This document shows, one piece after another, positions 1-64,000 of a DNA stretch of 64,000 bases. The DNA lies in the NCBI RefSeq assembly GCF_037042905.1, contig NC_087246.1, positions 51,026,001 to 51,090,000 of the forward strand, read 5' to 3'. Numbering within the stretch: position 1 is the stretch's first letter; each line of letters begins with the position of its first letter. Origin of the DNA: Lytechinus pictus. Taxonomy: Eukaryota. The translations under genes and the position numbers were made by a program. The notes under the pieces were generated by a model, which did not search any database, was not told the DNA's origin, and was given only the letters and a program-made list of their open reading frames with translations.

Positions 1-264
1 CGCATGAAAATTGTTTCATAGAAGCATTATGAATTCATCCACATAGCACACATACTTAGATAGGGAAACGTTTAAAGGTGATTTACCTATTTGCATAATG
101 GTCTCAGCAGTGACAAAGAGTTATCATCATCTGATAACCAGCCCCAAAAATATTGTGAATGTGTTAATTTATTTCTTGGAACATCAAACACAACTGTATT
201 TCCAACCAGCCAGAACGGAGTTATGGGGATTTATGCTTGATAATCTTGATTGTCAATGGAATGA

Positions 265-570
265 CATTGATGATGATGATGATGATAATAATAGTAATAA
301 TGATAGCTGGACTTATAAAGCGCTTATTGCCTTAGGATACAAAGGACTGCAATTATTATACCCCGGCTTTATAGCTGTGCTGCCATATTATGATATTGAA
401 GCATATGAAGCATTCAAGGAATTTCTCCCTACCGGGCACCCATTCACCTCTCCTGAGTTGAGTGCAGCAAAATGTTCGTAAATTTCTTGCTGAAGGAAAA
501 CACACCACGGCTTGGAATCGAACCCACGTCCCTCAGATTAAAAGACGAGAGTTATAACCACGAGACCCCG
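265..570 (-). mobile_element. tRNA-derived SINE with (ATC/ATT)n tail
   Basis: The minus strand has a tRNA-like head with B-box GGTTCGATTCC, followed by GTGTTTTCCTTCAGCAAGAAATTT...GCTGCACT...GGTGAATGGG and a trinucleotide tail at about 265-305. The same body recurs at about 52120-52340 in the opposite orientation. Confidence 0.75.
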
Positions 571-664
571 ACGATTATGAAGATAATAATTCCTTCCTTC
601 CCTTGCTGTAATGAACAGAACGAACGAGGTATTTTTTATTGTTTGCCTTTTTTCTCTTTTTCAG

Positions 665-1789
665 ATCTTAGTTTACTGTAAATACAACGACGATGAGGAT
701 GATGAAGATTGCGACTCGAGGATAAACGACACACGTAGAAAAGCTCCGATTGAATCAGACCGTCCGGAGGTCGTGCGAGAGACATACGCCGACATCGCTG
801 ATGCTTGCTTCAAACATGGAGGCCACGTGATCAATGCTGTACAGATCGTTGACATGCTGACGGTGGCAGCGCTGTATCTTCAGTTGTCGGGTGCCCTACT
901 GGTAGATACCTTTCCGCAAGCTGGATTAAACCGGTTTCTCTGGACAGCCATAACCGTCGTCGTGCTTCTTCCAACGGTGCTCTTCAAGAATCTTACCAGG
1001 ATATCGTGGTTGAGCCTGGTGGCTTTAATCGCTCTTGCCGTTATGTTATCAAGCGTAGTGTGGTACAGCTTTGGTCGTAGCATCCGCTGGAAGATGGAGA
1101 GCATCCCGCCGTTTTCCATCGAGCCCTTCGCCATCAGCGCCGCCATGATATCTCTCAATTTTGGGGCGCAGTTCTTGATGCCGGGAGTGGAAGGCAGTAT
1201 GCGTGAACCTTCAAAATTCAACACGATGCTCAACTACTCCTACATAGTTACAGGGTTTCTCAACGTTGGCTTCTCCCTCTTCGCCTTCTTGACCTTTGTG
1301 GAAGACACGCAGGAGTTCGTCACTTACAACATGCCTCGAGGACCACTCCAAGCTACTGTCAGTTGTCTTTTCGTCATCAAGTCTTTACTTACTTACCCGC
1401 TTATGATTTTTGTCATCGTGAGTACCGTCGACTCAATGAAGTTGTCGTTCCTGCCGCGTTGTTATCCAGAACAAGATGAGCGTTGTCCTCCTATTTGGGC
1501 CATCATTTTTAGGGTTATCCTAGTAGGCATGTCTTTCCTGATGGCTGTGGCAATTCCGCACTTCTCGTTGCTGATGGGTGTTTCTGGGAGTCTCACCGTA
1601 CCATGGCTGGACTATATATTTCCGTGTCTGTTTTATTTAAAGCTGAGAAAGACCAATATAGGAATGCTGGAGAAAGCATATCTTTGGTTCATCATCTTGC
1701 TAGGTGGAATAGCAGGTGCCGTAGGACTTTTCTATTCGTGTAGAGCTATGGTTAGGGCAATGTTAGGAGAAATCAATGATGGCTGGTAG
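665..1789 (+). CDS. Terminal coding exon of an SLC32/VIAAT (VGAT)-like amino-acid transporter (Aa_trans family); 5' exon(s) lie upstream, probably outside the window
   Basis: Polypyrimidine tract plus CAG acceptor at 662-664 (phase 0). The translation is collinear with the VGAT C-terminal part: VRETYADIADAC, FKNLTRISWLS, PGVEGSMREPSKF, KSLLTYPL, IPHFSLLMGVSGSLT. The ATG at 611 lies in intron sequence. Confidence 0.9.
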   Translation: MLVYCKYNDDEDDEDCDSRINDTRRKAPIESDRPEVVRETYADIADACFKHGGHVINAVQIVDMLTVAALYLQLSGALLVDTFPQAGLNRFLWTAITVVVLLPTVLFKNLTRISWLSLVALIALAVMLSSVVWYSFGRSIRWKMESIPPFSIEPFAISAAMISLNFGAQFLMPGVEGSMREPSKFNTMLNYSYIVTGFLNVGFSLFAFLTFVEDTQEFVTYNMPRGPLQATVSCLFVIKSLLTYPLMIFVIVSTVDSMKLSFLPRCYPEQDERCPPIWAIIFRVILVGMSFLMAVAIPHFSLLMGVSGSLTVPWLDYIFPCLFYLKLRKTNIGMLEKAYLWFIILLGGIAGAVGLFYSCRAMVRAMLGEINDGW

Positions 1790-2560
1790 TAGCTGCTCAC
1801 TGAACCAGACTGTGGTTACTTTCATCTTTCGTGCACGGATATTCAATTTGATGTTATTCTTAGGTTCAGCCAACAAAACTATCAGTAGACTTACTAAAAA
1901 TTTAAAATATGATGATTTGTGTGGAATGTACCTTGCATGTGGTGTATGAAACCATGAAGTGAATGGAAGCAGATTCTGATCAGGGGCATGTTGGGCATGA
2001 AATTGTACAAAATTATGTCTGAAACCAAGGTCAAGAGCAGTCTGGCAACCACGTTGATGCCGTCTCTAACACCAGACTTTGATTTCATTCAGTGGTTTGG
2101 ATGAGAATCAAACTCTGTTCAGGTATTTAATGGACCACTCGCCCATGTTTTTATAAAAGTTAAAGACCAAACGAGTTTTTCCATTACCACCACTCCCACC
2201 ACTCCTATCCTTTTCCCCTTTTTTTCTTGCTTTGAAGATCTTTACCGATCTTAGTCAATATGTGCAATCTTTCTCCACTCTTGTTTGTCACAATCATGAT
2301 TAATTATTTTCATAATTAAAGAAAAACCAAATGATTTTGCCCCTACATATTTTAGTCAACCATAGTGAAAATTCAACCAATTTGTGAAGCTTGAGTATCA
2401 CACATCTCATTGGCAAACATGTTAATAAGTCGATTGACTAGAAGAAAATTGTGGCGGTAAACATAAATTTGACGAACGGACAAATTCTTTCGTCAACTCC
2501 CATTAGAGGTTATTCGGATCATTATCATCTAGACATTGAATTCAAGAAAAACCTTTGGGC

Positions 2561-3458
2561 TGGTATTCTGATAACCATGGTTTAGTTAAACCTGGCTTAA
2601 AGGGGAATCCAACCCAAATAAAAACTTGTTTCTATAAGAAAGAGAAAATCAGACAAGTTGATAGGTGAAAGTTTGAACAATATTGGACAAACAACAAGAA
2701 AGTTGTGAATTTTTAAAAGTTGTAAATATTGGTAATCACTATACCCATGGAGACTTCAAATTGGCCGCATATGGGATGTCATAGTGATGTAAGGCAAGGA
2801 CTACTCTTCTATGTACTCCAATACATATTATGGCTAAAATGTAATTTTTCCCCAAAGTTTTTTTTCAAATTATATTTTTCTTTCATGAGGACATAAAACA
2901 ATATACTACCTGGGTATATATTTAGATTACTGCCCCAGGGGAATGGGTTCTTAAGAGAAAACCACATATCCCTAATAATAAAGTACATGGCCTATGGGAA
3001 AGTTGTCCTTGCCCCTTGTCATAATTTACTTACCCAGTTGCCAATTTGAAATCTACATACTATTAGTGATCTCAATTTTAAAGCAGCTATAACTTTCTTA
3101 TTGCTTGTCCGATTTCTTTCAAACTTTCACCATTCTGTTTAATTTATTTTTCTCCTTCCCAACACAACATTTTATGGCCAAGGCTGGATTCCCCTTTAAC
3201 TTAGACCACACTTTTATGGAGTGTCAGTTGTCAACTCAATCGCCACTTCAAAAATAACCTTACCCTGCTGCAAAAAGTTGTCAAAAAATAATAAAAGAAA
3301 AGGAAAATAGATAAAATATGATGAATTTCAATTAATTTATTGGTACATTATCATTTCCATGAATATGTATTATTATGACGCCAAGCATTCCATAAAAGTG
3401 TGGTTTGAAATTCTAGTTTGGACTAGGGTTATACCAAGGTTTAGTTATCAGAATACCA
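2561..3458. mobile_element. Non-autonomous TIR element hosting a nested MITE
   Basis: Perfect 15-bp inverted ends TGGTATTCTGATAAC (2561-2575) and GTTATCAGAATACCA (3444-3458), plus an internal inverted pair ACCACACTTTTATGGA/TCCATAAAAGTGTGGT. Confidence 0.7.
2601..3195. mobile_element. Kolobok/T2-type MITE
   Basis: TTAA target duplication (2597-2600, 3196-3199) and inverted termini AGGGGAATCCA.../...TGGATTCCCCT; no ORF. Confidence 0.8.
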
Positions 3459-3588
3459 CGCGTTCTCTTTTCGTACCACCATTGCCCAATATTCCTATGA
3501 ACCCTTCTTTTAATTCAGGAGATGGATAGATCGACAGTCAAAATGAAAGGATTTCCTTGCCAAACCCTGAAATATAACCGAGCCGATT

Positions 3589-4136
3589 CACGGCCGTACG
3601 CAGATTTTTTTCCCGGGGGGGGGGGGGCAAGACGCATACAAATTTTCGGGTCAAAAGAAACCCTCAAAAGTGAGGGAGCGATGCGACCGAAGTTGTCATA
3701 GGGGGCCCCTTTGAATTTTCTGAAGTGAAGCTAAAATGTTAATGCACAATTCCGTGATTTTCTGAAAGTTTTCATAACAAAGAAAAAAACTTTTAAAATT
3801 TCTGGGGGCAACTGCGCTACCCCCCTGCGTACGGCCATGGCCCGATTGAAATTTATGATATTTGAGCGAATTCCTTGCCTTCTTTTTTTTCGGGTCAAAA
3901 GAAACCCTCAAAAGTGAGGGAGCGATGCGACCGAGGTTGTCATAAGGGGCCCCTTTGCATTTTCTGAAGTGAAGCTAACATGTTAATGCACACTTTCGGT
4001 GATTTTCTGAAAGTTTTCATAAAAAGAAAAGAAACTTTTCAAAATTTCTGGGGGCAACTGCGCTACCCCCCTGCGTAAGGCCATGGCCCGATTGAAATAT
4101 ATGATATTTGAGCGAATTCCTTGCCTTCTTTTTTTT
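3589..4136. repeat. Small hAT-like MITE (3589-3839) overlapped by an about 244-bp tandem duplication (3647-3890 / 3891-4136)
   Basis: TIR CACGGCCGTACGCAG / CTGCGTACGGCCATG. Two near-identical copies begin with CGGGTCAAAAGAAACCCTC. Confidence 0.75.
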
Positions 4137-4799
4137 CTTGTGGAATTTTTTATTATTTGTGCTATACTCGATATGTGTTTTTATGTCCGAGACACATTCA
4201 TCCTGATGTAATGTTGTACACAATTATTTCCAATTATCTTTCTTATTATTTGATCTTTATTATACGAATGTGGATATGACTGGTAATAGTAATATGCAAT
4301 GTGATATCGAAAGTTCAGAACCCTGTTTGAATTCATAGTCAAGGATTCGAAATATTTTAAGTTAAAATAAAAATGATGTAAACTCTGCTTTCACTTTCGA
4401 GTCCGAATTCTTTCAAATATATCATAATACACAGAAATGGCTTTTTATTTCAACTAATATTAATCAATAGAGAGAAAACAGACAGAAAGAAAGAGAGAGG
4501 GGAACAGATGCACAGAAGAGAGACAGAGACGGGTAGAGAGAGGGGGAGCTAGAAAGATTTTAAGTTTTTAGTGGTACAGCTCAAACAAGATTAATTAGAA
4601 TACATTGTATTTTGAACGCATTTGTTTATTCACACAGTTTGGTTCTCTAAATTATTCCCCAAGAGTGTTTGACCAAACTTCAATATACAGAGCACACAAA
4701 GATTAACAAAGATAAAAGGATAGAGATAGATGGATGGATAGACAAGATAGGTAGGTAGGTAGATATATAGATAGATATATAGACGGACAGACAGATATA

Positions 4800-5771
4800 C
4801 AGTGCGTATCAAAAAAAGTTTACACTTAGAAAAAATCCTGTAAAATTATACATTTGTAATATCCTGAAGATTTTTCCACATTTTAACTTTGGTACAGATC
4901 AATTTAAGCAAATGATGATATAACTGTCGAAAAATATTTCCGCTTGAGTGAGCACCATTTACTTTTGAAAAGATAGTGAAAAATGATTTGCGCAGAACTT
5001 TGATATAGTTATGCGAATAAAAGTAAACCTTAATCATGAAGAACACGTGGAATTTAGCTAGTAAAATTGATTTGAAGATATCTTTTACCTTTCTTAACGT
5101 GTTCCCTTGCCCAAAACACTTCGAAGAGTGCATTGCGCCCCACCCCACTCCCCCACACACCAAGGCCATCGTGACGATATTTGCTTTACACTGAGCTGTG
5201 ATTTACATGAAATGGCTTAGGCTTGATTTTCATTTTGTTAATCATTGTCAAGCTTGGAAAAAGTGTAGAGAATTAAGTATTAAATGAAAAATGAAATGCA
5301 AACCCACTTTAAATGATAAAACCTTAGTGAAAAAATACTGGAGATGTCTGATATAAACTTTTGTTCAGATTTATTTATTTCCTCAGATCCAGCTGGCACA
5401 AAAAGGGTAAATTTTGTGGTTATTTAGTGTTGAAATTTAAATTTGGGTGGCAAAATTGTTACAAAATGCTTGAATGTATCCGTTTTATTTCAATTGACTA
5501 AAAGTGCAAGTGAAATGTATGAGAAATGGTTCGCATGGTAAGTTTGATTTCGCCCTTTCCCCTTGACACAGCGTGAAAACGAGCATTTCTGCGCAAACAG
5601 ATTTCTGTGAGCTTTACAAAAATGGACAGTGCTCACTCAAGTGTAACATTCTGTCAAAATTTTTACTTTCATTGGATAGATGAGACCCAAACCCAAGATT
5701 ATATGTGAAAAAATTACCTACATGTTGTATATTTTTTAATTCCTAGGGCTTTTTCAAAGTGTAAACTTTTT
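4800..5771. mobile_element. Tc1/mariner-like non-autonomous element, right end cut by the gap
   Basis: Left end TA+CAGTGCGTATCAAAAAAAGTTTACACTT; inverted AAGTGTAAACTTTTT immediately before the N run. Confidence 0.65.
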
Positions 5772-6021
5772 NNNNNNNNNNNNNNNNNNNNNNNNNNNNN
5801 NNNNNNNNNNNNNNNNNNNNNNNNNNNNNNNNNNNNNNNNNNNNNNNNNNNNNNNNNNNNNNNNNNNNNNNNNNNNNNNNNNNNNNNNNNNNNNNNNNNN
5901 NNNNNNNNNNNNNNNNNNNNNNNNNNNNNNNNNNNNNNNNNNNNNNNNNNNNNNNNNNNNNNNNNNNNNNNNNNNNNNNNNNNNNNNNNNNNNNNNNNNN
6001 NNNNNNNNNNNNNNNNNNNNN
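5772..6021. other. Assembly gap (250 N)
   Basis: Run of N characters. Confidence 1.
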
Positions 6022-7904
6022 GGAGGATAAAAAGAAATGTGATAATTGAATATCATTCTTCAATGTCTCAACAAGTATCAACAAGTGCATCTCGGATCAC
6101 GAGTTTCTATTTGTGTTCATGAATCAGATAAAAACTATCTTCTTCCTCTTTTTATTTTTGTTTTCTTGAGTTCCTTCCCTATGTTTTGACAATATACATG
6201 TGTGTGTGTGTGTGTGTTCCTGTCTCATTCATATTATTTTTTCATCACCATATATATATACACTTTAAAGGGGAAGTTCACCCTGACAAAAAGTTTATAG
6301 TTAAGATCACTAGATGAAAAAGCTGCTATAGGTGCAACTATTCATTTTGCTATTTTCACTTTTGCATTTTATTAGAAAAAAATAGATATTTCTGACTTGA
6401 GTATAGCAACAATAATAACGGTACTCATCATTATAATAAGCACCAGCGGGAATAAAGGAGATGTGTTTGTCGATAAGGAAGGGTAGGGAGCAAGCAGGAA
6501 TATCTGTCATTTAAAAATAAGCAATTTGAACCAAAAAATGTTACACTCACGCTACAGTACTCTGATTACAGATTCAATATGATAATATATATGTATAATT
6601 TTTGTAGTTCTATTTGAAAGTCATTTGGAAGAGTACTAATTAAAAATAATTTTTAAAATCAAACAGAAAATGTACAGTAAGTAGTTAAAGCAACAACAAT
6701 TAAGCAAACAAGGGAACGGACTAAAAGAAAATGTTTGTATGGAGCTTCAATGGCCACTTATATTGCAAAAAGTGTAGGTAAGAAACTTTCATTTAATAAT
6801 CATTTTTTAACATTCCATAACAATAAGCAAACATTTCTCACCATAATGATTCACATACATATCATTCTCAGTAAAATAGAAATTAAACTTGGAAAATTTC
6901 TCTTTTTCAAGACCAAGGCCAATTGCATGCCTAACGCACTACAACACTGCAGCGTTTGTCGGCGGTTTCCCCCTTTCCCCACCAACCCCACCCTGTCGCT
7001 CCGTCCTCTTTGTTCTTCCTTATTTATCAATTTTTGCGTCCTATAATTTCTTTCTGGACCCCTTCCCTCCTCACTGGAGTCTTTGTTGTGAAAGTTATTA
7101 TAAACTCTTTTTACGAGTGAATTACAAAAACGTTGTATTTGAAAGTCCAACGGTATTTAGAAATATCCTAACGATAAATAAAATAAAATATTCCTTTACT
7201 TCTACTTTAAGTGTTTTGGCACAAGACCATATCTAAACCCAATATTCCATAAATTATCTTGAGAAGGAAATACGTGAATAAAGAAAACTTGACACGCATA
7301 CTTGCCCTAATTCATTTTATGATATATACACAATTTTAAATATGACTAAAGGCAATGTTACTTTCGTTATTACAATCAAACTGTGGTTTGTATGGTCTGC
7401 TCACATTGTATACCCTGCATGTAATAGCTGTCAATCATTTCCATGCTGTCTGGAGCAGTGTGTATAGGTACGAACTACGAGAGGTCTGATTCTTTGAGTT
7501 GTGAAGCATTTTCATGAAAGATCCGGGGTAAGTAATTCTCTTATACTTTGTTTTAGGGTGATAAATTTTCAACTACAAGGATTTATGGTTCAATTCTTTT
7601 AAATAGCTACAAGCTGCAACATGTACAGTGGGGATTTGTTTATGGGTTTTTTAGTCAGAGATCTAATTTTGGTGAAAATTAGCAGAGTCGGTAATGCTAA
7701 CACCATGAGTGATTCAGCTAGTGCGACGTATCCCAATTGAAACGGCCTCACTAAGATTGCGAAATAGTTTTAATAAGAACATTTTTCTCACTTGCTTTTA
7801 TTCATTCATGTATCAAAATGGTAATGAGTATTGTTATCGTAACTGTTGATATCGGTAAACACATATCAATTAGATTATAATATAGACGAACATTATTTTG
7901 TGGC

Positions 7905-8620
7905 GTTATTCCGAAGGTTCGTTAAATTAGAAACGAAATAAGGTTCTTTATTCCGAAGGTTCGTGAGTCCGAAAACGAAATAAGGTTCGTTATTCCGAAG
8001 GTTCGTGAGTCCGAAAACGAAAAAGGTTCGTTTTTCCGAAGGTTCGTGAGTCCGAAAACGGAATAATATTCGTTATTCCCAAGGCTCGTTAGTCCGAAAA
8101 TGAAATAAGGTTCGTTATTCCGAAGTTTGGTAATTCGATAAATGAAATAATCTGTGGCAAAGCCGAGAAAACAGGAAAAATATCCGTTTGCACCAAAATG
8201 CCCATTTTGACATATAAGTGCCCTTTTTGGCTTTGCCCCCCAAACAAAATACGTCCCGCCGCCCCTGCCTTCCCATCCTCATAACAATTGAACAGCAACG
8301 GTGTTTCTATCCCCCCCCCCCCCCCTCCACCACACTTGTCCTTCCTGTTTCAAGGCTTCGCCACAGATTATTCTATTTTTCGGATTAACGAACCTTCGGA
8401 ATAATGAACCTTATTTCGTTTTCGGACTAACGAACCTTCGGATTAACAAACCTTATTTCGTTTTCAGGTTAACGAGCCTTCGGAATTACGAACCATCGAA
8501 ATTACGAACCTTCGGAATAACGAACCATCGGAATATTCGAACCTTCGGAATAACCGATGTAACCCAGGGAAATATTCGTTAGGGTATAGGCAATTTACGT
8601 GTTTCGGAATTACGAACCTT
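7905..8620. repeat. Foldback-type element with arms made of tandem sub-repeats
   Basis: Left arm has about six 42-bp units GTTATTCCGAAGGTTCGTGAGTCCGAAAACGAAATAAGGTTC (7905-8157). Right arm is the reverse complement with 16-bp subunits GAACCTTCGGAATAAC (from 8361). Confidence 0.8.
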
Positions 8621-9381
8621 CAGAACAGGGGCGGATTCAGGATTTGCAAAAAGGGGGTCACAATTTCCCGAGGATAATTTGACAAGCCAAAAAAAGTAGG
8701 TTTTCTCCTAAAATTGAAGGTCATTTCATGCATGCAATATTTGAAAAGCAAAAAAAAAAAAAAGGTCCTCATTTTTGTGTGAAGGACAAATATATGCTGT
8801 GACTTTCGAAAGAGGGGGCACACTCGTGTAAGACCGGCATATTCAAATTAAAAAAAATTGACTGTGGTTCTCAAATGATCCGCCAGTGCTTCGGAATTAC
8901 GGACTGTAATCTTTTTCCTCACAATATTTCAAGTTACGAATTGTTGGGGGTGAGGCTTACTTTGTCAAAAATGTAGTTTCGTCCACAAAACAGTCGACCG
9001 CAAGGTAGAATGGGTCGATAATAGCATCCCCGAAAATCTGACAAGTCCTCAGTGCATCCCTCCTAACAAAAGGGTTATCAACTAAAAACACAGTCGATAT
9101 TTTCTTAAAAGAAAATCTGACTAAAACAGGTTTACAAAAGAGAAGAAAGGGTATCAGATTATCAAGTCATACAAAATTGTCGGCAGTTTTTTTATTTGTC
9201 TTTTCCTTGTCTAACAGAAAGTATGTCAATTTCTTTTGGTACTATAGGTGACAACGAGACAAAATATCCTTCTTACCAGAGAGCCGGCGGTAAGAAGCAG
9301 CTGTTCAAAGGCATTCACGGTGTAAAAGTGTCGATGGTATAATATCAGCCTATATTCGTCATCGTCATCTTTATCCTAGTC

Positions 9382-11418
9382 ATGGTAGAACATCTAGATC
9401 AAAACAGCTCGACACAAACCACTCAGGTCTTCTCTGAAGACGCTGAAAATATCAGTCAAGACCGTCTTTCTCTCGACCCAGAGATTGATCCTCACGATCA
9501 TCAAATTGGACCTGATGTAGGAACTAGAACGTCCTCTGGTGATCGGAACCATTGGGTCACTGATCTAGTATCAAGGCAGAGAATCTCCCAGGGAACTAGT
9601 GCTTACCGTGTCGTTATGTATGTCATGGCAGCTACAGGACTCATCGTCATATATGTCCCGTTTCTTCCCCGGAAACATTCTGCAAAGACATTCTTCGCTA
9701 TGCTTTACGTTCTTCGTAATATATTTATGAATTTATTAGTAGTATCTGCACTCGTAGGTATGATATGGTTGACTCTGAGGGTAAAGAAATTGCATGAACG
9801 GGGATTGGTGCTGTGGCCTCAACGTTGTAAGCACTGTTTGAACATAATATGTCAGATCAAGTTCCGTGATTCAACCGTTGCCGTCGAGATTGGTGGCTTT
9901 TCCCCAAAACTGATTCCTGGTTCACTGAGTGAAGAACAACTTGACAACATCACAAGAGTCAGCAATGTAACGCTGAACATTTCGTATATATTTTCAGGTC
10001 TGGCTTTCCTATCCATACCACCTATCATAATGACAAATATCATGTGTTTAAACCAACACTCACCACACAACCCGACAGCCCAGACCAACAAGGAGCTGAC
10101 AATGCAGTTGTTGGTTGTTTTAAATCAATTTATCTATCTCTACATCTTGAATTTTCACTTCATCCCTACCTTTAAGGATGCCCACTTTGTTTCAGTGCCC
10201 AAGATATGGTGGTCTTTTGTCCTCCTAATCCAGGTTGCTATTTGGACATCCATCCAGAAGCTTTTGCGACCATTTGCAATTCTTGCTAATGGTGAGCACC
10301 GCACACCCTACCCGTGTCCGATGAATTCCACTTTAGGTGAAGTGCTTCATGGTATCAGTGATATTTCGCTAACATTTACAGTTGAACTTCCGGTTATGAT
10401 GGCACTTTTGCTAATTGAAATGTGGTCACAGATTCTCCCAGAGCATGTCAAATCCCTGATGAAAGACACAAACACATGCCAATCTACCATCTATATTAAA
10501 TCCATCACTCGACGTTCAAATTGGATCACTCTAAGAAACTTTACCAACAGAATTCTGAACAGAAGAAAGCTTTCCAAAAACCTATCTGAATTGTCACCAT
10601 TATTCAGTAATAATATTGAGATGGAGTCTGTACGTAGTTGTAATTTAGGCAACAGAATGAGTCATAATTTTACTTCAAGTTACCATCACCATTATAACAA
10701 GACTCTGAGAAACGAAACAGAAAAAGTATTATCAATAACTCTGCTGCTATGCGTCATATACTTTGGAATAAGCAATTACCTTCTATCTGGAGAAAATTAC
10801 CCCTATGCTGGCATCAACACCCAATGGTTTTTAGAAATGATGTTTTTCACGCCAGCGTTGCTGGTAATCATAAAACAGGCGAAAGTAACTAAAAAGGGCA
10901 ATCGAAATTTATCGACCAGATATGATGTACGTTCTGTCAACACCCCATCAGAAAAAAATAACATAATGCTTTTAATTTCTCTCTCTGGAGCATGTCTGTT
11001 TGATATGTTTTGTTTCGTGTCATCTTTAGGGAACCTCGTGTCAGGTCCTGAACTGTTATCCCATGAGGTGGTTCTTAACCTGATAAGCGTATTAAGCTGT
11101 GTCTTCGGTCTTCTTTGTAAATGCATCCAATCTACCTTTATCTTGAAGGTAGAGCATCAGCAACCCAAAGACTACCAGGCAATGAGATGGACATCCCTAT
11201 GCTTACTGGCTGTAGGAATGGTCAATGCTACACAGTGGTTATTGGATAGTTTGACCCATGAAGAAGAGTGGCCTGTCTTGAGTATGTTCTTTGAAGGAAA
11301 TGTAGGACTGGTCATCGGGATGATATTTGTACCATTCCTACATTTGTACGAACTCCATATTGCCATCATGGCATATGAAATCTATAAACACAAACGAGAA
11401 GAAAAATTGTGCATCTGA
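9382..11418 (+). CDS. Otopetrin-like (OTOP family) proton channel, 678 aa, single coding exon
   Basis: Twelve hydrophobic segments in two 6-TM halves. Family motifs: LTFTVELPVMMALLLIEMW (cf. PFxIEYxxxxxxxLYxMW), IQSTFIL, VNATQW (cf. CNxxLW), VPFLHLYELH (cf. LPxxIFYRxH). Good Kozak context gtcATGG with an in-frame upstream stop. Confidence 0.85.
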   Translation: MVEHLDQNSSTQTTQVFSEDAENISQDRLSLDPEIDPHDHQIGPDVGTRTSSGDRNHWVTDLVSRQRISQGTSAYRVVMYVMAATGLIVIYVPFLPRKHSAKTFFAMLYVLRNIFMNLLVVSALVGMIWLTLRVKKLHERGLVLWPQRCKHCLNIICQIKFRDSTVAVEIGGFSPKLIPGSLSEEQLDNITRVSNVTLNISYIFSGLAFLSIPPIIMTNIMCLNQHSPHNPTAQTNKELTMQLLVVLNQFIYLYILNFHFIPTFKDAHFVSVPKIWWSFVLLIQVAIWTSIQKLLRPFAILANGEHRTPYPCPMNSTLGEVLHGISDISLTFTVELPVMMALLLIEMWSQILPEHVKSLMKDTNTCQSTIYIKSITRRSNWITLRNFTNRILNRRKLSKNLSELSPLFSNNIEMESVRSCNLGNRMSHNFTSSYHHHYNKTLRNETEKVLSITLLLCVIYFGISNYLLSGENYPYAGINTQWFLEMMFFTPALLVIIKQAKVTKKGNRNLSTRYDVRSVNTPSEKNNIMLLISLSGACLFDMFCFVSSLGNLVSGPELLSHEVVLNLISVLSCVFGLLCKCIQSTFILKVEHQQPKDYQAMRWTSLCLLAVGMVNATQWLLDSLTHEEEWPVLSMFFEGNVGLVIGMIFVPFLHLYELHIAIMAYEIYKHKREEKLCI

Positions 11419-11427
11419 ATTTCATAG

Positions 11428-12543
11428 TAGGGGAAGGTGGGGCATAACGGAATTTGCATAAGTTAATTAAGTACGCCCTCTTAACAAATTATTTGCAGTA
11501 GACGACATGGCGGTATAACATCAAACATGAACTTTCATCCAGCAACATCTGAACACATCCGAGTAACGTCTCTTAAAAAATATTGCACCCTCGTGATCTA
11601 AGATAAGGGGATGATTAAAGAGCTGTAAATGTGTAGTTGCTGTATCAATTTTGATAAGATATATATTAATCATAAAGATATTAACGTTAGACACACGTTT
11701 TTGCATGCCTTCTTTGCTTCGGGAATTTTGCACGTAAACCGTTTTTATAAGTAAATATACACCATTAGGGCAAAATTGACTATAAACGTAAGGGACAAAA
11801 TGAAATGGAACAGGTTTCCGTTTTGCCCAAATCCATTGGACCATTTTACTCCAAGTATGTTCCATTTTGCCCCAATTGAAAATTACATTTTTTTTTTTTA
11901 AATCACGCGCTTTAAGATCAATCGCATTGTTTGTGGCAGTTGGATAACCTCAATGATAACGTTTAGGTGTATTTTTTGCAGGTCGCCATAAAGATGGTCA
12001 GGAACTACAAGTGGAAAACGACAAGACAGACATGGGATGAATAGGCAATGAAGGGTGTCATAAAAGGGGGAAGTTTCATTTTGCCTCAGTGGTGGGCAAA
12101 AGGGATTTTTTTTGGGGGGGATAAATAAATTCGAGTTTCTCTGGAATTTACACCTGCACTGCAAAAACTCCGGTGTTGATTTAACACCAGCCCGGAATCT
12201 ATATATGTCCACACCAGAGAAGTGTTAAACAACACCGGTTTCGGTATTAGTCTAAAACCAGATAGGTGTTTATACAACATCAATCAGTATTAAAACAGCA
12301 ACGGTTTGATTCCAAACTGGTGTTGTTTCAATACTTCCCTGGTGTGGACATATATTATATAGATTCTGGGCTGGTGTTAGATCAACACCGGAGTTTTTGC
12401 ATTGTGGAAAGTCATGAATTGTGGTTGATATAAAAAAGTACAAACAATTTTTATCTGATATTGTCAGTGTCATTGTCTCTGTGTCGGTGATGACGTCATT
12501 ATGCAAGTTCAAAATTATTCCATTATGCCCCACCCTCGCCTAA
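11428..12543. mobile_element. Non-autonomous TIR element immediately after the otopetrin stop
   Basis: TAGGGGAAGGTGGGGCATAACGGAAT at the left end, with an imperfect inverted ATTCCATTATGCCCCACCCTCGCCTA at the right end. Confidence 0.55.
12157..12404. mobile_element. Palindromic MITE, copy 1 (CACTG termini)
   Basis: Long inverted arms CACTGCAAAAACTCCGGTGTTG...CAACACCGGAGTTTTTGCATTG; second copy at 13170-13408. Confidence 0.8.
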
Positions 12544-13169
12544 CTACGGTCATGGCGGTGGTGTTTGTCAAGGCATATTTTGTGTGGTGGAGTACTATAA
12601 CGGAGGTCATATGACATAATTATTATTACACAAGATTGTTCTTGACAATCTGAAAGTTTTACAGATGCTTGCCATGCATAGCATCAGATAATGTAAGTAA
12701 ACTGGCATCATGTTTTGTATTCACTTGTTAAAGAAATATATCTTTGTTACGTTCCCAGAATAAAACATTCGTCAATTTGAATCACTTAGTCAAAAGGCGT
12801 ATTGGGTGTAAACGTTCTTGCACAACATGAAAAGCAAACTGAATATTGGGCCATAACGTATTCGACCCGACGCCACCTTCGGGGCTATCCTTGATCGCTA
12901 TCCTTGATCCTTGATCGCTATCCTTGATCCTTGATCCTTGATCGCTATCCTTGATCGTGATAATAGAGAGTTTTCGCATTTACTACGGTGCCGCGCTCTC
13001 AACAACGCACCAATTCCTTTGAAAATGCAAGTCAAATCACAATGGAGAGCTAAGAGGCTTTTGTCGAAAATGTTGCTGTATCAAAATTGATACAGCAACT
13101 GCAAATACAGCTCTATAATCACCCCCTTATCTTCGATCACGAGGGTGCAATTTTTTTAAATAGACGTTA

Positions 13170-13408
13170 CACTGTAAAAACTCCGGTGTTGATTAACTCC
13201 AGCCCGGAATCTATATGTCCACACCAGAGAAGTATTGAAACAACACCAGTTTGAAATCAAACCGATGTTGTTTTAATACTAATTGGTGTTGTATAAACAC
13301 CTATCTGGTGTTAGACCAAAACCAAACTGGCTGTTTAACACTTCTCTGGTGTGGACATATATATAGATTCCGGGCTGGTGTTAAATCAACACCAGAGTTT
13401 TTGCAGTG
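13170..13408. mobile_element. Palindromic MITE, copy 2, TA target duplication
   Basis: TA|CACTGTAAAAACTCCGG...GAGTTTTTGCAGTG|TA. It is inserted into an inverted copy of 11495-11656, where the empty site has a single TA. Confidence 0.85.
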
Positions 13409-14099
13409 TAGTAGGATGTGTTCAGACGTTCCTGGATGAAAGTTAATGGTTGATGTTATGCCGTCATATCGTACTTTTGCTAATTGAATTGTGGTTCCAG
13501 ATTGTCACAGAATAGTCAATCTTCTCATGAAAGATGCAATACAACCCGATCCACCATATATCTTACATCCATCACTGGACGTTTTAAATTTGACAACTTT
13601 GAGGAACTTTAACCTCAATCAACTAAATTCTCATTTGAAAACCTTGGGATGCAAGATGATTTGAATAAACTTCGGAAAACCTCATCAGCATAACACTGGA
13701 AATTTAATCAAAATCGGGTGAAAAGAAACCCAAAAGAGCAAAATGACATTTTGCTTCGTTTCACAAAACTGTTATATGCACGGCATGGGTGATATGCAAA
13801 TGAAAGAGTTGATCGATGACGTCACACATTAGATACACACACCCACTCAACCCCCCGCGCACACACACCCACACACATATGCGCGCTATTTCACTACAGT
13901 CATTATCGTTGCTTTGTATCAACTGCACAAGTATCAATTTATCAAATATGAAATTGAGCAAAGTTTGACCGTGATAGGTGTTACAAACAGGTGGTTCTAT
14001 GTATAATTTCAATTCCATTCTTAAGATGAAGAGTCGCAAGAGGTTCCAACATTTTGTTTGTATTTTTGTTAAGTGCACACCTAGTGACCAATAATGCAT

Positions 14100-14240
14100 A
14101 TAGCATTTTCATTTATTTGAAAGCAGGATAAAAGAGCATTGTCGGTTATCTGCCTTGCTCACGGGCATAGGTTCCGCGGACAGGGATAGAACCCGGACAT
14201 TCCATGTATAGCCAGGCGCCTTAGACCACTCGGCCACGCA
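14100..14240 (-). mobile_element. tRNA-derived SINE fragment
   Basis: Minus strand TGGCCGAGTGGTCTAAGGCGC (A box) ... GGGTTCTATCCC (degenerate B box), then GCCCGTGAGCAAGGCAG. Confidence 0.6.
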
Positions 14241-15775
14241 TAAGAATCACGACCATAATGTTGTCTGTGATCGTAAAAGTTTCCTGACAAATGTTGAAAT
14301 TACAAAGACAATATAAAGATTTAGAATAAAAGAAATATAAAGAGAGTCTATAGTAAAACTTCTCTCAAACCATATTTCTTTAAGAATATTCGTTCAGAAT
14401 GTTTAAAAGAGTCCCTAGACCGGATGGTTCTATATGGTTGTATAGAGGTTTCTGTTTTTACCAGCCATTGGCTGATCGAGGGCTGTTACCGTGTTTAATT
14501 AAATTCAATCAATCAATATGCATTTGTGTTTATACATAATTTACATAATTAAAATTAATACAACTATTATATCTCAAATGCGTGGGTCTCGTTCACATTA
14601 GACTTTTTAAAATAAAACTGAGATGAATATCCGTAAATCATAAGGAATTATTATTATTATTATTTTTTATTTACTAGATACAGTCATTATTTCCACAAGG
14701 GGGGGGGGGTTCTGTGCAATTAGAGAATTGTCTTGTTTTTATTTAATTGTTATTTTATCTGTACTAATAAATTGTAGTATTATTTGATTGTTTGTTTCTC
14801 AGTTTTTATATTTTTTCATGCCAGTAGCATGATCATTATCGCTATTTCATTTTATTTTAATGTTCACGTATTTTTTTATTGTTACATTTCGATTACTCTG
14901 TGTATCTATTGCGTATTTTTAATTTAATATGTATGCTTTCGAATTTCATTTCTTTCATATTGCATGTAGTTTTTCTTTTTAATTAATTATGTTAGTGTTC
15001 ACCATTGTATTATGATTGTTATATGTATTTTTATCTGTACAGGGCTCTCTCGAAAAGCAGATTTTATGTACTGAAGAGACCACCCTGACTAAAGAAAACA
15101 GAAATAAATAAATAAATAATAATAAATATTTTCTTCTATCAAATACTGAGCAAAGACATCTTCGATAACAGTTTGATCTTGTTTCACGCTCCTGAAACAA
15201 ATTTTAAAAAGTTCATTCGTATTTTTGATAACCATAAACCCTTTTCTTTTATATTACTTGGTCACAAACTTGCTTTCTTATTAGGAATATTAAAGTCTTG
15301 AATAAAGATCATTAAAAACTTTTGAAAATAGTGATCATCATATCAATCTTCATCTTAACCACCAATGGAAATGTCTAAACCTTTCTAAATACATGTATTA
15401 ACCGGCTAACTTGATAAATTGATATCGAATTGTTTGTATAGAAAATAATATTATCAATCATTTTACGTTTCCCAATTCAATTAAATTCAACCTTCTTTTA
15501 CCTCAAAATAATTGTTTGATTCATTCTTCAATATCCATGTTCCGAAATAATTGCCTTTCATGTCATCTGGACAAACACTAGGCCTTTATCAAAATATTAA
15601 GATTTCTTTTTTCAATCACAAAGTAATTAAATTCAGTTTTTATAGATTGTAATATTAAAACAGGATATGAATTTGCATTACAAAGATCTATGGATTAACT
15701 TACAATTTATGAATCTAGAATGTAACGGAAAATGTGAGCATGAAAGTTTCAGGACCTACTGGACCTCCCCACCCC

Positions 15776-16021
15776 CATGGGCGGAAATATGTCCGCAAAG
15801 GTAGGGGGACCTGGGCCTGGAAAATTTGACAAGCCAAAAAAAAGGGGTTATCACCCAAAATGTAAGGTCATTTAGTCCAAAATACATGTATTATTTCGAT
15901 TGTGAAGTGATGTATTTTTCTCCATCATACGAGACCAAAAATAGTAGGGGGGACATTTGATATTGTGTCCCCCCTACTATTTTTGGTAGGTGGACGCGTC
16001 CCCCTGGGATTTCCGCCCATG
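15776..16021. mobile_element. hAT-type MITE (same family as 54986-55231, opposite orientation)
   Basis: TIR CATGGGCGGAAA/TTTCCGCCCATG; internal sequence is reverse-complementary to 54986-55231. Confidence 0.8.
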
Positions 16022-16839
16022 CCCCCCCCCCCCCACGATACTAAAATACGCCTATACTATTCTGGTGAAGTTGATGATGTTGATAGTTAAATTGCGGATG
16101 ATAACCACCATCTCACTCCTGTTATATATACAAAATAGCTGATCACAAAATAAGTATTAAAAAATGATAACATAAAACCATGGGCGACTTTTGAAAGGAC
16201 TATCTGGTAAAGTATCTACCAAACCACATTTCCGTATTAAGTTCCTGAATCCGGCAGTGTACTTCAAACCAATGTGAAGAGATTGTGTTACGATGTATTA
16301 TAACTGTATACTAAAACGAGAACACATGATGTTATGCACATATTGCATATTGCACATAGACTAGAGCTTATTATAATATATAAGGGCAGGACTGCAGTAA
16401 TGTTGCGAATCTCTACATTGCTTTTGAGGAAGATGTGATAACAATAATTGTGATCAATTACTAGGTGGAAGCACCACATTGTTCGACACGGATTTGGAAC
16501 AAATCGACGACTTATTCGTAAAATATTTTGGTGACTCTATTAGAGGCTTGACTATATTTCAGGAAATTATGAGGGCAGACAAGTAATTGTGATGTGAGCT
16601 GGTACTATCATGGATGGAACAACTGAAGCCAAAATAAAAAAGCGGTAAGGAATACAATAACTATATTCATTTATCTATTTATCATTCGTGCATGTTTGAT
16701 ACAGTGGGCTTTGCTTCCAAAGAATGTCAAATGACTAATACAAATGAAAATATTTAATTTCCTTCTGAGTCTCTTGTAAAGTGTGAAAAATTAGATTTGA
16801 CGAAGACCCTCCCTCCATTTGCAGGGGATTATGGGGATT

Positions 16840-17220
16840 GGTTTATTTCCAATTCGTCTAATGCCAATTCGTCTACTATCATTTGACCTACCATCGGTTC
16901 ATTCACTATCCACATGGTCTAATTGCCAATTCCTCCACTCACCGTTTGGGTCTAATAACCAATTGGTCCAATAGCCATTTAGTCCATATACCATTTGGTC
17001 TAATTGGACTAGTGTTAATTGTGCAAAATGAATGAAAGTGAAATGGATATTGGACCAGCTGGTTATAAGATGAAATGGTCATAGACGAAATGGTGATTAG
17101 ACGAACTGATGATTGGACCAAATGGTTGTTAGACGAAATGTTGATGGACTGAATGGCTTTAGACTAAATGAAAGTAGACCATGTGGTGAGTGGACGAGTA
17201 GTCAAATTGGCAATTTACCA
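16840..17220. repeat. Degenerate foldback element of about 15-bp sub-repeats
   Basis: TTCGTCTAATGCCAA-like units on the left and complementary TTAGACGAA-like units on the right. Confidence 0.6.
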
Positions 17221-17490
17221 TGGGGGAATAATACTTTTCGCCTCATAAGCAGTCATAGAATATAGGGTGTTAAGGGCATTATGGATCAGATCATCTATTT
17301 CAGATCCTATATCCATTTAAAAAGGGCAACGCCAATTTAATATTCAGCTTGGATATTTTCTAACTTAAAATTAGTACCCGATATTTACATTTGTAAATTT
17401 TTGATAATGGATCTTTTCGCCTAAATGACGAGTTAAATGAGTTGACCTAAGCCAGTCATTTATGATCATGTTAGAATGGTATGTTGGTAC

Positions 17491-17777
17491 CAGTAGCGCA
17501 CCTAGGATTTTCCACAGGGGGGGGGGGCAAAATTGCCCCCCCCAAAAAAAAAAAAAGGTCTTCAACCACAAATAAAGGATTTCGTACCAGAAAAAAATTG
17601 ACAAGAAAAAAAAAAGGTCCTCAACCAGGATATAAAGGACATTTCGCACCAGAAAAAAAATTGATAAGCAATAAAACAAAATAAAAAAGGTCTTCAATTT
17701 CAAACTCGTCAGGGGGGCAGAGATACGTCCTTTGCATGGGTTGTGACCCCCTGCCCCCCCCCATAGGTACGCTAGTG
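17491..17777. mobile_element. hAT-type MITE
   Basis: TIR CAGTAGCGCACCTA/TAGGTACGCTAGTG with 8-bp TSD GTTGGTAC/GTTGATAC. Confidence 0.75.
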
Positions 17778-20700
17778 GTTGATACCGATGGACGAGTTGC
17801 TTTGTACGATCAAATAAACATATCTTTGGAAATCCATCATCATTGTTTTCGCGAATGATTTCATTGATATCGTATCTTACAATCACACCAACGAAACCGA
17901 CTACAAACCGACTGATGGTTTGACATTCAAAACAACGTGATAGCGTTGATCGGTCTGACGTAGGTTTCGTCGATATAACTGTCGATGTAATTGTGGTGTC
18001 ACATGTTGATGTCGTTTAGTAGTTTTAGATCCCTATTGTGTTTTCACTTTTTCCGTTATGTTCAATTTACTTTGTACTGTCGTAAATGAACGGGCGCTTT
18101 ATAAATGAAATATATTACTTGTATTACCATCATTGTTTTTATCATTATCAAGAGTTTTTTTTTTAATCTTCTTTCCCCAAATTCCCCTGACACTCTCTTT
18201 GTGCATATTGAATATAATGACTGATCTTGAAATATGCGTTCCCCTTTTCAAGCACATTGCTGTAGAAATGCAACAAAGCAACAAAGCAGATAGTGCATAA
18301 ACAAAATGCAATGAGTCAAATTAAGGGATCCAGAGATGGTACACGGGGCTAAAGGTTTAGAAAGCTGTAAGCGAGTGAGGCGAGGGAGCTAAAATTTGGT
18401 TATTTTACAAGAATCTAATTTTATAATATATATAATAGATTTTGACACGACAAGAAGGAAATATTATCATACTTTTCATACTTTTTTTCAATTAGTATTC
18501 CTTTTTTCGTGAATTTTTTTTGGGGGGCGGGGGTGTGGACGGTCCAGCCCCCCCCCCCCCTCCATCTGTAGGCATACATGTACGTCAATAGTGTAAACAC
18601 ATGTTTTCACTTCAACATCGAAAGCTTGTTATCTAACTCCACGGAAAGAATTCAAGTGCCTTTTCGATTGTGATTTATGGTCCGAACGTTATACTTGCTC
18701 ACATTGACATTAGACTATTATTCCGAAAGCTTAAAATTGATGCGGGTGTCTGGGTATGATGGTGTATATTGATAGTATTTACAGGAGAATACCCATTATT
18801 ACGTCATCAGCAGCTGACAACCAGTGACTACATTCGAACTTGACCCGTTGCCTTCCGATCCGGATCATTTTCAGTAATTTTCGGGAAATGCTAAAATTCC
18901 ATCAGGAAATTTCGGGAAATCAGAAAATTACAATTAAACTATGATTAAACTCTGTGCTAAAATTATGGAGAGCCAAAGTTTAAAAAAAACTGTTTATATT
19001 GTATACTTCTTAAGTTTACTATTTTTATTCCTTTTGCTTTCATAATGAGGAAAAATGCTTCAAATACTTCAGTTATCATTCCCATACAATTATGAACAAT
19101 TCGAGTGTCAAACGAGTTAATATATTGGATGTGTACTGTTAAGGATTCGGGCCCCAATTTACTCTAATGGTTAAACCACAACTTTAAACCAGGGGTTAAT
19201 TTAAACCTGAGTCCAGAATACCGGCCAAAGAGTTGCCTGCAATCAAACGCACACATTCGGGACGTTTGATAGCTATACACATGAAGTAAAGGAAGGGCAG
19301 TGTCTCAACAGATCCAAAAACTAATTTCCCGAAACTGAATCTCAAATTTCCTGAAATTCATAGACATTTCATGGAATTTGCAAATGTTAATATTTTAACA
19401 AAAACCGGACAATAAAATTGGTCCAAGGGATCAAAATCAAGGAATGTCTTTTTGTTTATTGAATGCACTTTTTAACATAGCAACAAAATTACAAAATGCG
19501 AGCGCGGAGCGCGAGCAGAAAATTTGAGCTACGTAATGAGGCAAACAATTCTTTGAATATAACGTGAATATTTTTTTATTACTTGTACTATTACCCTCCA
19601 TCCCTTCGACTCGATTTTTTTTTATATTTGAGTGATTTTTTTCCTATGTTGAATTCATTACTGATAGGAGATTTTGTGTTTTATTAATGTTCTGTTTTAC
19701 TATGTTTTGGCGATCCAACCATACAGGTTTTTATAACCTTCATGGAAAGCCACGAAATTGATTTTGTATCTACTCACATTTGATGTTTCTTCGTATTTTT
19801 ATCTTATTTGCGAAATAAAGATTGAATTGAATCTACAGACTACATTAACTTCTTCTGCACCCACTACGTTTCTCTTTCCTTTTCCTTCTTTTCTCCTCCC
19901 CCCTTTTTTTTTTTGGGGGGGGCGTGCCCCCTGTAGTTACGCCACTGGTAATAAACTTGAACTTGGATCGAGAGGTTTTCTGAAAGGAGCCTCATATCTC
20001 TGTGTTCGACGAACCGTTTCACATAAAAATTTAAGCCAGTTGCATATGACCAATGCTAGATTACGATTGTAAAATAACATACAACACGACTGTGTGATTT
20101 TCACATTATACTCATTTAAAGTGCCATTAATATATATTTTTTTTTACGCTGTACTTCAAGCTTAGGTGTTCTTGACTTATGACTTAAACTATAATTCAAT
20201 ATTGTTGCTCAAGTGGGTCTCGATCCTTAGTCATTATAGGTCGATTTCATGTCAGAACCCATATAATAATAAATCATTCTGGGGTATCCCAATGAGTTTC
20301 CGGCCCTATTATGCCCTAGTTATGTATTTTGCTTTTTTTATTTCATATAGCAGGAAAGAAAACCGAAATGCCGGTCTAATCCATAATCCATGACCAAAGC
20401 GGGTCTTACCTTGTCATTGGTTCAAGGGGGTTGATCACACCTGAAAATAAAATCTAGATTAAAACAGGTCATGGGATTGTGCAATATCAAAGGCAACTAC
20501 TCAGAACTCAGAGATATAACTGTCAAATCAGTACTCATGTGATCATATGAAATCTTCTATATGCCCTTTTTCAAAATGGAAAGTGCCCCTTTTTCAAAAT
20601 GAAATGTGACCCTTTTCAAAATGAAATACAAATTTTAAGTAAAACAATGCATTTTAAGTTGGAAATCGGGAAAATTTTGGCTCGCGCTTCGCGCTCGCAT

Positions 20701-21395
20701 CATTTATTGTTTAGTAAGGTACTCAATCTGTTCTTGGTTACAAAAAGTGCTTAAAATGTCCAGTTTTCATAATTGGCCAAAAAGTGTGTTTCACAACTTC
20801 AGATTTGAAGATTTTTCCAAACCGCTCGCTCGTGGAAAAATAAAGCTTAAAACCATCAGAAATCACTTCAAAAGGGCTTTGCTCAACTTAATTACTAAAA
20901 AACACACAACTACTTCACGCACATGATTTTCTAATAGTGAAAATATCTGTTTGCATCAAAATGCCCATTTTTGCAGATAAGTGCCCTTTTTTGGCTTTGC
21001 CCCCCCCCCAAAAAAAAAAACAAAAAAAAAAACGAAAATACGTTCCGCCGCCCCTGTGGCATATAGAAAATATCTAGCTTCGGGAACTGACGTCATGTAA
21101 GCGTTTACAATGTTTCCTAAAAGCAATGTCAAAGATAATGTACCAAAATGATGGCCATAATCATGACGTCATGGGTCTATGATTACCATGTGTATGCTAT
21201 TGATGATATCTGCTTTCTATTCGCATATGACCTGTACAGTAAGCACTAGTTTATCACTTCCGGTGTGACCTTATCCGATTTGAATAAATTCCTGTACAAC
21301 ATTAAAGACTAGTGAAGGATTAAACACTGACACATCCCTTTGTTGAGTATCATAGCTTTCACGTGATCTAAATGTGTGATAATGGGCCTTCGTAA

Positions 21396-21638
21396 AATGA
21401 GCTAGGGCGGAAAATATATACATTTTAGTGTTAACCAATTGACTAGGTGATCCCTGTAGGCATACGCAAGAGTAAAAAAAAGTGTATGGAAAATGCATAG
21501 TCATGTATATATATATATATATGCTTTTTCCATATATTTTTTTTTACTCTTGCGTATGCCTATAGGGATCACCTACGTCCATTGTCAATTGGCGGTTAAC
21601 ACTAAAATGTATATATATACTTTCCGCCCTAGCTCATT
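21396..21638. repeat. Near-perfect long inverted repeat around an (AT)n core
   Basis: AATGAGCTAGGGCGGAAA...GGCATACGCAAGAGTAAAA is mirrored by TTTTACTCTTGCGTATGCC...TTTCCGCCCTAGCTCATT. Confidence 0.8.
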
Positions 21639-24600
21639 ATATATATATTGGGTGCAATTTTAACCAGCACGATGGTAATTATTGTGTCCAACCAATTTGG
21701 GGCTGTATTTTACCCAATGCGCAAAGCACAGTATCAAGAAAGGTTAAAAAATAAGCATAAATTACTTTAGAATGGGCAAAATTTTCATCACACTGGAAAG
21801 ATAGAAATGCCTAATGTTGGTCGCACACATAATTACCCTCATGGAGCATTTCCCCCCAATAATTTTTAGAGTGTAGTCAACAGGTTAAAAATTAGTTAAA
21901 ATCATACTTTCATTCATGTGGAATTCACCGTAGATGAATCACCTTCATCGTTTTACCTCTTACATTTTTATATTCTTATACAGCTCGCGCGCTGACACTT
22001 CCCCTTTCTAATTACAGCCCAAAAAACCATGAAATGAAGTATGTTTCTTTCGTTGAAAAAAAAAGGGTTTTCCATTGTTACCGGTAATACATTGTTTTCA
22101 TACAGCAAGCTTTTAAACAACATTTCCTTCCCATTCCGAAGAATATACTGTGGACAGGGAACTTGAATGACTGTGTGAAACAGGAGACTGTAATGTTTGA
22201 TATGATATCATGAACATGGAAACGTCAAACATCAAAGGTGCACTTAAATTGCAAGGATTTAAAATGAATCCAACATGAATGTAGTTAGGGACGAATCGAA
22301 TTTCGGATTTATTATTGATATGATACTAAAGATTAATTTCTTAAATCTCAAAGAATTTATATTCAAATCCCTTTAGATTTCAAATATATTTTCTTAGGAT
22401 TAAAACTAAATCAAGAATCCGATTGGTCTCTATAGATAACTACAGTTCACTTGGATTTATTTTAAATCCATGCAATTTAGAGTGTGGGATCGTTAAACTT
22501 GGAAAAGTGTACGTGTACGTACGTGTGTGTATGTGTGTGTGTGTCAGGTAGGGGGTGGTAATACAGGCAGTGCGCCTTTGCTGAATAACAGTATGTGTGA
22601 TCGATGTTAATTCATTTCTATCAATCGTCGCAGACAAAAACCGATAACGACCCTTTTTTCGGGAAGGGGGGTGTATATAGGCCCCTACTTTTGATTATGC
22701 GTGTATTAATGACGGTGGTTGTTGAATGGCTTTTTTTCCTTTTCTCTTTTTTTTCTTGGTAGTGATTTTTTTTTTTTGGGGGGGGGGGAAGCGCCCCCAA
22801 GCCCGCCCCCATCTCTAAGCCAGTAGCTTCTAATGAAACTGGAGTAATGTCTCCGGTAATGTCTAATAGTAAGAATATCAAAGGAGTATATAGAGCAATT
22901 AAATGTTAACGGAAACCCTGGACAGGAGGCTATATCCGGTAAAAGTTTTTAACATTACATTTTCGCATACACTTAGGTCAAATTTAAAAGAACTTTTTAT
23001 CAGTAACAAATAAAGGGCCCTTTTCGACCCTCTTCGCATTTTGTGTTCTTAGAGTGCAGCCATATAGCTCGAAGACACAAGTCATTGCGATGACTATCCC
23101 GTTCAGGCAAGTGCTCCCAACTTGCCATTAGTCTGGTCATATATTTCGCATTTATTCAGCAAGTCCGTAAAAGTATGACTAACAAAATCAAGTAAAAAAA
23201 AAATAACGATAGGTCCCTGCTGCAAATCATAACAAATATGCCTATTAATACGAAATTTCATCAATTAGATAGAAAGATGATGTAGACCAAAAACAAACAA
23301 AAAACACAAAATGGCGTCCAAATCACGAGTTGCCGAAAATGCAACATTATAGCCCCCCCCCCCGACCTGCCCCCATGGCCTATTATGAGCTACTATGTGC
23401 GAAATACATGAACCAAATGGAGGAGTGGCCGAGGAATTAACGAAATTAGTTAGTGAAACTGAATTCTGAAATGTTATCGAACACTCTGTCAAGAACAATA
23501 TCAAAATGGATTAAGCGAGGAAATGTACAAAAATAAATGCCCATCAATCGGATAGCGTAAGTTGGTTAGCGGTTTGGCTGCCTCATGCATGCACTTGAAT
23601 ATTAACATCCGTCCGTTCTTGTCATGGCCGGCTCAAAAGTATGGGGTTATCATATCAAGTAGTATATGTAGTCAATATAGAAAGATATTTTTTATAATCA
23701 TCTTCACTGTGTCTTTTTATCAACTTATACCTCTACAAACGCTTAAATCTATTTTGGAGCAGAGGTACATTGTCATAGTGACACTTAATAGAATTACAAT
23801 ATTCGTGTGAAATAAATTCATCACATTTTTTATATGACATAGCTCTTTTTATTGTGACAAGATTTAATAAGTAATGCTTCTAAACATATATTGCCATTTT
23901 ATACCGATTTTATTTTTGTATATTTGTAAACCCCGACTAGTGAGGAGAGCTTCATAACAGAAACTAGTTTTTCTTTTAGTCATCCTCAGGCACTAGTCGG
24001 TGGTAATTTATTCTTATTGTACATATTCTTGTTTTCTTTTGCCTGGAAATAAAATAAATAAATAAATAAAGACATTCTTGATTTCTGTTAAGTTATATGA
24101 TAAAGTATGGCCTCCATAAATTTAGAGTAGATTGTTTAGAGTGCTAAGGGTTGGGGTGGGATATAATCATTTCAAGATTCATTCAAACATGGAGGTAAAA
24201 CTCCTTGATTCAAACGAGGGCGTTATTCGTCGACAGGTTCGAAGCTCTCGCTTGATTTTAACAATGAAAAAAAAAGAGAACGTCCCTGGTTGTAATATAT
24301 ATATATATATATAAACACACACAAAAAAGTATGTAGTAATGCATATTGATTCTAATAAAATACATAATGAAATACATTTATATGAGATATATTGTGACAC
24401 AAAGGATACTTACGCTTTACAAACAGAAGGGTTGCGGCCTTCAATCTATAATAAAATGTAATTAAACAGAGTAGATGAAAATGTGAAAAGATGAAAAAGT
24501 TGAAAAAATATATATATTATATACGGATTCTCGCTTTCCGGATATACGGTGACATTCAATTGAATTGATTAATAATGGGAGAGCTCTACATTGTGCTAGT

Positions 24601-25932
24601 GGCAGTTACTATTTATGTTTGAGTTGCCAGGCAACCGTTACCTCATGAACAAAGTATACAATGACAATACAAGACATCCAATAACCATTATCAGACAGCT
24701 CCCACAAAAAACCCTGTTAGATAAAGGTCATTCAATTAATGTAAAACATTATTAAGTAGGAAAAACAGGAGCTATAGGAACACACCATCACTCTCATGTT
24801 AAACTTTTTAAACACTTAACATAATAATACATTGAATATCCAAACTTTATTATTCTAAGATCTGCATCGTGAAATGTGAGCATCAAAATGTATTTAACAA
24901 AGGATGAAAATTTAACCAATCACGTTTCAAGTTGAAAAACGTAATCATTTTGCATGAGAAATCTATTATTCCGATCCTATTCGTTACCAAGGTTATGAAT
25001 TATACACCATAAAAGCACTAACTAGATTCAAAGAGTCCACATTTCATTATTTAATCACCGACACAGTCTGATAATTAAGAATATAATCTTGGATATTAAA
25101 CGATTATACCGATTATGAATCATATAAATTCATATTGCCTGGTTTCATTTTGACAAAATCACAATGCTTTGTAAGTTGTTCTATCAAAATAATCCAACGA
25201 ATGATAATAAGAGATAAAGGTAAAATGTAAGAATATTTTTTTGGAAAATGAAATATAACAAATATCCCAAGACGACTGATAAAGTATCTCAAAGCACGTT
25301 TATGACAATAAATACTAACAATTCGATCGCCAATTCAAATAAATATATTTGAATCGACCAGGCAAAATATGGAAAACACATTCAAATCCTAATAACAATA
25401 AGAAATTTATTGAATATTTCATGTTTTTGAAAGAGTGACATGCATATACGAGTTTAGTATAATATATACTTTTTGTCAACTAAGTAAAATGCACCTAAGT
25501 TGTTGAATAGTTTATACACTCTTTTAATATATTTATTATCATTATAATACGGGTGAGTCTCCCGATTTAGTACTATCAGGGTAGTCTTTTATTATATACA
25601 TTTCATCATTGTGAATTTTGGTTTAAAATCATGGTCATATTACTCGAAGAAAACAAATAAGCTGTATAAATAGTGCACAATATAGTATTTAAATATTTTC
25701 ACAATGTATTACCCTACCGATACAAATGCATAATCTTATTTCTTGATGTATTGTCCGGATGTATTGACACCTATTTTACTGCAACGGCCTGAAATATTTA
25801 TTGTCTATGACTCCCAAAGACGACTTTCATTTACACCTGTATAGGCCTATAGGTTTTTGTCCTGTAGGCCTATACTCACCACCCCCCCCCCCTTCGTGTC
25901 TTAAATCCCATTATCAAGGCATGTAATGAACA

Positions 25933-28900
25933 TCACACGGTGTAGATGTAACCGCCGGTTTCCGGACTGGTATCTGTCGCCGGGTTGAAGGATCCATACA
26001 ACCGGCAAGCGCCAGTGACCTTTGACCAGGTGAACGCCTTGCAAATCGCGTTGGCTTCTTGTGCGCATGCGCTCGCGCAGTTGAAGGTGGTACGGGTGAA
26101 ATATTCCTGATCGGGTTCCTGTGTAATCCTATTACCCTTGGAGGAGAAGCTGAATGATGACGATCGGTATACATCATGACAAGCTGGGTACGATAAAAAA
26201 AAAGGGGGGACACAACATTAAAGGGATGGTCCAGTCTGGAAATATTTATATATCAATAAATAAAGTAACATTCACAGAGCAAAATGCTGAAAATTTGATC
26301 AAAATCGGATAACAAATAACAGAGATATTGAATTTTTAAGATTTGCATTATTCCGGTAAAACAGTTCCTGGCATGTCTTTGTGAATTTTCATTAGGTGGG
26401 CTGATGATGTCATATCTCCACTTGTTCTTTTGTATTTTATTATTTGAAATTAGGTTTATTCAATTTTTTTCTACCAAGAGCTAAAACAATTGGATTGACA
26501 ACTGATTAAGTGCATTAGTTATTTATTGCTGCAACTTATTTCATCATAATGGAGACACATCATTTACACATGTATGAAAAAATGAAACATTAATGCTTTC
26601 ATGTAATAACATAAGAAAAAGGAAAGTGGGAATGTGACATCATCGGCCACCTAATGAATATTCATGACGATGTGCATATATCTGTTTTCACAAAATATTG
26701 ATAAACTTTAAAATTCAATAACTTCCTTACTTGTTATCCGATTTTGATGATTTTTTCAGTATTTTGCTATGTGAATTTTACTCTATTCATTTAGACATAA
26801 ATATTTTCAGCACGGACCATCCCTTTAATATATCAAAATGCATGTACAAACAAATACAACTGTTGGTACACTTAACAGAAAAATTAATGTAATTCAATAT
26901 CATATTTCATATTCATCTGTGAAGTGCATGATAGACTATACTTTTTCTCAGTATGGCAAAAGCTATTATAGGGGACAATTATATATCTATCATCAGCTTA
27001 CTAGCTTTTCTTGGTGACAACATTAAATACATATTTTCATAACAAAGAAAACTGTATGATCGAATGTGATGGAAAAAAATGGCCGACGAATTATGACTTT
27101 TCGAATTACAAGGCTCGTAATATTCACATTTCGTCTCATTGTTAACTGGCTAATGCATGACATGGCTTCTCCAGAAAGAATAATTACAATATTGTTGGAG
27201 AGAAAATAAAAATAAAACATTGGAAACACCTAGTGGGTTATTAATGTTACACCTGAAGTTGGGAAAGGTGCAAAAATGCACCTCTTTGTTATAACTTTGC
27301 ACGCGAAAAAAAGTTTTTAGGGCGCATAATGTAGCTAGCTGCACCAAAAAAGGTCACTATTTTCTTTTCTTTTTTTCTCTCTCACCTTTTTCAATGTTTT
27401 TGTATATTAAAAGCGCTATTTTTAAATATGAAATAATAATGGGAACTTTAATCTACAAGTCTGACTTCCCAGCAGTCCACTCGATCCAAGCTGTTATATA
27501 AACTGCCTATTGTCAGTGGCGTAACAGGCGGGGGGAGGCAGGGGGAAGAATGCCCCCCTGGCGGAGCTCACCGGGAAAATGAAAAAATATATATTTATAA
27601 AAAACGGAGGAAAAAGAAAAGAGAGAAGAAAGAAAGAATTCTAAAGAAAGAAAAAAGGGTAAGGAAAAGACAAGGAAGAAAAAGAGGAAAGAGAAAAAGA
27701 AGAAAAAGTGAAAGGGAAAAGGGGAGAAGAAAAGTGAAAGAACATAAAGAGAAGAAAGGTAAAACGGAAGAAAATAAGAACAAAATGAGTCAGGCGCGTA
27801 GCCAGGGGGGCGGTGGGGGCGGTAGCCCCCCAAAAAGAAAAAAAGAAGGGAAAAAAGAGAGGAGAAAAGGAAAAGCGAAGGAAGGAAAGGGAAGAAAGGT
27901 AGCTTTGTGGGTTTTTCCTTTTATTCTTTTTTTTCTCAAAAAAGAAACTCCTTCACTCTTGCTCTTAATTTATGTATATGAATTTTGCTTCCGCGCTGCG
28001 CGCGGTTAAATGACAATATTGCAGTTCTCCTTTGTTTTCCTCACCCTTTCTCTAACCCTGTTTTTCCACCTCAGCTATATGTGTTTCTTGCCAGTTAAAG
28101 TTCAAATATATATATTTAGGGCATGAAATTAGAGTAAGGATAGACCGAAGTATATAAAATTATGGTCGGGTCGGCTCCGGGCGGGTAAAATTATTTTATC
28201 AATTTCTGCCGTCATCTCCATATAGGCAACTTCTCCCGCTTTTCAGCTCATTATACTAAACAACCATAATTTGGGGGCAAACAAGTTCCTAATTTAAAAA
28301 GAGGAAGGTATAAAACTCGTGTCGTATTAAATAAAAAAAGTACAATACTTTTTATCAAATTCTACTAAACTTCATGTCATTTCCCTACACATTTATCTCC
28401 TGTCCTGTTTTGCGCCCTCAGTTTGAAATTTTGAATGACACTTAAATTTCTTTATCATTCAAAATGAAGCGCATCAGGATAAGTCAAAGAAATTATACAT
28501 CATCCTGTTTTATATAATTTAAATAAATCACAGAAGTTTCAACTTTTTGCGCACCATTTTCCTTGCAATGAAGTTCAATAGTCTTAGAGGGAAAACAATT
28601 GACGAAACGTCCGCCCTTTGAAATTTCAGAGTTTCATTGCTAAGCGCAGGGAGGAATATCTTCCTCCCGGCATATATCCTTCTTCTCCTCTGCACTGTCG
28701 CTAAATATTGTTTGTAATCAAATCTGATCTTTCCAAGGGAAGTATTCAATGCTGATAACTTAGAGAATACCCTTTTCTCGGGACCCCTTCTTTAAAAAAA
28801 ATGATAAAACGCTTTGGCTTCCGCGCTTTGCGCAGGGTCAATACATTTTTTTTTTTTCCTCCATTTTATCCCTTTTTTGTGCGTTCACAATCACTTTTGA

Positions 28901-31900
28901 AAACAAGGTTCAAAATCACAATATAGTCAACTGAATTGGGGCTAATATAGGTACTAGAGACAAGAGAAACGGCTCCTTTCCATTTTGATTTATGAAACAC
29001 CGAAAGCTTCGCGCGGGAGGGGGAAACTCCCCCTCCCTGCACCCACCCCCTAGGGAGCGCGCTTCGCGCGCTCTTTAAGTGTTGGCACGCTTCGCGTGCA
29101 TTTACCGCCCCTCCAAAATGAAATCCTGGCTACGCGGTTGTAATGAGTAAGCACCTAATCATCCCGAAATACTAACAAATGGGTGAGAAAGAGAAAAAAT
29201 AATCATTAAAAGATGGCAAAATGGAGCGGGAATTTATTGCGGGAAAGGGAAAGAAAGAGGCAAAAAGAAACGGCAAAACGAGGTAGAATGGAATGAGGTA
29301 AAATTATAAGGGAAGAGCTAAACTGCATGCTCGCTCGGCACCTTTTAGAAAATATTCCTTCATTTCCCATATTAAATGTTGTGCCCAATCAAAATATTTG
29401 GTTTGTTACGCCACCGCGTTGAAATAATGTGTTTTGTAAAACATGATATCCGTGATTTGATTGAAAATAGCGGCCACCCTTCAAGGTTTAATGTGGCTAA
29501 ATCTCGAGAGGTTCCTGGGCTCCGCCCCTGGACACCACCCACATGGCACTGGCGTACAAAATAATGGAAGGGTTTGGTGGTATAGCCCCCAAAAGTTCTA
29601 CGACCAAGAACAAAAAGGAAAAGGAGAACAGAAATAAAAAGATCGGAAAGTGTAAGATATGATGTTATGTTTTTTTAATCTGTCAAAATATATCACTAAG
29701 TAAAATTGTAATGATTTTTTTTTAATTCTCGCTCGCTTCGCTCGCTCGGTAATTTTATTAAGAAACTTTTGCCACACGCGCCATGATGTACCCCTCATTT
29801 CTTTTACTCATCACTCTAGCCACTCCGGCATAGAGCTTCGCGCCAACAATCATGAAAAATCCTGTTCATATCGTGATATGACCGGGAAATTTTGGGCTCT
29901 TGCCCCCTCCCCGGCCACCGACCCCTGTTACGCCCCTGCCTATTGTACATTACGAACTCATTGTTTAATTCATTTTAATGTCTTACATTATTTTACAATG
30001 CATACGATCTCACTAGGATTATTTTTTTGGGGGGGATCTGGAAATGAATTAAATGAAATATAATATGCACCATCATGTTATTTGCACCAATATTATGCAT
30101 AGTATAGATGGACATAATTGCGCTCATTGGCAACCCTTTGGGTGCGGGTATTGTACACCTTCGGTTTAATTTGAATCCCAATTTCTTTGTATGTGTGCAT
30201 TGGAAATGGAGATAAACAAGTGGAATAAAAGCACTTACCGTTATCTCCCGTGAACATGGAATCGTAGTCGATACAACGTAGTCGTTTGAATCCCTGGGCA
30301 CCAACTGACGACCCTGCAGTCTCAGCACAGAAGGAGTTCACGAGAGCAAAGTATGAGGCACTGAGATCAGAGACCATGATCTCATAGGTTGCGTCCATTA
30401 CCAAATCGTAATATAGGGCACAACTTCCGTTGTGCTGTTTTGATTCATACATAGGCTCAAGTTGTGGTTGTCTGGTATCATTCCATACCCTGATGACATT
30501 GAACACTCCATTAAATTCACAGGACGTTACGACCGTGATGAAGCCCGACGAGACGCCGTAAGTTGTGGCGTCTGGGACATAGATGTAAGTGTCGCCACTG
30601 ATGTATTGCTCCTCGGGAGGAATAGTTACCATGGCAGCGTTCACTGTTTTCAAGGCAACGACTTGGATCGGTTTATTGCTTGTGAGACGCGCCAGAGAGA
30701 GGTTTGTGCATTCTACGACAGTTTCTCCCTCGTCGAGAAGCGCAGTGATCACGGTGTCCAAGTTCATGGTGACGGTGGTGCCGTTTCTTCCTGCGACAAT
30801 CATGACGCAGAAGTCCTCGTCGTCTCCCGGAAACGAAGGAACGTTGAATACTGTACCCCAGCGATCAAACGGGGTCAGTTGCTCTATGACAGCGTCGCAA
30901 TCTTGATCCCAGTGTTCGTGTCCGGGTGAGAAGGCACAAGGTGTCCCACAAACCACAGACACTGGATGATCAGCCAGGAGGCGGGATCCACTGAAATCAT
31001 TCGTAAGTATCTTGATCAAAATATTCTTCCACGGTTCCAGGCAGAATTCTTTCTCATCCCCGCGATCGTAGTTTCCTCCGTTATAAACTTGAGCCCGGCC
31101 ATTGAATCGTATGTTCACTCGAGTTGAAGAGTTCATTGACGAGATGGTGGCATACCCGGGGGTCTGGCCGGTCATCGTAACGAGGAAGTACTCCTGTCCC
31201 AAATATTCTTCTGGAATTACACTGAAAGTTCCGTAGGAATCAACAGTTCTCTGAAATATCGGAAGGGTTCGATTGATATGAGATTTATAACGAGTATTTA
31301 CTTCCTTAAACTCAACACCGTAACCACCACCACCGTCATCAACAACAACCACATCAACATGGATGACGCTACAGGGGGCAGGGGTGACTGTCCGTATGAT
31401 TCTCCTCGAGGAATATATACAGAATGAGGAAGAGAGAAATGGAAGAAGAATAAAGAGAGGTCTGAGTGTGTCAAATAACTCATTGCCCCTGTTATTTATC
31501 TGAAAAAATGATGACGTTACCTTTGAAGTCATCATTTTCCCGCTGTCAAAATATTGAAGAATATATATCCATGACCATAAAAAAGATGCAACAGGAGAAA
31601 ACCAATATTTGTGTCCTTTTTATAACCTTAAAGTTTAATTCAATCTCAAGTAATTACGTCTTACACACTTTTTGTATATGAATTATAAATGAGTCATTAG
31701 TAATAGCTAGTCTGACTATCTAAATGTTTTCTTATAATTATGTGTTTTCTCATTTTAAAGGTGTGGCAACGTCTCATGCATAATTATGCTTACATTGCCA
31801 TACCTCTGTATGTCTGCCTCTGACATACAATCATTTGTGTAAATGAACATGTACCTCTTTTCATGTAAAAAAATATTAAATTTACTGTTGTAATGGTCAC

Positions 31901-33686
31901 ATTGTGTATATTGTCACGACATATGCAGGCACAAACAAACAAACGAATAAATAAATAAATAATATAATACAAACAAGACAATATGGAACCCCCCCCCCCT
32001 TCAAATTACAAAATTAATCTAAGACTTTAGTCTAGACTCACCGGCGAAGGAACACCGTTGAATGCATGTATCATGGAGTCCGCCTCAGTTTTGATATGAA
32101 ATACATCTTCGAGTGCATTCTTTGGAGGTACACCATGTGTATTTGGTATGGGAACCTCTACAAAGGCCAATCCTGATGCTATATTATGAAAGGGAAGGAA
32201 AAGATCCAAGCTTTGAAGGCAAGAGTCCAGCTCAAGGGGAGGGACATGTACACCAGCTATATAGGACCCTATAACACAAAGGTTTTCGATTGATCGCTAA
32301 ATGAAACAGCCTATCAAGATCATCGTTGCATGCACACTTGCTCGAGTAGACTGTCTAGGAACCAATCAGAATTGTTCTTTCAAATACGGGGTTCTGATAA
32401 CCATTCTGGAACATATTTCTCAGGAGTTTGTCATTTATAGTGTTAAAGAATTAGTAATATTTTTGCGCGGACTTCGAATATAAACGCAAATTAACTTTAC
32501 TGCCTATAATGAAGGGGGGGGGGTGCAAGAAGCCAAGAATACATTTAAGGTTCGAATTTTTCAGTAAAGCACAAAGTCTTGTGATCGTTTCCAACAATTA
32601 AATGATTACTGGTCTTCTTGTTGCAAGAGAAAGTATAATTTAATCTTGTTTGATTGCAATTTGGAATTGGAATTTGAAAATATATCACCAACAAATTCTT
32701 CGCCGCACATCTTAGAAAAACTTGAGAGATGGCTCGGAGAGAAGGGATCCGTCTCCGTCTTTCTGAATATTACTTAAGATGTTTCACAACACTTCAGATA
32801 GGAACAAAATTGAAGACCAATATTTAATAACTGAATACTAAAAAAAAACCAACAACGTTTGACCCCGTTTCGTTATTCAGGACTTTCGCATTTACTACGG
32901 AAACACTCTCTGCAACGCACCAATTCCTTTGAAAATGCAAGTCAAGTCACAATAGTGAGCTGAGAGGCTTTTGTCGAAAGTTGGTGGACCGGGACAGCAT
33001 CGGAATCTCTTGACTCTGGACAACGACATATTTGCAATTGTTCGTCTGGTGCAAACCTGCGGATGATCAGCTGTCCCAGTCAAATTTCAACAAAAGCTTC
33101 TCAGATCTCCTTTGTGATGTTAATTGCATTTTCAAAGGAATTATTGACGCGTTGTAGATTGTTTCCCCGTAGTAAATGCGAAAACTTCCCATTTAATTTG
33201 GTTAGAACTGTCTATAGTAACACCCACACTGCTGTAGATTAATACTTACGATTGAGTATATCCACCTGCGGCTGTGTTAGATTTCTTGACTGTATCTGGA
33301 AGCCAAAATCCCCTTGAGATTGTAGATCGCGACCGTTTGGAATATAACCAAACACAAAACGGGAAGAGAAGAAAGATGAATTGGCATTTTCTCCAACTAA
33401 ATGAAAGAGAATGAAGACAGAAGAAAATCATTGGAGACTAAAATTTGGAAAACCAACGAGAATGAAATAACCGAACTAATATTGAACAGGAAAGAAGCAA
33501 ACTGATATTGCTAATAAAGTATACAAAATCATTCAGATAATAATCTGAAATTGGACTAGACTAATAGTGAATAAGATGGAATCTACCTGCGCAGCTTCTT
33601 CCGTGGGTTGAGTCCAGATACTCGGCAAGAATCAAGAATGCTGCAACAACAATGGCTTTCGATGTAACGGGTGAAAAACTGGCCAT
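25933..33686 (-). CDS. Secreted IgGFc-binding N-terminal-domain + PAN/Apple protein, 548 aa; exons 33686-33587, 33396-33250, 32178-32042, 31250-30239, 26183-25933
   Basis: All introns are GT-AG with matching phases (1,1,0,1); CDS 1647 nt. Exon 1 is signal-peptide-like (MASFSPVTSKAIVVAAFLILAEYLDSTHG). Exons 2-4 carry IgGFc_binding motifs (SRFVFGYIPN, FHIKTEADSMIHAFN, LGQEY, DFSGSRLLADHPVSVVCG, CDAVIEQLTPFDRWG, TSNKPIQV, MVTIPPEEQY). Exon 5 has the PAN pattern CASAC...CKAFTW...GACRLY then a stop. AATAAA on the minus strand at 25802-25797. Confidence 0.82.
26222..26824. mobile_element. Kolobok/T2-type MITE (family A)
   Basis: TTAA|AGGGATGGTCC...GGACCATCCCT|TTAA; about 600 bp with long subterminal inverted arms. 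Confidence 0.85.
27514..29938. mobile_element. Composite non-autonomous hAT element
   Basis: TIR CAGTGGCGTAACAGG/CCTGTTACGCCCCTG with a perfect 8-bp TSD CCTATTGT (27506-27513, 29939-29946). Confidence 0.85.
27791..29140. mobile_element. Nested hAT-type element
   Basis: TIR CAGGCGCGTAGCCAGG/CCTGGCTACGCGGTTG; TSD AAATGAGT/TAATGAGT. Confidence 0.75.
32880..33190. mobile_element. Palindromic MITE in intron 2 of the IgGFc/PAN gene
   Basis: TTTTCGCATTTACTACGG ... CCGTAGTAAATGCGAAAA inverted ends; the left arm also occurs at about 12970-13070. Confidence 0.7.
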
Positions 33687-35054
33687 GATATCCGTCAAAG
33701 AAAATTTCCAGAAGATTTATGAATATCATTAGAATAAGATTTGTCTTGCAAGAGAGAGGCTAATTGCCCGATTCTTCTAATAAATGTGACCAAGTCTTGG
33801 CTGCTTTCGAGTACAAAAAAAAAACCTATCGGAAATATAGTTCGGCCGAATACATTCGCAGTAGTTAAGGTGCGGTAAATTCTTATTCTAGTGACTAAAA
33901 ATATGAATGATTCAAGAATATGAGCAGAATCAATTTCCACTGCGCCCATTAAAGAGTGCGTCACTGCTATCTGCGCGGTGATGGTTAGAGATAGAAATTT
34001 ATCAATTTCCAATTAGATCAGACCCACCATGCCCAATCATAATTATTAACCAATAATATCGGGAATAATCTTCAACGTTCGCTGGTAAAGCGTGACCCAA
34101 GTTCATAAACGGTTTTGTCTTTCTTTTCTTCGCGGTCCCGTTACTCGTTGCATTATCAGATTATAATCATTTTGAGTGTCGTTGGAGAGGAATGTATACA
34201 AGTTGATTAGTTATAGTCAATTACAATTAACTGTTACGGGCAATTCAATCACACGTGCATCCTTTGTGAATCCGTCAACTTTGTCAATTGGACAAAGAGC
34301 AATCATTATTATTCTATCAAACTCACTAGTAAAAACATCATTACGTATGCTGGAAAAATGCAGGATATATTCTACTATTTCATTTAAACACACACGAAAA
34401 TTATTTGCTGTCCCATTATGAAGTGTTTGGATCAATATTCATTTCCCCGTCAATAATAAAATCCCAAACAGTAAGGGTTACAGTGACTAGGAGTAGTTTT
34501 GGCTAGCTGTAACATGCGTTTTTCTTCTAACTTTTGGAACAGAATGATGGCTAACAAGAAAACGCATTTCGCTGCGGTCTCTTCCGAATCTGTTCCACGT
34601 TTCTAACGATTTAAAACAGGCCTTATACATGTTCTTTGTCATATTATCGTGCTAGGTCACAGGGATTCACTATCATGCATAAGAAAATGATCACAAGGGG
34701 AGAGTTTCATCAACATTTTTTCCGACAACTTTCCTTGATCGTGATTGGCTGGGAAGCACCATCACTATGGTATTTGTCGGATTAAATGGTTGACAAGTTA
34801 TTTCATGAAACGCCCCCTAGTCGTACGTAAGTCATTCGTGAATAATTACAATCAGTATATAACGATATATACCTCCACATAGCCTATCCAAATTATGATG
34901 TGTACGTATTTGACTGAGTAGAATGAATGATAAATTCATAAATGTGACCACATCACCTACCTTTATATTTAATTTTGAATGTTTTTTTAATTTTAAGAGA
35001 TTCAGTGGAAATTTAATTTATTGCTATCCTTTTTTGATATTATTGATCCTCCAG

Positions 35055-35350
35055 TGCAAGCTACGTGAAAGGACTAGTCAGTCTGACAACTCCTCTAAGT
35101 GAGATCGAACTCTTGAAATTATCTGAAGAGATCAGTCCCAATGACTGGCGAAAGCTCTGCTTCCGACTGGGAATCGATGAACCTACTATAGCCCGAGCAG
35201 AGAGGGAAAACCAGGCCCATTTAGCTGGAGGAATCTACAAGACTTTGACACAATGGAAACAAGATCAGCTGGAGAACGAGGAGAGGGCGGTGTTGCTAGA
35301 AGCTCTTATTTCTTGTGGATTACGACGTCTGGAAGATAGACTAACAAGAG
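35055..35350 (+). CDS. NLR gene: DEATH-domain exon
   Basis: CAG acceptor at 35052-35054; donor G|GT at 35351 (phase 1, matching the next exon). The translation LSEIELLKLSEEISPNDWRKLCFRLGIDEPTIARAE...IYKTLTQWKQ...LLEALISCGL is typical of a death domain. The start exon was not identified. Confidence 0.85.
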
Positions 35351-35643
35351 GTGTTGACTCTCGATAAATTGTCTTGATTTCTTACTTACAAATAAAATAA
35401 CATCCATCATTCTGATAGTTTGATAATGACATAATTATTTAAGATTTAGTGAAGATGCTAAGATAAGTATAGACCTGGGTCTTGATACAAACAGGCATTT
35501 CAGGAGAAACTTGCATAATATTATACATAAGAGATGATCTAAATAAAAATTGGCCATCATGTCATGTACTATATCCGAGATTTTGCGAGCTATAAGCTTT
35601 GTTGATTTCACAAAACAGATTACCTTCTTTTCGTGTCTCATAG

Positions 35644-38371
35644 GTTTCCCAAAGCGCATCGGGAGTGTACATGCACAGGGACCTTTCTGCTCCACCCTCA
35701 ACGTAGCCCAATGCCGCAAGGAACTTATGAACAACTACCGGACATCGCTTTGTATGATCCTACTAGTTCCCTGGGATCCTAACTCTCACGTAGACATGAG
35801 CACCATTTTCACCAATGTCTGCCTTGTCACGGCAGACACATCTACTGCCAATAAACAATGGATCCTTCTGCCAGGTTCCTACAATGATATCCTGAAGGTT
35901 AAGGTCAACAATGCTAAACCTCTGCGGATTCTCATCGAGGGAAAGGCTGGGAGTGGGAAGACCACCTTAATGTCTAAGCTTGCCTATGACTGGATGGAGG
36001 AGTCGACAGACTCACCTCTCAAAGATGTCCCTCTCGTGTTTTGTCTTCAACTCCGTCTTCTCAACCAGGACGATGACTTCGGGGAGGCTGTAGTTCAGAA
36101 CCTGCTCCCCGAGGATACTCTCATCACTCCACAGCAGATAGAAGAGTATTCTCAGGCTAACCCAGATAAGGTGGTACTTGTTCTTGATGGATATGATGAG
36201 TTCATGTCAGACATTCAGGGTATCAAGGGCCTCGGGAACATCCTTAGAATCATCGAGAACAAGCGACTGACTGGATGTACGGTCATTGTAACGTCCAGAC
36301 CATGGAAGGCTACAGATTTCAAAGACCATCATCTTGCCAAGCACTATGCTCATATGACCGTTGAGGGCTTCTCTGATGATAGCACCAAAGTCTTCATTCG
36401 TAAGTACTTTCAAGACAACCTACAGCTTTCAGACAGCCTTTTGGCTTATCTTAAGGATAACCCTGCCATCCAGACAGTAACACCATTCCCTCTCTTCTGT
36501 GCTATGCTCTGCCAAGTATGGAAAGAAGAAAGAGATGCTCATAGAGAGGCAATGAAAGATATTGTTACACTCAGCAAGCTCTTCGATCATATCTTGAGAT
36601 ATCTCTGGGCTCACCACAACCAGAAGCACCTAACTGGACAATCTTCATCAAGGAAAGGTCAGGAATTGTCAAAGAGAATGACTCTTACTCGCAAGAGGGG
36701 AACTTCCGCTCATATAAAGATGGATATAGGCGTTTGTCTCAAGAAGATCGGGAAGATTGCTCTTGAAGGACTCATTAGTCCCGATAAGAAGCTCCAATTC
36801 AGTGAATATGACTTCAAGAAATGCCCCGATGTCCTCAAGGTAGCATGTTCTGTTGGGCTTCTTATCCGTCAGAAGAGTAACCCAACAAGTTCACGAAGAT
36901 TATCAAGACAAGATTCCATTCCTCATCACGGGATCACTTTCTTCCATAAACTGGCTCAAGAAAAGTGTGCTGGAATTTACCTGTCTTCCATGTGCACAAA
37001 GCAACCGAAGAAATTCGTGCAAACCCTCAAAGATGTCTACATATTGACCAGAGCAGACGAGTTCCGATATGTCCTGCAATTTGCCTGCGGTGAAGACCTT
37101 TACACCGCAAAGAAGATCCTCCGACACATGCCGAATATCACGCCTTATCAAAAGTTGGCATTAGAGTGCAACTTTGAGAGTCAGTCTAAGATCAAGTCAA
37201 ACAAGAGACTATCGAAGTTCTTTGTGACACAACGACTGTTCATGACCGGAAGACCGTCTGTCTACTCATTCAACGCCCTTGAATACTATATGAATAACTG
37301 TGAGATTCTCAGTCCGGAAGATGCTCCAGTCGCCTTCACATACTTTTCCACCGATGGCGTTGGGCCAGCCCAGCTTGGTAAGGTCACCAGCATCTTGAAC
37401 CAACCTCAACTGCAGTTTTTAATCCAGTTTAACATGGAACAGTCAAGAATCGAAGGCCCTGATGTCAAAGGCTTCATTGACTCACTCTCCCAGAAAGAGT
37501 TCATTGGTGTCCTAATGATGTCTTCAAACGTTGCTGGTCAACAGTTTGTGGAAAGTCTTCTTGAAATCCCTAAAGATGGCCTTAAATCAATGGTCATGAT
37601 GTACCTGCCAGTGCTCGATTCCAGGTGGGCCACCGATATCCTGAAGAAACTTCCTTCCATCTGCCCTAGAATCGGAGCACTGGAAGCTTCTTTCACACCC
37701 GAAGAGATTGCAGAAAGTGAGGATTCAGATAACCCGGAGGAAGACACAGAAGCTGAGATCTTTCCGTGTGACACAGGAAAATCATCATCAACACAATCAA
37801 TGGAAGGCAGAGATGTTGAATGCTGCTCATTTTCTGAACTCGCCACACTGTCGCTTAAGGGGTGTGTTCTCTGTCAGAAAGGATCAATGCAACTGGCATC
37901 AACCCTGTCGCTGGCGAAAAATCTGGAAAAGCTTCACTTGACGAAGCCATCGTTGCATTGTTCTTTCTACTCTCATCTGACCATCCTTGAATGTCTTCGT
38001 GAGTTCTCAGTAATTGATTACACATTCGGAAAGTTCAATCTAGACAAGTTCCTTGAGAAGTGCCCCATCTTGGAAGACGTCTATGTTGCCGCCATAGAGA
38101 ACCATCCCCACGATGTAAACGGTGTCATGAAGTCCCTTACCAATGCAATAGCTTACACCCCTGTGCTGAGGAGTATCACTCTCTGGTTTCCTGGTGAAGG
38201 TAGTTGCCGAGATGGTAGGATAGAGGATGGGGTCTTCAAGGAGTTCTGTGACGCAATCCTGCGGACCTCTCAACTCTCAAAGCTTCTCCTATGGCACGTT
38301 CCCCTCGGAACAGAACTGGTTATGAAGCTACTGGAAGTATGCAAGCAGCACAGGAATCTTATTACCATCAG
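35644..38371 (+). CDS. NLR gene: large NACHT-WHD-LRR exon
   Basis: Acceptor ctcatag|GT. Walker A GKAGSGKTT, Walker B VVLVLDGYDEF, VIVTSRP, VEGFS, PLFCAMLC, WHD FFHKLAQE, and degenerate LRRs (LATLSLKGC, LEKLHL, LSKLLLWHVPL). Donor AG|gtacat at 38372. Confidence 0.92.
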
Positions 38372-38989
38372 GTACATGTTTAAAACATAATACATTATTT
38401 GTGTCCAAAGTTTATGTTATTAAGCACAATGACTGAAAGAGATGTATCAACAGGTATAATCCATGGGGCACGACAATTTTACGTGATACAATTGTCAAAA
38501 ACAAAGCCTCCAAGCCCAAGGAAGATTTTGTGAAACTGTATGATAAAAAACAACACCACTGATCTCACACACCCTCGTCACAATCTTCTAATTTTTGTCT
38601 GTGTAATTTTATCTTTTTTTAAGATATGATTTTCTAACCCCATACTGGTATGGTTTAAAAATGTAACAGCCATTTTGGTAATTTTTTTGTATATTCGGCC
38701 CAGCCAATTGTTAAGTGATCTTTGTTCAACGTTTGATAATTTTTCGTTTCTTCTTCATTGACAAAGAACTAACATTGAAAATATATACATGTATATACTT
38801 GGTTTGATTGGCGATTATCAAAATGTTGAATATTTTTTAAACGAAAACGACCCCTGTTTATATTTGCTTGCACTTGATCAACTGTAGAAGTCGAACATTC
38901 CTGAAGTGAGTGCTAACCATCTTGATTTCATGTTTGGTAAAATCTTAAACCTTTTTAAAAATAGGTATACTTATAATTCATTTTAACAG

Positions 38990-39083
38990 GCTGAGTCGAT
39001 GTTACACAACGAACTGTGGTCGAATAACTGAGCTATGTGATGAACTGTTTGATATCGGTCGTCGAGTTTACGTTGCTCATGGG
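38990..39083 (+). CDS. Candidate small 3' exon of the NLR
   Basis: ttttaacag acceptor; open only in phase 2, matching the upstream donor (LSRCYTTNCGRITELCDELFDIGRRVYVAHG); gtaagc donor. Confidence 0.45.
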
Positions 39084-40893
39084 GTAAGCTGAAATAAAAA
39101 AAACTTCGAACTTCTACTTCGAATAAAGTAACTAGAGTACCCCTAACAAGCACATCCACAGACACCTGCAATCATAATTATCAATGTCCCTAATTGTAGT
39201 TGAGGAAGAAATATTAAGATTAAGAAATTTTGCCACTTATGAGACTTGGTGGATATACATTTTGACAAAGTGCTTGAAACTTAAAACCATCTTCATGGGA
39301 TAATATTTGTCTATAAAGGCCTGTTGTGCATATCCACTTGCCAAAAGCCATTATATTATATCCCTGATATTTTCACGATCTTAAAAAGTATTAGAAGGTA
39401 TTTTGATTCAGAAAGTGTCCATAAAGTATAGATAAACCATTTTAACATGTTGAAAATTATCATTTTACCAATTTCACATTATTTTCACTTCTAATACTTC
39501 GACTATATAGCTATAGTGAAAAAGAAGAAATATATAGCCATGGAATAACAATATTTCAATGTTATTTTCTTTTAACGTATATTGTCTTCTATTCCATTTC
39601 CTCTCCAGTAATTATTTTCAAGAAGCGAGTTCTGAATCAAGATAATTCATCATTGTGTTACTATATTATAGGACGACAAAATTAATTTACAACCTTTAGT
39701 TTCCCTATTCTGATACACGTATAAAAGAATAGAGGCAATCCCTTCTCTTTTTAGAGGTGGGGGTCATACCGAATATAATTTATGCTGAAGCCCGATACTG
39801 AAGGCATTCATAACATACTTGGGGCAAAGTAAGGAAAATGTCCCATTCACAATACTACGATTGGAAATAAATTTTAAAATAGCTTTGATTTCCATTATTT
39901 TAGCGGCATCATGGCCCTATTAGAAAGGAATGAAGGTTGATCTTGTGTTGTCCCACTTCAGTTTATATAGTTATCTCCCATTGATTACTAGGTCAATGAA
40001 TAACGTTTTATCGTTAAGAGAAGACCCCAAAAATATGCTGATTTTACTCAATTGAAATTAAAATAGCTTGAATCGGGACCTATTTCAATTCTGCATGTTC
40101 CAGAGGGTTTTCATCATCTTCATTAAAATGAGTTTAATCTCTAATATATCCGTCGTTATTGATTGATATCTACAGCACTAGACAGGCAACACAAGAGATC
40201 ATAACTAGACTGGTAACGCGAGAGATCTACCTTACTTGGCAACACACCCTGGAATTGAACAAGGACAAGACGTGATGCCAGGAACGCTCATGGAATAATG
40301 TATATTATGTATTCATTGTAGTTTACTATATAAAAGTACTGTTCGTCACGAATATATTATGTTTTGTCCATCCACAATAAATATTCACTACGAGGTAAAT
40401 GATATGACTTTGTGAGAAAAGAAAGGGGAGACGGACAAGGGCAATCCCTCTCTATATATTTTTTTTGGGGGGCGGGGGAGTGGGACAGTCTTGGGGATAG
40501 TACTTACTTGTATCTCTGTATATAAATCGTTATTTTTCTATCATTACATGCTGACAAAGTTAGCGCTAAAGATATAAGGTGAAGAACAAGTATTAAGGCA
40601 TACAATATTCCGTTGATAATCTGAACCTGTATGTGATATTGATGATACATTGTACAATTTGGAGGCCCATCACTTTCTATCTCTGTACGTCGAGTTTCCG
40701 GTCATTTTTATCTTACTATTTAACATTGAACTATATAGAAATGTGTTCCGTGGCCGGGCAAACATGTTTTTTATGTAAAAATTTACGCCCACAAAAAGGT
40801 ATGTTAAGGTGATCTAAAACCAGAGTCAAGTTGGAAATGACAGACCTAGCACCACTGGCGGATCCAGGGCCGGTCCGTGGCCCCCTTTTGAGA

Positions 40894-40931
<38 letters not shown>

Positions 40932-42280
40932 GGGGGGGGGGGCTTATCAAATTTTCATCGGAAAATGTGCCCCCCTTTTTTTCCAACAAGCATACCAAGG
41001 CAAGGGAGTAATACAACCAATCAGGGGATGGCCCCCCCCCTTTCAAAAGTAAGGTGATTTTTTTTCCTGCACACTAAAAAACAAACTAAGGTTAGGTGGG
41101 TGGAGGTATGTGGCATGAATAAGCGAGGGACCTGTCACCTTACCGCCCAAAACGGAATCAGAAATTCAATTTTATCAAACAGAACGTATAAGACGATGCA
41201 CCTCACGATTGGTCTGGGACCCGGTTTGGAATAAAACGTAATTTGATGCTTATATTGAGACATGGAATATCTTCCTGTGTAACGTTCTAAATCACCATAC
41301 CTGTCATACGAATACCAATCTGTGCCTATGCTTCCATCCTTATAAGAATAAAAACGAATTTAATATCCAGTCGTCATAGCAATCGTACGATTGGCTAGGG
41401 CCTACGATTGAAAACAAATTCGGCCTTTACTCCAAAATAAAGGCTTGCAATCATCCAAAATTGCTATATGAGTATTCTTTCAGTTAATTTGAACTTTAAA
41501 TTGAAAAAGATACTTTTCATTTACATTTTCAGTAAATGAGCAAAGTGCGATTTGTTCTAAACTCGGATCGTGGACCAGTCGCAAGTTTAAAGGGACGACA
41601 TCAACACAGGTTGGAATGGAATCCGCCCCCCCCCCCCCGAAATCTTGAAAAACTTACTTTTTAATTACAAAATACTTGCATAAAATGCAAATGTGAATAA
41701 ATAGTATTGGGGCTAAAATCCGCGAACAGACCCACTTCATTATCAATTTTTCATGCATGTATGTACTTCTTTATCTTGTAATTCAGTTGTTATATTGTTT
41801 CACATATGCAAAATTGATTAACATAATCGCGTGTTCTTGATCAGGTTAAAAAATAGGAAGAGATGGTTTTGAGAAGTTCCTCATTAAACCACATCACGTG
41901 ACTCACAAGCAATATAGGAAAACCTTTTTATGTGACACGCATGATATCTTGTAATTCAAGAACCTAAATCCAATTGTTACGAATTATGTGGAAAAAAAAG
42001 TCATGGAATGTTGATTTTTTTTTTAAAGCATTGCAAGGATATCACAAGAGTACCGTTTCAGCTACCGTCAAATCTTTCCAGGCCGGAATAAAGCAATAAT
42101 AAAATAGCAATCTCAAATATGAGCCAAATTGCTATTTTTTCCCCCTGATGATGCTGATCACTAGAAATGAGGAGAAAGACTGGGTATAAAGAAGTATTTT
42201 CTTCTTTATTAGTTTAATAATTATCATATCCAGGGAACAAAATTGATATGGTAGTCATAGCTGCTTTTGTTGTTTCTGTG

Positions 42281-42359
<79 letters not shown>

Positions 42360-42391
42360 TGGTAGTGGTAGTGGTAGTGGTAGTGGTAGTG

Positions 42392-42466
<75 letters not shown>

Positions 42467-42470
42467 ATAG
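42281..42470. repeat. (GTA)n / (GTAGTG)n microsatellite
   Basis: Directly visible trinucleotide array; explains the poly-Val ORF. Confidence 0.95.
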
Positions 42471-42814
42471 AAGTAGTGGTAGTGATGGTATCAGTAGTCC
42501 AATAATGATCCAGGGGAAAAAATAATTAATGCAACATTATCTTGAGAATTATATGTTTATATATGATTATAATGTTTATGTATTGTGCGTTTGTGACCGA
42601 CCTTCCATGCGTTCAGAATAGAATCATAAACCTGGTAGATATGTCAACATGTATTATATACTTTATCTTGGATACAATTAAGACACGATTTCAATCAGTC
42701 CTGGCCGTTTCTTGCCAACGACTCTGCTCTGCTGAGAAGTTCTTGAAAATCAACTTCTCACAATGGATAATAACAGAATGATCAAGACTATAATGCAATT
42801 TTGAATTTCTTTAA

Positions 42815-43414
42815 AGGAGATTCTCCAGGCTGAATATATTTATATCTCAATAAAAAGAGTAAAATTCACGGAGCAAAATACTGAAAACGTTATCAAAATC
42901 GGATAACAGATAACGAAGCTATTGAATTTTCAAGTGTAGTAATATTTTTTTAAACAGTTCTATGCACGTCGTCATGAATATTCATTAGGTGGGCTGATGA
43001 TGTCACATCCCCACATTCCTTTTCTTATACTGTTTCATGAAATCACAATTGTTTCATTTTTTCATACATAAGTAAATGATGTGTCTCCATTATGATGAAA
43101 TAAAATTCATAAATGAATAACGCACTTAATCAGTTGTCAATCCAATTGTTTTAGTTCTTGGTAGAAAATTTTTGAATGAACCTGATTTCATATAATAAAA
43201 TACAAAAGAACAAGCGGGGATATGACTTCGTCAGCCCACCTAATGAATATTCATGAAGACATACCTCGAACTGTTTCACCGGAAAAAATGCAACTTTTTA
43301 AAATTCAATAACTTCGTTATTTGTTATCCGATTTTGATCAAATATTTAGCATTTTCCTCTGTGAATTGTACTCTATTTATTGTAATATAATTATCTTCAG
43401 CCTGGAGCATCCCT
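42815..43414. mobile_element. Kolobok/T2-type MITE (family A)
   Basis: TTAA|AGGAGATTCTCCAGGCTG...CAGCCTGGAGCATCCCT|TTAA; body homologous to the 26222 and 44393 copies. Confidence 0.85.
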
Positions 43415-44392
43415 TTAATTCCATAACATTATATAATGAAATCATATATTTTGTCATTTTAACAATGTAAATTCTGTACATATTAAAATATATCTTTCTG
43501 ATGACTTTTTTACCTTTGCCTTCTTTGACAGAGAAAGGGTGAAATAGCAAGAGAGAGACACAGAGAGGGGACGGGGGTAAAGGGAGGGGAAAAGGGGGGG
43601 GGGGGGGGTAGATGAAGGGGGCTGCAATTTAGAGCCCCAAAATATTACAAGAAAAAAATAATTGTTGGCATCTTTGCTAAAATGCAGTCAATTCCACCTG
43701 AGAACAATTCATCTATGTATCTATCTTTTGTCACATTTTATCATTGTAGTCTTGAGAACAAAGCACAGGTCCGTGTTATGAACGGGGTAGGGGTATGACG
43801 ACTGTGCCAACCAAATATTTTGTCAGAAAAGTTTTCTTCAAAATCCATTCCCTCCCCTAGCCAGTGCCCTCTTGTATAAAGCTAACCAGAGAAAAAAAAA
43901 CGAAAAAAAAACTAACCAGAGAAAACTATATTTATTTCACCCGAGTTATAAACAGAGGTTTTTCATGTGCTAAAATCAATGATAGAATTGTGCCAACACA
44001 ATTTTTTTTAGCTGATTTGTGTTTATTTAATGCTAAACAGTTCTGTACAATAAACCCAAGAAGATAATCCACAAAAATGGCCATGCTACCTTTCACTTTT
44101 AAAGCAGGAATTCAGAGATTTTGACATTTTAAAATAACTCAAAATGCTTCATTGTCTCACAAATCAAATCAACATACATGTCTTACTGAAGAAACGCAAG
44201 AAAAGACAAAGTATGACAACAAACTATATCTGGTATTTGTGCAATATGTATTTAAGATCAATCAGATCACATATGTCAATTAATATAACTAGTAAATCAT
44301 TATTCATCATTTGTTTACAAACTTGCATTCTTTCGTGTATTTGATACAATGAATCCATCTAAAAGATACCATACGGTTTATTGAAAGCTTAA

Positions 44393-44997
44393 AGGGATGG
44401 TCCGGTCTGAAAATATATATATTTATATCTAAATAAATAGAGTAAAATTCACAGAGCAAAATGCTGAAAGTTCCATCAAAATCGGATAACAAATAACGAA
44501 GTTATTGAATTTTAAAGTTTATGAATATTTTTGTGGAAAACAGTTATATGCACATCGCCATGAATATTCATTAGGTGGGCTGATGATGTCACATCTCCAC
44601 TTCTTTTTTTTAAATGTTATTACATGAAATCATAAATGTTTCATTTTTTCATACATGTGTAAATGATGTGTCTCCATATGATGAAATAAGTTGCGGCAAT
44701 AAATAACTAATGCACTTAATCAGTTTTCAATCCAATTGTTTTAGTTCTTGGTAGAAAAATTTTGAATAAACCTAATTTCATATAATAAAATACAAAACAA
44801 GTGGGGATATGACATCAGCCCATCTAATGATTATTCATGATGACATGCCTAGAACTGTTTCACCGGAATAATGCACATCTTTAAAATTCAATAACTTCGT
44901 TATTTGTTATCTGATTTTGATGAAATTTTCAGCATTTTGCTCTGTGAATTTTACTCCATTTATTGAGATAGAAATATCTCCAGCCTGGTCCATCCCT
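44393..44997. mobile_element. Kolobok/T2-type MITE (family A)
   Basis: TTAA|AGGGATGGTCC...GGTCCATCCCT|TTAA. Confidence 0.85.
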
Positions 44998-47900
44998 TTA
45001 ATGTAAGCTTATCATTGATCCCCTAGATCCCATGCAGTACAAATTTTGATCAATGGTAATTACATTGATACTACCTTTAATTAGTCCATTTTTATAATAA
45101 TAATGTCATATTTTACCAAGGGTAGCCATTCAAGTTTCAAAGCTGTTCTCCCAGCGGGCCCTGGTTAACTTGAAAAAAGATTGACGACACGAGCGTCTGA
45201 GTTTATATGGACAAAAAAAAATTGATGTTCAAATTCTTTCTGCTTCAGATGAGTAGATGTTCCATGAACTCAGATAAGTGCAATTCATAACATGAAATCA
45301 AGGTGGTATTCAAATCTTGAGAAACCACTGCCATTGTGATCAAGTTTTGATTAATGCATACCGCCCTCTATTGCTAACAATGATCTTAGATATCAAATCA
45401 CGGAAATAAAAGAATATCCCGTGTACCAAATATGCATCACCAAGTGCATGATGGGATTGAAATGTTTATGATAACAAAACGAATCCCTGAAAATCACGGA
45501 AGGTAGAAATGGCAGTGAAATCACCTGCTTCCAAATTTTACAACCAAAACAACACAGCAGTACCTACTTTTTAAAGAGGATATATATTTTGTCAAAAATT
45601 GAGGATTATCCCCCCCTTTTTCAAGGTTTGTAACAGCCTGCAAGTGTAGGGAATCCTACTTTTTTTTTAAAGCACACCTTAGAAAATAAAGAGAATGTTC
45701 TCCATCATTATCTATCAAATAGTACTTCATGATTTCCAACGTACTCGAAATTGAACATCTAGAGCAGCTAATGCTGCCATGATAAGGACGGACCAACAAA
45801 TAGCATAAAACAAATATGTCATCTGTTCAACATTTTTAAAGACCAATGACTTCATTGTCCAAAATTTTCAAAAATATGCTTAGGATTCATTGCTCAATTC
45901 ATCGAATTACTTGATGTGTTTGTTTCTCTGATCATATGTAGACGTAAGAAGAAGGTTTGTGTATACTCAAACCCAATTCTACACTTTCAAATATTAATTA
46001 AGGCATCATAATTGACTACCCATCTCCCCTGCACAGCATACACACTACTCATGCAATAGCAAGAAAGAGACATTTGATTTACCTTCTATATTTACATGAT
46101 AAATATTTAGAGTACAGCTCTGTATATATCCTCCTCCATATACCCTGTGCGCTCCTTCACAACACTGCACAATTAATTATTTATCGCAATCTTTATATAC
46201 AATTACTTCATTTACATCAGTTAAACCTAGTTTAAATTATTTGTCTTACCACTACTTTCTTTGATAAAATAAAAAAAGAGAAAAAAAGCAAGAATTTGAC
46301 ATTTGAAACTCAAATCCAACTGAAAGTTAACTGACAATAATGGTTATCACGAAAATTTATGCTGCATCTTACTTCATAACTTATACAGGATAAGAATGCC
46401 AATGACCTAAATCATCATTTAAAATATAAAAAATAGAATGAAGTGTGATGTCGTAAAACAAACTAAGATTTCGCATTTTATTGTTTTTATTATCATGTCA
46501 GCAGAACATGATGAAAATATCCAAAGCCCATATTTGCCAGAAATTGGTTCTCCGGGACATTTAGAGCCAGGCTAATACATTGACTTAAATTTGGCTTATT
46601 AGGTATTCATTCATGTGGTCATATCTTGGCCCCTATTGAACTGATTCCTACCAAATTTGAGCTCAGCTGTGGGCATTTTCCAACATGCTCCTCTAAAATA
46701 TGAAGTAAAACTGATAAAATGCCACCCCCCCCCTAAAAAAAATGGACGCAGTCACGTTGGTACTACATATCTTTATTCACTGTGTAATATACAGTGATTC
46801 TACAAGTCACTTTTACAATGAACATTTAAGAACTGTGTCACAAGTTTTCTATTTCAGCTATTTTCAGTCCAGAAACAAACATTGTATAAACATGTTTTGT
46901 GCTTTTTTAATGAATGCGCGATGCTTAGTATACACGAGGGTGGATAGATTAAGCAAGACTCTTGACAGCATAGTAAAAGTAATGCTTTGAACAAGAGGAA
47001 ATCAAGTTCACATGATAAAGCAAAAGAAGAAAAAAGAAAATCAACTTAAATTTAAAACTTGAAGATAAAATAGCTCAGTTGATGGAGTAGGGCCTCGTAA
47101 GAGAAGACCCTCTTGGTAAGGCATCAACCCTCATTTTTCGGTCCATCGGAGAAGACTTCAAAACATCAGTCCTCTTGTTGTTTTTAACAACTATAAACAT
47201 CAACCATCCTCAACCAAATCTGAATAATCACCTTGAGGGAAGTGGGACAAATATAAATAAGGACTCTTAAAAATACCTGGTTAAAAATTAAGTACAAGTT
47301 CTACAACAAAAACATAACTTTTTTAAGTAAAGGAGAGTGCAGCTGCAGAAAAAGCACAAGTCTTTCAAAGAGTCAGCCAAAAACTAAATAAATAAAACTA
47401 ATCTAAAACTTAAAAGGACAAAAGAAACACCTAACAGTCAAAACAAATGCACTGAGCTTTCTGCAATTCAAAATGCATTAAAGAGCTAAATATTGTCACA
47501 AGATATACTCAAGATATATGTACTCAAAATCTTTCTTGAAAAGAAGTTATTTCAGAATCAAACATACGAGTTTATAAAAGTAATGATAATAATTGTTAAC
47601 TCACACATATCAAATGAATGTCAGAACATGTCTTTTGCAGCAACAAAGGTCAAAATTCTTTTAAAAAGGTGCATGCATGGGGCTTAGATGCATTTAGATG
47701 CATCATGCATCTAATCTCAAATACAAAGAAATTACTTTGCAAGGAATCAGTCTGTTCCTCTTTCACTTTTTATCTTTTACAAAATTTTCACTCAGCTATC
47801 CATTAAAGTCTGTATACATTTTCATCCTACGGTTACTTTGAAATTAATTTTTCACACCAGAAAGCCTAGTACAGAAAAAAAATGCATATTCATCTCATTA

Positions 47901-48656
47901 TTATGTACAAAATTATGAATGTACATTAAAAATCAACATTTTTATTCCACAATAATTCAATTTTTCTTACCATAATAAAGTCTCTCATACTATTGATCAT
48001 ATATCTCTCTCAAACCTCTCTTTCTCTCTCTCTCACTTACCTCTTAATCTTTCTGTCTATCTATTGTCTATCTATCTATCTATCTATTTACCTATCTTTC
48101 TTTCTATCTCTATTCTATCCATTCCTCCCTCTCTTTTTCATCCCCAACTCTGTCTCTCTCTCTTCATTCTTCTCCTACATCATTCTTTATCATCACTGAC
48201 CAATATTTCTTAAAAGAATAATTACAAATGTGTAAATAAATCTTATTACCACCAGTCATTGACTTACAAGGCCATTATAAATTGGAAGCACGGCTTTAAC
48301 AGCAATAGTCATTACCTAAATTACACAATTTAGGGACAAACAAGTTTAAAAAAATCATACGAGCCTCACGGGGCTCATATGAGGCTTGTGATTTCTCTGA
48401 ACTTCTTCAAAATACTTTAAATTGAACTGCAGCACAAGATAAAAGGTTGCACCGTTGCAATGCACAACTGCCATGTACGCCTTCCTCAATAGCACACAAA
48501 CAAATGGAGGATATCAATTTGTGAGTCAGTGAGAAGTCTGAATGTAATGTTTTTTCACAGTTCAAAAAAAACCCAATAGATTTTAGTGTGATAAGTTTCA
48601 GCGAGTCGTTCTGACAATCAGCAGGGCTTTACAGCAGATCTGGCTATGTCAGCAGA

Positions 48657-48799
48657 GGCCCGTTGCAGAAAGAGTTGCTATCAATCGCAACTCTAAAAAT
48701 CATGCGCAACTTGATTTTCAACCAATCAACAGCGCGCATTTGGGACTTGCGATTGATTTTTTGACTTGCGTTTAAACGCAACTCATTCTGCAACGGGCC
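48657..48799. mobile_element. Short palindromic MITE (Harbinger-like ends)
   Basis: GGCCCGTTGCAGAAAGAGTTGC ... GCAACTCATTCTGCAACGGGCC. Confidence 0.65.
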
Positions 48800-48839
48800 C
48801 CTGGTCATGTAAAACATTTATCCTCTCGCTAATAAAGAG

Positions 48840-49050
48840 GAGGCACGATAGCTCAGTCAGTCAGTAGAGCGGAGGTTTCTGATTACGCGGTGACCTGGGT
48901 TCGATTCCCACTTGGTGCGCTAGTGCCCATTGGTAAGGCAGTAAAATCCTCATACCAGGTCCCTCGGACGGGACCTTAAGATGTTGGTCCTCTGGTTGCT
49001 TGCTTACAAGCATTCATGCTTTCTTTATAGCAATCAGGTTTAACAAAATC
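48840..49050 (+). mobile_element. tRNA-derived SINE
   Basis: A box TAGCTCAG, B box GGGTTCGATTCCC, then GGTAAGGCA...CCTCGGACGGGACCTTAAG...GGTCCTC; a degenerate relative lies at about 47070-47190. Confidence 0.7.
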
Positions 49051-49466
49051 ACCACCATAAACCTTGACATAATTCCATTGGCTTAGAGAGAGCAGGTGTC
49101 CTTCCACGTGGATGCAGTTGGATGCGGGTCTTAAAAGTCTTTAAGTACCCATTACAGATTCAGAGAATGCCTTATGAAAATATTTTAGACCTTTTCGTTT
49201 TAATCTTTGAAGCCCTGGGGCCAGTAAAGGGTACACCTGAGGTACCTGGTGAATTTGCTGCTCTGAAATTAACGTCTGCTGATTGGACTGTTCATGCAGG
49301 AAGAGTCCAGTTTCATCAAAACACAAACCCAGCATGGTTTCCTAAGCTGTGGCTTTGGATAAAGAGTGTATGAGCAATGCATACGCCAGCATTAATACAT
49401 ATTAATTGAAATAATATGGGACTAACTTACAGTCTTGTTGCAAGAAACAAAATATTCTCTCCATTA

Positions 49467-49659
49467 ATACATGATATGGGACCACATATTCATCATTACT
49501 TTGCATTCTGTTGCCTACACCTAAATACATGATATGGGACCATACCTTGATCATGACTTGGCATTCTGTTGCCAACATATAAATACATTATATGGGACCA
49601 CATGTTCATCCGGACTTGGCATTCTGTTGCCAACATGTAAATGCATGACATGGGACCAC
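49467..49659. repeat. 58-bp tandem repeat (about 3.3 copies) in the SLC7 3' UTR
   Basis: Units start at 49467, 49525, 49583 and 49641 (ATACATGATATGGGACCA...TTGGCATTCTGTTGCCAAC). Confidence 0.9.
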
Positions 49660-49685
49660 TGTCCAGCTGCTGTCTTGAAACAGTC

Positions 49686-52600
49686 TCATTCTGATTTTGT
49701 TTGCGGCTCCGGACTAACAACCAGTAACAACTTCTGGAGAAATAACGTTGTCTTGTCGATGGCATTCTGGAACGCGGGTGGTTTGTTCTTCCACCAGACT
49801 CCTATCAAGTAGACTGGTATCCCGGATGCTGCAGCAACGATTCCTAGACCACAATCCCTCGGGGATGCATACAAAGCCATCCCAAGAACAAAGAGTACTC
49901 CAAGCATGTAAATGATTGGTACAACAATGGGAACCTGAAAAAGATAGTAAATGGCATGATGATAGTAAATGATAGTAAATGGAGAATCTACATACTATCA
50001 CTTTTTGTTAATCAGTTTATCTCCAGTTACTTTCAGAAGTGGCAACAATCACAAAATTCAAACATAATTGAACACAAGGTGGTTCGCGAACCACGAGTCT
50101 CGCCTAATATCGCGATCGATAAAATATGCAATATGATCTTTTGACCTATCATCCTCATGGACACACGTGTGGTATAACCAATGTTATTTGTACCACGTGT
50201 AAACACAAATGATGCAAAAATAAAGAAATGAGAGCAATTTTAACAAAAACTTATAGGTCAAGTCCACCCCATAAAAATGATGATTTGAATAAATAGAGAA
50301 AAATCAAACTTGCATAACGCTGAAAATTTTATCAAAATCGGATGTAAAATATGAAAGTTTATGACAATTTAAAGTTTCTCTATTTTTCCACCAAACAGTG
50401 ATATGCACAACAGTGACATGCAAATGAGACAGCTGATGATGTCCCTCATTCACTATTTCTTTTGTTCTATATTGTTTGAATTATACAATATTTCATTTTT
50501 TACAGATATGACAACAAGGACCAACTTGACTGAACCATATAATATTAAACAATATTAATTCCACATGTTCAGGGAGGAATTAATTGTTGTTTCACTTGAC
50601 AATGAGGAGAAAATAGGAATATTTCATATCTCATATAATAAAATACAAAAGAAATAGTGAGTGGATGACATCATCAGTCTCCTCATTTGCATACCGACCA
50701 GGATGTGCATATAACTGTTTTGTGAAATTTAACTTTCTTATTTTACATCCGATTTTGATGAAATTTTCAGTGTTATGCTTGTTTAATTTTTCTCTTTTTA
50801 TTCAAATCAACTTTTTGTTGGGGTAGACTTGTCCTTAAACATTTTGGAACAGACTAACGGATGGACAGACATTTTCCAATCAGATGCCGGGATCATGCCC
50901 GTATTTCACTTGCAAAGTTGGATTTGAGATCCTCTTGTTTTGCTTATGTGTAAAGTCTATGGGAAGTGTGTAGCTCAATGGGTAAGGCATGAGACTTGCG
51001 TCCTTAGGGTCCAGGGTTCGAGCCCAGGGGGCAGGGGTGAACATGAGAATTGTTTTTTTCTTTTTTTTCCCTTTTCAACATTTCACAAACGGTCCTTTAT
51101 GACCATTACAATGTTTGTAAAATAAAACATTGGACAATAAGAGATTAAAATCCCTTTTAATGTACAATTTTCCTGTACAATATGTATATGACCTACACTT
51201 TTTCAATTCCCTCTTTTTCAAGAGTATTCAACAAGTTCTTTTCTTAAGAGAAGTTCAGTTTTCATCATGATGATCATGTTGATCTCCATAAACATGCTGA
51301 TTGTCTTCCTGATCATGAAATCAGAGACAGATCACCTAATTCGTCCTCAAGACGAATTAAAATTCTAGTTATTCCTGGTTTTGGTTTCCCTAACTTAGCC
51401 ACTAGATATTAACCATCTATTCCTGTATATGAAGATATTGAGAGAAAATCATCAAGTTAAAATTAAGGTTAATTGGTTTCATTTCATGTCTGATCATCAT
51501 ATCGGATATAATATACCAATTAACCTTGATTTTAATGTCTCTCTCAGAATTATTGCTGGCAATGATGACAATCACTTGAGTTTGGCATTAAAGCACAACA
51601 AAATTCTAGGATTAATAGTATCGGGAGACACTGTTTAACCTTGGCTTGGATTTGAACCTAAATTACTTGGAACAAGAGCAAACCATTCTACCACCATACT
51701 TTCATACAATGACAAGTGGAGATCGGCATTACCTTGAAAGGCCGTGGCAGGTCCGGATGTTTCCATCGGTAGTAGGGGATGATGGCTACAGCCAGGAAGT
51801 TCATGATCCACTCGATGAAAGCCACAAAGTTGAGGAGGAGGAATATGTCATTGTTCAACACCATCAAGATGGCGATTGGTAGCTGGACAGATTTAAAACA
51901 AAACAAATGTGAGAAATTTTGGGAGATTTAACTAAAAAAAGAACTATGAAGGATCTAATATGCACTTGCTTCGAATTTTAGGGAAGGGGAACTAAAATAA
52001 GGATGTATTATACACTTGTTTGGAATTTAAAGGAGAAGAATTAATATGCTTTTGTTGAAATACAGTACAAATTCAATTATCGAAATGCAGATACACAGTA
52101 TTGGACACAAAAAGAATCCCAGCAATGGCGTGTTTTCCTTCAGCAAGAAATTTACCCACATTTTGCTGCACTTGACCCAGGTGGGGTGAATGGGTTCCTG
52201 GTAGGATTTATTCCTTGAATGTTTTAGTGCCTATATGGTGGCTCAGCTACAGCCAGGGTAATAATATGATACCAAGTATCAAGTGCAGTAGAGTATATGC
52301 AATTATAGTAGCTGTGCTATACAAATGGAACATATTATTAACATGGAAATAATGAGTACAGTGATTTAGCTCCTGAGTATTGCAATTTTTGTAAATGAAA
52401 AATATTACAATGAAAATTATAATGAAAATTAATGATCAATAACATACACGCCAGACTTTTTTTCCGAGGGCTGTAAATGCTAACACATTCTGCTGATGAG
52501 TATATTCGTTGGATGGACTTTTGGTGACACAGCATTTGCTCCTGCGACAATTGCTCCGGGCTTAATTTCGTCAAAGTTGTAGGGTTAGTGTAAGGGTTGC

Positions 52601-55600
52601 AATAGGGTTTTTTTCTTAGGTTTAGCCTATAGGGTAGGGTATAGTGTTAAACCCAGGGTTGAAGTTGTTCATTATATGAGAGTGTGGAATTTAGAGTGGA
52701 GCAATTGTCGCCAGAGCAAATGTCATGGAACCGGACTTTTCTTATACCAAGGGTTTCTAATCCGAGACATAACGAAGGAAAATGAGCAGAACCGGTACAT
52801 CGCGAGGTGGTTTTATGAACCGGTTTGGAAAATCACTTCCAAGATCGCTTGGACCGTTCTCATTACACGTTATACTAGCTTCCAAACTAGTTTTAGGAAG
52901 GTAGTGAGAACGGTGTCCTATCCATTCATTGATTGAACTGTCCATGCTATACCTCATTACTGGGAACCCAGGAATGAATTTGGATTGAGGTGTGAAACTA
53001 TGCCCCAATATATAATCAATCTAAGTTCTAACGATCAATTTCAACTTGATCAGTAATAAAATACTACTGTGAAACCTGTATATAAAGAGACCACTTAAGC
53101 AATCTTAATGATAAGGTGGTCTCTGTGGACAGGATCCTTTAATATGAAGGTGGACCCCATGTCTGCCCACCAAACTTAAGATTAAACATAAATTTCTTTT
53201 TTATTTCACAAAAAATTTTAGTTGATAATGTTCTTTATATTTTTGTAAGTAAATGTGCCAAAAATGTCATAAAAAATTGAAAGAAATATATGATTTTCTT
53301 GGAAAAAATCCCGGCCAGTCATTTTCAGATTGAACAAAAAAAATGGCGCTCCATGTCTGCGCACCCATTCACTTTACACATGATTCAAGGATTTTGATGA
53401 GAAAGGCCGCATTTTGAGGCTGTCACATGAAATGCCCGAAATTCATTTTTCCACCATTTTGAGTCAGATTTTTTAATAGATACCTTTCTAGGTATTGCAT
53501 CTGTAAAGTTTCTGATCGTTGCTTATCTTCTTTTACTAGAATCGCGCAGATACGTGTGTGGGGACCGCACAGACTTGGGGGACCTTACCATACATGTTTT
53601 GATGTGGAATTCTATTCAAGGGAAACCAAATCTGTGCTCTTTTTGGCCAGATGGTCCTTCTATCAAGATGGTTGCTAAGATAGGTTTGTCCGACAGTAAT
53701 TACATTTGCTTTACATGGCACGGCACCTAGCATTACTTCATCAGAAGTCTCAAAGGACATTCATCTTTGTAGATAGATGAGACACATGATTTAGATTAAA
53801 TGTAGGGTTTTTTTTTTCACTTACTGTGAAGATGGCAGCAGGCAGAGGTGTCTTCTTACGTACATGAATCATTGACATGAGCTTTGGCATCAAACCTTCA
53901 CGGCCGGCCACGTACAGGATTCTGCAGTATAAACAGACCAAAGTAGGTTATCTCATTAGAATTTCCGTCACCATCCAAACTTCAGTAAAAATGCTACAAA
54001 AGAATCATCATATCAAACGTTGAGAATAATTATGCACTCTTGTTTTAAATTCATAAAGTGAAATATCAAAGAGTGTAAATAAACATAAGCTCTTGCTGCA
54101 GTTGCTATAATCAAGAAAATAACATATCACAAAGCTCCACATTAGCTTTCGAATCATAAAACCAGTCTAACATTGACATCAGAGGGTTGAAGTACTATTA
54201 ACATGCAGTTTCAATTGCCAATAGTGCACTACCTTGATGTTCTATGATCTACAGTGTTCAATTAAAGGGGTGTAAAAGTAAAAAATAAAAATAAAAAAAT
54301 AAATAAAATTGGGAAATTGAATGGTAAAAAAATGCAAAAGCCTCATATATTGAATGATTAATTATTATTTACTTCACTAAATACTTGTAGTTATAACTTG
54401 TACAGGTATTAGAAGAATTTCTAGAAAAGTAAAATTATCTAGACAACCGTAGATCAACATGACCCTTCAACTTTTCAAAAATGAATTTATCATATTGTAT
54501 CTACCAATCATTTTCTGAAGATTACAAAAAAAGACAAACCGCTGTTTGATATTGATTCTAAGGTATAATATCTCATAGAGGATAGCTTCTTCCCTGCCAT
54601 TAATAGTGTCATAAGTCATCTCAGTTTGCTTCAAAATCAAAACCACCTTGACATCTTGATAATTCTAACCATTTCTTGATAATTCTAACCTTTATTAAAA
54701 AAAAAAACCTTTCATATTCCTGGTTCCTCTTTTTATACCTCCAGGATAAAAATGAATATTCCACAGACAAGAAGTAGATAGATTTTTCACTGCGGTCAAA
54801 ATTTATACTCCCACCGTTGCCAGACCGAAGATAACCTCTGTGACTTTTAACTACATGTACGACCTTAATATCCCCATAACTAATCAGATCGTCATCCCTA
54901 TATGCAACTTGGAGGAAGTTTGAAGTTGATATGTCAAATGTTGTATTAGTTTTCGTAACAAGCAAGCACGATGGACAGATGACCTCATGGGCGGAAATCC
55001 CAGGGGGACATGTCCCCCCTACCAAAAATAGTAGGGGGACACAATATCAAATGTCCCCCTTACTATTTTTGGTCTTTTATGATGGAGAAAAATACATGAC
55101 TTCACAATTGAAATAATACATGTATTTTGGAGTAACTGACTTTACATTTTTGGTGATAACCTTCTTTTTTTGCTTGTCAAATTTTCCAGGCCCTGGTCCC
55201 CCCTACCTTTGGGGACAGATTTCCGCCCATGGATGACCTGAAAAAACAATTCATGTAGGCATGAAAATAAACTTCCACAAAGTTGCTATAACCCTTTAAG
55301 ACCACATAACTGACATCGCAAGTCTGTTCATAATCACTTCACTTACAACTAAAAATTGAATTGCATATGTCTTTTAATACCTGAAAATGAAACTGTTTTG
55401 ATAATATATTTATAGTCACATGACATGGAAATTGTCACAACAGAAAAAGCAATCCTCCTTTATAAAGCGCTTCATTATGAAGATTCTCTTTCATGAAGTA
55501 TGAGCTATCTCCTTGGTTTGACTGCTTTTTCTTCTGGCTTAAAAGTACATTTTAGGGAAATTTCTGATGAATTGACCCTACAGGATTGAAATTTGAAGAC

Positions 55601-58600
55601 TTTTCTGTAAGAAATGGCTGCCGGTATATTATGCATCTTCGCTTGCCTAATTCTTTGGAATGTTTGTCTTGGAGCAGATAATTTTGCAGATGAAAGAAGA
55701 TTTCTCCACCTTCAATGTGCTTCTATTTCTAAGACTACAGCCAAATGCTCTCATCTGAACCTCACTTCTGTACCCCAATCTCTACCAAATACCTTAGAAA
55801 TACTGGACCTGTCATTTAACAATCTCACAGCACTTCACAATGCATCATTTGAAAAGTACGACCTTCTTCGGATTCTGAATATCGCTCACAATTTCATCCA
55901 CGTCATCGAGAGCGGATCTTTTGCAAATCTCCGGGAAATTGAGACAATCATTTTGAATAACAACGTCATTCACGAACTGTCTGCAACTTTTCACATGAAC
56001 GATTCAAAACAAATAACTTTGATTCTGTCTCATAATGAAATGAGGGGAATCGCCCATCTGAATGGACTCTGTTTTACAGAGACAAAGAAAGAGAATACTG
56101 GAGATTCAGGGTCGAGAAATATAACCCTGATTGATTTCTCACACAACAATTTGACATCAGTTGAAGAAAAAGACTTTGCCTCTTTCAGTAACTGCTCTAT
56201 TTATAAATTCAAAATTGGGAATAATAAGCTGACACGTCTTCCAATGAATGTGTTTTCTGGATTATCTAGGGTGAGAAAACTTGATGTGAGCCATATAAAC
56301 CTTCAACAGTTTGAAGTTTCTTCCTTCTTAGGAATTGAAAGTATAATAGAGATTACATTGGAAGGATCACACATAAGGTCTATTGTACCGTTGAATGACT
56401 CCGCTTGCATCTCAAGTGGACAATTCACTAAACTTGAAATATTAAATCTGAGAGACAACAAAATAGAACAAGTTCCTGACTACACATTCTTGGCATTCAA
56501 GTACCTAGAGATCCTTGATCTGGGTACAAACAGAATAAGTTTTATATCAAACAAATCTTTCTGTGAAATGAGAAAGTTAAGGGTATTGAGTTTGCCAAGA
56601 AACAAAATCAAAAGTCTCCAGGATGGTGCTTTTTCTTGTCTTGGAAATTTAGAATACATCACATTGGCACAGAACAACTTGTTTATCTTGGAACCAGCTT
56701 GGTTTGCTCATTGTAAATCACTCAAAATTCTGAATCTTTTTCGGAGCAACATCAATGAAATTAAAGATGGTTCCTGGATCACACCCAATTTACGGATACT
56801 TGACTTATCATACAACAAGCTCAGTTCTATTGGAAGACTCATGTTTACAGGTCTATCTCATTTACGCATTCTGAAATTAACGGGAAATAACCAACTCTAC
56901 ACCATCAAAGGTGATACCTTCAGTAATATGACGGCTCTCAGATCTCTTGAAATGGACAACATAGCCAGGCTAGTTCTGAATGACACTTTTGCTGAGTTAA
57001 GAAGCCTAATCTACTTGGACTTTTCTTTCCTTTACTCCCATGGGGCACAAATTGCCTCTGTACACCAATTTACACACACCTCTGCATTACAAACATTAAA
57101 TATGTCATTCTGTTTTATCCATTCTCATGATTTGGTGAACACTAAAACAAAAGGATCACTTTTTGATGGGCTAACATCCCTTCGCACTCTTCGAATGGTA
57201 GGAAATAATCTTGTTGGTTTGCCCAATGTCTCTTGGATGTTTTCTCCCCTACAGCGAATGGAAATCCTTGATTTAGGCCATTGTCAACTGCATTCACTGA
57301 CATCAGAGTTATTTAAGAACCTGAGTAGCCTACAAGAACTCAGACTCACTAACAACGAGCTGGTGGACATATCTGAACATGCATTCCAGAATTTGCACAA
57401 TTTGCATAATCTTCTTCTCCAATTCAACAAAATAAACTCAATAGGTAAAAACTTGTTTAAAGAAACCGCTAATCTACGACGGCTGCTCCTAAATAGCAAC
57501 CAGATATCTATGGTAGCACCTAATACAATAATACCATCACACTTGAAAGTGTTTAACATTGCAGGAAACCAACTGATCTGCAACTGTCAACTAACTTGGT
57601 TCATGCAGTGGCTCCGTTCTACAAATGTCTCGTTGGGACCACAGAATGAAACATTGTGTTCCATTCATTCATTCAGTGAACTTAAGAACAAGCCAGTTTG
57701 GACATTTCATCCAGAAAAATACTGTGGAATCAACACCCTCCTACTTACTGGTGTTAGTTTTGCAATCATTGCAGTCTCCCTACTCTGTCTTCTGGTCTAT
57801 TACAAGCGCTGGTGGTTCGACCACAAGATATTCCTTCTGAAACTAGCCATCATTGGCTATGATGAAATCACAGAGGATGCTGATCCAGATGACTATGAAT
57901 ACCAGCTTAACATCATGTTCCATGACGATGACACCGAGTGGGTTAATGAAAATATGAGGCCTGCACTGGAAGAAAGGATGCCTCATCTGCAGAACATTGC
58001 CTTCGGAGATGAAGCCCTTCATCCAGGGATGTACTATCTCAATGCCTTAAATCATAACCTTGATAACAGCTTCAAGACAGCCTTGTTGATCAGTAACAAG
58101 TCAGTGGGTGATGCTTGGTTCATGACCAAGCTACGGATGGCCGTTGAGCATGTGAATGACACCAAGTTAGACAAGATCATCTTGATATTCCTAGAGGACA
58201 TCAAGCAAGCCAACTTACCATATCTTGTAAGACTCTTGCTAAGTAGGAACAAACCTTATTTGTTGGTTACAGAAGATGAAGATGGTCAAGAGTTGTTCTG
58301 GGCTCAGTTTGAAAAAGAAATGAGGACCAACAAGGTTCTCAACAGTGTTATTCCAACTTAAACCTGATGCAACACCAAGAGTTAAAATCCTGTATATGGG
58401 GTTTCTCAAAGGCTTATGCTTGGATTTTTTTCATGAGCATGAAAAACTTAACACAACTTCAGTTTTTAATGTTACTGTTTCTGAAAGCACTGGATTAGCA
58501 ATTTTAGAAAATTCAAAATTCAAAATCCTATCATTTCATCTTTTTTTAAAAGTTGATATATTTTTATTGACTCCCAAATGACCTTTGACATTGCCTATTG

Positions 58601-61600
58601 ACAACAATCATTCATTTTCTGATACTCGATAACCATTACATGAATATTTTATGAAATAGGGATTCATACTTTCAATATCATTTTGAAAATTCGAAATATT
58701 AACCATGGTGAAGTTTTTTTATATTGATTGCATATGGTCAAAATTCATTGATGCTCAATGACATTTTACCTTGATCATGTGACCTGCAACTCATACAAGA
58801 TGACCAGTGATACTTGATTTACCCTTATGCCCAATCTTCAATAGGTCCTTAATATACTTCCAAAAATTAAATTCTGGTAAAGACTTTCAATATTGACGAC
58901 GACACAGGTGCCACCGCTTTCCGCAAAGGTGTGCCTATAATCTTGTTTTGATATCCAGAGTCCAGTAACACAAAGGTTAGCGATTAATCGTATGCTTGTG
59001 TTTAATGATTGATTGTACATTGTGTCCAATGCAATCAATTGTAAAGATACTCTTCTACGATGATTGCTAAGCTTTGTGTTACAGGCCCCAGGAGAGACAA
59101 AAATTTGTAGAATAATAGACTTAGAAAATTTACACAAAAGTGCCAAGCTAAGGCACATGAGGCAGCACTTCTCACACTCCATAAAATTACAAGTAGTAAC
59201 AATTTTTGGCTATGTGTTTTATAATACCAAAAAAATATCTTCTTTTCAGATCTTTTAAAAGGAAGAGGTCTGGTCATGAGAATAGCCTACTAGGTCAAGT
59301 GTACATCAACTTATCAACAAATTTTCAATAAAGAGATCAGGTTCTGCAAAGACAAATCCAACATGTGGTCAAGATCATAAAATGAATACTTATGAATCCA
59401 ACAGAATGGCTGCCAAATGCTCAAGTTTTTTAATGTGTCAAATTAATATTTTCTTGGTAAAATAAGCAAGACATTCTGTCAGAAGGCATTTCCCCCCAAG
59501 CTATCACCAATGGAAGTACCAATGTGTGCTTATACGTGCAGGCAATTTTCAGCCTACTTGGTTACAGCTGGTTTTCATTAATTCACAAGGTTTGGCTTGT
59601 TAGAAAGTAAGTTGGAACTTACTAGATAAATGATAAGAAATCACACTAATTGAAAAGACTTTCTCTAGAATTTCTTGCTCACTGTACTTACACTAGCCTT
59701 AAAATGTCATATTTTGATAATCATAGATTGAATGATCACTGATATATGATAATAATCAAATAAGTAAGAATAATATTTAATTTGGTGTGGTGTGTACTAC
59801 TAAATAGTGTATAATTTGATCGAAATGGTGTATGTATTTTGAAAATGTTTCACAGAAAAAAAAATTGTCGCACTGTAGACAGATAGTTACAACACATGAT
59901 CAAATTTATTTTTTGTCACTGTATGATGTATCTGGTGTTTACTAATTATTTTGTAGAATTACGCCAAAATGGTCTCTGTATTTTGTGTTTCAGTTTGGTG
60001 TACTGTATGCAAATAATTAGGTTTTGGTCATTGTATGATGTATGCAACATAACTTTTAACAATACTGATTGATATTGGTGATACTAAGCTCAATCAATTA
60101 ATACATGAAAGTATTGGGGATATTGAGATACCTGTAGAATACAATTGTTTTAACAGTAAATCAATAATAAATTTAGATTACAATGCATTAATGAGCCATA
60201 TTTGTAATTGATCAGTCAATTTGATTTGAATCTTATCTGAATCTGCTTCGGAAACCTCACCTTGAGCTGCCAAAGAGAGCGCCATTGACGGTACCAGTGC
60301 AAGACAGAGCCACAAATATTGACATGATCCAGGCAAACACCGGGAACAATCGCTTAGCAAAATCCTGTGAGGAAGGTAAAAACAAAAAAAATAATAAAAA
60401 AGACTTAACCCTAAATAGACTGGGCTATTTCGACGCCTAAGAAGACTGGGGGGGGGGGGGGGCTGATTCAGCCCCCCTTATGATCTCGGCCGTGGATCGC
60501 GCGATCCCGACGAAAATTCGCACGCGTGTTACCCATGGCATTATCTACAAAACTTTAATATCAAATTCTGCAAAAAATCTAATTTCTCATTAATTATGCT
60601 AATTTATGCGTAAATCATAAGTTTGCTTTAATTAACAAAATAATGCCCCTAAAATGCTAATTTTTGTTTCACATACTCTTTATAGGCATCTGATCAAATT
60701 TATTTTTTTTGAAATGTCAACATCACATTTATTTTCTTATGTATTTTTTTGTTTTCTTAATTTCTTATGTATTTCTTTGTTTTTTGACTTTTTGTTTTTT
60801 ATTGTTTTTTCAATGGAAACTGTCGGGGACTTTATTTTGACCATAAACAAGATAAAATTTATTGATTTTAAGCAGTAAAAGGAAAAATAATGATACATTT
60901 TAAGAATTTTGGCTAAAAACACTTTTTGCATTGGATTTGTACACAAATTCACGTTTTGAGCAATTTTTGGTCTGCATGCACTTATTTGTTGCGTTATTTC
61001 CGAACCGCGTATCCGGGGGTCACAATTTTGGTCTCAAAAGTTGCGTGAGACTTGAAGTCAACAAGCGACCCAGTCAAAAAATTTCGCGCCGCGGATTTAT
61101 CGCGAAAAATGTCGAGGGGGGGCTGGATCAGCCCCCCCTCCCGTCTTCTTAGGGTTAAGAAAGGAGAAGAATGAGAAATAATCATGTGTATTATTTTAAG
61201 AAAATATTTATTTATTTTGTAAACCTCATCAATGATCAAGGATCAATGAAAATGACATAACCAATTCAATTCAAAAATTTTCAAGGCAGTATGACAAGAC
61301 TGAACGAATGGATCATAGTGCGGTTTCAACATTTGATATGCCTATAGCAAATTTGTTGCAGAAATATTGCACCGTGTTATTGGAAACAACTTTCACTGAA
61401 ACGACCAAGAATATCTGCACGTTTTGGAAGTACTATGCCTCTAAGCAGATAATATGAAGATGCCATAAAATTCACGTTGTTTAAAAGAGAAGGCTATAAA
61501 AAGAAATTTGATGCGCTTACAATGGCGCGCACCGCATTTTATAGCTATGCTGGTGATGTCATAAAAGCAGACAATGGCTTTCCTGTCTATGCAATCTGTA

Positions 61601-63820
61601 CAAATCTGAAACATTTTTCTTTTAATTATGTAATAGAAAAAAAAACAAATGATGCACAGGTTTAAGTTATTGACACTAGCTGCCATGTGGGCATCTCAGG
61701 TAGTCTCAATGTTGTACAAGACATTTGATGTAAGCACATCATGCTGATTGCACCATCTAAAATCCTTGAGTGTCTTTTATCCATCAGCAAGACACTCACC
61801 TGTGCAATATTTGCATAGAGAAGATGACAAAATGAATCCTTATCAAATGATAGGTTGCACGTGCACATGACCAAACATTTATTTCACATAAACACATAAA
61901 TTTGTTCATGACTGGTGATTAGGTGTCTTGGGTCAAAATGACCTCATTATTTTGAGATGGAAGACAGGTTTATCAAATAAGAAGGATCTACATAAAACAA
62001 ATAATACACAGTGTTTTGCTTGAGCAATGTACATTACAATAACTACCCACAATAATCAGCATCGAAATGGTCCAGTTCTCAAGGTATGACATGTGCATAA
62101 GTTTTACTAATGCCCTTGTTGGTGTATATCATCTCTGTAATCAATACCACAAAATAATTTAATAGCTGGATACTAACCACTGCTACTGCATTTGAATTGA
62201 TGATTTCAGGAGGGCTCAGGACAGTCAGGTAACTAACATTGGTCAAGAGATAGATGGACGTCACAAGGATCATAGAGATGATAACACCTAGAGGAATATT
62301 CCTGTCACAGAAAAAAACAAGAAATTCACTCATAATAAATTATAGAAATACCAAATATAAAGTTCGATGGAAAACAGTAGAGACCAAAATTTCCCACACA
62401 TTTCAAAAACATGATTTATTATGAAAAAAAAGAGGGGGTCCGCATACATGAACAAAACAAGGGAAGATAATTCCAATGAGATGACTTCTGATAAAATAAA
62501 ACAAATAATCTACATCACGTGTAAAAATATTTTTTAACAGAATCTAAAGATTTCATAGTTGCTTTTGATATGAATAATAAATAATGGCGCAAGTTTATAT
62601 CGCACCATGCCTTTCAGAAATTATACTCCTAGCAGTTTAGAGAGAAAGAGAGAGAGACGGGGGGGGGGGCTTTTAAATTTTATCATCAAAGCAACAGAAT
62701 CAAACACCATAATGCTTACCTTGCAGGTCTCTGCACTTCCTCTGTAATGAACATAAGATATTGCCTGAGGAGTAAAAAAATATTTAAAAAATTTCCAAAA
62801 ACTGATATTTAGTATTGCATTAAAGCTTCATAACATATTGGCCTATTAACCCCCTACTGTCTTGGGCGATTCCATACGTGTCGTACAGGAAATTTTGAAA
62901 TTTTCTAGTTTCCTAGCTGAATGCTTGAGCAATAAAATATTATTTTTTGTCACTGATAAAGCTATAGCGGGTAGTCATGTGAAAAACTCAGAAATGTCCT
63001 GTATGACACGCAACATTTTAACCTCTAATTCACCAATGGACGACATATTCTTGCTGGTTGTCAGTTTTTGCATGCCTACCCAGTAGCACTTTAATATTAC
63101 CACAAAACAAATTGAAGTTCTTCGTTCTTTGGACAGCAGGTTGAAAAATATTGTGAAAATGGCTGATTTTTCTTGCATGGAATCACCCTCTTTATTAAAG
63201 ACCAAATTTGATTTTAGACACAGAAGTGATTACCTAACAGTATGAAGTAACTACCTGATGTTATAATATGTGGAATGTAAAATATCTTTCAAATCAAGTG
63301 ACCAATGTGTTATTTTTTTAATTCGACCTATCATTCTGAACAGTAGTAGTAGTAGTAATAGTTAGAAGTAGTAGTAATAGTAGAAGTAATAGTAGTAGTA
63401 CTAGTAGTAGTACTAGTAGTAGTACTAGTAGTAGTACTAGTAGTAGTACTAGTAGTAGTACTAGTAGTAGTACTAGTAGTAGTACTAGTAGTAGTACTAG
63501 TAGTAGTACTAGTAGTAGTACTAGTAGTAGTACTAGTAGTAGTACTAGTAGTAGTAGTTAGTAGAAGCAGTAGTAGTAGAAGTAGTAGTACTAGCAGTCG
63601 GAGTAGTAGTAGTAGTACTAGCAGTCGGAGTAGTAGTAGTAGTACTAGCAGTCGGAGTAGTAGTAGTAGTACTAGCAGTCGGAGTAGTAGTAGTAGTACT
63701 AGCAGTCGGAGTAGTAGTAGTAGTACTAGCAGTCGGAGTAGTAGTAGTAGTACTAGCAGTCGGAGTAGTAGTAGTAGCAGTAGCAGTAGCAGTAGCAGTA
63801 GCAGTAGCAGTAGCAGTAGC

Positions 63821-63853
<33 letters not shown>

Positions 63854-64000
63854 TGAATTTATCATCAATATGACAATGACAATTATTATCAAAGAAAAAT
63901 TACAATGACAGTATAACTAGACATACCATCCTGAAAATGCAAATATGCCTGCATTGAGAGCCAATGGGAAGCTTGTTGGGTTATCATAACCAGAGAAGGC
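49686..64000 (-). CDS. SLC7 family L-type/y+L amino-acid transporter light chain, 3' part; exons (64000)-63927, 62764-62720, 62301-62178, 60364-60261, 53921-53825, 51882-51733, 49934-49686
   Basis: All introns are GT-AG with consistent phases (2,2,0,2,0,0). Motifs: [50 protein letters not shown]...[43 protein letters not shown]. Confidence 0.93.
50255..50835. mobile_element. Kolobok/T2-type MITE (family B)
   Basis: AGGTCAAGTCCACCCC.../...GGGGTAGACTTGTCCT with degenerate TTAA flanks; shares the subterminal TCAAAATCGGAT motif with family A. Confidence 0.7.
50961..51037 (+). pseudogene. tRNA-like relic (SINE head or tRNA pseudogene)
   Basis: TAGCTCAATGGGTAAGGC and GGGTTCGAGCCC boxes are present, but the acceptor stem does not pair. 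Confidence 0.5.
52116..52340 (+). mobile_element. 5'-truncated SINE (family of 265-570)
   Basis: GTGTTTTCCTTCAGCAAGAAATTTACCCACATTTTGCTGCACTTGACCCAGGTG...GAATGGG matches the reverse complement of the copy near 440-505. Confidence 0.7.
52534..52722. mobile_element. Small TIR element with TAGGGT-rich interior
   Basis: CATTTGCTCCTGCGACAATTGCTCC / GGAGCAATTGTCGCCAGAGCAAATG inverted ends. Confidence 0.65.
54986..55231. mobile_element. hAT-type MITE upstream of the TLR
   Basis: TIR CATGGGCGGAAATC/GATTTCCGCCCATG; perfect 8-bp TSD GATGACCT (54978-54985, 55232-55239). Confidence 0.9.
55383..55564 (+). promoter_or_regulatory. Candidate TLR proximal promoter motifs
   Basis: ISRE-consensus GAAAATGAAACT (55383-55394), TATA-like TATAAAG (about 55461), kappaB-like GGGAAATTTC (55555-55564). 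Short motifs; function unproven. Confidence 0.35.
55614..58361 (+). CDS. Toll-like receptor (single-cysteine-cluster, echinoid expanded type), 915 aa, intronless
   Basis: Signal peptide, LRRNT (C...[14 protein letters not shown]), many LxxLxLxxN repeats, [22 protein letters not shown]...C...[25 protein letters not shown], and a TIR domain (YQLNIMF...EWV...LHPG...FKTALLIS...IILIFLEDI...FW). Confidence 0.95.
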   Translation: MAAGILCIFACLILWNVCLGADNFADERRFLHLQCASISKTTAKCSHLNLTSVPQSLPNTLEILDLSFNNLTALHNASFEKYDLLRILNIAHNFIHVIESGSFANLREIETIILNNNVIHELSATFHMNDSKQITLILSHNEMRGIAHLNGLCFTETKKENTGDSGSRNITLIDFSHNNLTSVEEKDFASFSNCSIYKFKIGNNKLTRLPMNVFSGLSRVRKLDVSHINLQQFEVSSFLGIESIIEITLEGSHIRSIVPLNDSACISSGQFTKLEILNLRDNKIEQVPDYTFLAFKYLEILDLGTNRISFISNKSFCEMRKLRVLSLPRNKIKSLQDGAFSCLGNLEYITLAQNNLFILEPAWFAHCKSLKILNLFRSNINEIKDGSWITPNLRILDLSYNKLSSIGRLMFTGLSHLRILKLTGNNQLYTIKGDTFSNMTALRSLEMDNIARLVLNDTFAELRSLIYLDFSFLYSHGAQIASVHQFTHTSALQTLNMSFCFIHSHDLVNTKTKGSLFDGLTSLRTLRMVGNNLVGLPNVSWMFSPLQRMEILDLGHCQLHSLTSELFKNLSSLQELRLTNNELVDISEHAFQNLHNLHNLLLQFNKINSIGKNLFKETANLRRLLLNSNQISMVAPNTIIPSHLKVFNIAGNQLICNCQLTWFMQWLRSTNVSLGPQNETLCSIHSFSELKNKPVWTFHPEKYCGINTLLLTGVSFAIIAVSLLCLLVYYKRWWFDHKIFLLKLAIIGYDEITEDADPDDYEYQLNIMFHDDDTEWVNENMRPALEERMPHLQNIAFGDEALHPGMYYLNALNHNLDNSFKTALLISNKSVGDAWFMTKLRMAVEHVNDTKLDKIILIFLEDIKQANLPYLVRLLLSRNKPYLLVTEDEDGQELFWAQFEKEMRTNKVLNSVIPT
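58958..59089. mobile_element. Short palindromic MITE
   Basis: GTAACACAAAGGTTAGC ... GCTAAGCTTTGTGTTAC inverted arms. Confidence 0.55.
60409..61154. mobile_element. piggyBac-like non-autonomous element
   Basis: TTAA|CCCTAAATAGACTGGG...CCCGTCTTCTTAGGG|TTAA; internal repeat CCTAAGAAGACTGGG and GGGGGCTG..TCAGCCCCCC palindromes near both ends. Confidence 0.8.
63343..63852. repeat. Compound (TAG)n-derived micro/minisatellite in an SLC7 intron
   Basis: 12-bp ACTAGTAGTAGT units, 27-bp CTAGCAGTCGGAGTAGTAGTAGTAGTA units, then (GTAGCA)n and (GTA)n. Confidence 0.95.

Follow-up and report, generated by a model that had tools for sequence, protein, structure and literature searches.

A divergent, Pfam-invisible family of single-exon otopetrin-like genes in the sea urchin Lytechinus pictus

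The otopetrins (PF03189), represented by OTOP1-3 and C. elegans OTOP8, adopt a 12-transmembrane (TM), two-barrel fold (6NF4, 6NF6, 6O84, 8UG4-8UGA). A glutamate in TM6 and a histidine in TM12 are essential and form a proton relay (PMC6483595; PMC11343839); this inter-barrel Glu-His relay was described by Su et al. 2024 (PMC11343839), and roles have been described for both the TM6 glutamate and the hinge proline (PMC11343839; PMC6483595). In XtOTOP3, D509 of TM9 is the hydrogen-bond partner of the TM12 histidine, and the D509N/A substitutions slow desensitisation (PMC6483595). TM12 also carries the FYR box, which has been described as universal to ODP proteins (PMC2268672). In zebrafish Otop1, the arginine of this box, R572, is salt-bridged to E429, which lies four residues before the triad glutamine in the same helix (bioRxiv 10.1101/542308). 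In mouse OTOP1, currents are greatly reduced by either E433R or R586E alone and are partly restored when both changes are combined (Saotome et al., bioRxiv 10.1101/542308). Otopetrin-like genes have multiplied in several lineages: C. elegans has 8 of them (PMC9909269), and Drosophila OtopLa acts in acid taste (PMC8713817). Among sea urchins, Otop2l is a primary mesenchyme cell-specific proton channel of skeletogenic cells that is activated by alkali, Mg2+ and Ca2+ (PMC13000164); the sea-urchin material of Hughes et al. 2008 consisted of fragments only.

Here, we describe an otopetrin-like gene in a 64,000-nucleotide stretch of the 812-Mb Lytechinus pictus genome (contig C2:51026001-51090000; hereafter, the window). 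The gene is a single uninterrupted open reading frame (ORF) at 9382-11418 on the + strand, encoding 678 amino acids plus a stop. It is larger than the interval given in a preliminary description of the locus (10100-11358), which lies wholly inside the ORF but begins at an internal methionine, with the true gene start 720 nt upstream. The closest public protein is LOC121407607 of L. variegatus, a 676-residue 'uncharacterized protein' with 92-93% identity, and both the start and the length class of our ORF match this RefSeq model. The features discussed below, in window coordinates, are as follows.

9382..11418, + strand: divergent otopetrin-like protein, complete single-exon ORF (ORF list, codons; RefSeq model LOC121407607; dN/dS 0.34)
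9589..10425, + strand: N-domain, residues ~70-348, TM1-TM6 of the otopetrin fold (AlphaFold2 helices; structural alignment to OTOP chains)
9793..9837, + strand: family-specific motif H138-x6-W145-P146-x2-C149-x-H151-C152 in the loop after TM2 (conservation in 34 divergent-family sequences)
10150..10152, + strand: N257, at or one residue off the N-barrel triad Gln (MAFFT vs hhalign)
10231..10245, + strand: Q284-V-A286-I-W288, with the canonical N-barrel Asn/Asp aligned to A286 (MAFFT, hhalign)
10372..10389, + strand: TM6 core T331-F-T-V-E335-L336 (codons, profile alignments)
10672..11412, + strand: C-domain, residues ~431-677, TM7-TM12 (AlphaFold2 helices, structural alignment)
10960..10962, + strand: N527, at the TM9 Asp position (XtOTOP3 D509) (profile and family alignments)
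11116..11130, + strand: TM10 C579-K580-C-I-Q583 (family alignments, PDB sequences)
11224..11238, + strand: N615-A-T-Q-W619, C-barrel triad Asn with the Trp at Asn+4 (family alignments)
11332..11358, + strand: TM12 P651-F-L-H654-L-Y656-E657-L-H659 (codons, HMMER/hhalign)

With the 678-residue protein alone, a Pfam search returned no family even at E<=1, hence no PF03189 match, and a search of PDB sequences matched no chain. A word-indexed homolog search yielded two relatives for this protein and one for a paralog from the contig C18 array described below, all with uninformative names. In a comparison of language-model features, otopetrin clusters were nearest (0.91, 209 shared features). For profile A1, we used the three closest sequences, all of them without a Pfam match; run against a database of 1.84 billion representatives, it retrieved 92 proteins, including the PF03189-positive P0066, P0069 and P0080; P0066, from the brittle star Amphiura, was matched at E 5.7e-7, and P0080, from the acorn worm Saccoglossus, has PF03189 at E 6.8e-40. 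Similarly, hhalign in local mode aligned the nine-sequence clade that contains our gene with eight PF03189-positive proteins at a probability of 99.8% (E 2e-30, 545 columns). A profile restricted to the divergent family (A4) matched no vertebrate or nematode OTOP among the PDB sequences, which indicates that the sequence link to otopetrins runs through ambulacrarian intermediates, and that an earlier match with profile A2 had depended on the canonical members in its alignment.

The predicted structure gave a concordant answer. An AlphaFold2 model, whose input alignment contained canonical otopetrins, reached a pLDDT of 81 and a pTM of 0.80. Foldseek matched it to all 12 otopetrin PDB entries at E 4e-6 to 7e-4, followed by a gap to 0.026; only otopetrins reached E<=1e-3. 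When the model was aligned to the same 12 entries with VIA-align, we obtained Z scores of 21.8-28.7 and rmsd values of 2.7-3.6 A over 351-418 target residues (up to 396/400), with the next fold at Z 11, and the structural alignment on OTOP chains spans residues 55-675. The protein is thus predicted to share the fold of two related helical barrels with the canonical otopetrins, from which it differs in its 10-14% sequence identity and in giving no PF03189 match above the gathering score. The preliminary description had named the want of an otopetrin HMM or fold match as grounds for abandoning its assignment; the fold match is there, and the HMM match is not. From the fold and from the significant homology to bona fide otopetrins, we conclude that the gene is very probably a real member of the otopetrin family.

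The gene is one of many. The protein gave 53 matches in its own genome, and 20 fetched regions yielded another 24 intact ORFs, all single-exon and 627-716 amino acids long, so that, with this gene, the family comprises at least 25 intact copies, with pseudogenes besides. Ten of these paralogs were searched against Pfam: nine had no hit, and in the remaining one PF03189 scored 24.6 bits, below the 27.8 cut-off. The own-genome search located the copies as follows.

Contig C18, 19.99-20.18 Mb: near-identical tandem array
Contigs C2, C5, C12 and C17: further intact copies
Contig C2, 51.36-51.39 Mb, 330-355 kb from the gene: three stop-riddled or fragmented copies

In the same genome, PF03189 was found at a single locus, on contig C1. 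The gene there is distinct from ours, a canonical otopetrin in which PF03189 is matched exon by exon, in contrast to the single-exon gene described here. We built a maximum-likelihood tree (62 rows), using the PF03189-positive set to root it. The divergent family formed a group of 51 rows (SH-aLRT 99), and our gene falls in one of its clades, which comprises nine rows, has a support of 100 and sits on a long stem (1.14 changes per site). Those members of the family that bear a species name all come from sea urchins (L. variegatus, Diadema antillarum), with 'uncharacterized' as their label; the canonical relatives of the family are ambulacrarian. A full-text literature search turned up no description of such a Pfam-invisible single-exon otopetrin-like family. 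Together, these results place the gene in a deep, fast-evolving family of this kind. The earlier proposal of an intact otopetrin paralog therefore survives as to an intact gene with the otopetrin fold, but not as to an otherwise typical OTOP paralog in which a handful of residues have been exchanged. Otop2l belongs to the same phylum and superfamily, but it is a canonical otopetrin, whereas our gene represents a separate family. The expansions in C. elegans and Drosophila resemble the sea-urchin family as lineage-specific multiplications, some with chemosensory roles; they keep the FYR box and match PF03189, however, whereas the sea-urchin family is larger, single-exon, tandemly arranged and lacks the FYR arginine.

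We compared the functionally characterized residues of otopetrins with those of our protein, using reference numbering verified on the PDB sequences themselves. E335 aligns to the TM6 glutamate E321 of XtOTOP3, and H659 to the TM12 histidine H669; both relay residues are thus retained. Across 34 sequences of the divergent family, each is conserved at 90% or more, and no other polar positions are as well conserved in the family as a whole; a Glu or Asp in TM6 together with the TM12 His is kept in 24/24 own-genome paralogs. The codons of the TM6 VEL (10381-10389) proved to be exactly where they had been reported, within the 678-residue ORF, and HMMER and hhalign agree with the earlier reading of VEL as the canonical IEY, with Glu kept and the triad Tyr replaced by L336. 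In P0039 and P0051, the TM6 glutamate is lost (to Gln) and the TM12 histidine is lost too; P0076, which also lacks the glutamate, has no TM12 column. This joint loss in two sequences is anecdotal support for a functional pair. A tree-based test of co-variation between Glu335 and His659 found only 2 independent pairs (p>=0.5).

The C-barrel is likewise largely preserved. The TM12 hinge proline is kept as P651, and the C-barrel Gln-Asn-Tyr triad as Q583, N615 and Y656, with W619 at Asn+4 invariant. The intact C-domain triad noticed at the outset (IQSTF, VNATQW, LY) was borne out, with HMMER and hhalign aligning the C-barrel Gln to IQSTF and the Asn to VNATQW. In most of the divergent family, the C-barrel Gln is replaced by Met. 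As in canonical otopetrins, the extracellular TM5-6 loop of the predicted topology has a Cys and an N-x-T sequon. Against these likenesses stand several substitutions. The TM6 hinge proline (Glu-4) is replaced by T331, a change found only in our protein and its Lytechinus ortholog; the TM9 aspartate (D509) is replaced by N527; and the N-barrel triad is absent. An extra histidine, His654, in TM12 is specific to the clade.

The most prominent substitution lies in the FYR box, which here reads L-Y-E-L-H (LYELH, 11344-11358) in place of the canonical motif. HMMER and hhalign both uphold the charge reversal reported earlier, from Arg to Glu (E657) with Tyr and His kept, and its codons lie exactly at the positions given. 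At the position of the FYR arginine (zebrafish R572, mouse R586), Glu is found throughout the clade and mostly Gly elsewhere in the family. The salt-bridge partner position corresponds to residue 579; we checked this in zebrafish OTOP1, chicken OTOP3 and XtOTOP3, where the partner sits at Gln-4. We found that 6 of the 8 other full-length clade members, and also the fragment P0006, combine Arg579 with Glu657, and that two Diadema-type sequences show the same pair again; the paralog on C5 is one clade member with Arg579. In PF03189-positive ambulacrarian proteins, the usual combination is Gln579 with Arg657. Residues 579 and 657 are the same two positions as in the engineered E433R/R586E swap of mouse OTOP1. 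By analogy with that swap, Arg579 and Glu657 would form its natural counterpart, a polarity-inverted salt bridge. Our protein and its L. variegatus ortholog instead have Cys579 with a neighbouring Lys580, and unless this lysine or some other residue makes up for the change, they resemble the R586E single mutant, which conducts poorly. In the C18 array, residue 657 is Asp and neither 579 nor 580 is basic. A tree-based test of co-variation between an acidic residue 657 and a basic residue 579/580 found 4 independent pairs (p>=0.5); coupling of the two positions is mechanistically plausible but gains no statistical support from it. We consider the main interest of the locus to be the unannotated family and this rewiring of a functionally tested salt bridge, rather than the Gln/Asn swap by which it was first singled out.

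Two further features are conserved in the divergent family. The motif H138..W145-P146..C149-x-H151-C152 has P146, C149 and C152 invariant and H138, W145 and H151 at least 90% conserved in the 34 sequences; it is an addition relative to canonical otopetrins and is missing from most of the PF03189-positive relatives. Its region is modelled at pLDDT 90-95, and by canonical topology the loop after TM2 that contains it is cytoplasmic. We would guess that H138, C149, H151 and C152 make up a possible metal site. In addition, C222 and C312 are invariant or nearly so in the same 34 sequences; the predicted topology would place both outside the cell, where they could form a disulfide.

The best explanation of our results is that this single-exon gene is functional and encodes a double-barrel membrane protein with 12 TM helices and the otopetrin fold, in which the proton relay is retained and gating is altered; we put the probability of this reading at roughly 60%. 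That the protein is proton-conducting or proton-gated by an otopetrin-type pathway, with altered gating, we would put at even odds. We propose that Glu335 in TM6 would accept a proton from outside and hand it across the barrels to His659 in TM12; the argument for proton movement or sensing by this pair is that these are the family's best-conserved polar positions. Gating is expected to differ from that of OTOP1-3 because of E657, its partner 579, N527, T331 and the loss of the N-barrel triad. In this scheme, the change of the FYR arginine to Glu657 would alter gating, with Cys579 leaving Glu657 only the neighbouring Lys580; Asn527 would replace the pairing of the TM9 aspartate with the histidine; Thr331 would take the place of the hinge proline; and the N-barrel Gln-Asn-Tyr constriction would be gone. 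The altered pH gating or selectivity suggested in the preliminary description is a reasonable expectation of such a protein. Several observations speak against our explanation: the partner of Glu657 is a Cys, yet R586E alone greatly reduces the current of mouse OTOP1; both the hinge proline and the TM9 aspartate are lost; PF03189 does not match the protein; and, as described below, the RNA-seq depth over the gene is zero and its dN/dS is relaxed.

Alternatively, the family may have kept the otopetrin fold for a new function, as a non-proton sensor, receptor or transporter, or as a non-conducting regulatory subunit that would associate with other proteins of the family, forming a receptor-like repertoire that faces the environment. 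The birth-and-death pattern of the family, with its at least 25 intact single-exon copies, near-identical C18 array and nearby pseudogenes, fits such a repertoire, as do the N-barrel triad, which is degenerate or absent across the whole divergent family, the replacement of the C-barrel Gln by Met in most members, the new H..WP..CxHC motif, and the family-wide absence of the FYR arginine. This alternative would leave unexplained, however, why the TM6 Glu and TM12 His should be the most conserved polar feature of the family. We know of no role for this pair beyond proton transfer. In both readable rows that lost the glutamate, moreover, the histidine was lost with it, as would be predicted for a working pair. 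We therefore regard a new function as the less likely explanation, though one to be taken seriously.

A functional gene, whether a proton channel or not, should be maintained, and we found that this one is. Over about 9.5 kb, the window and the L. variegatus locus (L015) are collinear, and the latter thus contains a syntenic ortholog; nucleotide identity is about 95.7% in the ORF, as opposed to 76-88% in the flanks. Between the two orthologs, we counted 48 nonsynonymous and 39 synonymous changes (Nei-Gojobori dN 0.031, dS 0.092, dN/dS 0.34), and the nonsynonymous share of 48/87, where 78% would be expected, is a significant deficit (binomial p 2e-6). For a channel, such a ratio is relaxed. Both orthologs keep the 2-kb frame, every indel between them being in frame, and at this divergence a neutral sequence should have acquired about 8 nonsense changes (P about 2e-4). 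From these data, we conclude that the gene is intact, under purifying selection and evolutionarily maintained.

RNA-seq provided no reads from the gene. In three raw runs carrying the same species label, of unspecified tissue and stage and each about 25% read (about 1.9 Gb), the depth over 8936-11941 was zero, which is no proof of silence. Reads on 7767-8768 and 12109-12442 are repeat-derived, as 96-98% of them continue into unlike sequence. One RNA run (X1), indexed as holding 29% of words, had no piece on the ORF and so says nothing either way. A transcript-sized Logan contig that carries a family member (L036, 2469 nt) was considered as expression evidence and rejected, as it has no poly(A) tail.

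These data bear on a second alternative, that the gene is in early decay, with an ORF that is still open but functionally dead after the loss of Arg579, Pro331 and Asp527. The lineage-specific R579C and P331T changes fall at positions conserved in nearly all relatives, and the three paralogous pseudogenes or fragments on the same contig, the zero RNA depth and the dN/dS of 0.34 are all in keeping with decay. The open frames, the in-frame indels, the want of the expected nonsense changes and the nonsynonymous deficit argue against it, as does the fact that C579, T331 and N527 are common to the orthologs of both Lytechinus species, which indicates that the gene has persisted while carrying these changes. 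We consider decay improbable.

The remaining alternative is that of the preliminary description, in which the N-barrel Gln and Asn of an otherwise canonical otopetrin paralog are reciprocally exchanged. N257 was taken there as occupying the Gln position: this holds in the MAFFT column, but hhalign, with an adjacent gap, places L256 there, one residue off. The other half of the exchange failed, as MAFFT and hhalign both place the canonical Asn/Asp on A286 and not on Q284. W288 is the first W of the ambulacrarian W-x-W, the residue at W+9 is a proline in both groups (P297 here), and the canonical Asn+4 Trp corresponds to S290. The closest relatives carry G, E or V at residue 284, Q284 itself not being conserved within the clade. 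The anchors at W288 and P297, together with this variability, leave the reciprocal swap unsupported. The register comes from sequence profiles, the fold comparison having given residue ranges only; on that basis, the N-barrel triad positions would be N257 (or L256), A286 and L336, the swap appears to be an artefact of alignment by eye, and the triad seems simply to have been lost. Although N257 does lie at or beside the Gln column and Q284, four residues before a Trp, mimics the canonical N-x-x-x-W spacing, a swapped canonical paralog is highly improbable given this register, the variability of residue 284, the lack of a PF03189 match and the long stem in a separate family.

The reading that we favour, an otopetrin-fold protein with a retained relay and altered gating, has consequences for the family as a whole. 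Dozens of otopetrin-fold genes are now labelled 'uncharacterized', and standard domain annotation misses them. The family constitutes a natural mutagenesis series, in which the TM6 Glu and TM12 His persist while the N-barrel triad, the 'universal' FYR arginine and, in many cases, the C-barrel Gln disappear; the retention of Glu and His amid these losses is a pattern that favours the inter-barrel Glu-His pathway. It also offers a ready set of variants for recordings, a natural swap of the E433R/R586E type among them. More tentatively, the genes may together make up a sea-urchin repertoire of otopetrin-derived receptors or channels, at least 25 in number and in several deep clades, that could serve pH or ion chemosensation by means of the Glu-His relay, a rewired C-barrel bridge and a cytoplasmic H..CxHC metal site, and in which our gene would represent the clade with the inverted (Arg579/Glu657) bridge. 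As such, these unannotated proteins are candidates for sensing pH or ions in animals in which both calcification and behaviour respond to the pH of seawater.

The otopetrin-like gene under study, a single-exon ORF, encodes a motif that is invariant in its divergent, Pfam-invisible family, and it is flanked by repeats and accompanied in the window by other large ORFs.

Features of the window
611-1789, +, ORF of 392 aa that strongly matches Aa_trans (PF01490)
7767-8768, repeat element on one side of the gene, with plentiful RNA-seq reads
9793-9837, H..WP..CxHC motif, in the confidently modelled loop after TM2
12109-12442, repeat element on the other side, likewise with plentiful RNA-seq reads
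30093-31535, -, large ORF with an IgGFc_binding domain
35550-38390, +, large ORF with a NACHT domain (NLR-like)
55614-58361, +, large ORF with LRR and TIR domains (Toll-like receptor)

Most canonical otopetrins lack the H..WP..CxHC motif, which may either bind a metal or form a cluster of palmitoylation sites. For the reference otopetrin XtOTOP3, we took the position of the C-pore Gln from the PDB 6O84 sequence rather than from the text of PMC6483595: the text numbers this residue 585, whereas the Q-x-x-x-Q pair lies at 554/558 in the chain sequence, and the Gln intended is evidently residue 558.

We found that most RNA-seq reads on the two flanking elements continue into unlike sequence, and that inverted joints are numerous. 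This signal is transcription of dispersed repeats, not of the otopetrin-like locus. The 392-aa ORF probably represents one large exon from a gene for an amino-acid transporter, and the surroundings are rich in single-exon innate-immune-type genes.

Elsewhere in the genome, at 19.99-20.18 Mb of contig C18 (loci L016-L025 and L031), a tandem array holds no fewer than 12 intact single-exon otopetrin-like ORFs, 651-716 aa long and nearly identical to one another, with truncated copies scattered among them. All of the intact ORFs retain the TM6 Glu/Asp and the TM12 His; in most, Asp occupies the FYR-Arg position.

Three further paralog sites lie on the gene's own contig, 330-355 kb beyond it.

Paralog sites on contig C2 (loci L004 and L008-L013)
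51363276-51365289
51383764-51385675
51389122-51391210

At two of the three sites, the paralogs belong to the gene's own clade (63-68% identity over most matched pieces) and carry multiple in-frame stops; the copy at 51.384 Mb is more distant (34-42% identity) and is broken into two ORFs. These stop-bearing and split copies suggest that the cluster has undergone local birth-and-death evolution.

Follow-up and report, generated by a model that had tools for sequence, protein, structure and literature searches.

On the minus strand of a 64,000-nucleotide window of the Lytechinus pictus genome (contig NC_087246.1), five exons can be joined into a frame for a protein with an N-terminal FCGBP-N (IgGFc_binding) module and a C-terminal PAN module, the latter encoded some 4 kb from the rest. 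This arrangement raises the question of whether the distant exon belongs to the same gene and, if it does, what a protein combining the two modules might do.

Structure and transcription of LOC129254049

Splicing the five exons (Table 1) yields an open frame of 1647 nt. Every internal exon is preceded by AG and every donor followed by GT, the phases are consistent throughout, and the spliced product is a protein of 548 aa ending at a TGA stop. This product is 100% identical, residue for residue, to RefSeq XP_054748475.2, the "uncharacterized protein LOC129254049 isoform X1" of Lytechinus pictus. The exon coordinates, phases and 548-residue length given in a preliminary description of the locus are correct, and its splice sites, read from the bare sequence without tools, reproduced the RefSeq model exactly. 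That description called the gene hidden, a term that does not hold, as the identical RefSeq model already existed. LOC129254049 is an intact, transcribed, five-exon gene. It represents a domain family that is already known, and RefSeq lists it, as yet unstudied, as uncharacterised.

Table 1. Features of LOC129254049, with positions counted from the first letter of the window
Feature	Position	Strand	Content	Basis or comparison
Exon 1	33587..33686	-	ATG at 33686; residues 1-33; donor GT follows 33587; signal-like peptide and conserved Cys32	Exon kept in L. variegatus; identical to RefSeq isoform X1
Exon 2	33250..33396	-	147 nt; AG acceptor, GT donor; start of FCGBP-N module (N-terminal beta-sandwich part)	Paralogue alignment begins at residue 29; L. 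variegatus copy 94% identical in DNA
Exon 3	32042..32178	-	137 nt; FCGBP-N module continues	Joint 31250/32042 in transcript contigs
Exon 4	30239..31250	-	1012 nt, 337 aa; FCGBP-N / IgGFc_binding core, stopping just past conserved RLRCIDYD motif	
Intron 4	26184..30238	-	4055 nt	Transcript joint with CT..AC ends (GT..AG on minus strand)
Exon 5	25933..26183	-	251 nt, phase 1; Ser-rich linker and four-Cys PAN (C501, C505, C513, C525)	
Stop codon	25933..25935	-	TGA	

Joints were sought in transcript contigs over a 6000-letter stretch, with introns 1 and 2 lying outside it. Both junctions within this stretch that had been put forward for checking were found: 26183/30239, which skips the 4055 nt of intron 4, in contigs of three runs (X1, X2 and X17) from two studies, and 31250/32042 in contigs of two runs (X1 and X2) from one study. 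A contig of run X1 extends 230 nt past exon 4, which fits exon 3 and part of exon 2, and one contig of run X17 retains intron 3, matching RefSeq isoforms X2 and X3, which are without the signal peptide. Contig depth was only 4-11 in the runs examined, indicating low expression, and the raw reads of run X19 (approximately 6% of the run was read) placed few reads on exon 4, too few for joints or strand. Intron 4 bears repeats that are highly represented in transcriptomes, with very high repeat depth at 26290-26889.

The open reading frame list shows, as described previously, a 480-aa minus-strand frame at 30093..31535, which runs 49 codons beyond the exon 4 donor to a stop at 30093. On the strength of this continuing frame, it could be argued that the gene in truth reads through the donor and stops there, and that the PAN exon belongs to another transcript. 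We consider this extremely improbable, as the contigs that join position 30239 directly to 26183 refute read-through, the non-repeat parts of intron 4 have low or nil transcript depth, every RefSeq isoform (X1-X3) terminates in the PAN exon, and that exon is both in frame with exon 4 and under purifying selection. A reading in which the PAN exon forms a gene of its own was likewise rejected. Although 4 kb away, this exon belongs to the same transcript.

A signal-like peptide, an FCGBP-N module and a PAN module

The sole hydrophobic segment of the protein is its signal-like N-terminus, with hydrophobicity highest in residues 1-25, an h-region of AIVVAAFLILA and a likely cleavage site, judged by eye, between THG and RS, where small residues occupy positions -1 and -3 before RSC; the paralogues discussed below show ARA followed by QTC at the aligned place. 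The signal exon described previously is therefore borne out by the only hydrophobic stretch, and because that stretch is N-terminal the 548-residue product has, as had also been claimed, no transmembrane segment or membrane anchor in a hydrophobicity scan. The FCGBP-N module begins at approximately residue 30, directly after this peptide, in line with the family description of Lang et al. 2016 (PMC4948705), who place FCGBP_N at the N-terminus and report predicted signal peptides in around half of such proteins. The protein holds 16 cysteines and seven N-glycosylation sequons, and a Ser-rich linker of approximately 35 residues with low predicted order separates the FCGBP-N module of around 430 residues from the C-terminal PAN. 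The focal protein has no Pro/Thr/Ser-rich (PTS) run and thus lacks the O-glycosylation domain of a secreted mucin.

A whole-protein Pfam scan, which repeats the exon-wise results, finds only PF17517 and PF00024 in the 548 residues. PF17517 (IgGFc_binding) matches exon 4 with 124.7 bits (cut-off 25.6; E 5.8e-36; profile positions 3-246 of 297). The preliminary description had placed this domain over exons 2-4; the Pfam match spans residues 137-375 only, and the wider extent is recovered from paralogue alignment and ESM Atlas structure matches, which delimit a beta-rich module at approximately 30-460. Over residues ~36-515 the protein matches ESM Atlas clusters made up of 97-100% PF17517 (TM 0.66-0.77), and most of residues 140-450 are modelled by AF2 with pLDDT above 90. 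A profile search of PDB sequences with the FCGBP-N alignment gave no match, PDB searches returned no solved FCGBP-N structure, and whole-model Foldseek against PDB and AFDB Swiss-Prot produced generic beta-sandwich chains only (TM ~0.1). VIA-align matched residues 142-257 to a small, cupin-like double-stranded beta-helix (Z 8.9, the best match) and residues 343-446 to sandwiches, all too weak to name a fold relative. With no solved relative for the module, a binding function for FCGBP-N is assumed here.

Sea urchins are not known to have IgG. The domain is named after IgG-Fc binding, which recent work disputes, with a statement that it is contradicted when FCGBP is purified (PMC11796319). Human FCGBP, a secreted protein of intestinal mucus, likewise begins with FCGBP_N / PF17517 directly after its signal peptide; it continues, however, with 13 VWD-C8-TIL units and shows GDPH autocleavage and disulfide dimers, none of which occur in the focal protein. 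Orthology to FCGBP was rejected, as the protein has no repeated VWD-C8-TIL units and ends 86 residues after the FCGBP-N module; the combination of FCGBP_N with VWD was not observed in Echinodermata by Lang et al. 2016 (PMC4948705). We infer that the focal protein is neither an IgG-Fc receptor nor an FCGBP orthologue.

Exon 5 alone matches PF00024 (PAN_1) with 34.9 bits (cut-off 21.4; E 1.4e-8); the corresponding scores are 31.1 bits in the L. variegatus orthologue and 27.9-28.4 bits in the paralogues. Cysteines C501, C505, C513 and C525 (C-x3-C ... C ... C) are invariant in orthologues and paralogues; in PAN modules such a core forms two nested disulfides that enclose a helix lying against a beta-sheet. 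For the tail, the predicted order of secondary structure is strand, helix, hairpin, strand, and a search of PDB sequences with its profile gave weak matches only (E 0.016 or worse), nearly all of them PAN/Apple chains: the HGF N domain, MIC4, kallikrein, factor XI and a fungal oxidase, in which the matched repeats show the PAN cysteine pattern. Structure prediction for the module is of low confidence, at pLDDT 43 alone (6-row alignment), where Foldseek on the resulting model found no match, and 35-55 within the whole protein (68-row alignment, 3 rows covering PAN); we did not count this low confidence against the PAN identity.

The terminal exon had been described as a PAN/Apple module, of which the PAN_1 match stands but the Apple part does not, as the exon encodes a four-cysteine PAN core rather than a six-cysteine Apple. 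No cysteine follows C525, precluding the third, first-to-last Apple disulfide, and C467 lies upstream of the PAN module without a C-terminal partner inside it. The motif given for this exon is present, with CASAC separated from CKAFTW by 7 residues instead of 6. The focal PAN shares with known PAN/Apple proteins (the N domains of HGF and plasminogen, the apple domains of factor XI and prekallikrein, apicomplexan MIC4 and the fungal oxidase chain) the common C-x3-C ... C ... C core, a PAN_1 match above cut-off and a predicted helix followed by a beta-hairpin. It differs from them in being a single module C-terminal to an unrelated large domain, and in lacking the outer cysteine pair by which Apple domains are defined.

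Relatives, distribution and selection

The two-module architecture is not unique, as sister paralogues annotated "mucin-22-like" (XP_041474683.1 in L. variegatus; XP_054749551.1 / LOC129255023 in L. pictus, at G000:C1:10.70 Mb) have both modules with a mucin spacer between them. They resemble the focal protein in their signal peptide, a Cys-x-VG motif and an FCGBP-N module with 31-35% identity over ~430 residues, encoded in large part by an exon of 339 aa against 337 in the focal gene, with the same end phase at the aligned place. Their C-terminal four-Cys PAN also occupies its own terminal exon, ~3.5 kb downstream, and the focal and paralogue PAN modules are 32% identical (pairwise E 1e-7). 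However, the paralogues have a Thr/Pro-rich mucin (PTS) exon of at least 69 aa between the modules, where the focal gene has only the short Ser-rich linker; the PTS run is carried by P0007, P0154 and P0156, and the open reading frame list holds no Thr-rich frame of at least 40 aa in intron 4. The focal form is not explained by simple loss of the mucin exon, because the PAN exon is in phase 0 in the mucin-22-like paralogue and in phase 1 in the focal gene. The focal lineage also has six cysteines that the paralogues lack, and its N-terminal sandwich is shorter.

In the tree, the clade that holds the focal gene groups as sister to the remaining sea-urchin lineages (support 100/99), on a stem branch of 1.37 changes per site. 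In all there are three related lineages, which have so far turned up in sea urchins alone. PAN occurs as an FCGBP-N partner in three of 68 smaller representatives, all of the sea-urchin clade, and is absent from the families listed for 49 larger ones. FCGBP-N modules of ~420 residues are also N-terminal in other extracellular proteins, with whole-module TM 0.66-0.77: bacterial T9SS surface proteins, mollusc FCGBP-N(+TSP1/LDLa) proteins and sea-urchin FCGBP-N adhesion GPCRs, including one from Diadema. The partners differ, being PKD, CHU_C or Por_Secre_tail in bacteria and 7tm_2/GPS, VWD, ZP, EGF, HYR and others in animals, with PAN only in the sea-urchin clade. Protein searches returned no orthologue outside Lytechinus; the word-indexed ones gave 6-8 proteins, and such searches with alignments say little on distribution, probably as low-complexity words saturated the candidates. 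Literature searches on the LOC identifiers, on PF17517 and on IgGFc-binding protein in sea urchins or their tube feet gave nothing on the gene or architecture.

The long stem branch, the lack of orthologues outside Lytechinus in protein searches, the low transcript depth and the existence of intron-retaining, signal-less isoforms would all suit a copy with little or no function that arose by duplication in this lineage, is diverging fast from the mucin-like paralogue, has lost its PTS spacer and is transcribed only at a low level. We regard this as quite unlikely, given the state of the gene in L. variegatus. There, all five exons are kept in a collinear 548-codon frame with conserved splice sites, so that the frame is intact in two species. 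Intron 4 measures only ~655 nt there, compared to the 4055 nt in L. pictus. All 16 cysteines are retained, including the six lineage-specific ones, and two independent studies show correctly spliced transcripts. Moreover, dN/dS between the two species is 0.38 for the whole frame, with values of 0.40 for FCGBP-N and about 0.14-0.18 for the PAN tail, and both parts of the protein are therefore under purifying selection.

Possible roles outside the cell

We propose that LOC129254049 encodes a disulfide-rich protein that is secreted and uses two heads to bind or bridge extracellular partners, a reading that we hold with somewhat better than even confidence. The recognition or mucosal role suggested in the preliminary description is likewise a conjecture. 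In our model, the protein would be secreted and act outside the cell, with each head engaging its own ligand, which for the PAN head would be a glycan or a protein. The two heads might then bridge or decorate components of an extracellular coat, be it mucus, glycocalyx or matrix, and the protein would represent a short-spacer, non-mucin version of its mucin-like paralogues. A broader proposal, in which the sea-urchin FCGBP-N-spacer-PAN proteins form a lineage-specific secreted family of two-headed, lectin-like bridging or recognition proteins, with the spacer tuned from ~35 residues in this gene up to a mucin stalk in the paralogues, is conceivable but strikes us as distinctly doubtful.

The surroundings of the gene invite a more specific reading, that of a soluble innate-immune recognition factor (an opsonin or pattern-recognition lectin) co-regulated with a head-to-head NLR gene. 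A plus-strand Death-like frame (35047-35364) and NACHT ORF (35550-38387) lie in divergent orientation ~1.4 kb from the ATG, the L. variegatus locus likewise has an NLR gene on the other strand, and a TLR ORF lies at 55614-58358. NLR and TLR genes nevertheless number in the hundreds in sea urchins, and because of this their adjacency is weak evidence. In such a role both heads would bind microbial surfaces; the PAN/Apple modules of apicomplexan microneme proteins bind host glycans, which lends the idea some appeal. The two L. pictus alleles differ at eight residues and by one indel, and the FCGBP-N module has a relaxed dN/dS (0.40), but high polymorphism is general in sea-urchin genomes and a dN/dS below 1 gives no sign of positive selection at this resolution. 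On balance, we judge an immune function to be unlikely and prefer the more general two-headed binder.

The biological interest of the gene is modest: PAN adds one more partner to the known promiscuity of FCGBP-N in invertebrates and does not amount to a new kind of system. The FCGBP-N module itself is widespread in animals and gliding bacteria. Being small, soluble and free of PTS sequence, and coming from a sea urchin that is genetically tractable, the protein would be a convenient construct for structural and ligand studies and, if the proposed lineage-specific family is real, this compact, mucin-free member would offer a tractable handle on the FCGBP-N ligand.

Gene model, annotation and transcripts

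The window, at G000:C2:51026001-51090000 of the 812-Mb assembly, is AT-rich eukaryotic DNA, and the five minus-strand exons proposed in the preliminary description join in frame over 1647 nt to give 548 residues and a TGA end, with AG before each internal exon and GT after each donor. The spliced product is identical to XP_054748475.2 (isoform X1, 548 aa), which bears out the proposed exon anatomy but also means that the gene is already annotated, so that it was "hidden" only relative to an ORF track. The gene, LOC129254049, is thus in RefSeq but unstudied. With exon 4 as query, the protein search gave a match at 98% identity to "uncharacterized protein LOC129254049 [Lytechinus pictus]", in a cluster that includes XP_054748475.2; the 98% match itself, XP_054748475.1 (547 aa), has 8 residue differences from the spliced product and one 1-residue indel. 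Transcript contigs of runs X2 and X17 share its 3-nt indel and many of its base differences, transcripts of run X1 carry the window's allele, and the differences look like ordinary allelic variation. Searching the window with the product by tblastn recovered only the five exon pieces and no second copy of the gene.

Features of the window, with positions relative to its start
Feature	Position	Strand	Basis or remark
Exon 1	33686-33587	minus	joined in frame
Exon 2	33396-33250	minus	joined in frame
Exon 3	32178-32042	minus	joined in frame
Exon 4	31250-30239	minus	joined in frame
Exon 5	26183-25933	minus	joined in frame
480-aa ORF	30093-31535	minus	ORF list
Transcript joint, exons 4 and 5	26183/30239		skips 4055 nt; CT..AC (GT..AG on minus strand); one contig each in X1, X2, X17; two studies; side 94 nt
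Transcript joint, exons 3 and 4	31250/32042		skips 791 nt; CT..AC; X1 and X2
Intron 4 repeats	26290-26889; 27700-29290		
Run of 250 N	5772-6021		gap or masked
Aa_trans (transmembrane amino-acid transporter) ORF, 392 aa	611-1786	plus	E 1e-45
678-aa ORF	9382-11415	plus	no Pfam match at E 0.001 or better
Death-like open frame	35047-35364	plus	by eye
NACHT ORF, 946 aa	35550-38387	plus	Pfam E 1.7e-26
Toll-like receptor type ORF, 915 aa, intronless	55614-58358	plus	many LRR matches; TIR_2 weak, 22.1 bits, under cut-off of 28

Transcript contigs were compared over positions 26090-32089, which cover introns 3 and 4. The junction between exons 4 and 5, on which the preliminary description had staked its model, was seen in contigs of three runs, and these contigs refute the idea that the PAN exon is part of another transcript. 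The X1 contig extends 230 nt beyond exon 4, a length that exon 3 and part of exon 2 would account for. In the X17 contig intron 4 is removed and intron 3 (31251-32041) kept; RefSeq isoforms X2 and X3, whose products lack a signal peptide, begin inside intron 3 and match this contig. The retained intron 3 probably reflects incomplete splicing rather than a functional isoform. Transcript depth is low (4-11 for contigs), with few raw reads on exon 4 in the 6% of run X19 sampled. In the transcriptome runs, summed contig depth over the intron 4 repeats is very high, reaching about 37,000, and many internal joints occur there; the repeats are probably transposon-derived, and probably account for most of the difference in intron 4 length between L. 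pictus (4055 nt) and L. variegatus (about 655 nt).

The FCGBP-N and PAN modules

Exon 4 matches IgGFc_binding (PF17517; Pfam E 5.8e-36), here called the FCGBP-N module, while exons 2 and 3 alone have no Pfam match. Homologue alignments cover residues 29 to about 462, and an AF2 model of the full product, built on 68 homologues, is all-beta and confident over residues 140-450 (pLDDT mostly above 90). Over residues about 36-515 the model matches ESM Atlas clusters with a PF17517 content of 97-100% (TM 0.66-0.77), among them secreted proteins of molluscs and T9SS surface proteins of bacteria. These alignments and structure matches therefore place the module across exons 2-4, as first proposed. 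No solved structure was found to be related to it by sequence (profile search of PDB sequences) or clearly by fold (whole-model Foldseek against PDB and AFDB Swiss-Prot); the best VIA-align match, a small double-stranded beta-helix (Z 8.9), covers residues 142-257 only. The FCGBP_N domain was defined by Lang et al. 2016 in 176 invertebrate and 564 bacterial proteins, where it sits N-terminally and in many invertebrate architectures; FCGBP_N+VWD proteins were not observed in Echinodermata (PMC4948705). Results with purified protein are stated to contradict IgG binding by FCGBP; the name has been called possibly misleading and the role of the N domain unclear (PMC11796319). For the sea urchin protein, the domain name is therefore no guide to function.

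Exon 5, originally labelled PAN/Apple, matches PAN_1 (PF00024; Pfam E 1.4e-8, 34.9 bits against a cut-off of 21.4), and its four core PAN cysteines are invariant across orthologues and paralogues. The outer cysteine pair is absent from the module, which is thus PAN and not Apple. The tail was modelled at low confidence (pLDDT 35-55 in the whole protein, 43 alone from a six-row alignment), with the element order of PAN (strand, helix, hairpin, strand); Foldseek with this low-confidence (pLDDT 43) model gave no matches. A profile of the tail found only weak matches among PDB sequences (E 0.016 or worse), and almost all were PAN/Apple chains: the HGF N domain, MIC4, kallikrein, factor XI and a fungal oxidase chain with the PAN Cys pattern in its matched repeats. 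The whole protein has 16 cysteines and 7 N-glycosylation sequons, and its sole hydrophobic segment is N-terminal, in agreement with the earlier reading that it has no TM segment.

Paralogues, origin and conservation

Among 1.8 billion representatives searched exhaustively there were 694 relatives, the closest full-length single-module ones beyond the query's own cluster being Lytechinus "mucin-22-like" proteins at 34% identity. FCGBP-N-like exons occur at at least 25 loci in the L. pictus genome (812-Mb assembly); at least six are clustered on contig 11 (G000:C11:14.4-16.6 Mb), a local expansion of the family. One lineage of relatives (P0007, P0154, P0156) has FCGBP-N, a Thr-rich PTS stretch and a C-terminal PAN, and another (P0003, P0155, P0175) has FCGBP-N with a long Ser/Thr tail or hydrophobic tail and no PAN. 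The maximum-likelihood tree places the focal clade at the end of a long stem (1.37), as sister to all other lineages of this sea-urchin group (100/99 support).

In the PTS-PAN paralogue on contig C1, the large FCGBP-N exon encodes 339 aa, against 337 in the focal gene, and has a phase 1 end at the aligned position; PAN likewise occupies a terminal exon of its own, about 3.5 kb further downstream. The two PAN modules share 32% identity (pairwise E 1e-7). The simplest reading of these sequences would be one origin of the FCGBP-N...PAN arrangement, with the PTS exon gained or lost later; the PAN exon phases differ (1 in the focal gene, 0 in the paralogue), so this change was not a clean exon deletion. 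PAN_1 occurs in three of the 68 smaller FCGBP-N representatives, all sea-urchin. Partners among the 49 larger ones include VWD, C8, TIL, HYR, EGF, AMOP, 7tm_2/GPS, ZP, fn3, Sushi, NIDO, TSP1 and others; the 25 partner families listed do not include PAN, with 13 further single-member families outside that list.

All five exons are present at the L. variegatus locus L017 (GCA_018143015.1), where joining them at homologous boundaries yields a collinear frame of 548 codons, and the splice signals are the same except for a GC donor at intron 2; the RefSeq models there are 431 aa and N-terminally truncated. Two near-identical models lie on the same L. variegatus chromosome, L017 (CM031016.1:30186357-30201087) and LOC121407606, against one in the L. 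pictus genome, and may reflect either a recent duplication or duplication in the assembly. Between the two species, dN, dS and dN/dS are 0.031, 0.081 and 0.38 for the whole protein, 0.033, 0.081 and 0.40 for the FCGBP-N module, 0.020, 0.112 and 0.18 for the PAN tail, and 0.017, 0.128 and 0.14 for the PAN core. This purifying selection, together with the retained cysteines, contradicts the suggestion that the gene is a near-functionless young duplicate.

Genomic neighbours and proposed role

About 1.4 kb separate the ATG of the focal gene from the Death-like frame and NACHT ORF, which point away from this gene. The annotation of the L. variegatus locus has a 1051-aa Death+NACHT gene on the opposite strand, with a range that takes in the whole 14.7-kb locus, and thereby nests the FCGBP-N/PAN gene within the span of the NLR gene. 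A less likely role, that of a soluble immune recognition factor, would suit the head-to-head NLR in the window, the NLR gene on the opposite strand at the L. variegatus locus, and the TLR in the window; however, both receptor families are huge in sea urchins.

The gene is transcribed and conserved, and encodes an FCGBP-N module, a short flexible linker and a PAN module in an anchor-less, cysteine-rich protein with a putative signal peptide. It is plausible that this protein is secreted and works outside the cell as a binder with two heads, bridging or decorating parts of a mucus, glycocalyx or matrix layer. In this model, it would be the version with a short spacer, matched by paralogues in which a mucin stalk separates the same two heads.

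What the first reader, a model, noticed from the sequence alone, without database searches (positions are those of the whole stretch)
53922..60260. Intact intronless TLR nested antisense inside an SLC7 transporter intron
Seen: SLC7 exons 60364-60261 and 53921-53825 join in phase (...[13 protein letters not shown]) across a 6.3-kb intron that contains the full 915-aa TLR ORF on the opposite strand, with no other TLR in the window. Known: echinoid TLRs are greatly expanded, intronless and often in tandem arrays. Inference: a dispersed copy that inserted into a host gene, with possible transcriptional interference or co-regulation between amino-acid transport and pathogen sensing.
Basis: partly seen in the sequence, partly recalled or inferred. 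Interest (0 to 1): 0.75.

Follow-up and report, generated by a model that had tools for sequence, protein, structure and literature searches.

The report
Toll-like receptor gene inside transporter intron
An intact, selectively maintained sea-urchin Toll-like receptor gene does sit backwards inside an intron of an amino-acid transporter gene, but the arrangement is old, shared with a sister species and typical of this animal's dispersed TLR genes, so it is ordinary.

Summary
A 915-aa single-exon ORF (55614-58361, +) lies inside a 6,339-nt GT-AG intron (53922-60260) of a minus-strand SLC7 light-chain transporter gene, whose seven exons in the window join in phase. The ORF is a complete TLR: signal peptide, about 22 LRRs, LRRCT, one TM segment and a TIR fold. 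The genome is Lytechinus pictus. The L. variegatus ortholog (94% aa) sits in the same intron in the same orientation, and the loci are collinear, so this is neither a misassembly nor a recent insertion. Selection is purifying (dN/dS 0.42; 0.09 for TM+TIR; p=9e-5). The TLR belongs to a 13-sequence clade seen only in Lytechinus; its sister paralog is nested antisense in EFTUD2. Of eight L. variegatus TLRs sampled, six are nested and all six are antisense. The scan had already noted a TLR triplet nested antisense in another gene of this genome, and I partly confirmed it. In three stranded RNA-seq runs the host exon is covered and the TLR has no sense reads, so transcription and any coupling with the host remain unshown. 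Verdict: a real but ordinary nested gene, a new member of a known kind.

The parts
55614..58361 (+). Single-exon TLR coding sequence, 915 aa including the stop. Signal peptide at residues 1-20, LRRNT cysteines C35/C45, about 22 LRR motifs, LRRCT cysteines C656/C658/C682/C704, TM at about 706-731, TIR core at about 763-904.
   Evidence: ORF. Pfam LRR_8 E=2.5e-72 in 7 stretches. Hydropathy and motif counts. dN/dS 0.42 against the L. variegatus ortholog.
57900..58325 (+). TIR domain core, protein residues about 763-904.
   Evidence: Pfam TIR_2 and TIR score below their cut-offs (22.1 vs 28 bits; 17.5 vs 21.3). The AlphaFold model shows five beta/alpha units with pLDDT 80-92 in the core. Foldseek's top hits are the TIR domains of TLR1, TLR15, TLR2, TLR6 and TLR10, E=5e-9 to 6e-7, target TM 0.75-0.82. 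dN/dS for TM plus cytoplasmic part is 0.09.
55423..55613 (+). 5' flank shared with paralogs, putatively core promoter and 5'UTR. TATAAA at 55461, only partly conserved.
   Evidence: DNA homology with the nearest paralogs starts at 55423. A four-way alignment shows many invariant blocks despite dS of about 0.46. TATAAA position. Its function is inferred; no transcription start was observed.
58362..58780 (+). Conserved 3' flank, putatively the 3'UTR. The first poly(A)-signal variant, ATTAAA, is at 58866.
   Evidence: 96-97% identity to L. variegatus against 89-94% for neighbouring intron DNA. ATTAAA position. Inferred; no transcript end was observed.
53922..60260 (-). Host SLC7 intron, 6,339 nt, GT...AG, containing the whole TLR unit.
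   Evidence: Splice sites read directly. Collinear with L. variegatus locus L013, where the intron is about 8 kb.
60261..60364 (-). SLC7 coding exon upstream of the host intron ([34 protein letters not shown] + AG).
   Evidence: RNA reads at depth 1-6 in three runs, all first-mate-on-plus, which means minus-strand RNA in a standard stranded library. A contig in run X12 ends exactly at 60261 and 60364.
53825..53921 (-). SLC7 coding exon downstream of the host intron (A + [32 protein letters not shown]).
63927..64000 (-). SLC7 exon that runs over the window's end (full exon 64023-63927 in extended coordinates).
62720..62764 (-). 45-nt SLC7 micro-exon ([14 protein letters not shown]).
   Evidence: Phase-constrained search.
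62178..62301 (-). SLC7 exon ([10 protein letters not shown]...NSNAVAV).
51733..51882 (-). SLC7 exon ([14 protein letters not shown]...HPDLPRPFK).
49686..49934 (-). Last SLC7 coding exon, with the stop codon.
   Evidence: PDB match to the C-terminus of LAT1, xCT and LAT2, E=1e-16.
54965..55364 (.). High-copy interspersed repeat in the intron, upstream of the TLR.
   Evidence: Reads and contigs pile up from elsewhere; 94-100% of the records laid in each RNA run continue into unlike sequence (table-wide figure, not per repeat), and contig depth here is about 1,300-1,550.
58647..59164 (.). Interspersed repeats in the intron, downstream of the TLR.
   Evidence: 58647-58859 matches repeats near many paralog loci in either orientation. 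58965-59164 collects reads on both strands at very high contig depth.

Best explanation
This is a functional, single-exon Toll-like receptor gene of Lytechinus pictus. It is a single-cysteine-cluster TLR: LRR ectodomain, one TM segment, cytoplasmic TIR. It belongs to a small subfamily seen only in Lytechinus. It sits as a self-contained transcription unit, on the opposite strand, inside one intron of a heteromeric-amino-acid-transporter light-chain (SLC7) gene. The unit comprises its own conserved 5' flank of about 190 nt, the ORF, and a conserved 3' flank of about 400 nt. A duplicate arrived in the intron, most likely by DNA-level duplication. This happened after the subfamily arose and well before L. 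pictus and L. variegatus split. It has been kept by purifying selection since then, strongly on the TIR and weakly on the ectodomain. The antisense orientation is what survives such insertions, because a sense-strand gene would put poly(A) and splice signals into the host pre-mRNA. The host simply splices the TLR out with the intron. No functional coupling between the TLR and the transporter is needed to explain the arrangement. Shown: anatomy, orthology, conserved nesting, selection, TIR fold, host exon expression. Inferred: autonomous promoter and UTRs, mode of arrival, absence of coupling.
For: Anatomy. TIR fold. The species is L. pictus, because two paralog ORFs are identical to RefSeq L. 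pictus proteins. The L. variegatus ortholog P0001 (94% aa) is nested antisense in a 510-aa AA_permease gene. The loci are collinear from 46772 to 64000. Selection: dS 0.063, dN 0.027, omega 0.42; ectodomain 0.52; TM plus cytoplasmic part 0.09. Fisher p=9e-5; 3.8 stops would be expected among 92 substitutions under neutrality and none occurred; the only 6 gap columns are in frame. Tree: the window TLR with Lv P0001 (100/100) is sister to the C13 copy with Lv P0002 (100/100), inside a 13-row Lytechinus-only clade (100/100). In the TIR-region search, Lytechinus members are 87-99% identical and all S. purpuratus, Diadema and ENA proteins are 69% or less. Divergence from the nearest paralog is dS 0.46, about 4-7 times the species divergence. 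The 5' flank is conserved among paralogs and the 3' flank between species. The youngest subfamily pairs share at least 5.7 kb including flanking tandem repeats, which indicates DNA-level duplication. Nesting is common: 6 of 8 L. variegatus TLRs are nested and all 6 are antisense. In this genome, three minus-strand TLR ORFs lie between plus-strand actin-family exons on C6. Published baseline: about 63% of human nested genes are on the opposite strand, 41% are single-exon, and there is no host-guest expression correlation (PMC3192792).
Against: No TLR transcript was seen. There were zero sense-strand reads over 2.7 kb in three RNA runs, with about 6% of each read. The tissue or stage is unknown to me. 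The proximal 5' flank is no more conserved between the two species than neutral intron DNA (91.6%), and the TATAAA is not conserved in the ortholog or paralogs, so the promoter assignment is weak. The mode of arrival is unresolved: no poly(A) tail, A-run or target-site duplication is visible, but at dS 0.46 such marks would have decayed. I could not examine the orthologous SLC7 intron outside Lytechinus.
Confidence: 0.8

Rival explanations
1. Functional coupling. Convergent transcription of host and guest produces transcriptional interference or antisense-mediated silencing, or shared chromatin produces co-regulation. Amino-acid transport and pathogen sensing would then be linked.
For: The geometry allows it: the TLR lies entirely within the host's transcribed region on the other strand. 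In three RNA runs the host exon is expressed and the TLR is silent, which would fit mutual exclusion. All six nested L. variegatus TLRs are antisense.
Against: The hosts are functionally unrelated: SLC7, EFTUD2, pyruvate carboxylase, CFAP61, a LisH gene, an HYR/EGF giant and an actin-related gene. That argues against any link specific to the transporter. Six of six antisense is only p=0.06 against the published 63% baseline. Surveys cited in PMC3192792 found no host-guest expression correlation. A silent TLR in unknown, possibly embryonic, samples is expected anyway, because urchin TLRs are expressed mainly in adult coelomocytes and gut (PMC3367398).
Confidence: 0.1
2. Retrocopy. The TLR arrived by retroposition of an intronless TLR mRNA into the intron and later acquired a promoter.
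For: Detectable homology with the nearest paralogs is compact: the ORF plus about 190 nt 5' and 35-60 nt 3'. The subfamily is dispersed over at least six chromosomes.
Against: There is no poly(A) tract or A-run after the homology end, and no target-site duplication. Intron loss cannot be scored because the parents are single-exon (PMC3367398). The shared 5' stretch is carried with the copies and conserved. Younger pairs of the same subfamily share several kb of non-transcribed flank including tandem repeats, a DNA-level mechanism.
Confidence: 0.15
3. A non-functional relic: an ORF open by chance that is never expressed.
For: No sense-strand RNA reads in three runs. The Pfam TIR scores are below their cut-offs.
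Against: dN<dS with p=9e-5. P(no stop | neutral) is about 0.02 for the species pair alone. The frame is also open in the C13 and EFTUD2 paralog pair at dS 0.46. TM+TIR omega is 0.09. CDS indels are all in frame, while introns carry 25-110 gap columns per kb. The TIR fold is well predicted and matches TLR TIR domains.
Confidence: 0.04
4. Assembly artefact: the TLR was placed in the intron by misassembly, or the two flanking exons come from different SLC7 paralogs.
For: High-copy repeats flank the TLR (54965-55364 and 58965-59164), and no single short-read contig bridges from the TLR to an exon.
Against: An independent assembly of a different species has the same order and orientation with continuous alignment blocks: 54381-59021 runs across the upstream repeat and up to the near edge of the downstream one, and 59020-60406 continues across that repeat into the exon. 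All seven exons join in phase into one SLC7 frame. There are no Ns near the locus.
Confidence: 0.01

Closest known systems
Lytechinus variegatus 'toll-like receptor 3' (P0001; GCA_018143015.1, CM031016.1 about 30.15-30.18 Mb), nested in a 510-aa AA_permease (SLC7) gene
   Same: It is the one-to-one ortholog: 94% aa identity, 99% in the cytoplasmic 200 aa. It sits in the same host intron on the opposite strand, with collinear flanks.
   Different: 913 aa against 915 aa. The host intron is about 8 kb against 6.3 kb because of repeat turnover. Ectodomain substitutions give omega 0.52.
Sea-urchin single-cysteine-cluster TLRs, group III and the Lytechinus-only subfamily IIIa (Buckley & Rast 2012, PMC3367398)
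   Same: Single-exon gene with 21-25 LRRs between LRRNT and LRRCT, a TM segment and a TIR. The clade has about 9-10 members, is seen only in Lytechinus, and its nearest S. purpuratus relatives lie in tandem arrays.
   Different: Identity with the published 'IIIa' is inferred from clade size and taxonomic restriction. I did not compare with the paper's sequences. The paper does not describe nesting.
Nested intronic genes of metazoans (surveys cited in PMC3192792)
   Same: The guest gene lies wholly inside one host intron, is single-exon and is on the opposite strand. About 63% of human nested genes are opposite-strand and about 41% are single-exon.
   Different: Here the guest belongs to a large, fast-evolving immune receptor family in which nesting seems to be the usual state of dispersed copies (6 of 8 sampled).
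Vertebrate TLR1/2/6/10/15 TIR domains (PDB 7nux, 1o77, 4om7, 2j67, 7ylg)
   Same: The same five-stranded beta/alpha TIR fold (target TM 0.75-0.82). Box-like motifs are visible in the alignment: a YQLNIMF strand, GDEALHPG at the BB-loop position and an FW motif. The box names come from my recollection.
   Different: Only 21-25% sequence identity, and the Pfam TIR models score below their cut-offs.
SLC7 heteromeric amino-acid transporter light chains (xCT/SLC7A11, y+LAT2, b0,+AT, LAT1; PDB 7ccs, 9ky5, 7nf6, 6jmq), for the host gene
   Same: The exon pieces match these chains at E=6e-24 (TM1-3 region) and 1e-16 (C-terminus), in collinear order.
   Different: The exact orthology (A5-A11-like) cannot be resolved from single exons. 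The host's 5' exons lie beyond the window.

Membership tests
Toll-like receptor (single-cysteine-cluster type) | N-terminal signal peptide and an LRR ectodomain capped by LRRNT and LRRCT cysteine clusters | tested here: met
   Pfam LRR_8 E=2.5e-72 in 7 stretches, plus LRR_4 and LRR_5. Hydrophobic N-terminus at residues 1-20, 22 LRR motifs, C35/C45, and a CxC...C...C cluster at 656-704. The Pfam LRRNT and LRRCT models themselves did not hit.
Toll-like receptor (single-cysteine-cluster type) | A single transmembrane helix between ectodomain and TIR | tested here: met
   One hydrophobic segment at about 706-731, Kyte-Doolittle maximum 2.66.
Toll-like receptor (single-cysteine-cluster type) | A cytoplasmic TIR domain | tested here: met
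   By sequence it is below Pfam's cut-offs (TIR_2 22.1 of 28 bits; TIR 17.5 of 21.3). By fold it is met: the model has pLDDT 80-92 in the core, and the top matches are TLR1, TLR15, TLR2, TLR6 and TLR10 TIR domains at E=5e-9.
Toll-like receptor (single-cysteine-cluster type) | Ligand recognition and signalling through TIR adaptors such as MyD88 | not testable with these tools
   Needs experiments.
Echinoid TLR subfamily IIIa (Buckley & Rast 2012) | A strongly supported clade of 8-10 genes, present in Lytechinus, absent from Strongylocentrotus, sister to group III | tested here: inconclusive
   A 13-row Lytechinus-only clade has 100/100 support. TIR identity drops from 87% or more to 69% or less outside Lytechinus. 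About 9 loci in this genome are 63-79% identical. I did not compare with the paper's IIIa sequences.
Nested (intronic) gene, opposite strand | The guest's whole transcription unit lies within one intron of the host | tested here: met
   The CDS and the conserved flanks (55423-58780) lie inside 53922-60260. The transcript ends themselves were not observed.
Nested (intronic) gene, opposite strand | The host is a real, spliced, expressed gene across that intron | tested here: met
   In-phase exon chain. Stranded reads lie on exon 60261-60364, and a contig is bounded exactly by that exon. L. variegatus gene call of 510 aa. A read joining 60261 to 53921 could not be seen, because the 6-kb limit excluded one of the two exons.
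Nested (intronic) gene, opposite strand | The guest is transcribed on its own | tested here: inconclusive
   No sense reads in three RNA runs of unknown tissue. Purifying selection implies expression somewhere.
Retrogene | Poly(A) remnant, target-site duplication, and loss of the parent's introns | tested here: not met
   No A-run or poly(A) after the end of homology, and no target-site duplication. The intron criterion is uninformative because parents are single-exon. At dS 0.46 decay could hide these marks.
SLC7 / APC-superfamily amino-acid transporter (host) | AA_permease_2 fold covered collinearly by the exons | tested here: met
   Profile positions 216-261, 261-297 and 290-331 in genomic order. 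PDB matches to xCT, y+LAT, b0,+AT and LAT1 at residues about 72-198 and 417-510.

The most novel reading that the evidence does not exclude
Antisense nesting inside long, broadly transcribed housekeeping genes is not just tolerated. It could be a selected regulatory layout for Lytechinus TLRs. Host read-through across the TLR promoter would keep most TLR copies silent, giving restricted or cell-variegated receptor expression. Alternatively, introns of essential genes could serve as protected sites that shelter single-copy TLRs from the birth-and-death turnover seen in tandem arrays.
Probability: 0.1. Interest if true: 0.6.

Novelty: new member of a known kind. Interest (0 to 1): 0.22.

Why it matters
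On its own it matters little. It is a clean, well-supported example of a nested antisense gene, and the TLR and its ortholog are already in public annotation. Its use is as a data point. Together with the control sample, it suggests that in Lytechinus, whose TLR repertoire is smaller than that of S. purpuratus, most dispersed TLRs live inside introns of unrelated large genes on the opposite strand. A close S. purpuratus relative instead sits in a tandem array. A genome-wide count from the public annotations could test whether the genomic mode of TLR family evolution differs between urchin lineages. L. pictus is a genetically tractable urchin, so host-guest interference could be tested directly at this compact 6.3-kb intron.

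Tried and rejected
1. The look-up of encoding contigs with the window's TLR and with two L. pictus paralogs returned nothing. The tool withholds records of the window's genome, so I used L. variegatus annotation instead.

2. The first full-length homolog search was swamped by generic LRR proteins such as chaoptin and slit, and listed only three urchin hits. I repeated it on the cytoplasmic region.

3. The 50%-identity representative library cannot show whether the subfamily exists in other species, because closer relatives collapse into P0001's cluster. I did not use it for that claim.

4. I could not reach the S. purpuratus or other outgroup SLC7 locus. No tool takes a spliced protein by reference, and I did not type long sequences, so the depth of the nesting outside Lytechinus is untested.

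5. RNA evidence: the three raw RNA runs gave no TLR sense reads. This is 'no support', not evidence of silence. The few X14 reads at 57365-57764 have the host's orientation, so I read them as pre-mRNA. The X12 contigs over the TLR (depth 2) carry no strand information and may be pre-mRNA or DNA.

6. Looking for poly(A), A-runs or target-site duplications at the edges of the duplicated unit found nothing.

7. The sigma-70 promoter and terminator scan does not apply to a eukaryote, so I ignored it.

8. The TATAAA at 55461 is not conserved in the ortholog or paralogs, so I do not claim it as the promoter.

9. Rejected the idea that dS in the TLR (0.063) is anomalously low. Mismatch-only intron divergence is 6-11%, so dS is near neutral.

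10. The papers on L. pictus immunity and the P. lividus genome held nothing on TLR location.

Full report
**Observation**

The window carries a 915-aa ATG-to-stop ORF at 55614-58361 on the plus strand. On the minus strand, exon 60364-60261 (cacag|GAT...CAAG|gtgagg) and exon 53921-53825 (ctgcag|AATC...ACAG|gtaagt) have canonical splice sites. They join through a split AG|A arginine codon to give ...[16 protein letters not shown].... The intron is exactly 53922-60260, 6,339 nt.

**The host gene**

I extended the host model along the minus strand. Within the window there are seven exons: 64023-63927 (running over the window's end), a 45-nt micro-exon at 62764-62720, 62301-62178, 60364-60261, 53921-53825, 51882-51733 and 49934-49686. 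They join in phase into one open SLC7 frame that ends at a stop. More 5' exons lie 4-7 kb beyond the window.

The exon pieces hit Pfam AA_permease_2 at collinear profile positions. They also match solved xCT, y+LAT2, b0,+AT and LAT1 chains at E=6e-24 and 1e-16. The two exons flanking the TLR therefore belong to one gene, a heteromeric-amino-acid-transporter light chain. Its exact SLC7 orthology cannot be decided from single exons.

**The guest gene**

The ORF has an N-terminal hydrophobic signal sequence, LRRNT cysteines and about 22 LRR motifs. It has an LRRCT CxC...C...C cluster at residues 656-704 and a single TM segment at about 706-731.

Pfam's TIR models score below their cut-offs, so I tested the fold. 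An AlphaFold model of residues 730-915, built on 16 urchin sequences, has pLDDT 80-92 across five beta/alpha units. Its best structural matches are the TIR domains of human TLR1, TLR2, TLR6 and TLR10 and chicken TLR15, at E=5e-9 to 6e-7 and target TM 0.75-0.82. It is a complete single-cysteine-cluster TLR.

**Species and orthology**

Two paralog ORFs in the window's genome are residue-identical to RefSeq Lytechinus pictus proteins, so the genome is L. pictus.

The best public hit is L. variegatus 'toll-like receptor 3' (P0001), 94% identical over the full length. In the L. variegatus assembly it lies on the opposite strand inside a 510-aa AA_permease gene. The two loci are collinear from 46772 to 64000. 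Mismatch-only identity is 89-94% in introns, 96.6% in the TLR CDS and 96-97% in the roughly 400 nt after the stop.

This independent assembly rules out a misassembly. It also shows that the nesting predates the split of the two species.

**Selection**

| Comparison against the L. variegatus ortholog | Value |
|---|---|
| dS / dN / omega, whole CDS | 0.063 / 0.027 / 0.42 |
| omega, ectodomain | 0.52 |
| omega, TM plus cytoplasmic part | 0.09 |
| Fisher test for dN<dS | p=9e-5 |
| Stops expected among 92 substitutions if neutral | 3.8 (none occurred) |
| Gap columns in the CDS | 6, all in frame |

The gene is maintained by selection in the usual TLR pattern.

**Family placement**

The genome holds about nine loci at 63-79% identity on at least six chromosomes. 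Everything else is 43% or less.

In a maximum-likelihood tree, the window's TLR and P0001 pair with 100/100 support. They are sister to the C13 copy and L. variegatus P0002, inside a 13-row Lytechinus-only clade with 100/100 support. A search restricted to the cytoplasmic 200 aa shows a clean gap: 87-99% identity for Lytechinus members, and 69% or less for every S. purpuratus, Diadema or unnamed ENA protein.

This fits the Lytechinus-only subfamily 'IIIa' of Buckley & Rast 2012 (PMC3367398). I did not compare with their sequences, so that identification is an inference.

Divergence from the nearest paralog is dS 0.46. That places the duplication at about 4-7 times the age of the species split.

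**How it got there**

Detectable DNA homology with the nearest paralogs covers only the ORF plus about 190 nt upstream and 35-60 nt downstream. The upstream 190 nt still align, with many invariant blocks. So the copy carries a conserved 5' region of its own.

There is no poly(A) tract, A-run or target-site duplication. The youngest pairs in the subfamily share at least 5.7 kb, including flanking tandem repeats. That indicates DNA-level duplication rather than retroposition. At dS 0.46 the marks of either mechanism would have decayed, so I leave the mode of arrival as an inference favouring DNA duplication.

**Is the nesting special?**

It is not. The sister paralog P0002 is nested antisense in EFTUD2, and the L. 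pictus C13 locus is collinear with it.

As a control I looked at five further L. variegatus TLRs chosen only for length:

| Protein | Context |
|---|---|
| P0301 | nested antisense in a 5,785-aa HYR/EGF gene |
| P0319 | nested antisense in pyruvate carboxylase |
| P0332 | nested antisense in CFAP61 |
| P0276 | nested antisense in a LisH_2 gene |
| P0306 | intergenic |

P0121, a partial member of the subfamily, is also intergenic. Overall six of eight are nested, and all six are antisense. An S. purpuratus relative sits in a same-strand tandem array.

In L. pictus itself, three minus-strand TLR ORFs on C6 lie in a gap of about 44 kb between plus-strand actin-family exons. This agrees with an earlier scan note of a TLR triplet inside ACTL6A.

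Published surveys report about 63% of nested genes on the opposite strand and no host-guest expression correlation (PMC3192792). Against that baseline, six of six antisense has p=0.06. Six of eight nested has p=0.05-0.15 if 40-50% of the genome is genic; that fraction is my assumption. The pattern matches the ordinary bias: sense-oriented guests disrupt host pre-mRNA processing and are removed by selection.

**Expression**

Three stranded total-RNA runs of the same species label were laid on 54365-60364, with about 6% of each run read. The host exon 60261-60364 is covered at depth 1-6, all with the first mate on the plus strand, which means minus-strand RNA. A contig in run X12 is bounded exactly by that exon.

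The TLR ORF has no sense-strand reads. The two or three X14 reads at 57365-57764 have the host's orientation, so I read them as pre-mRNA. The tissues are unknown to me. Urchin TLRs are expressed mainly in adult coelomocytes and gut (PMC3367398).

This result rules out strong co-expression in those samples. It does not show that the TLR is silent everywhere.

**Verdict**

But the arrangement is old and probably fixed, it is typical of this genome's TLRs, and nothing links it to the transporter's function. It is a new member of a known kind, of low interest by itself. The family-wide tendency toward antisense nesting in Lytechinus is the only part that might repay a genome-wide count.

Noticed in passing
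L. variegatus loci L013, L014, L018, L020, L021, L022 (nested) and L015, L019 (not nested): Six of eight sampled L. variegatus TLR genes lie inside introns of unrelated large genes: SLC7, EFTUD2, an HYR/EGF giant, pyruvate carboxylase, CFAP61 and a LisH_2 gene. All six are on the opposite strand. An S. purpuratus relative (L023) is in a same-strand tandem array.
   Followed up: partly
G000:C6:14588308-14648096: Plus-strand actin-family exons flank a gap of about 44 kb that holds three minus-strand TLR ORFs of about 955 aa (14602480-14627671). This matches the earlier scan note of a TLR triplet nested in ACTL6A. I did not check that the actin-related gene is ACTL6A.
   Followed up: partly
L003 (G000:C6:513503-519211) and L005 (G000:C18:163913-169621): Two TLR loci near the starts of two chromosomes are 97.6% identical over the whole 5.7 kb fetched (proteins 99.3%), including flanking tandem repeats of about 150 bp. 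This is either a very recent segmental duplication or an assembly duplicate.
   Followed up: partly
L006 and L008 (G000:C2:33141500-33156648): An inverted pair of subfamily TLRs lies about 7 kb apart, with longer ORFs (1,035-1,043 aa). The first ~330 nt of the LRR region matches twice, which suggests an internal N-terminal LRR duplication.
   Followed up: no
window 62720-62764 (-): A 45-nt micro-exon of the SLC7 gene ([14 protein letters not shown]) is easy to miss. Without it the gene model would skip the loop before TM7.
   Followed up: yes
window 63320-63920 and 42220-42540: Long low-complexity microsatellite blocks produce spurious long open frames on the minus strand (poly-T, poly-L and poly-Y translations). 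The first block lies in an SLC7 intron.
   Followed up: no
window 60406-61155: A stretch of about 750 bp in the next SLC7 intron has no counterpart in the L. variegatus locus. Several L. variegatus-only blocks of 0.4-0.7 kb interrupt the TLR-bearing intron. Repeat turnover is fast around a stable TLR unit.
   Followed up: no
window 58965-59164 and 54965-55364: High-copy repeats collect RNA reads on both strands from elsewhere in the genome, at depth 10-20 in 6% of each run. They are expressed repeat families, not local transcription.
   Followed up: partly
run X12 on window 54365-60364: A run of unrecorded kind has one contig bounded exactly by exon 60261-60364, with 29 further letters that lie on nothing in the stretch. 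It also has depth-2 contigs over the intron and the TLR, with about 0.7% differences. It looks like total RNA from another individual rather than DNA.
   Followed up: no
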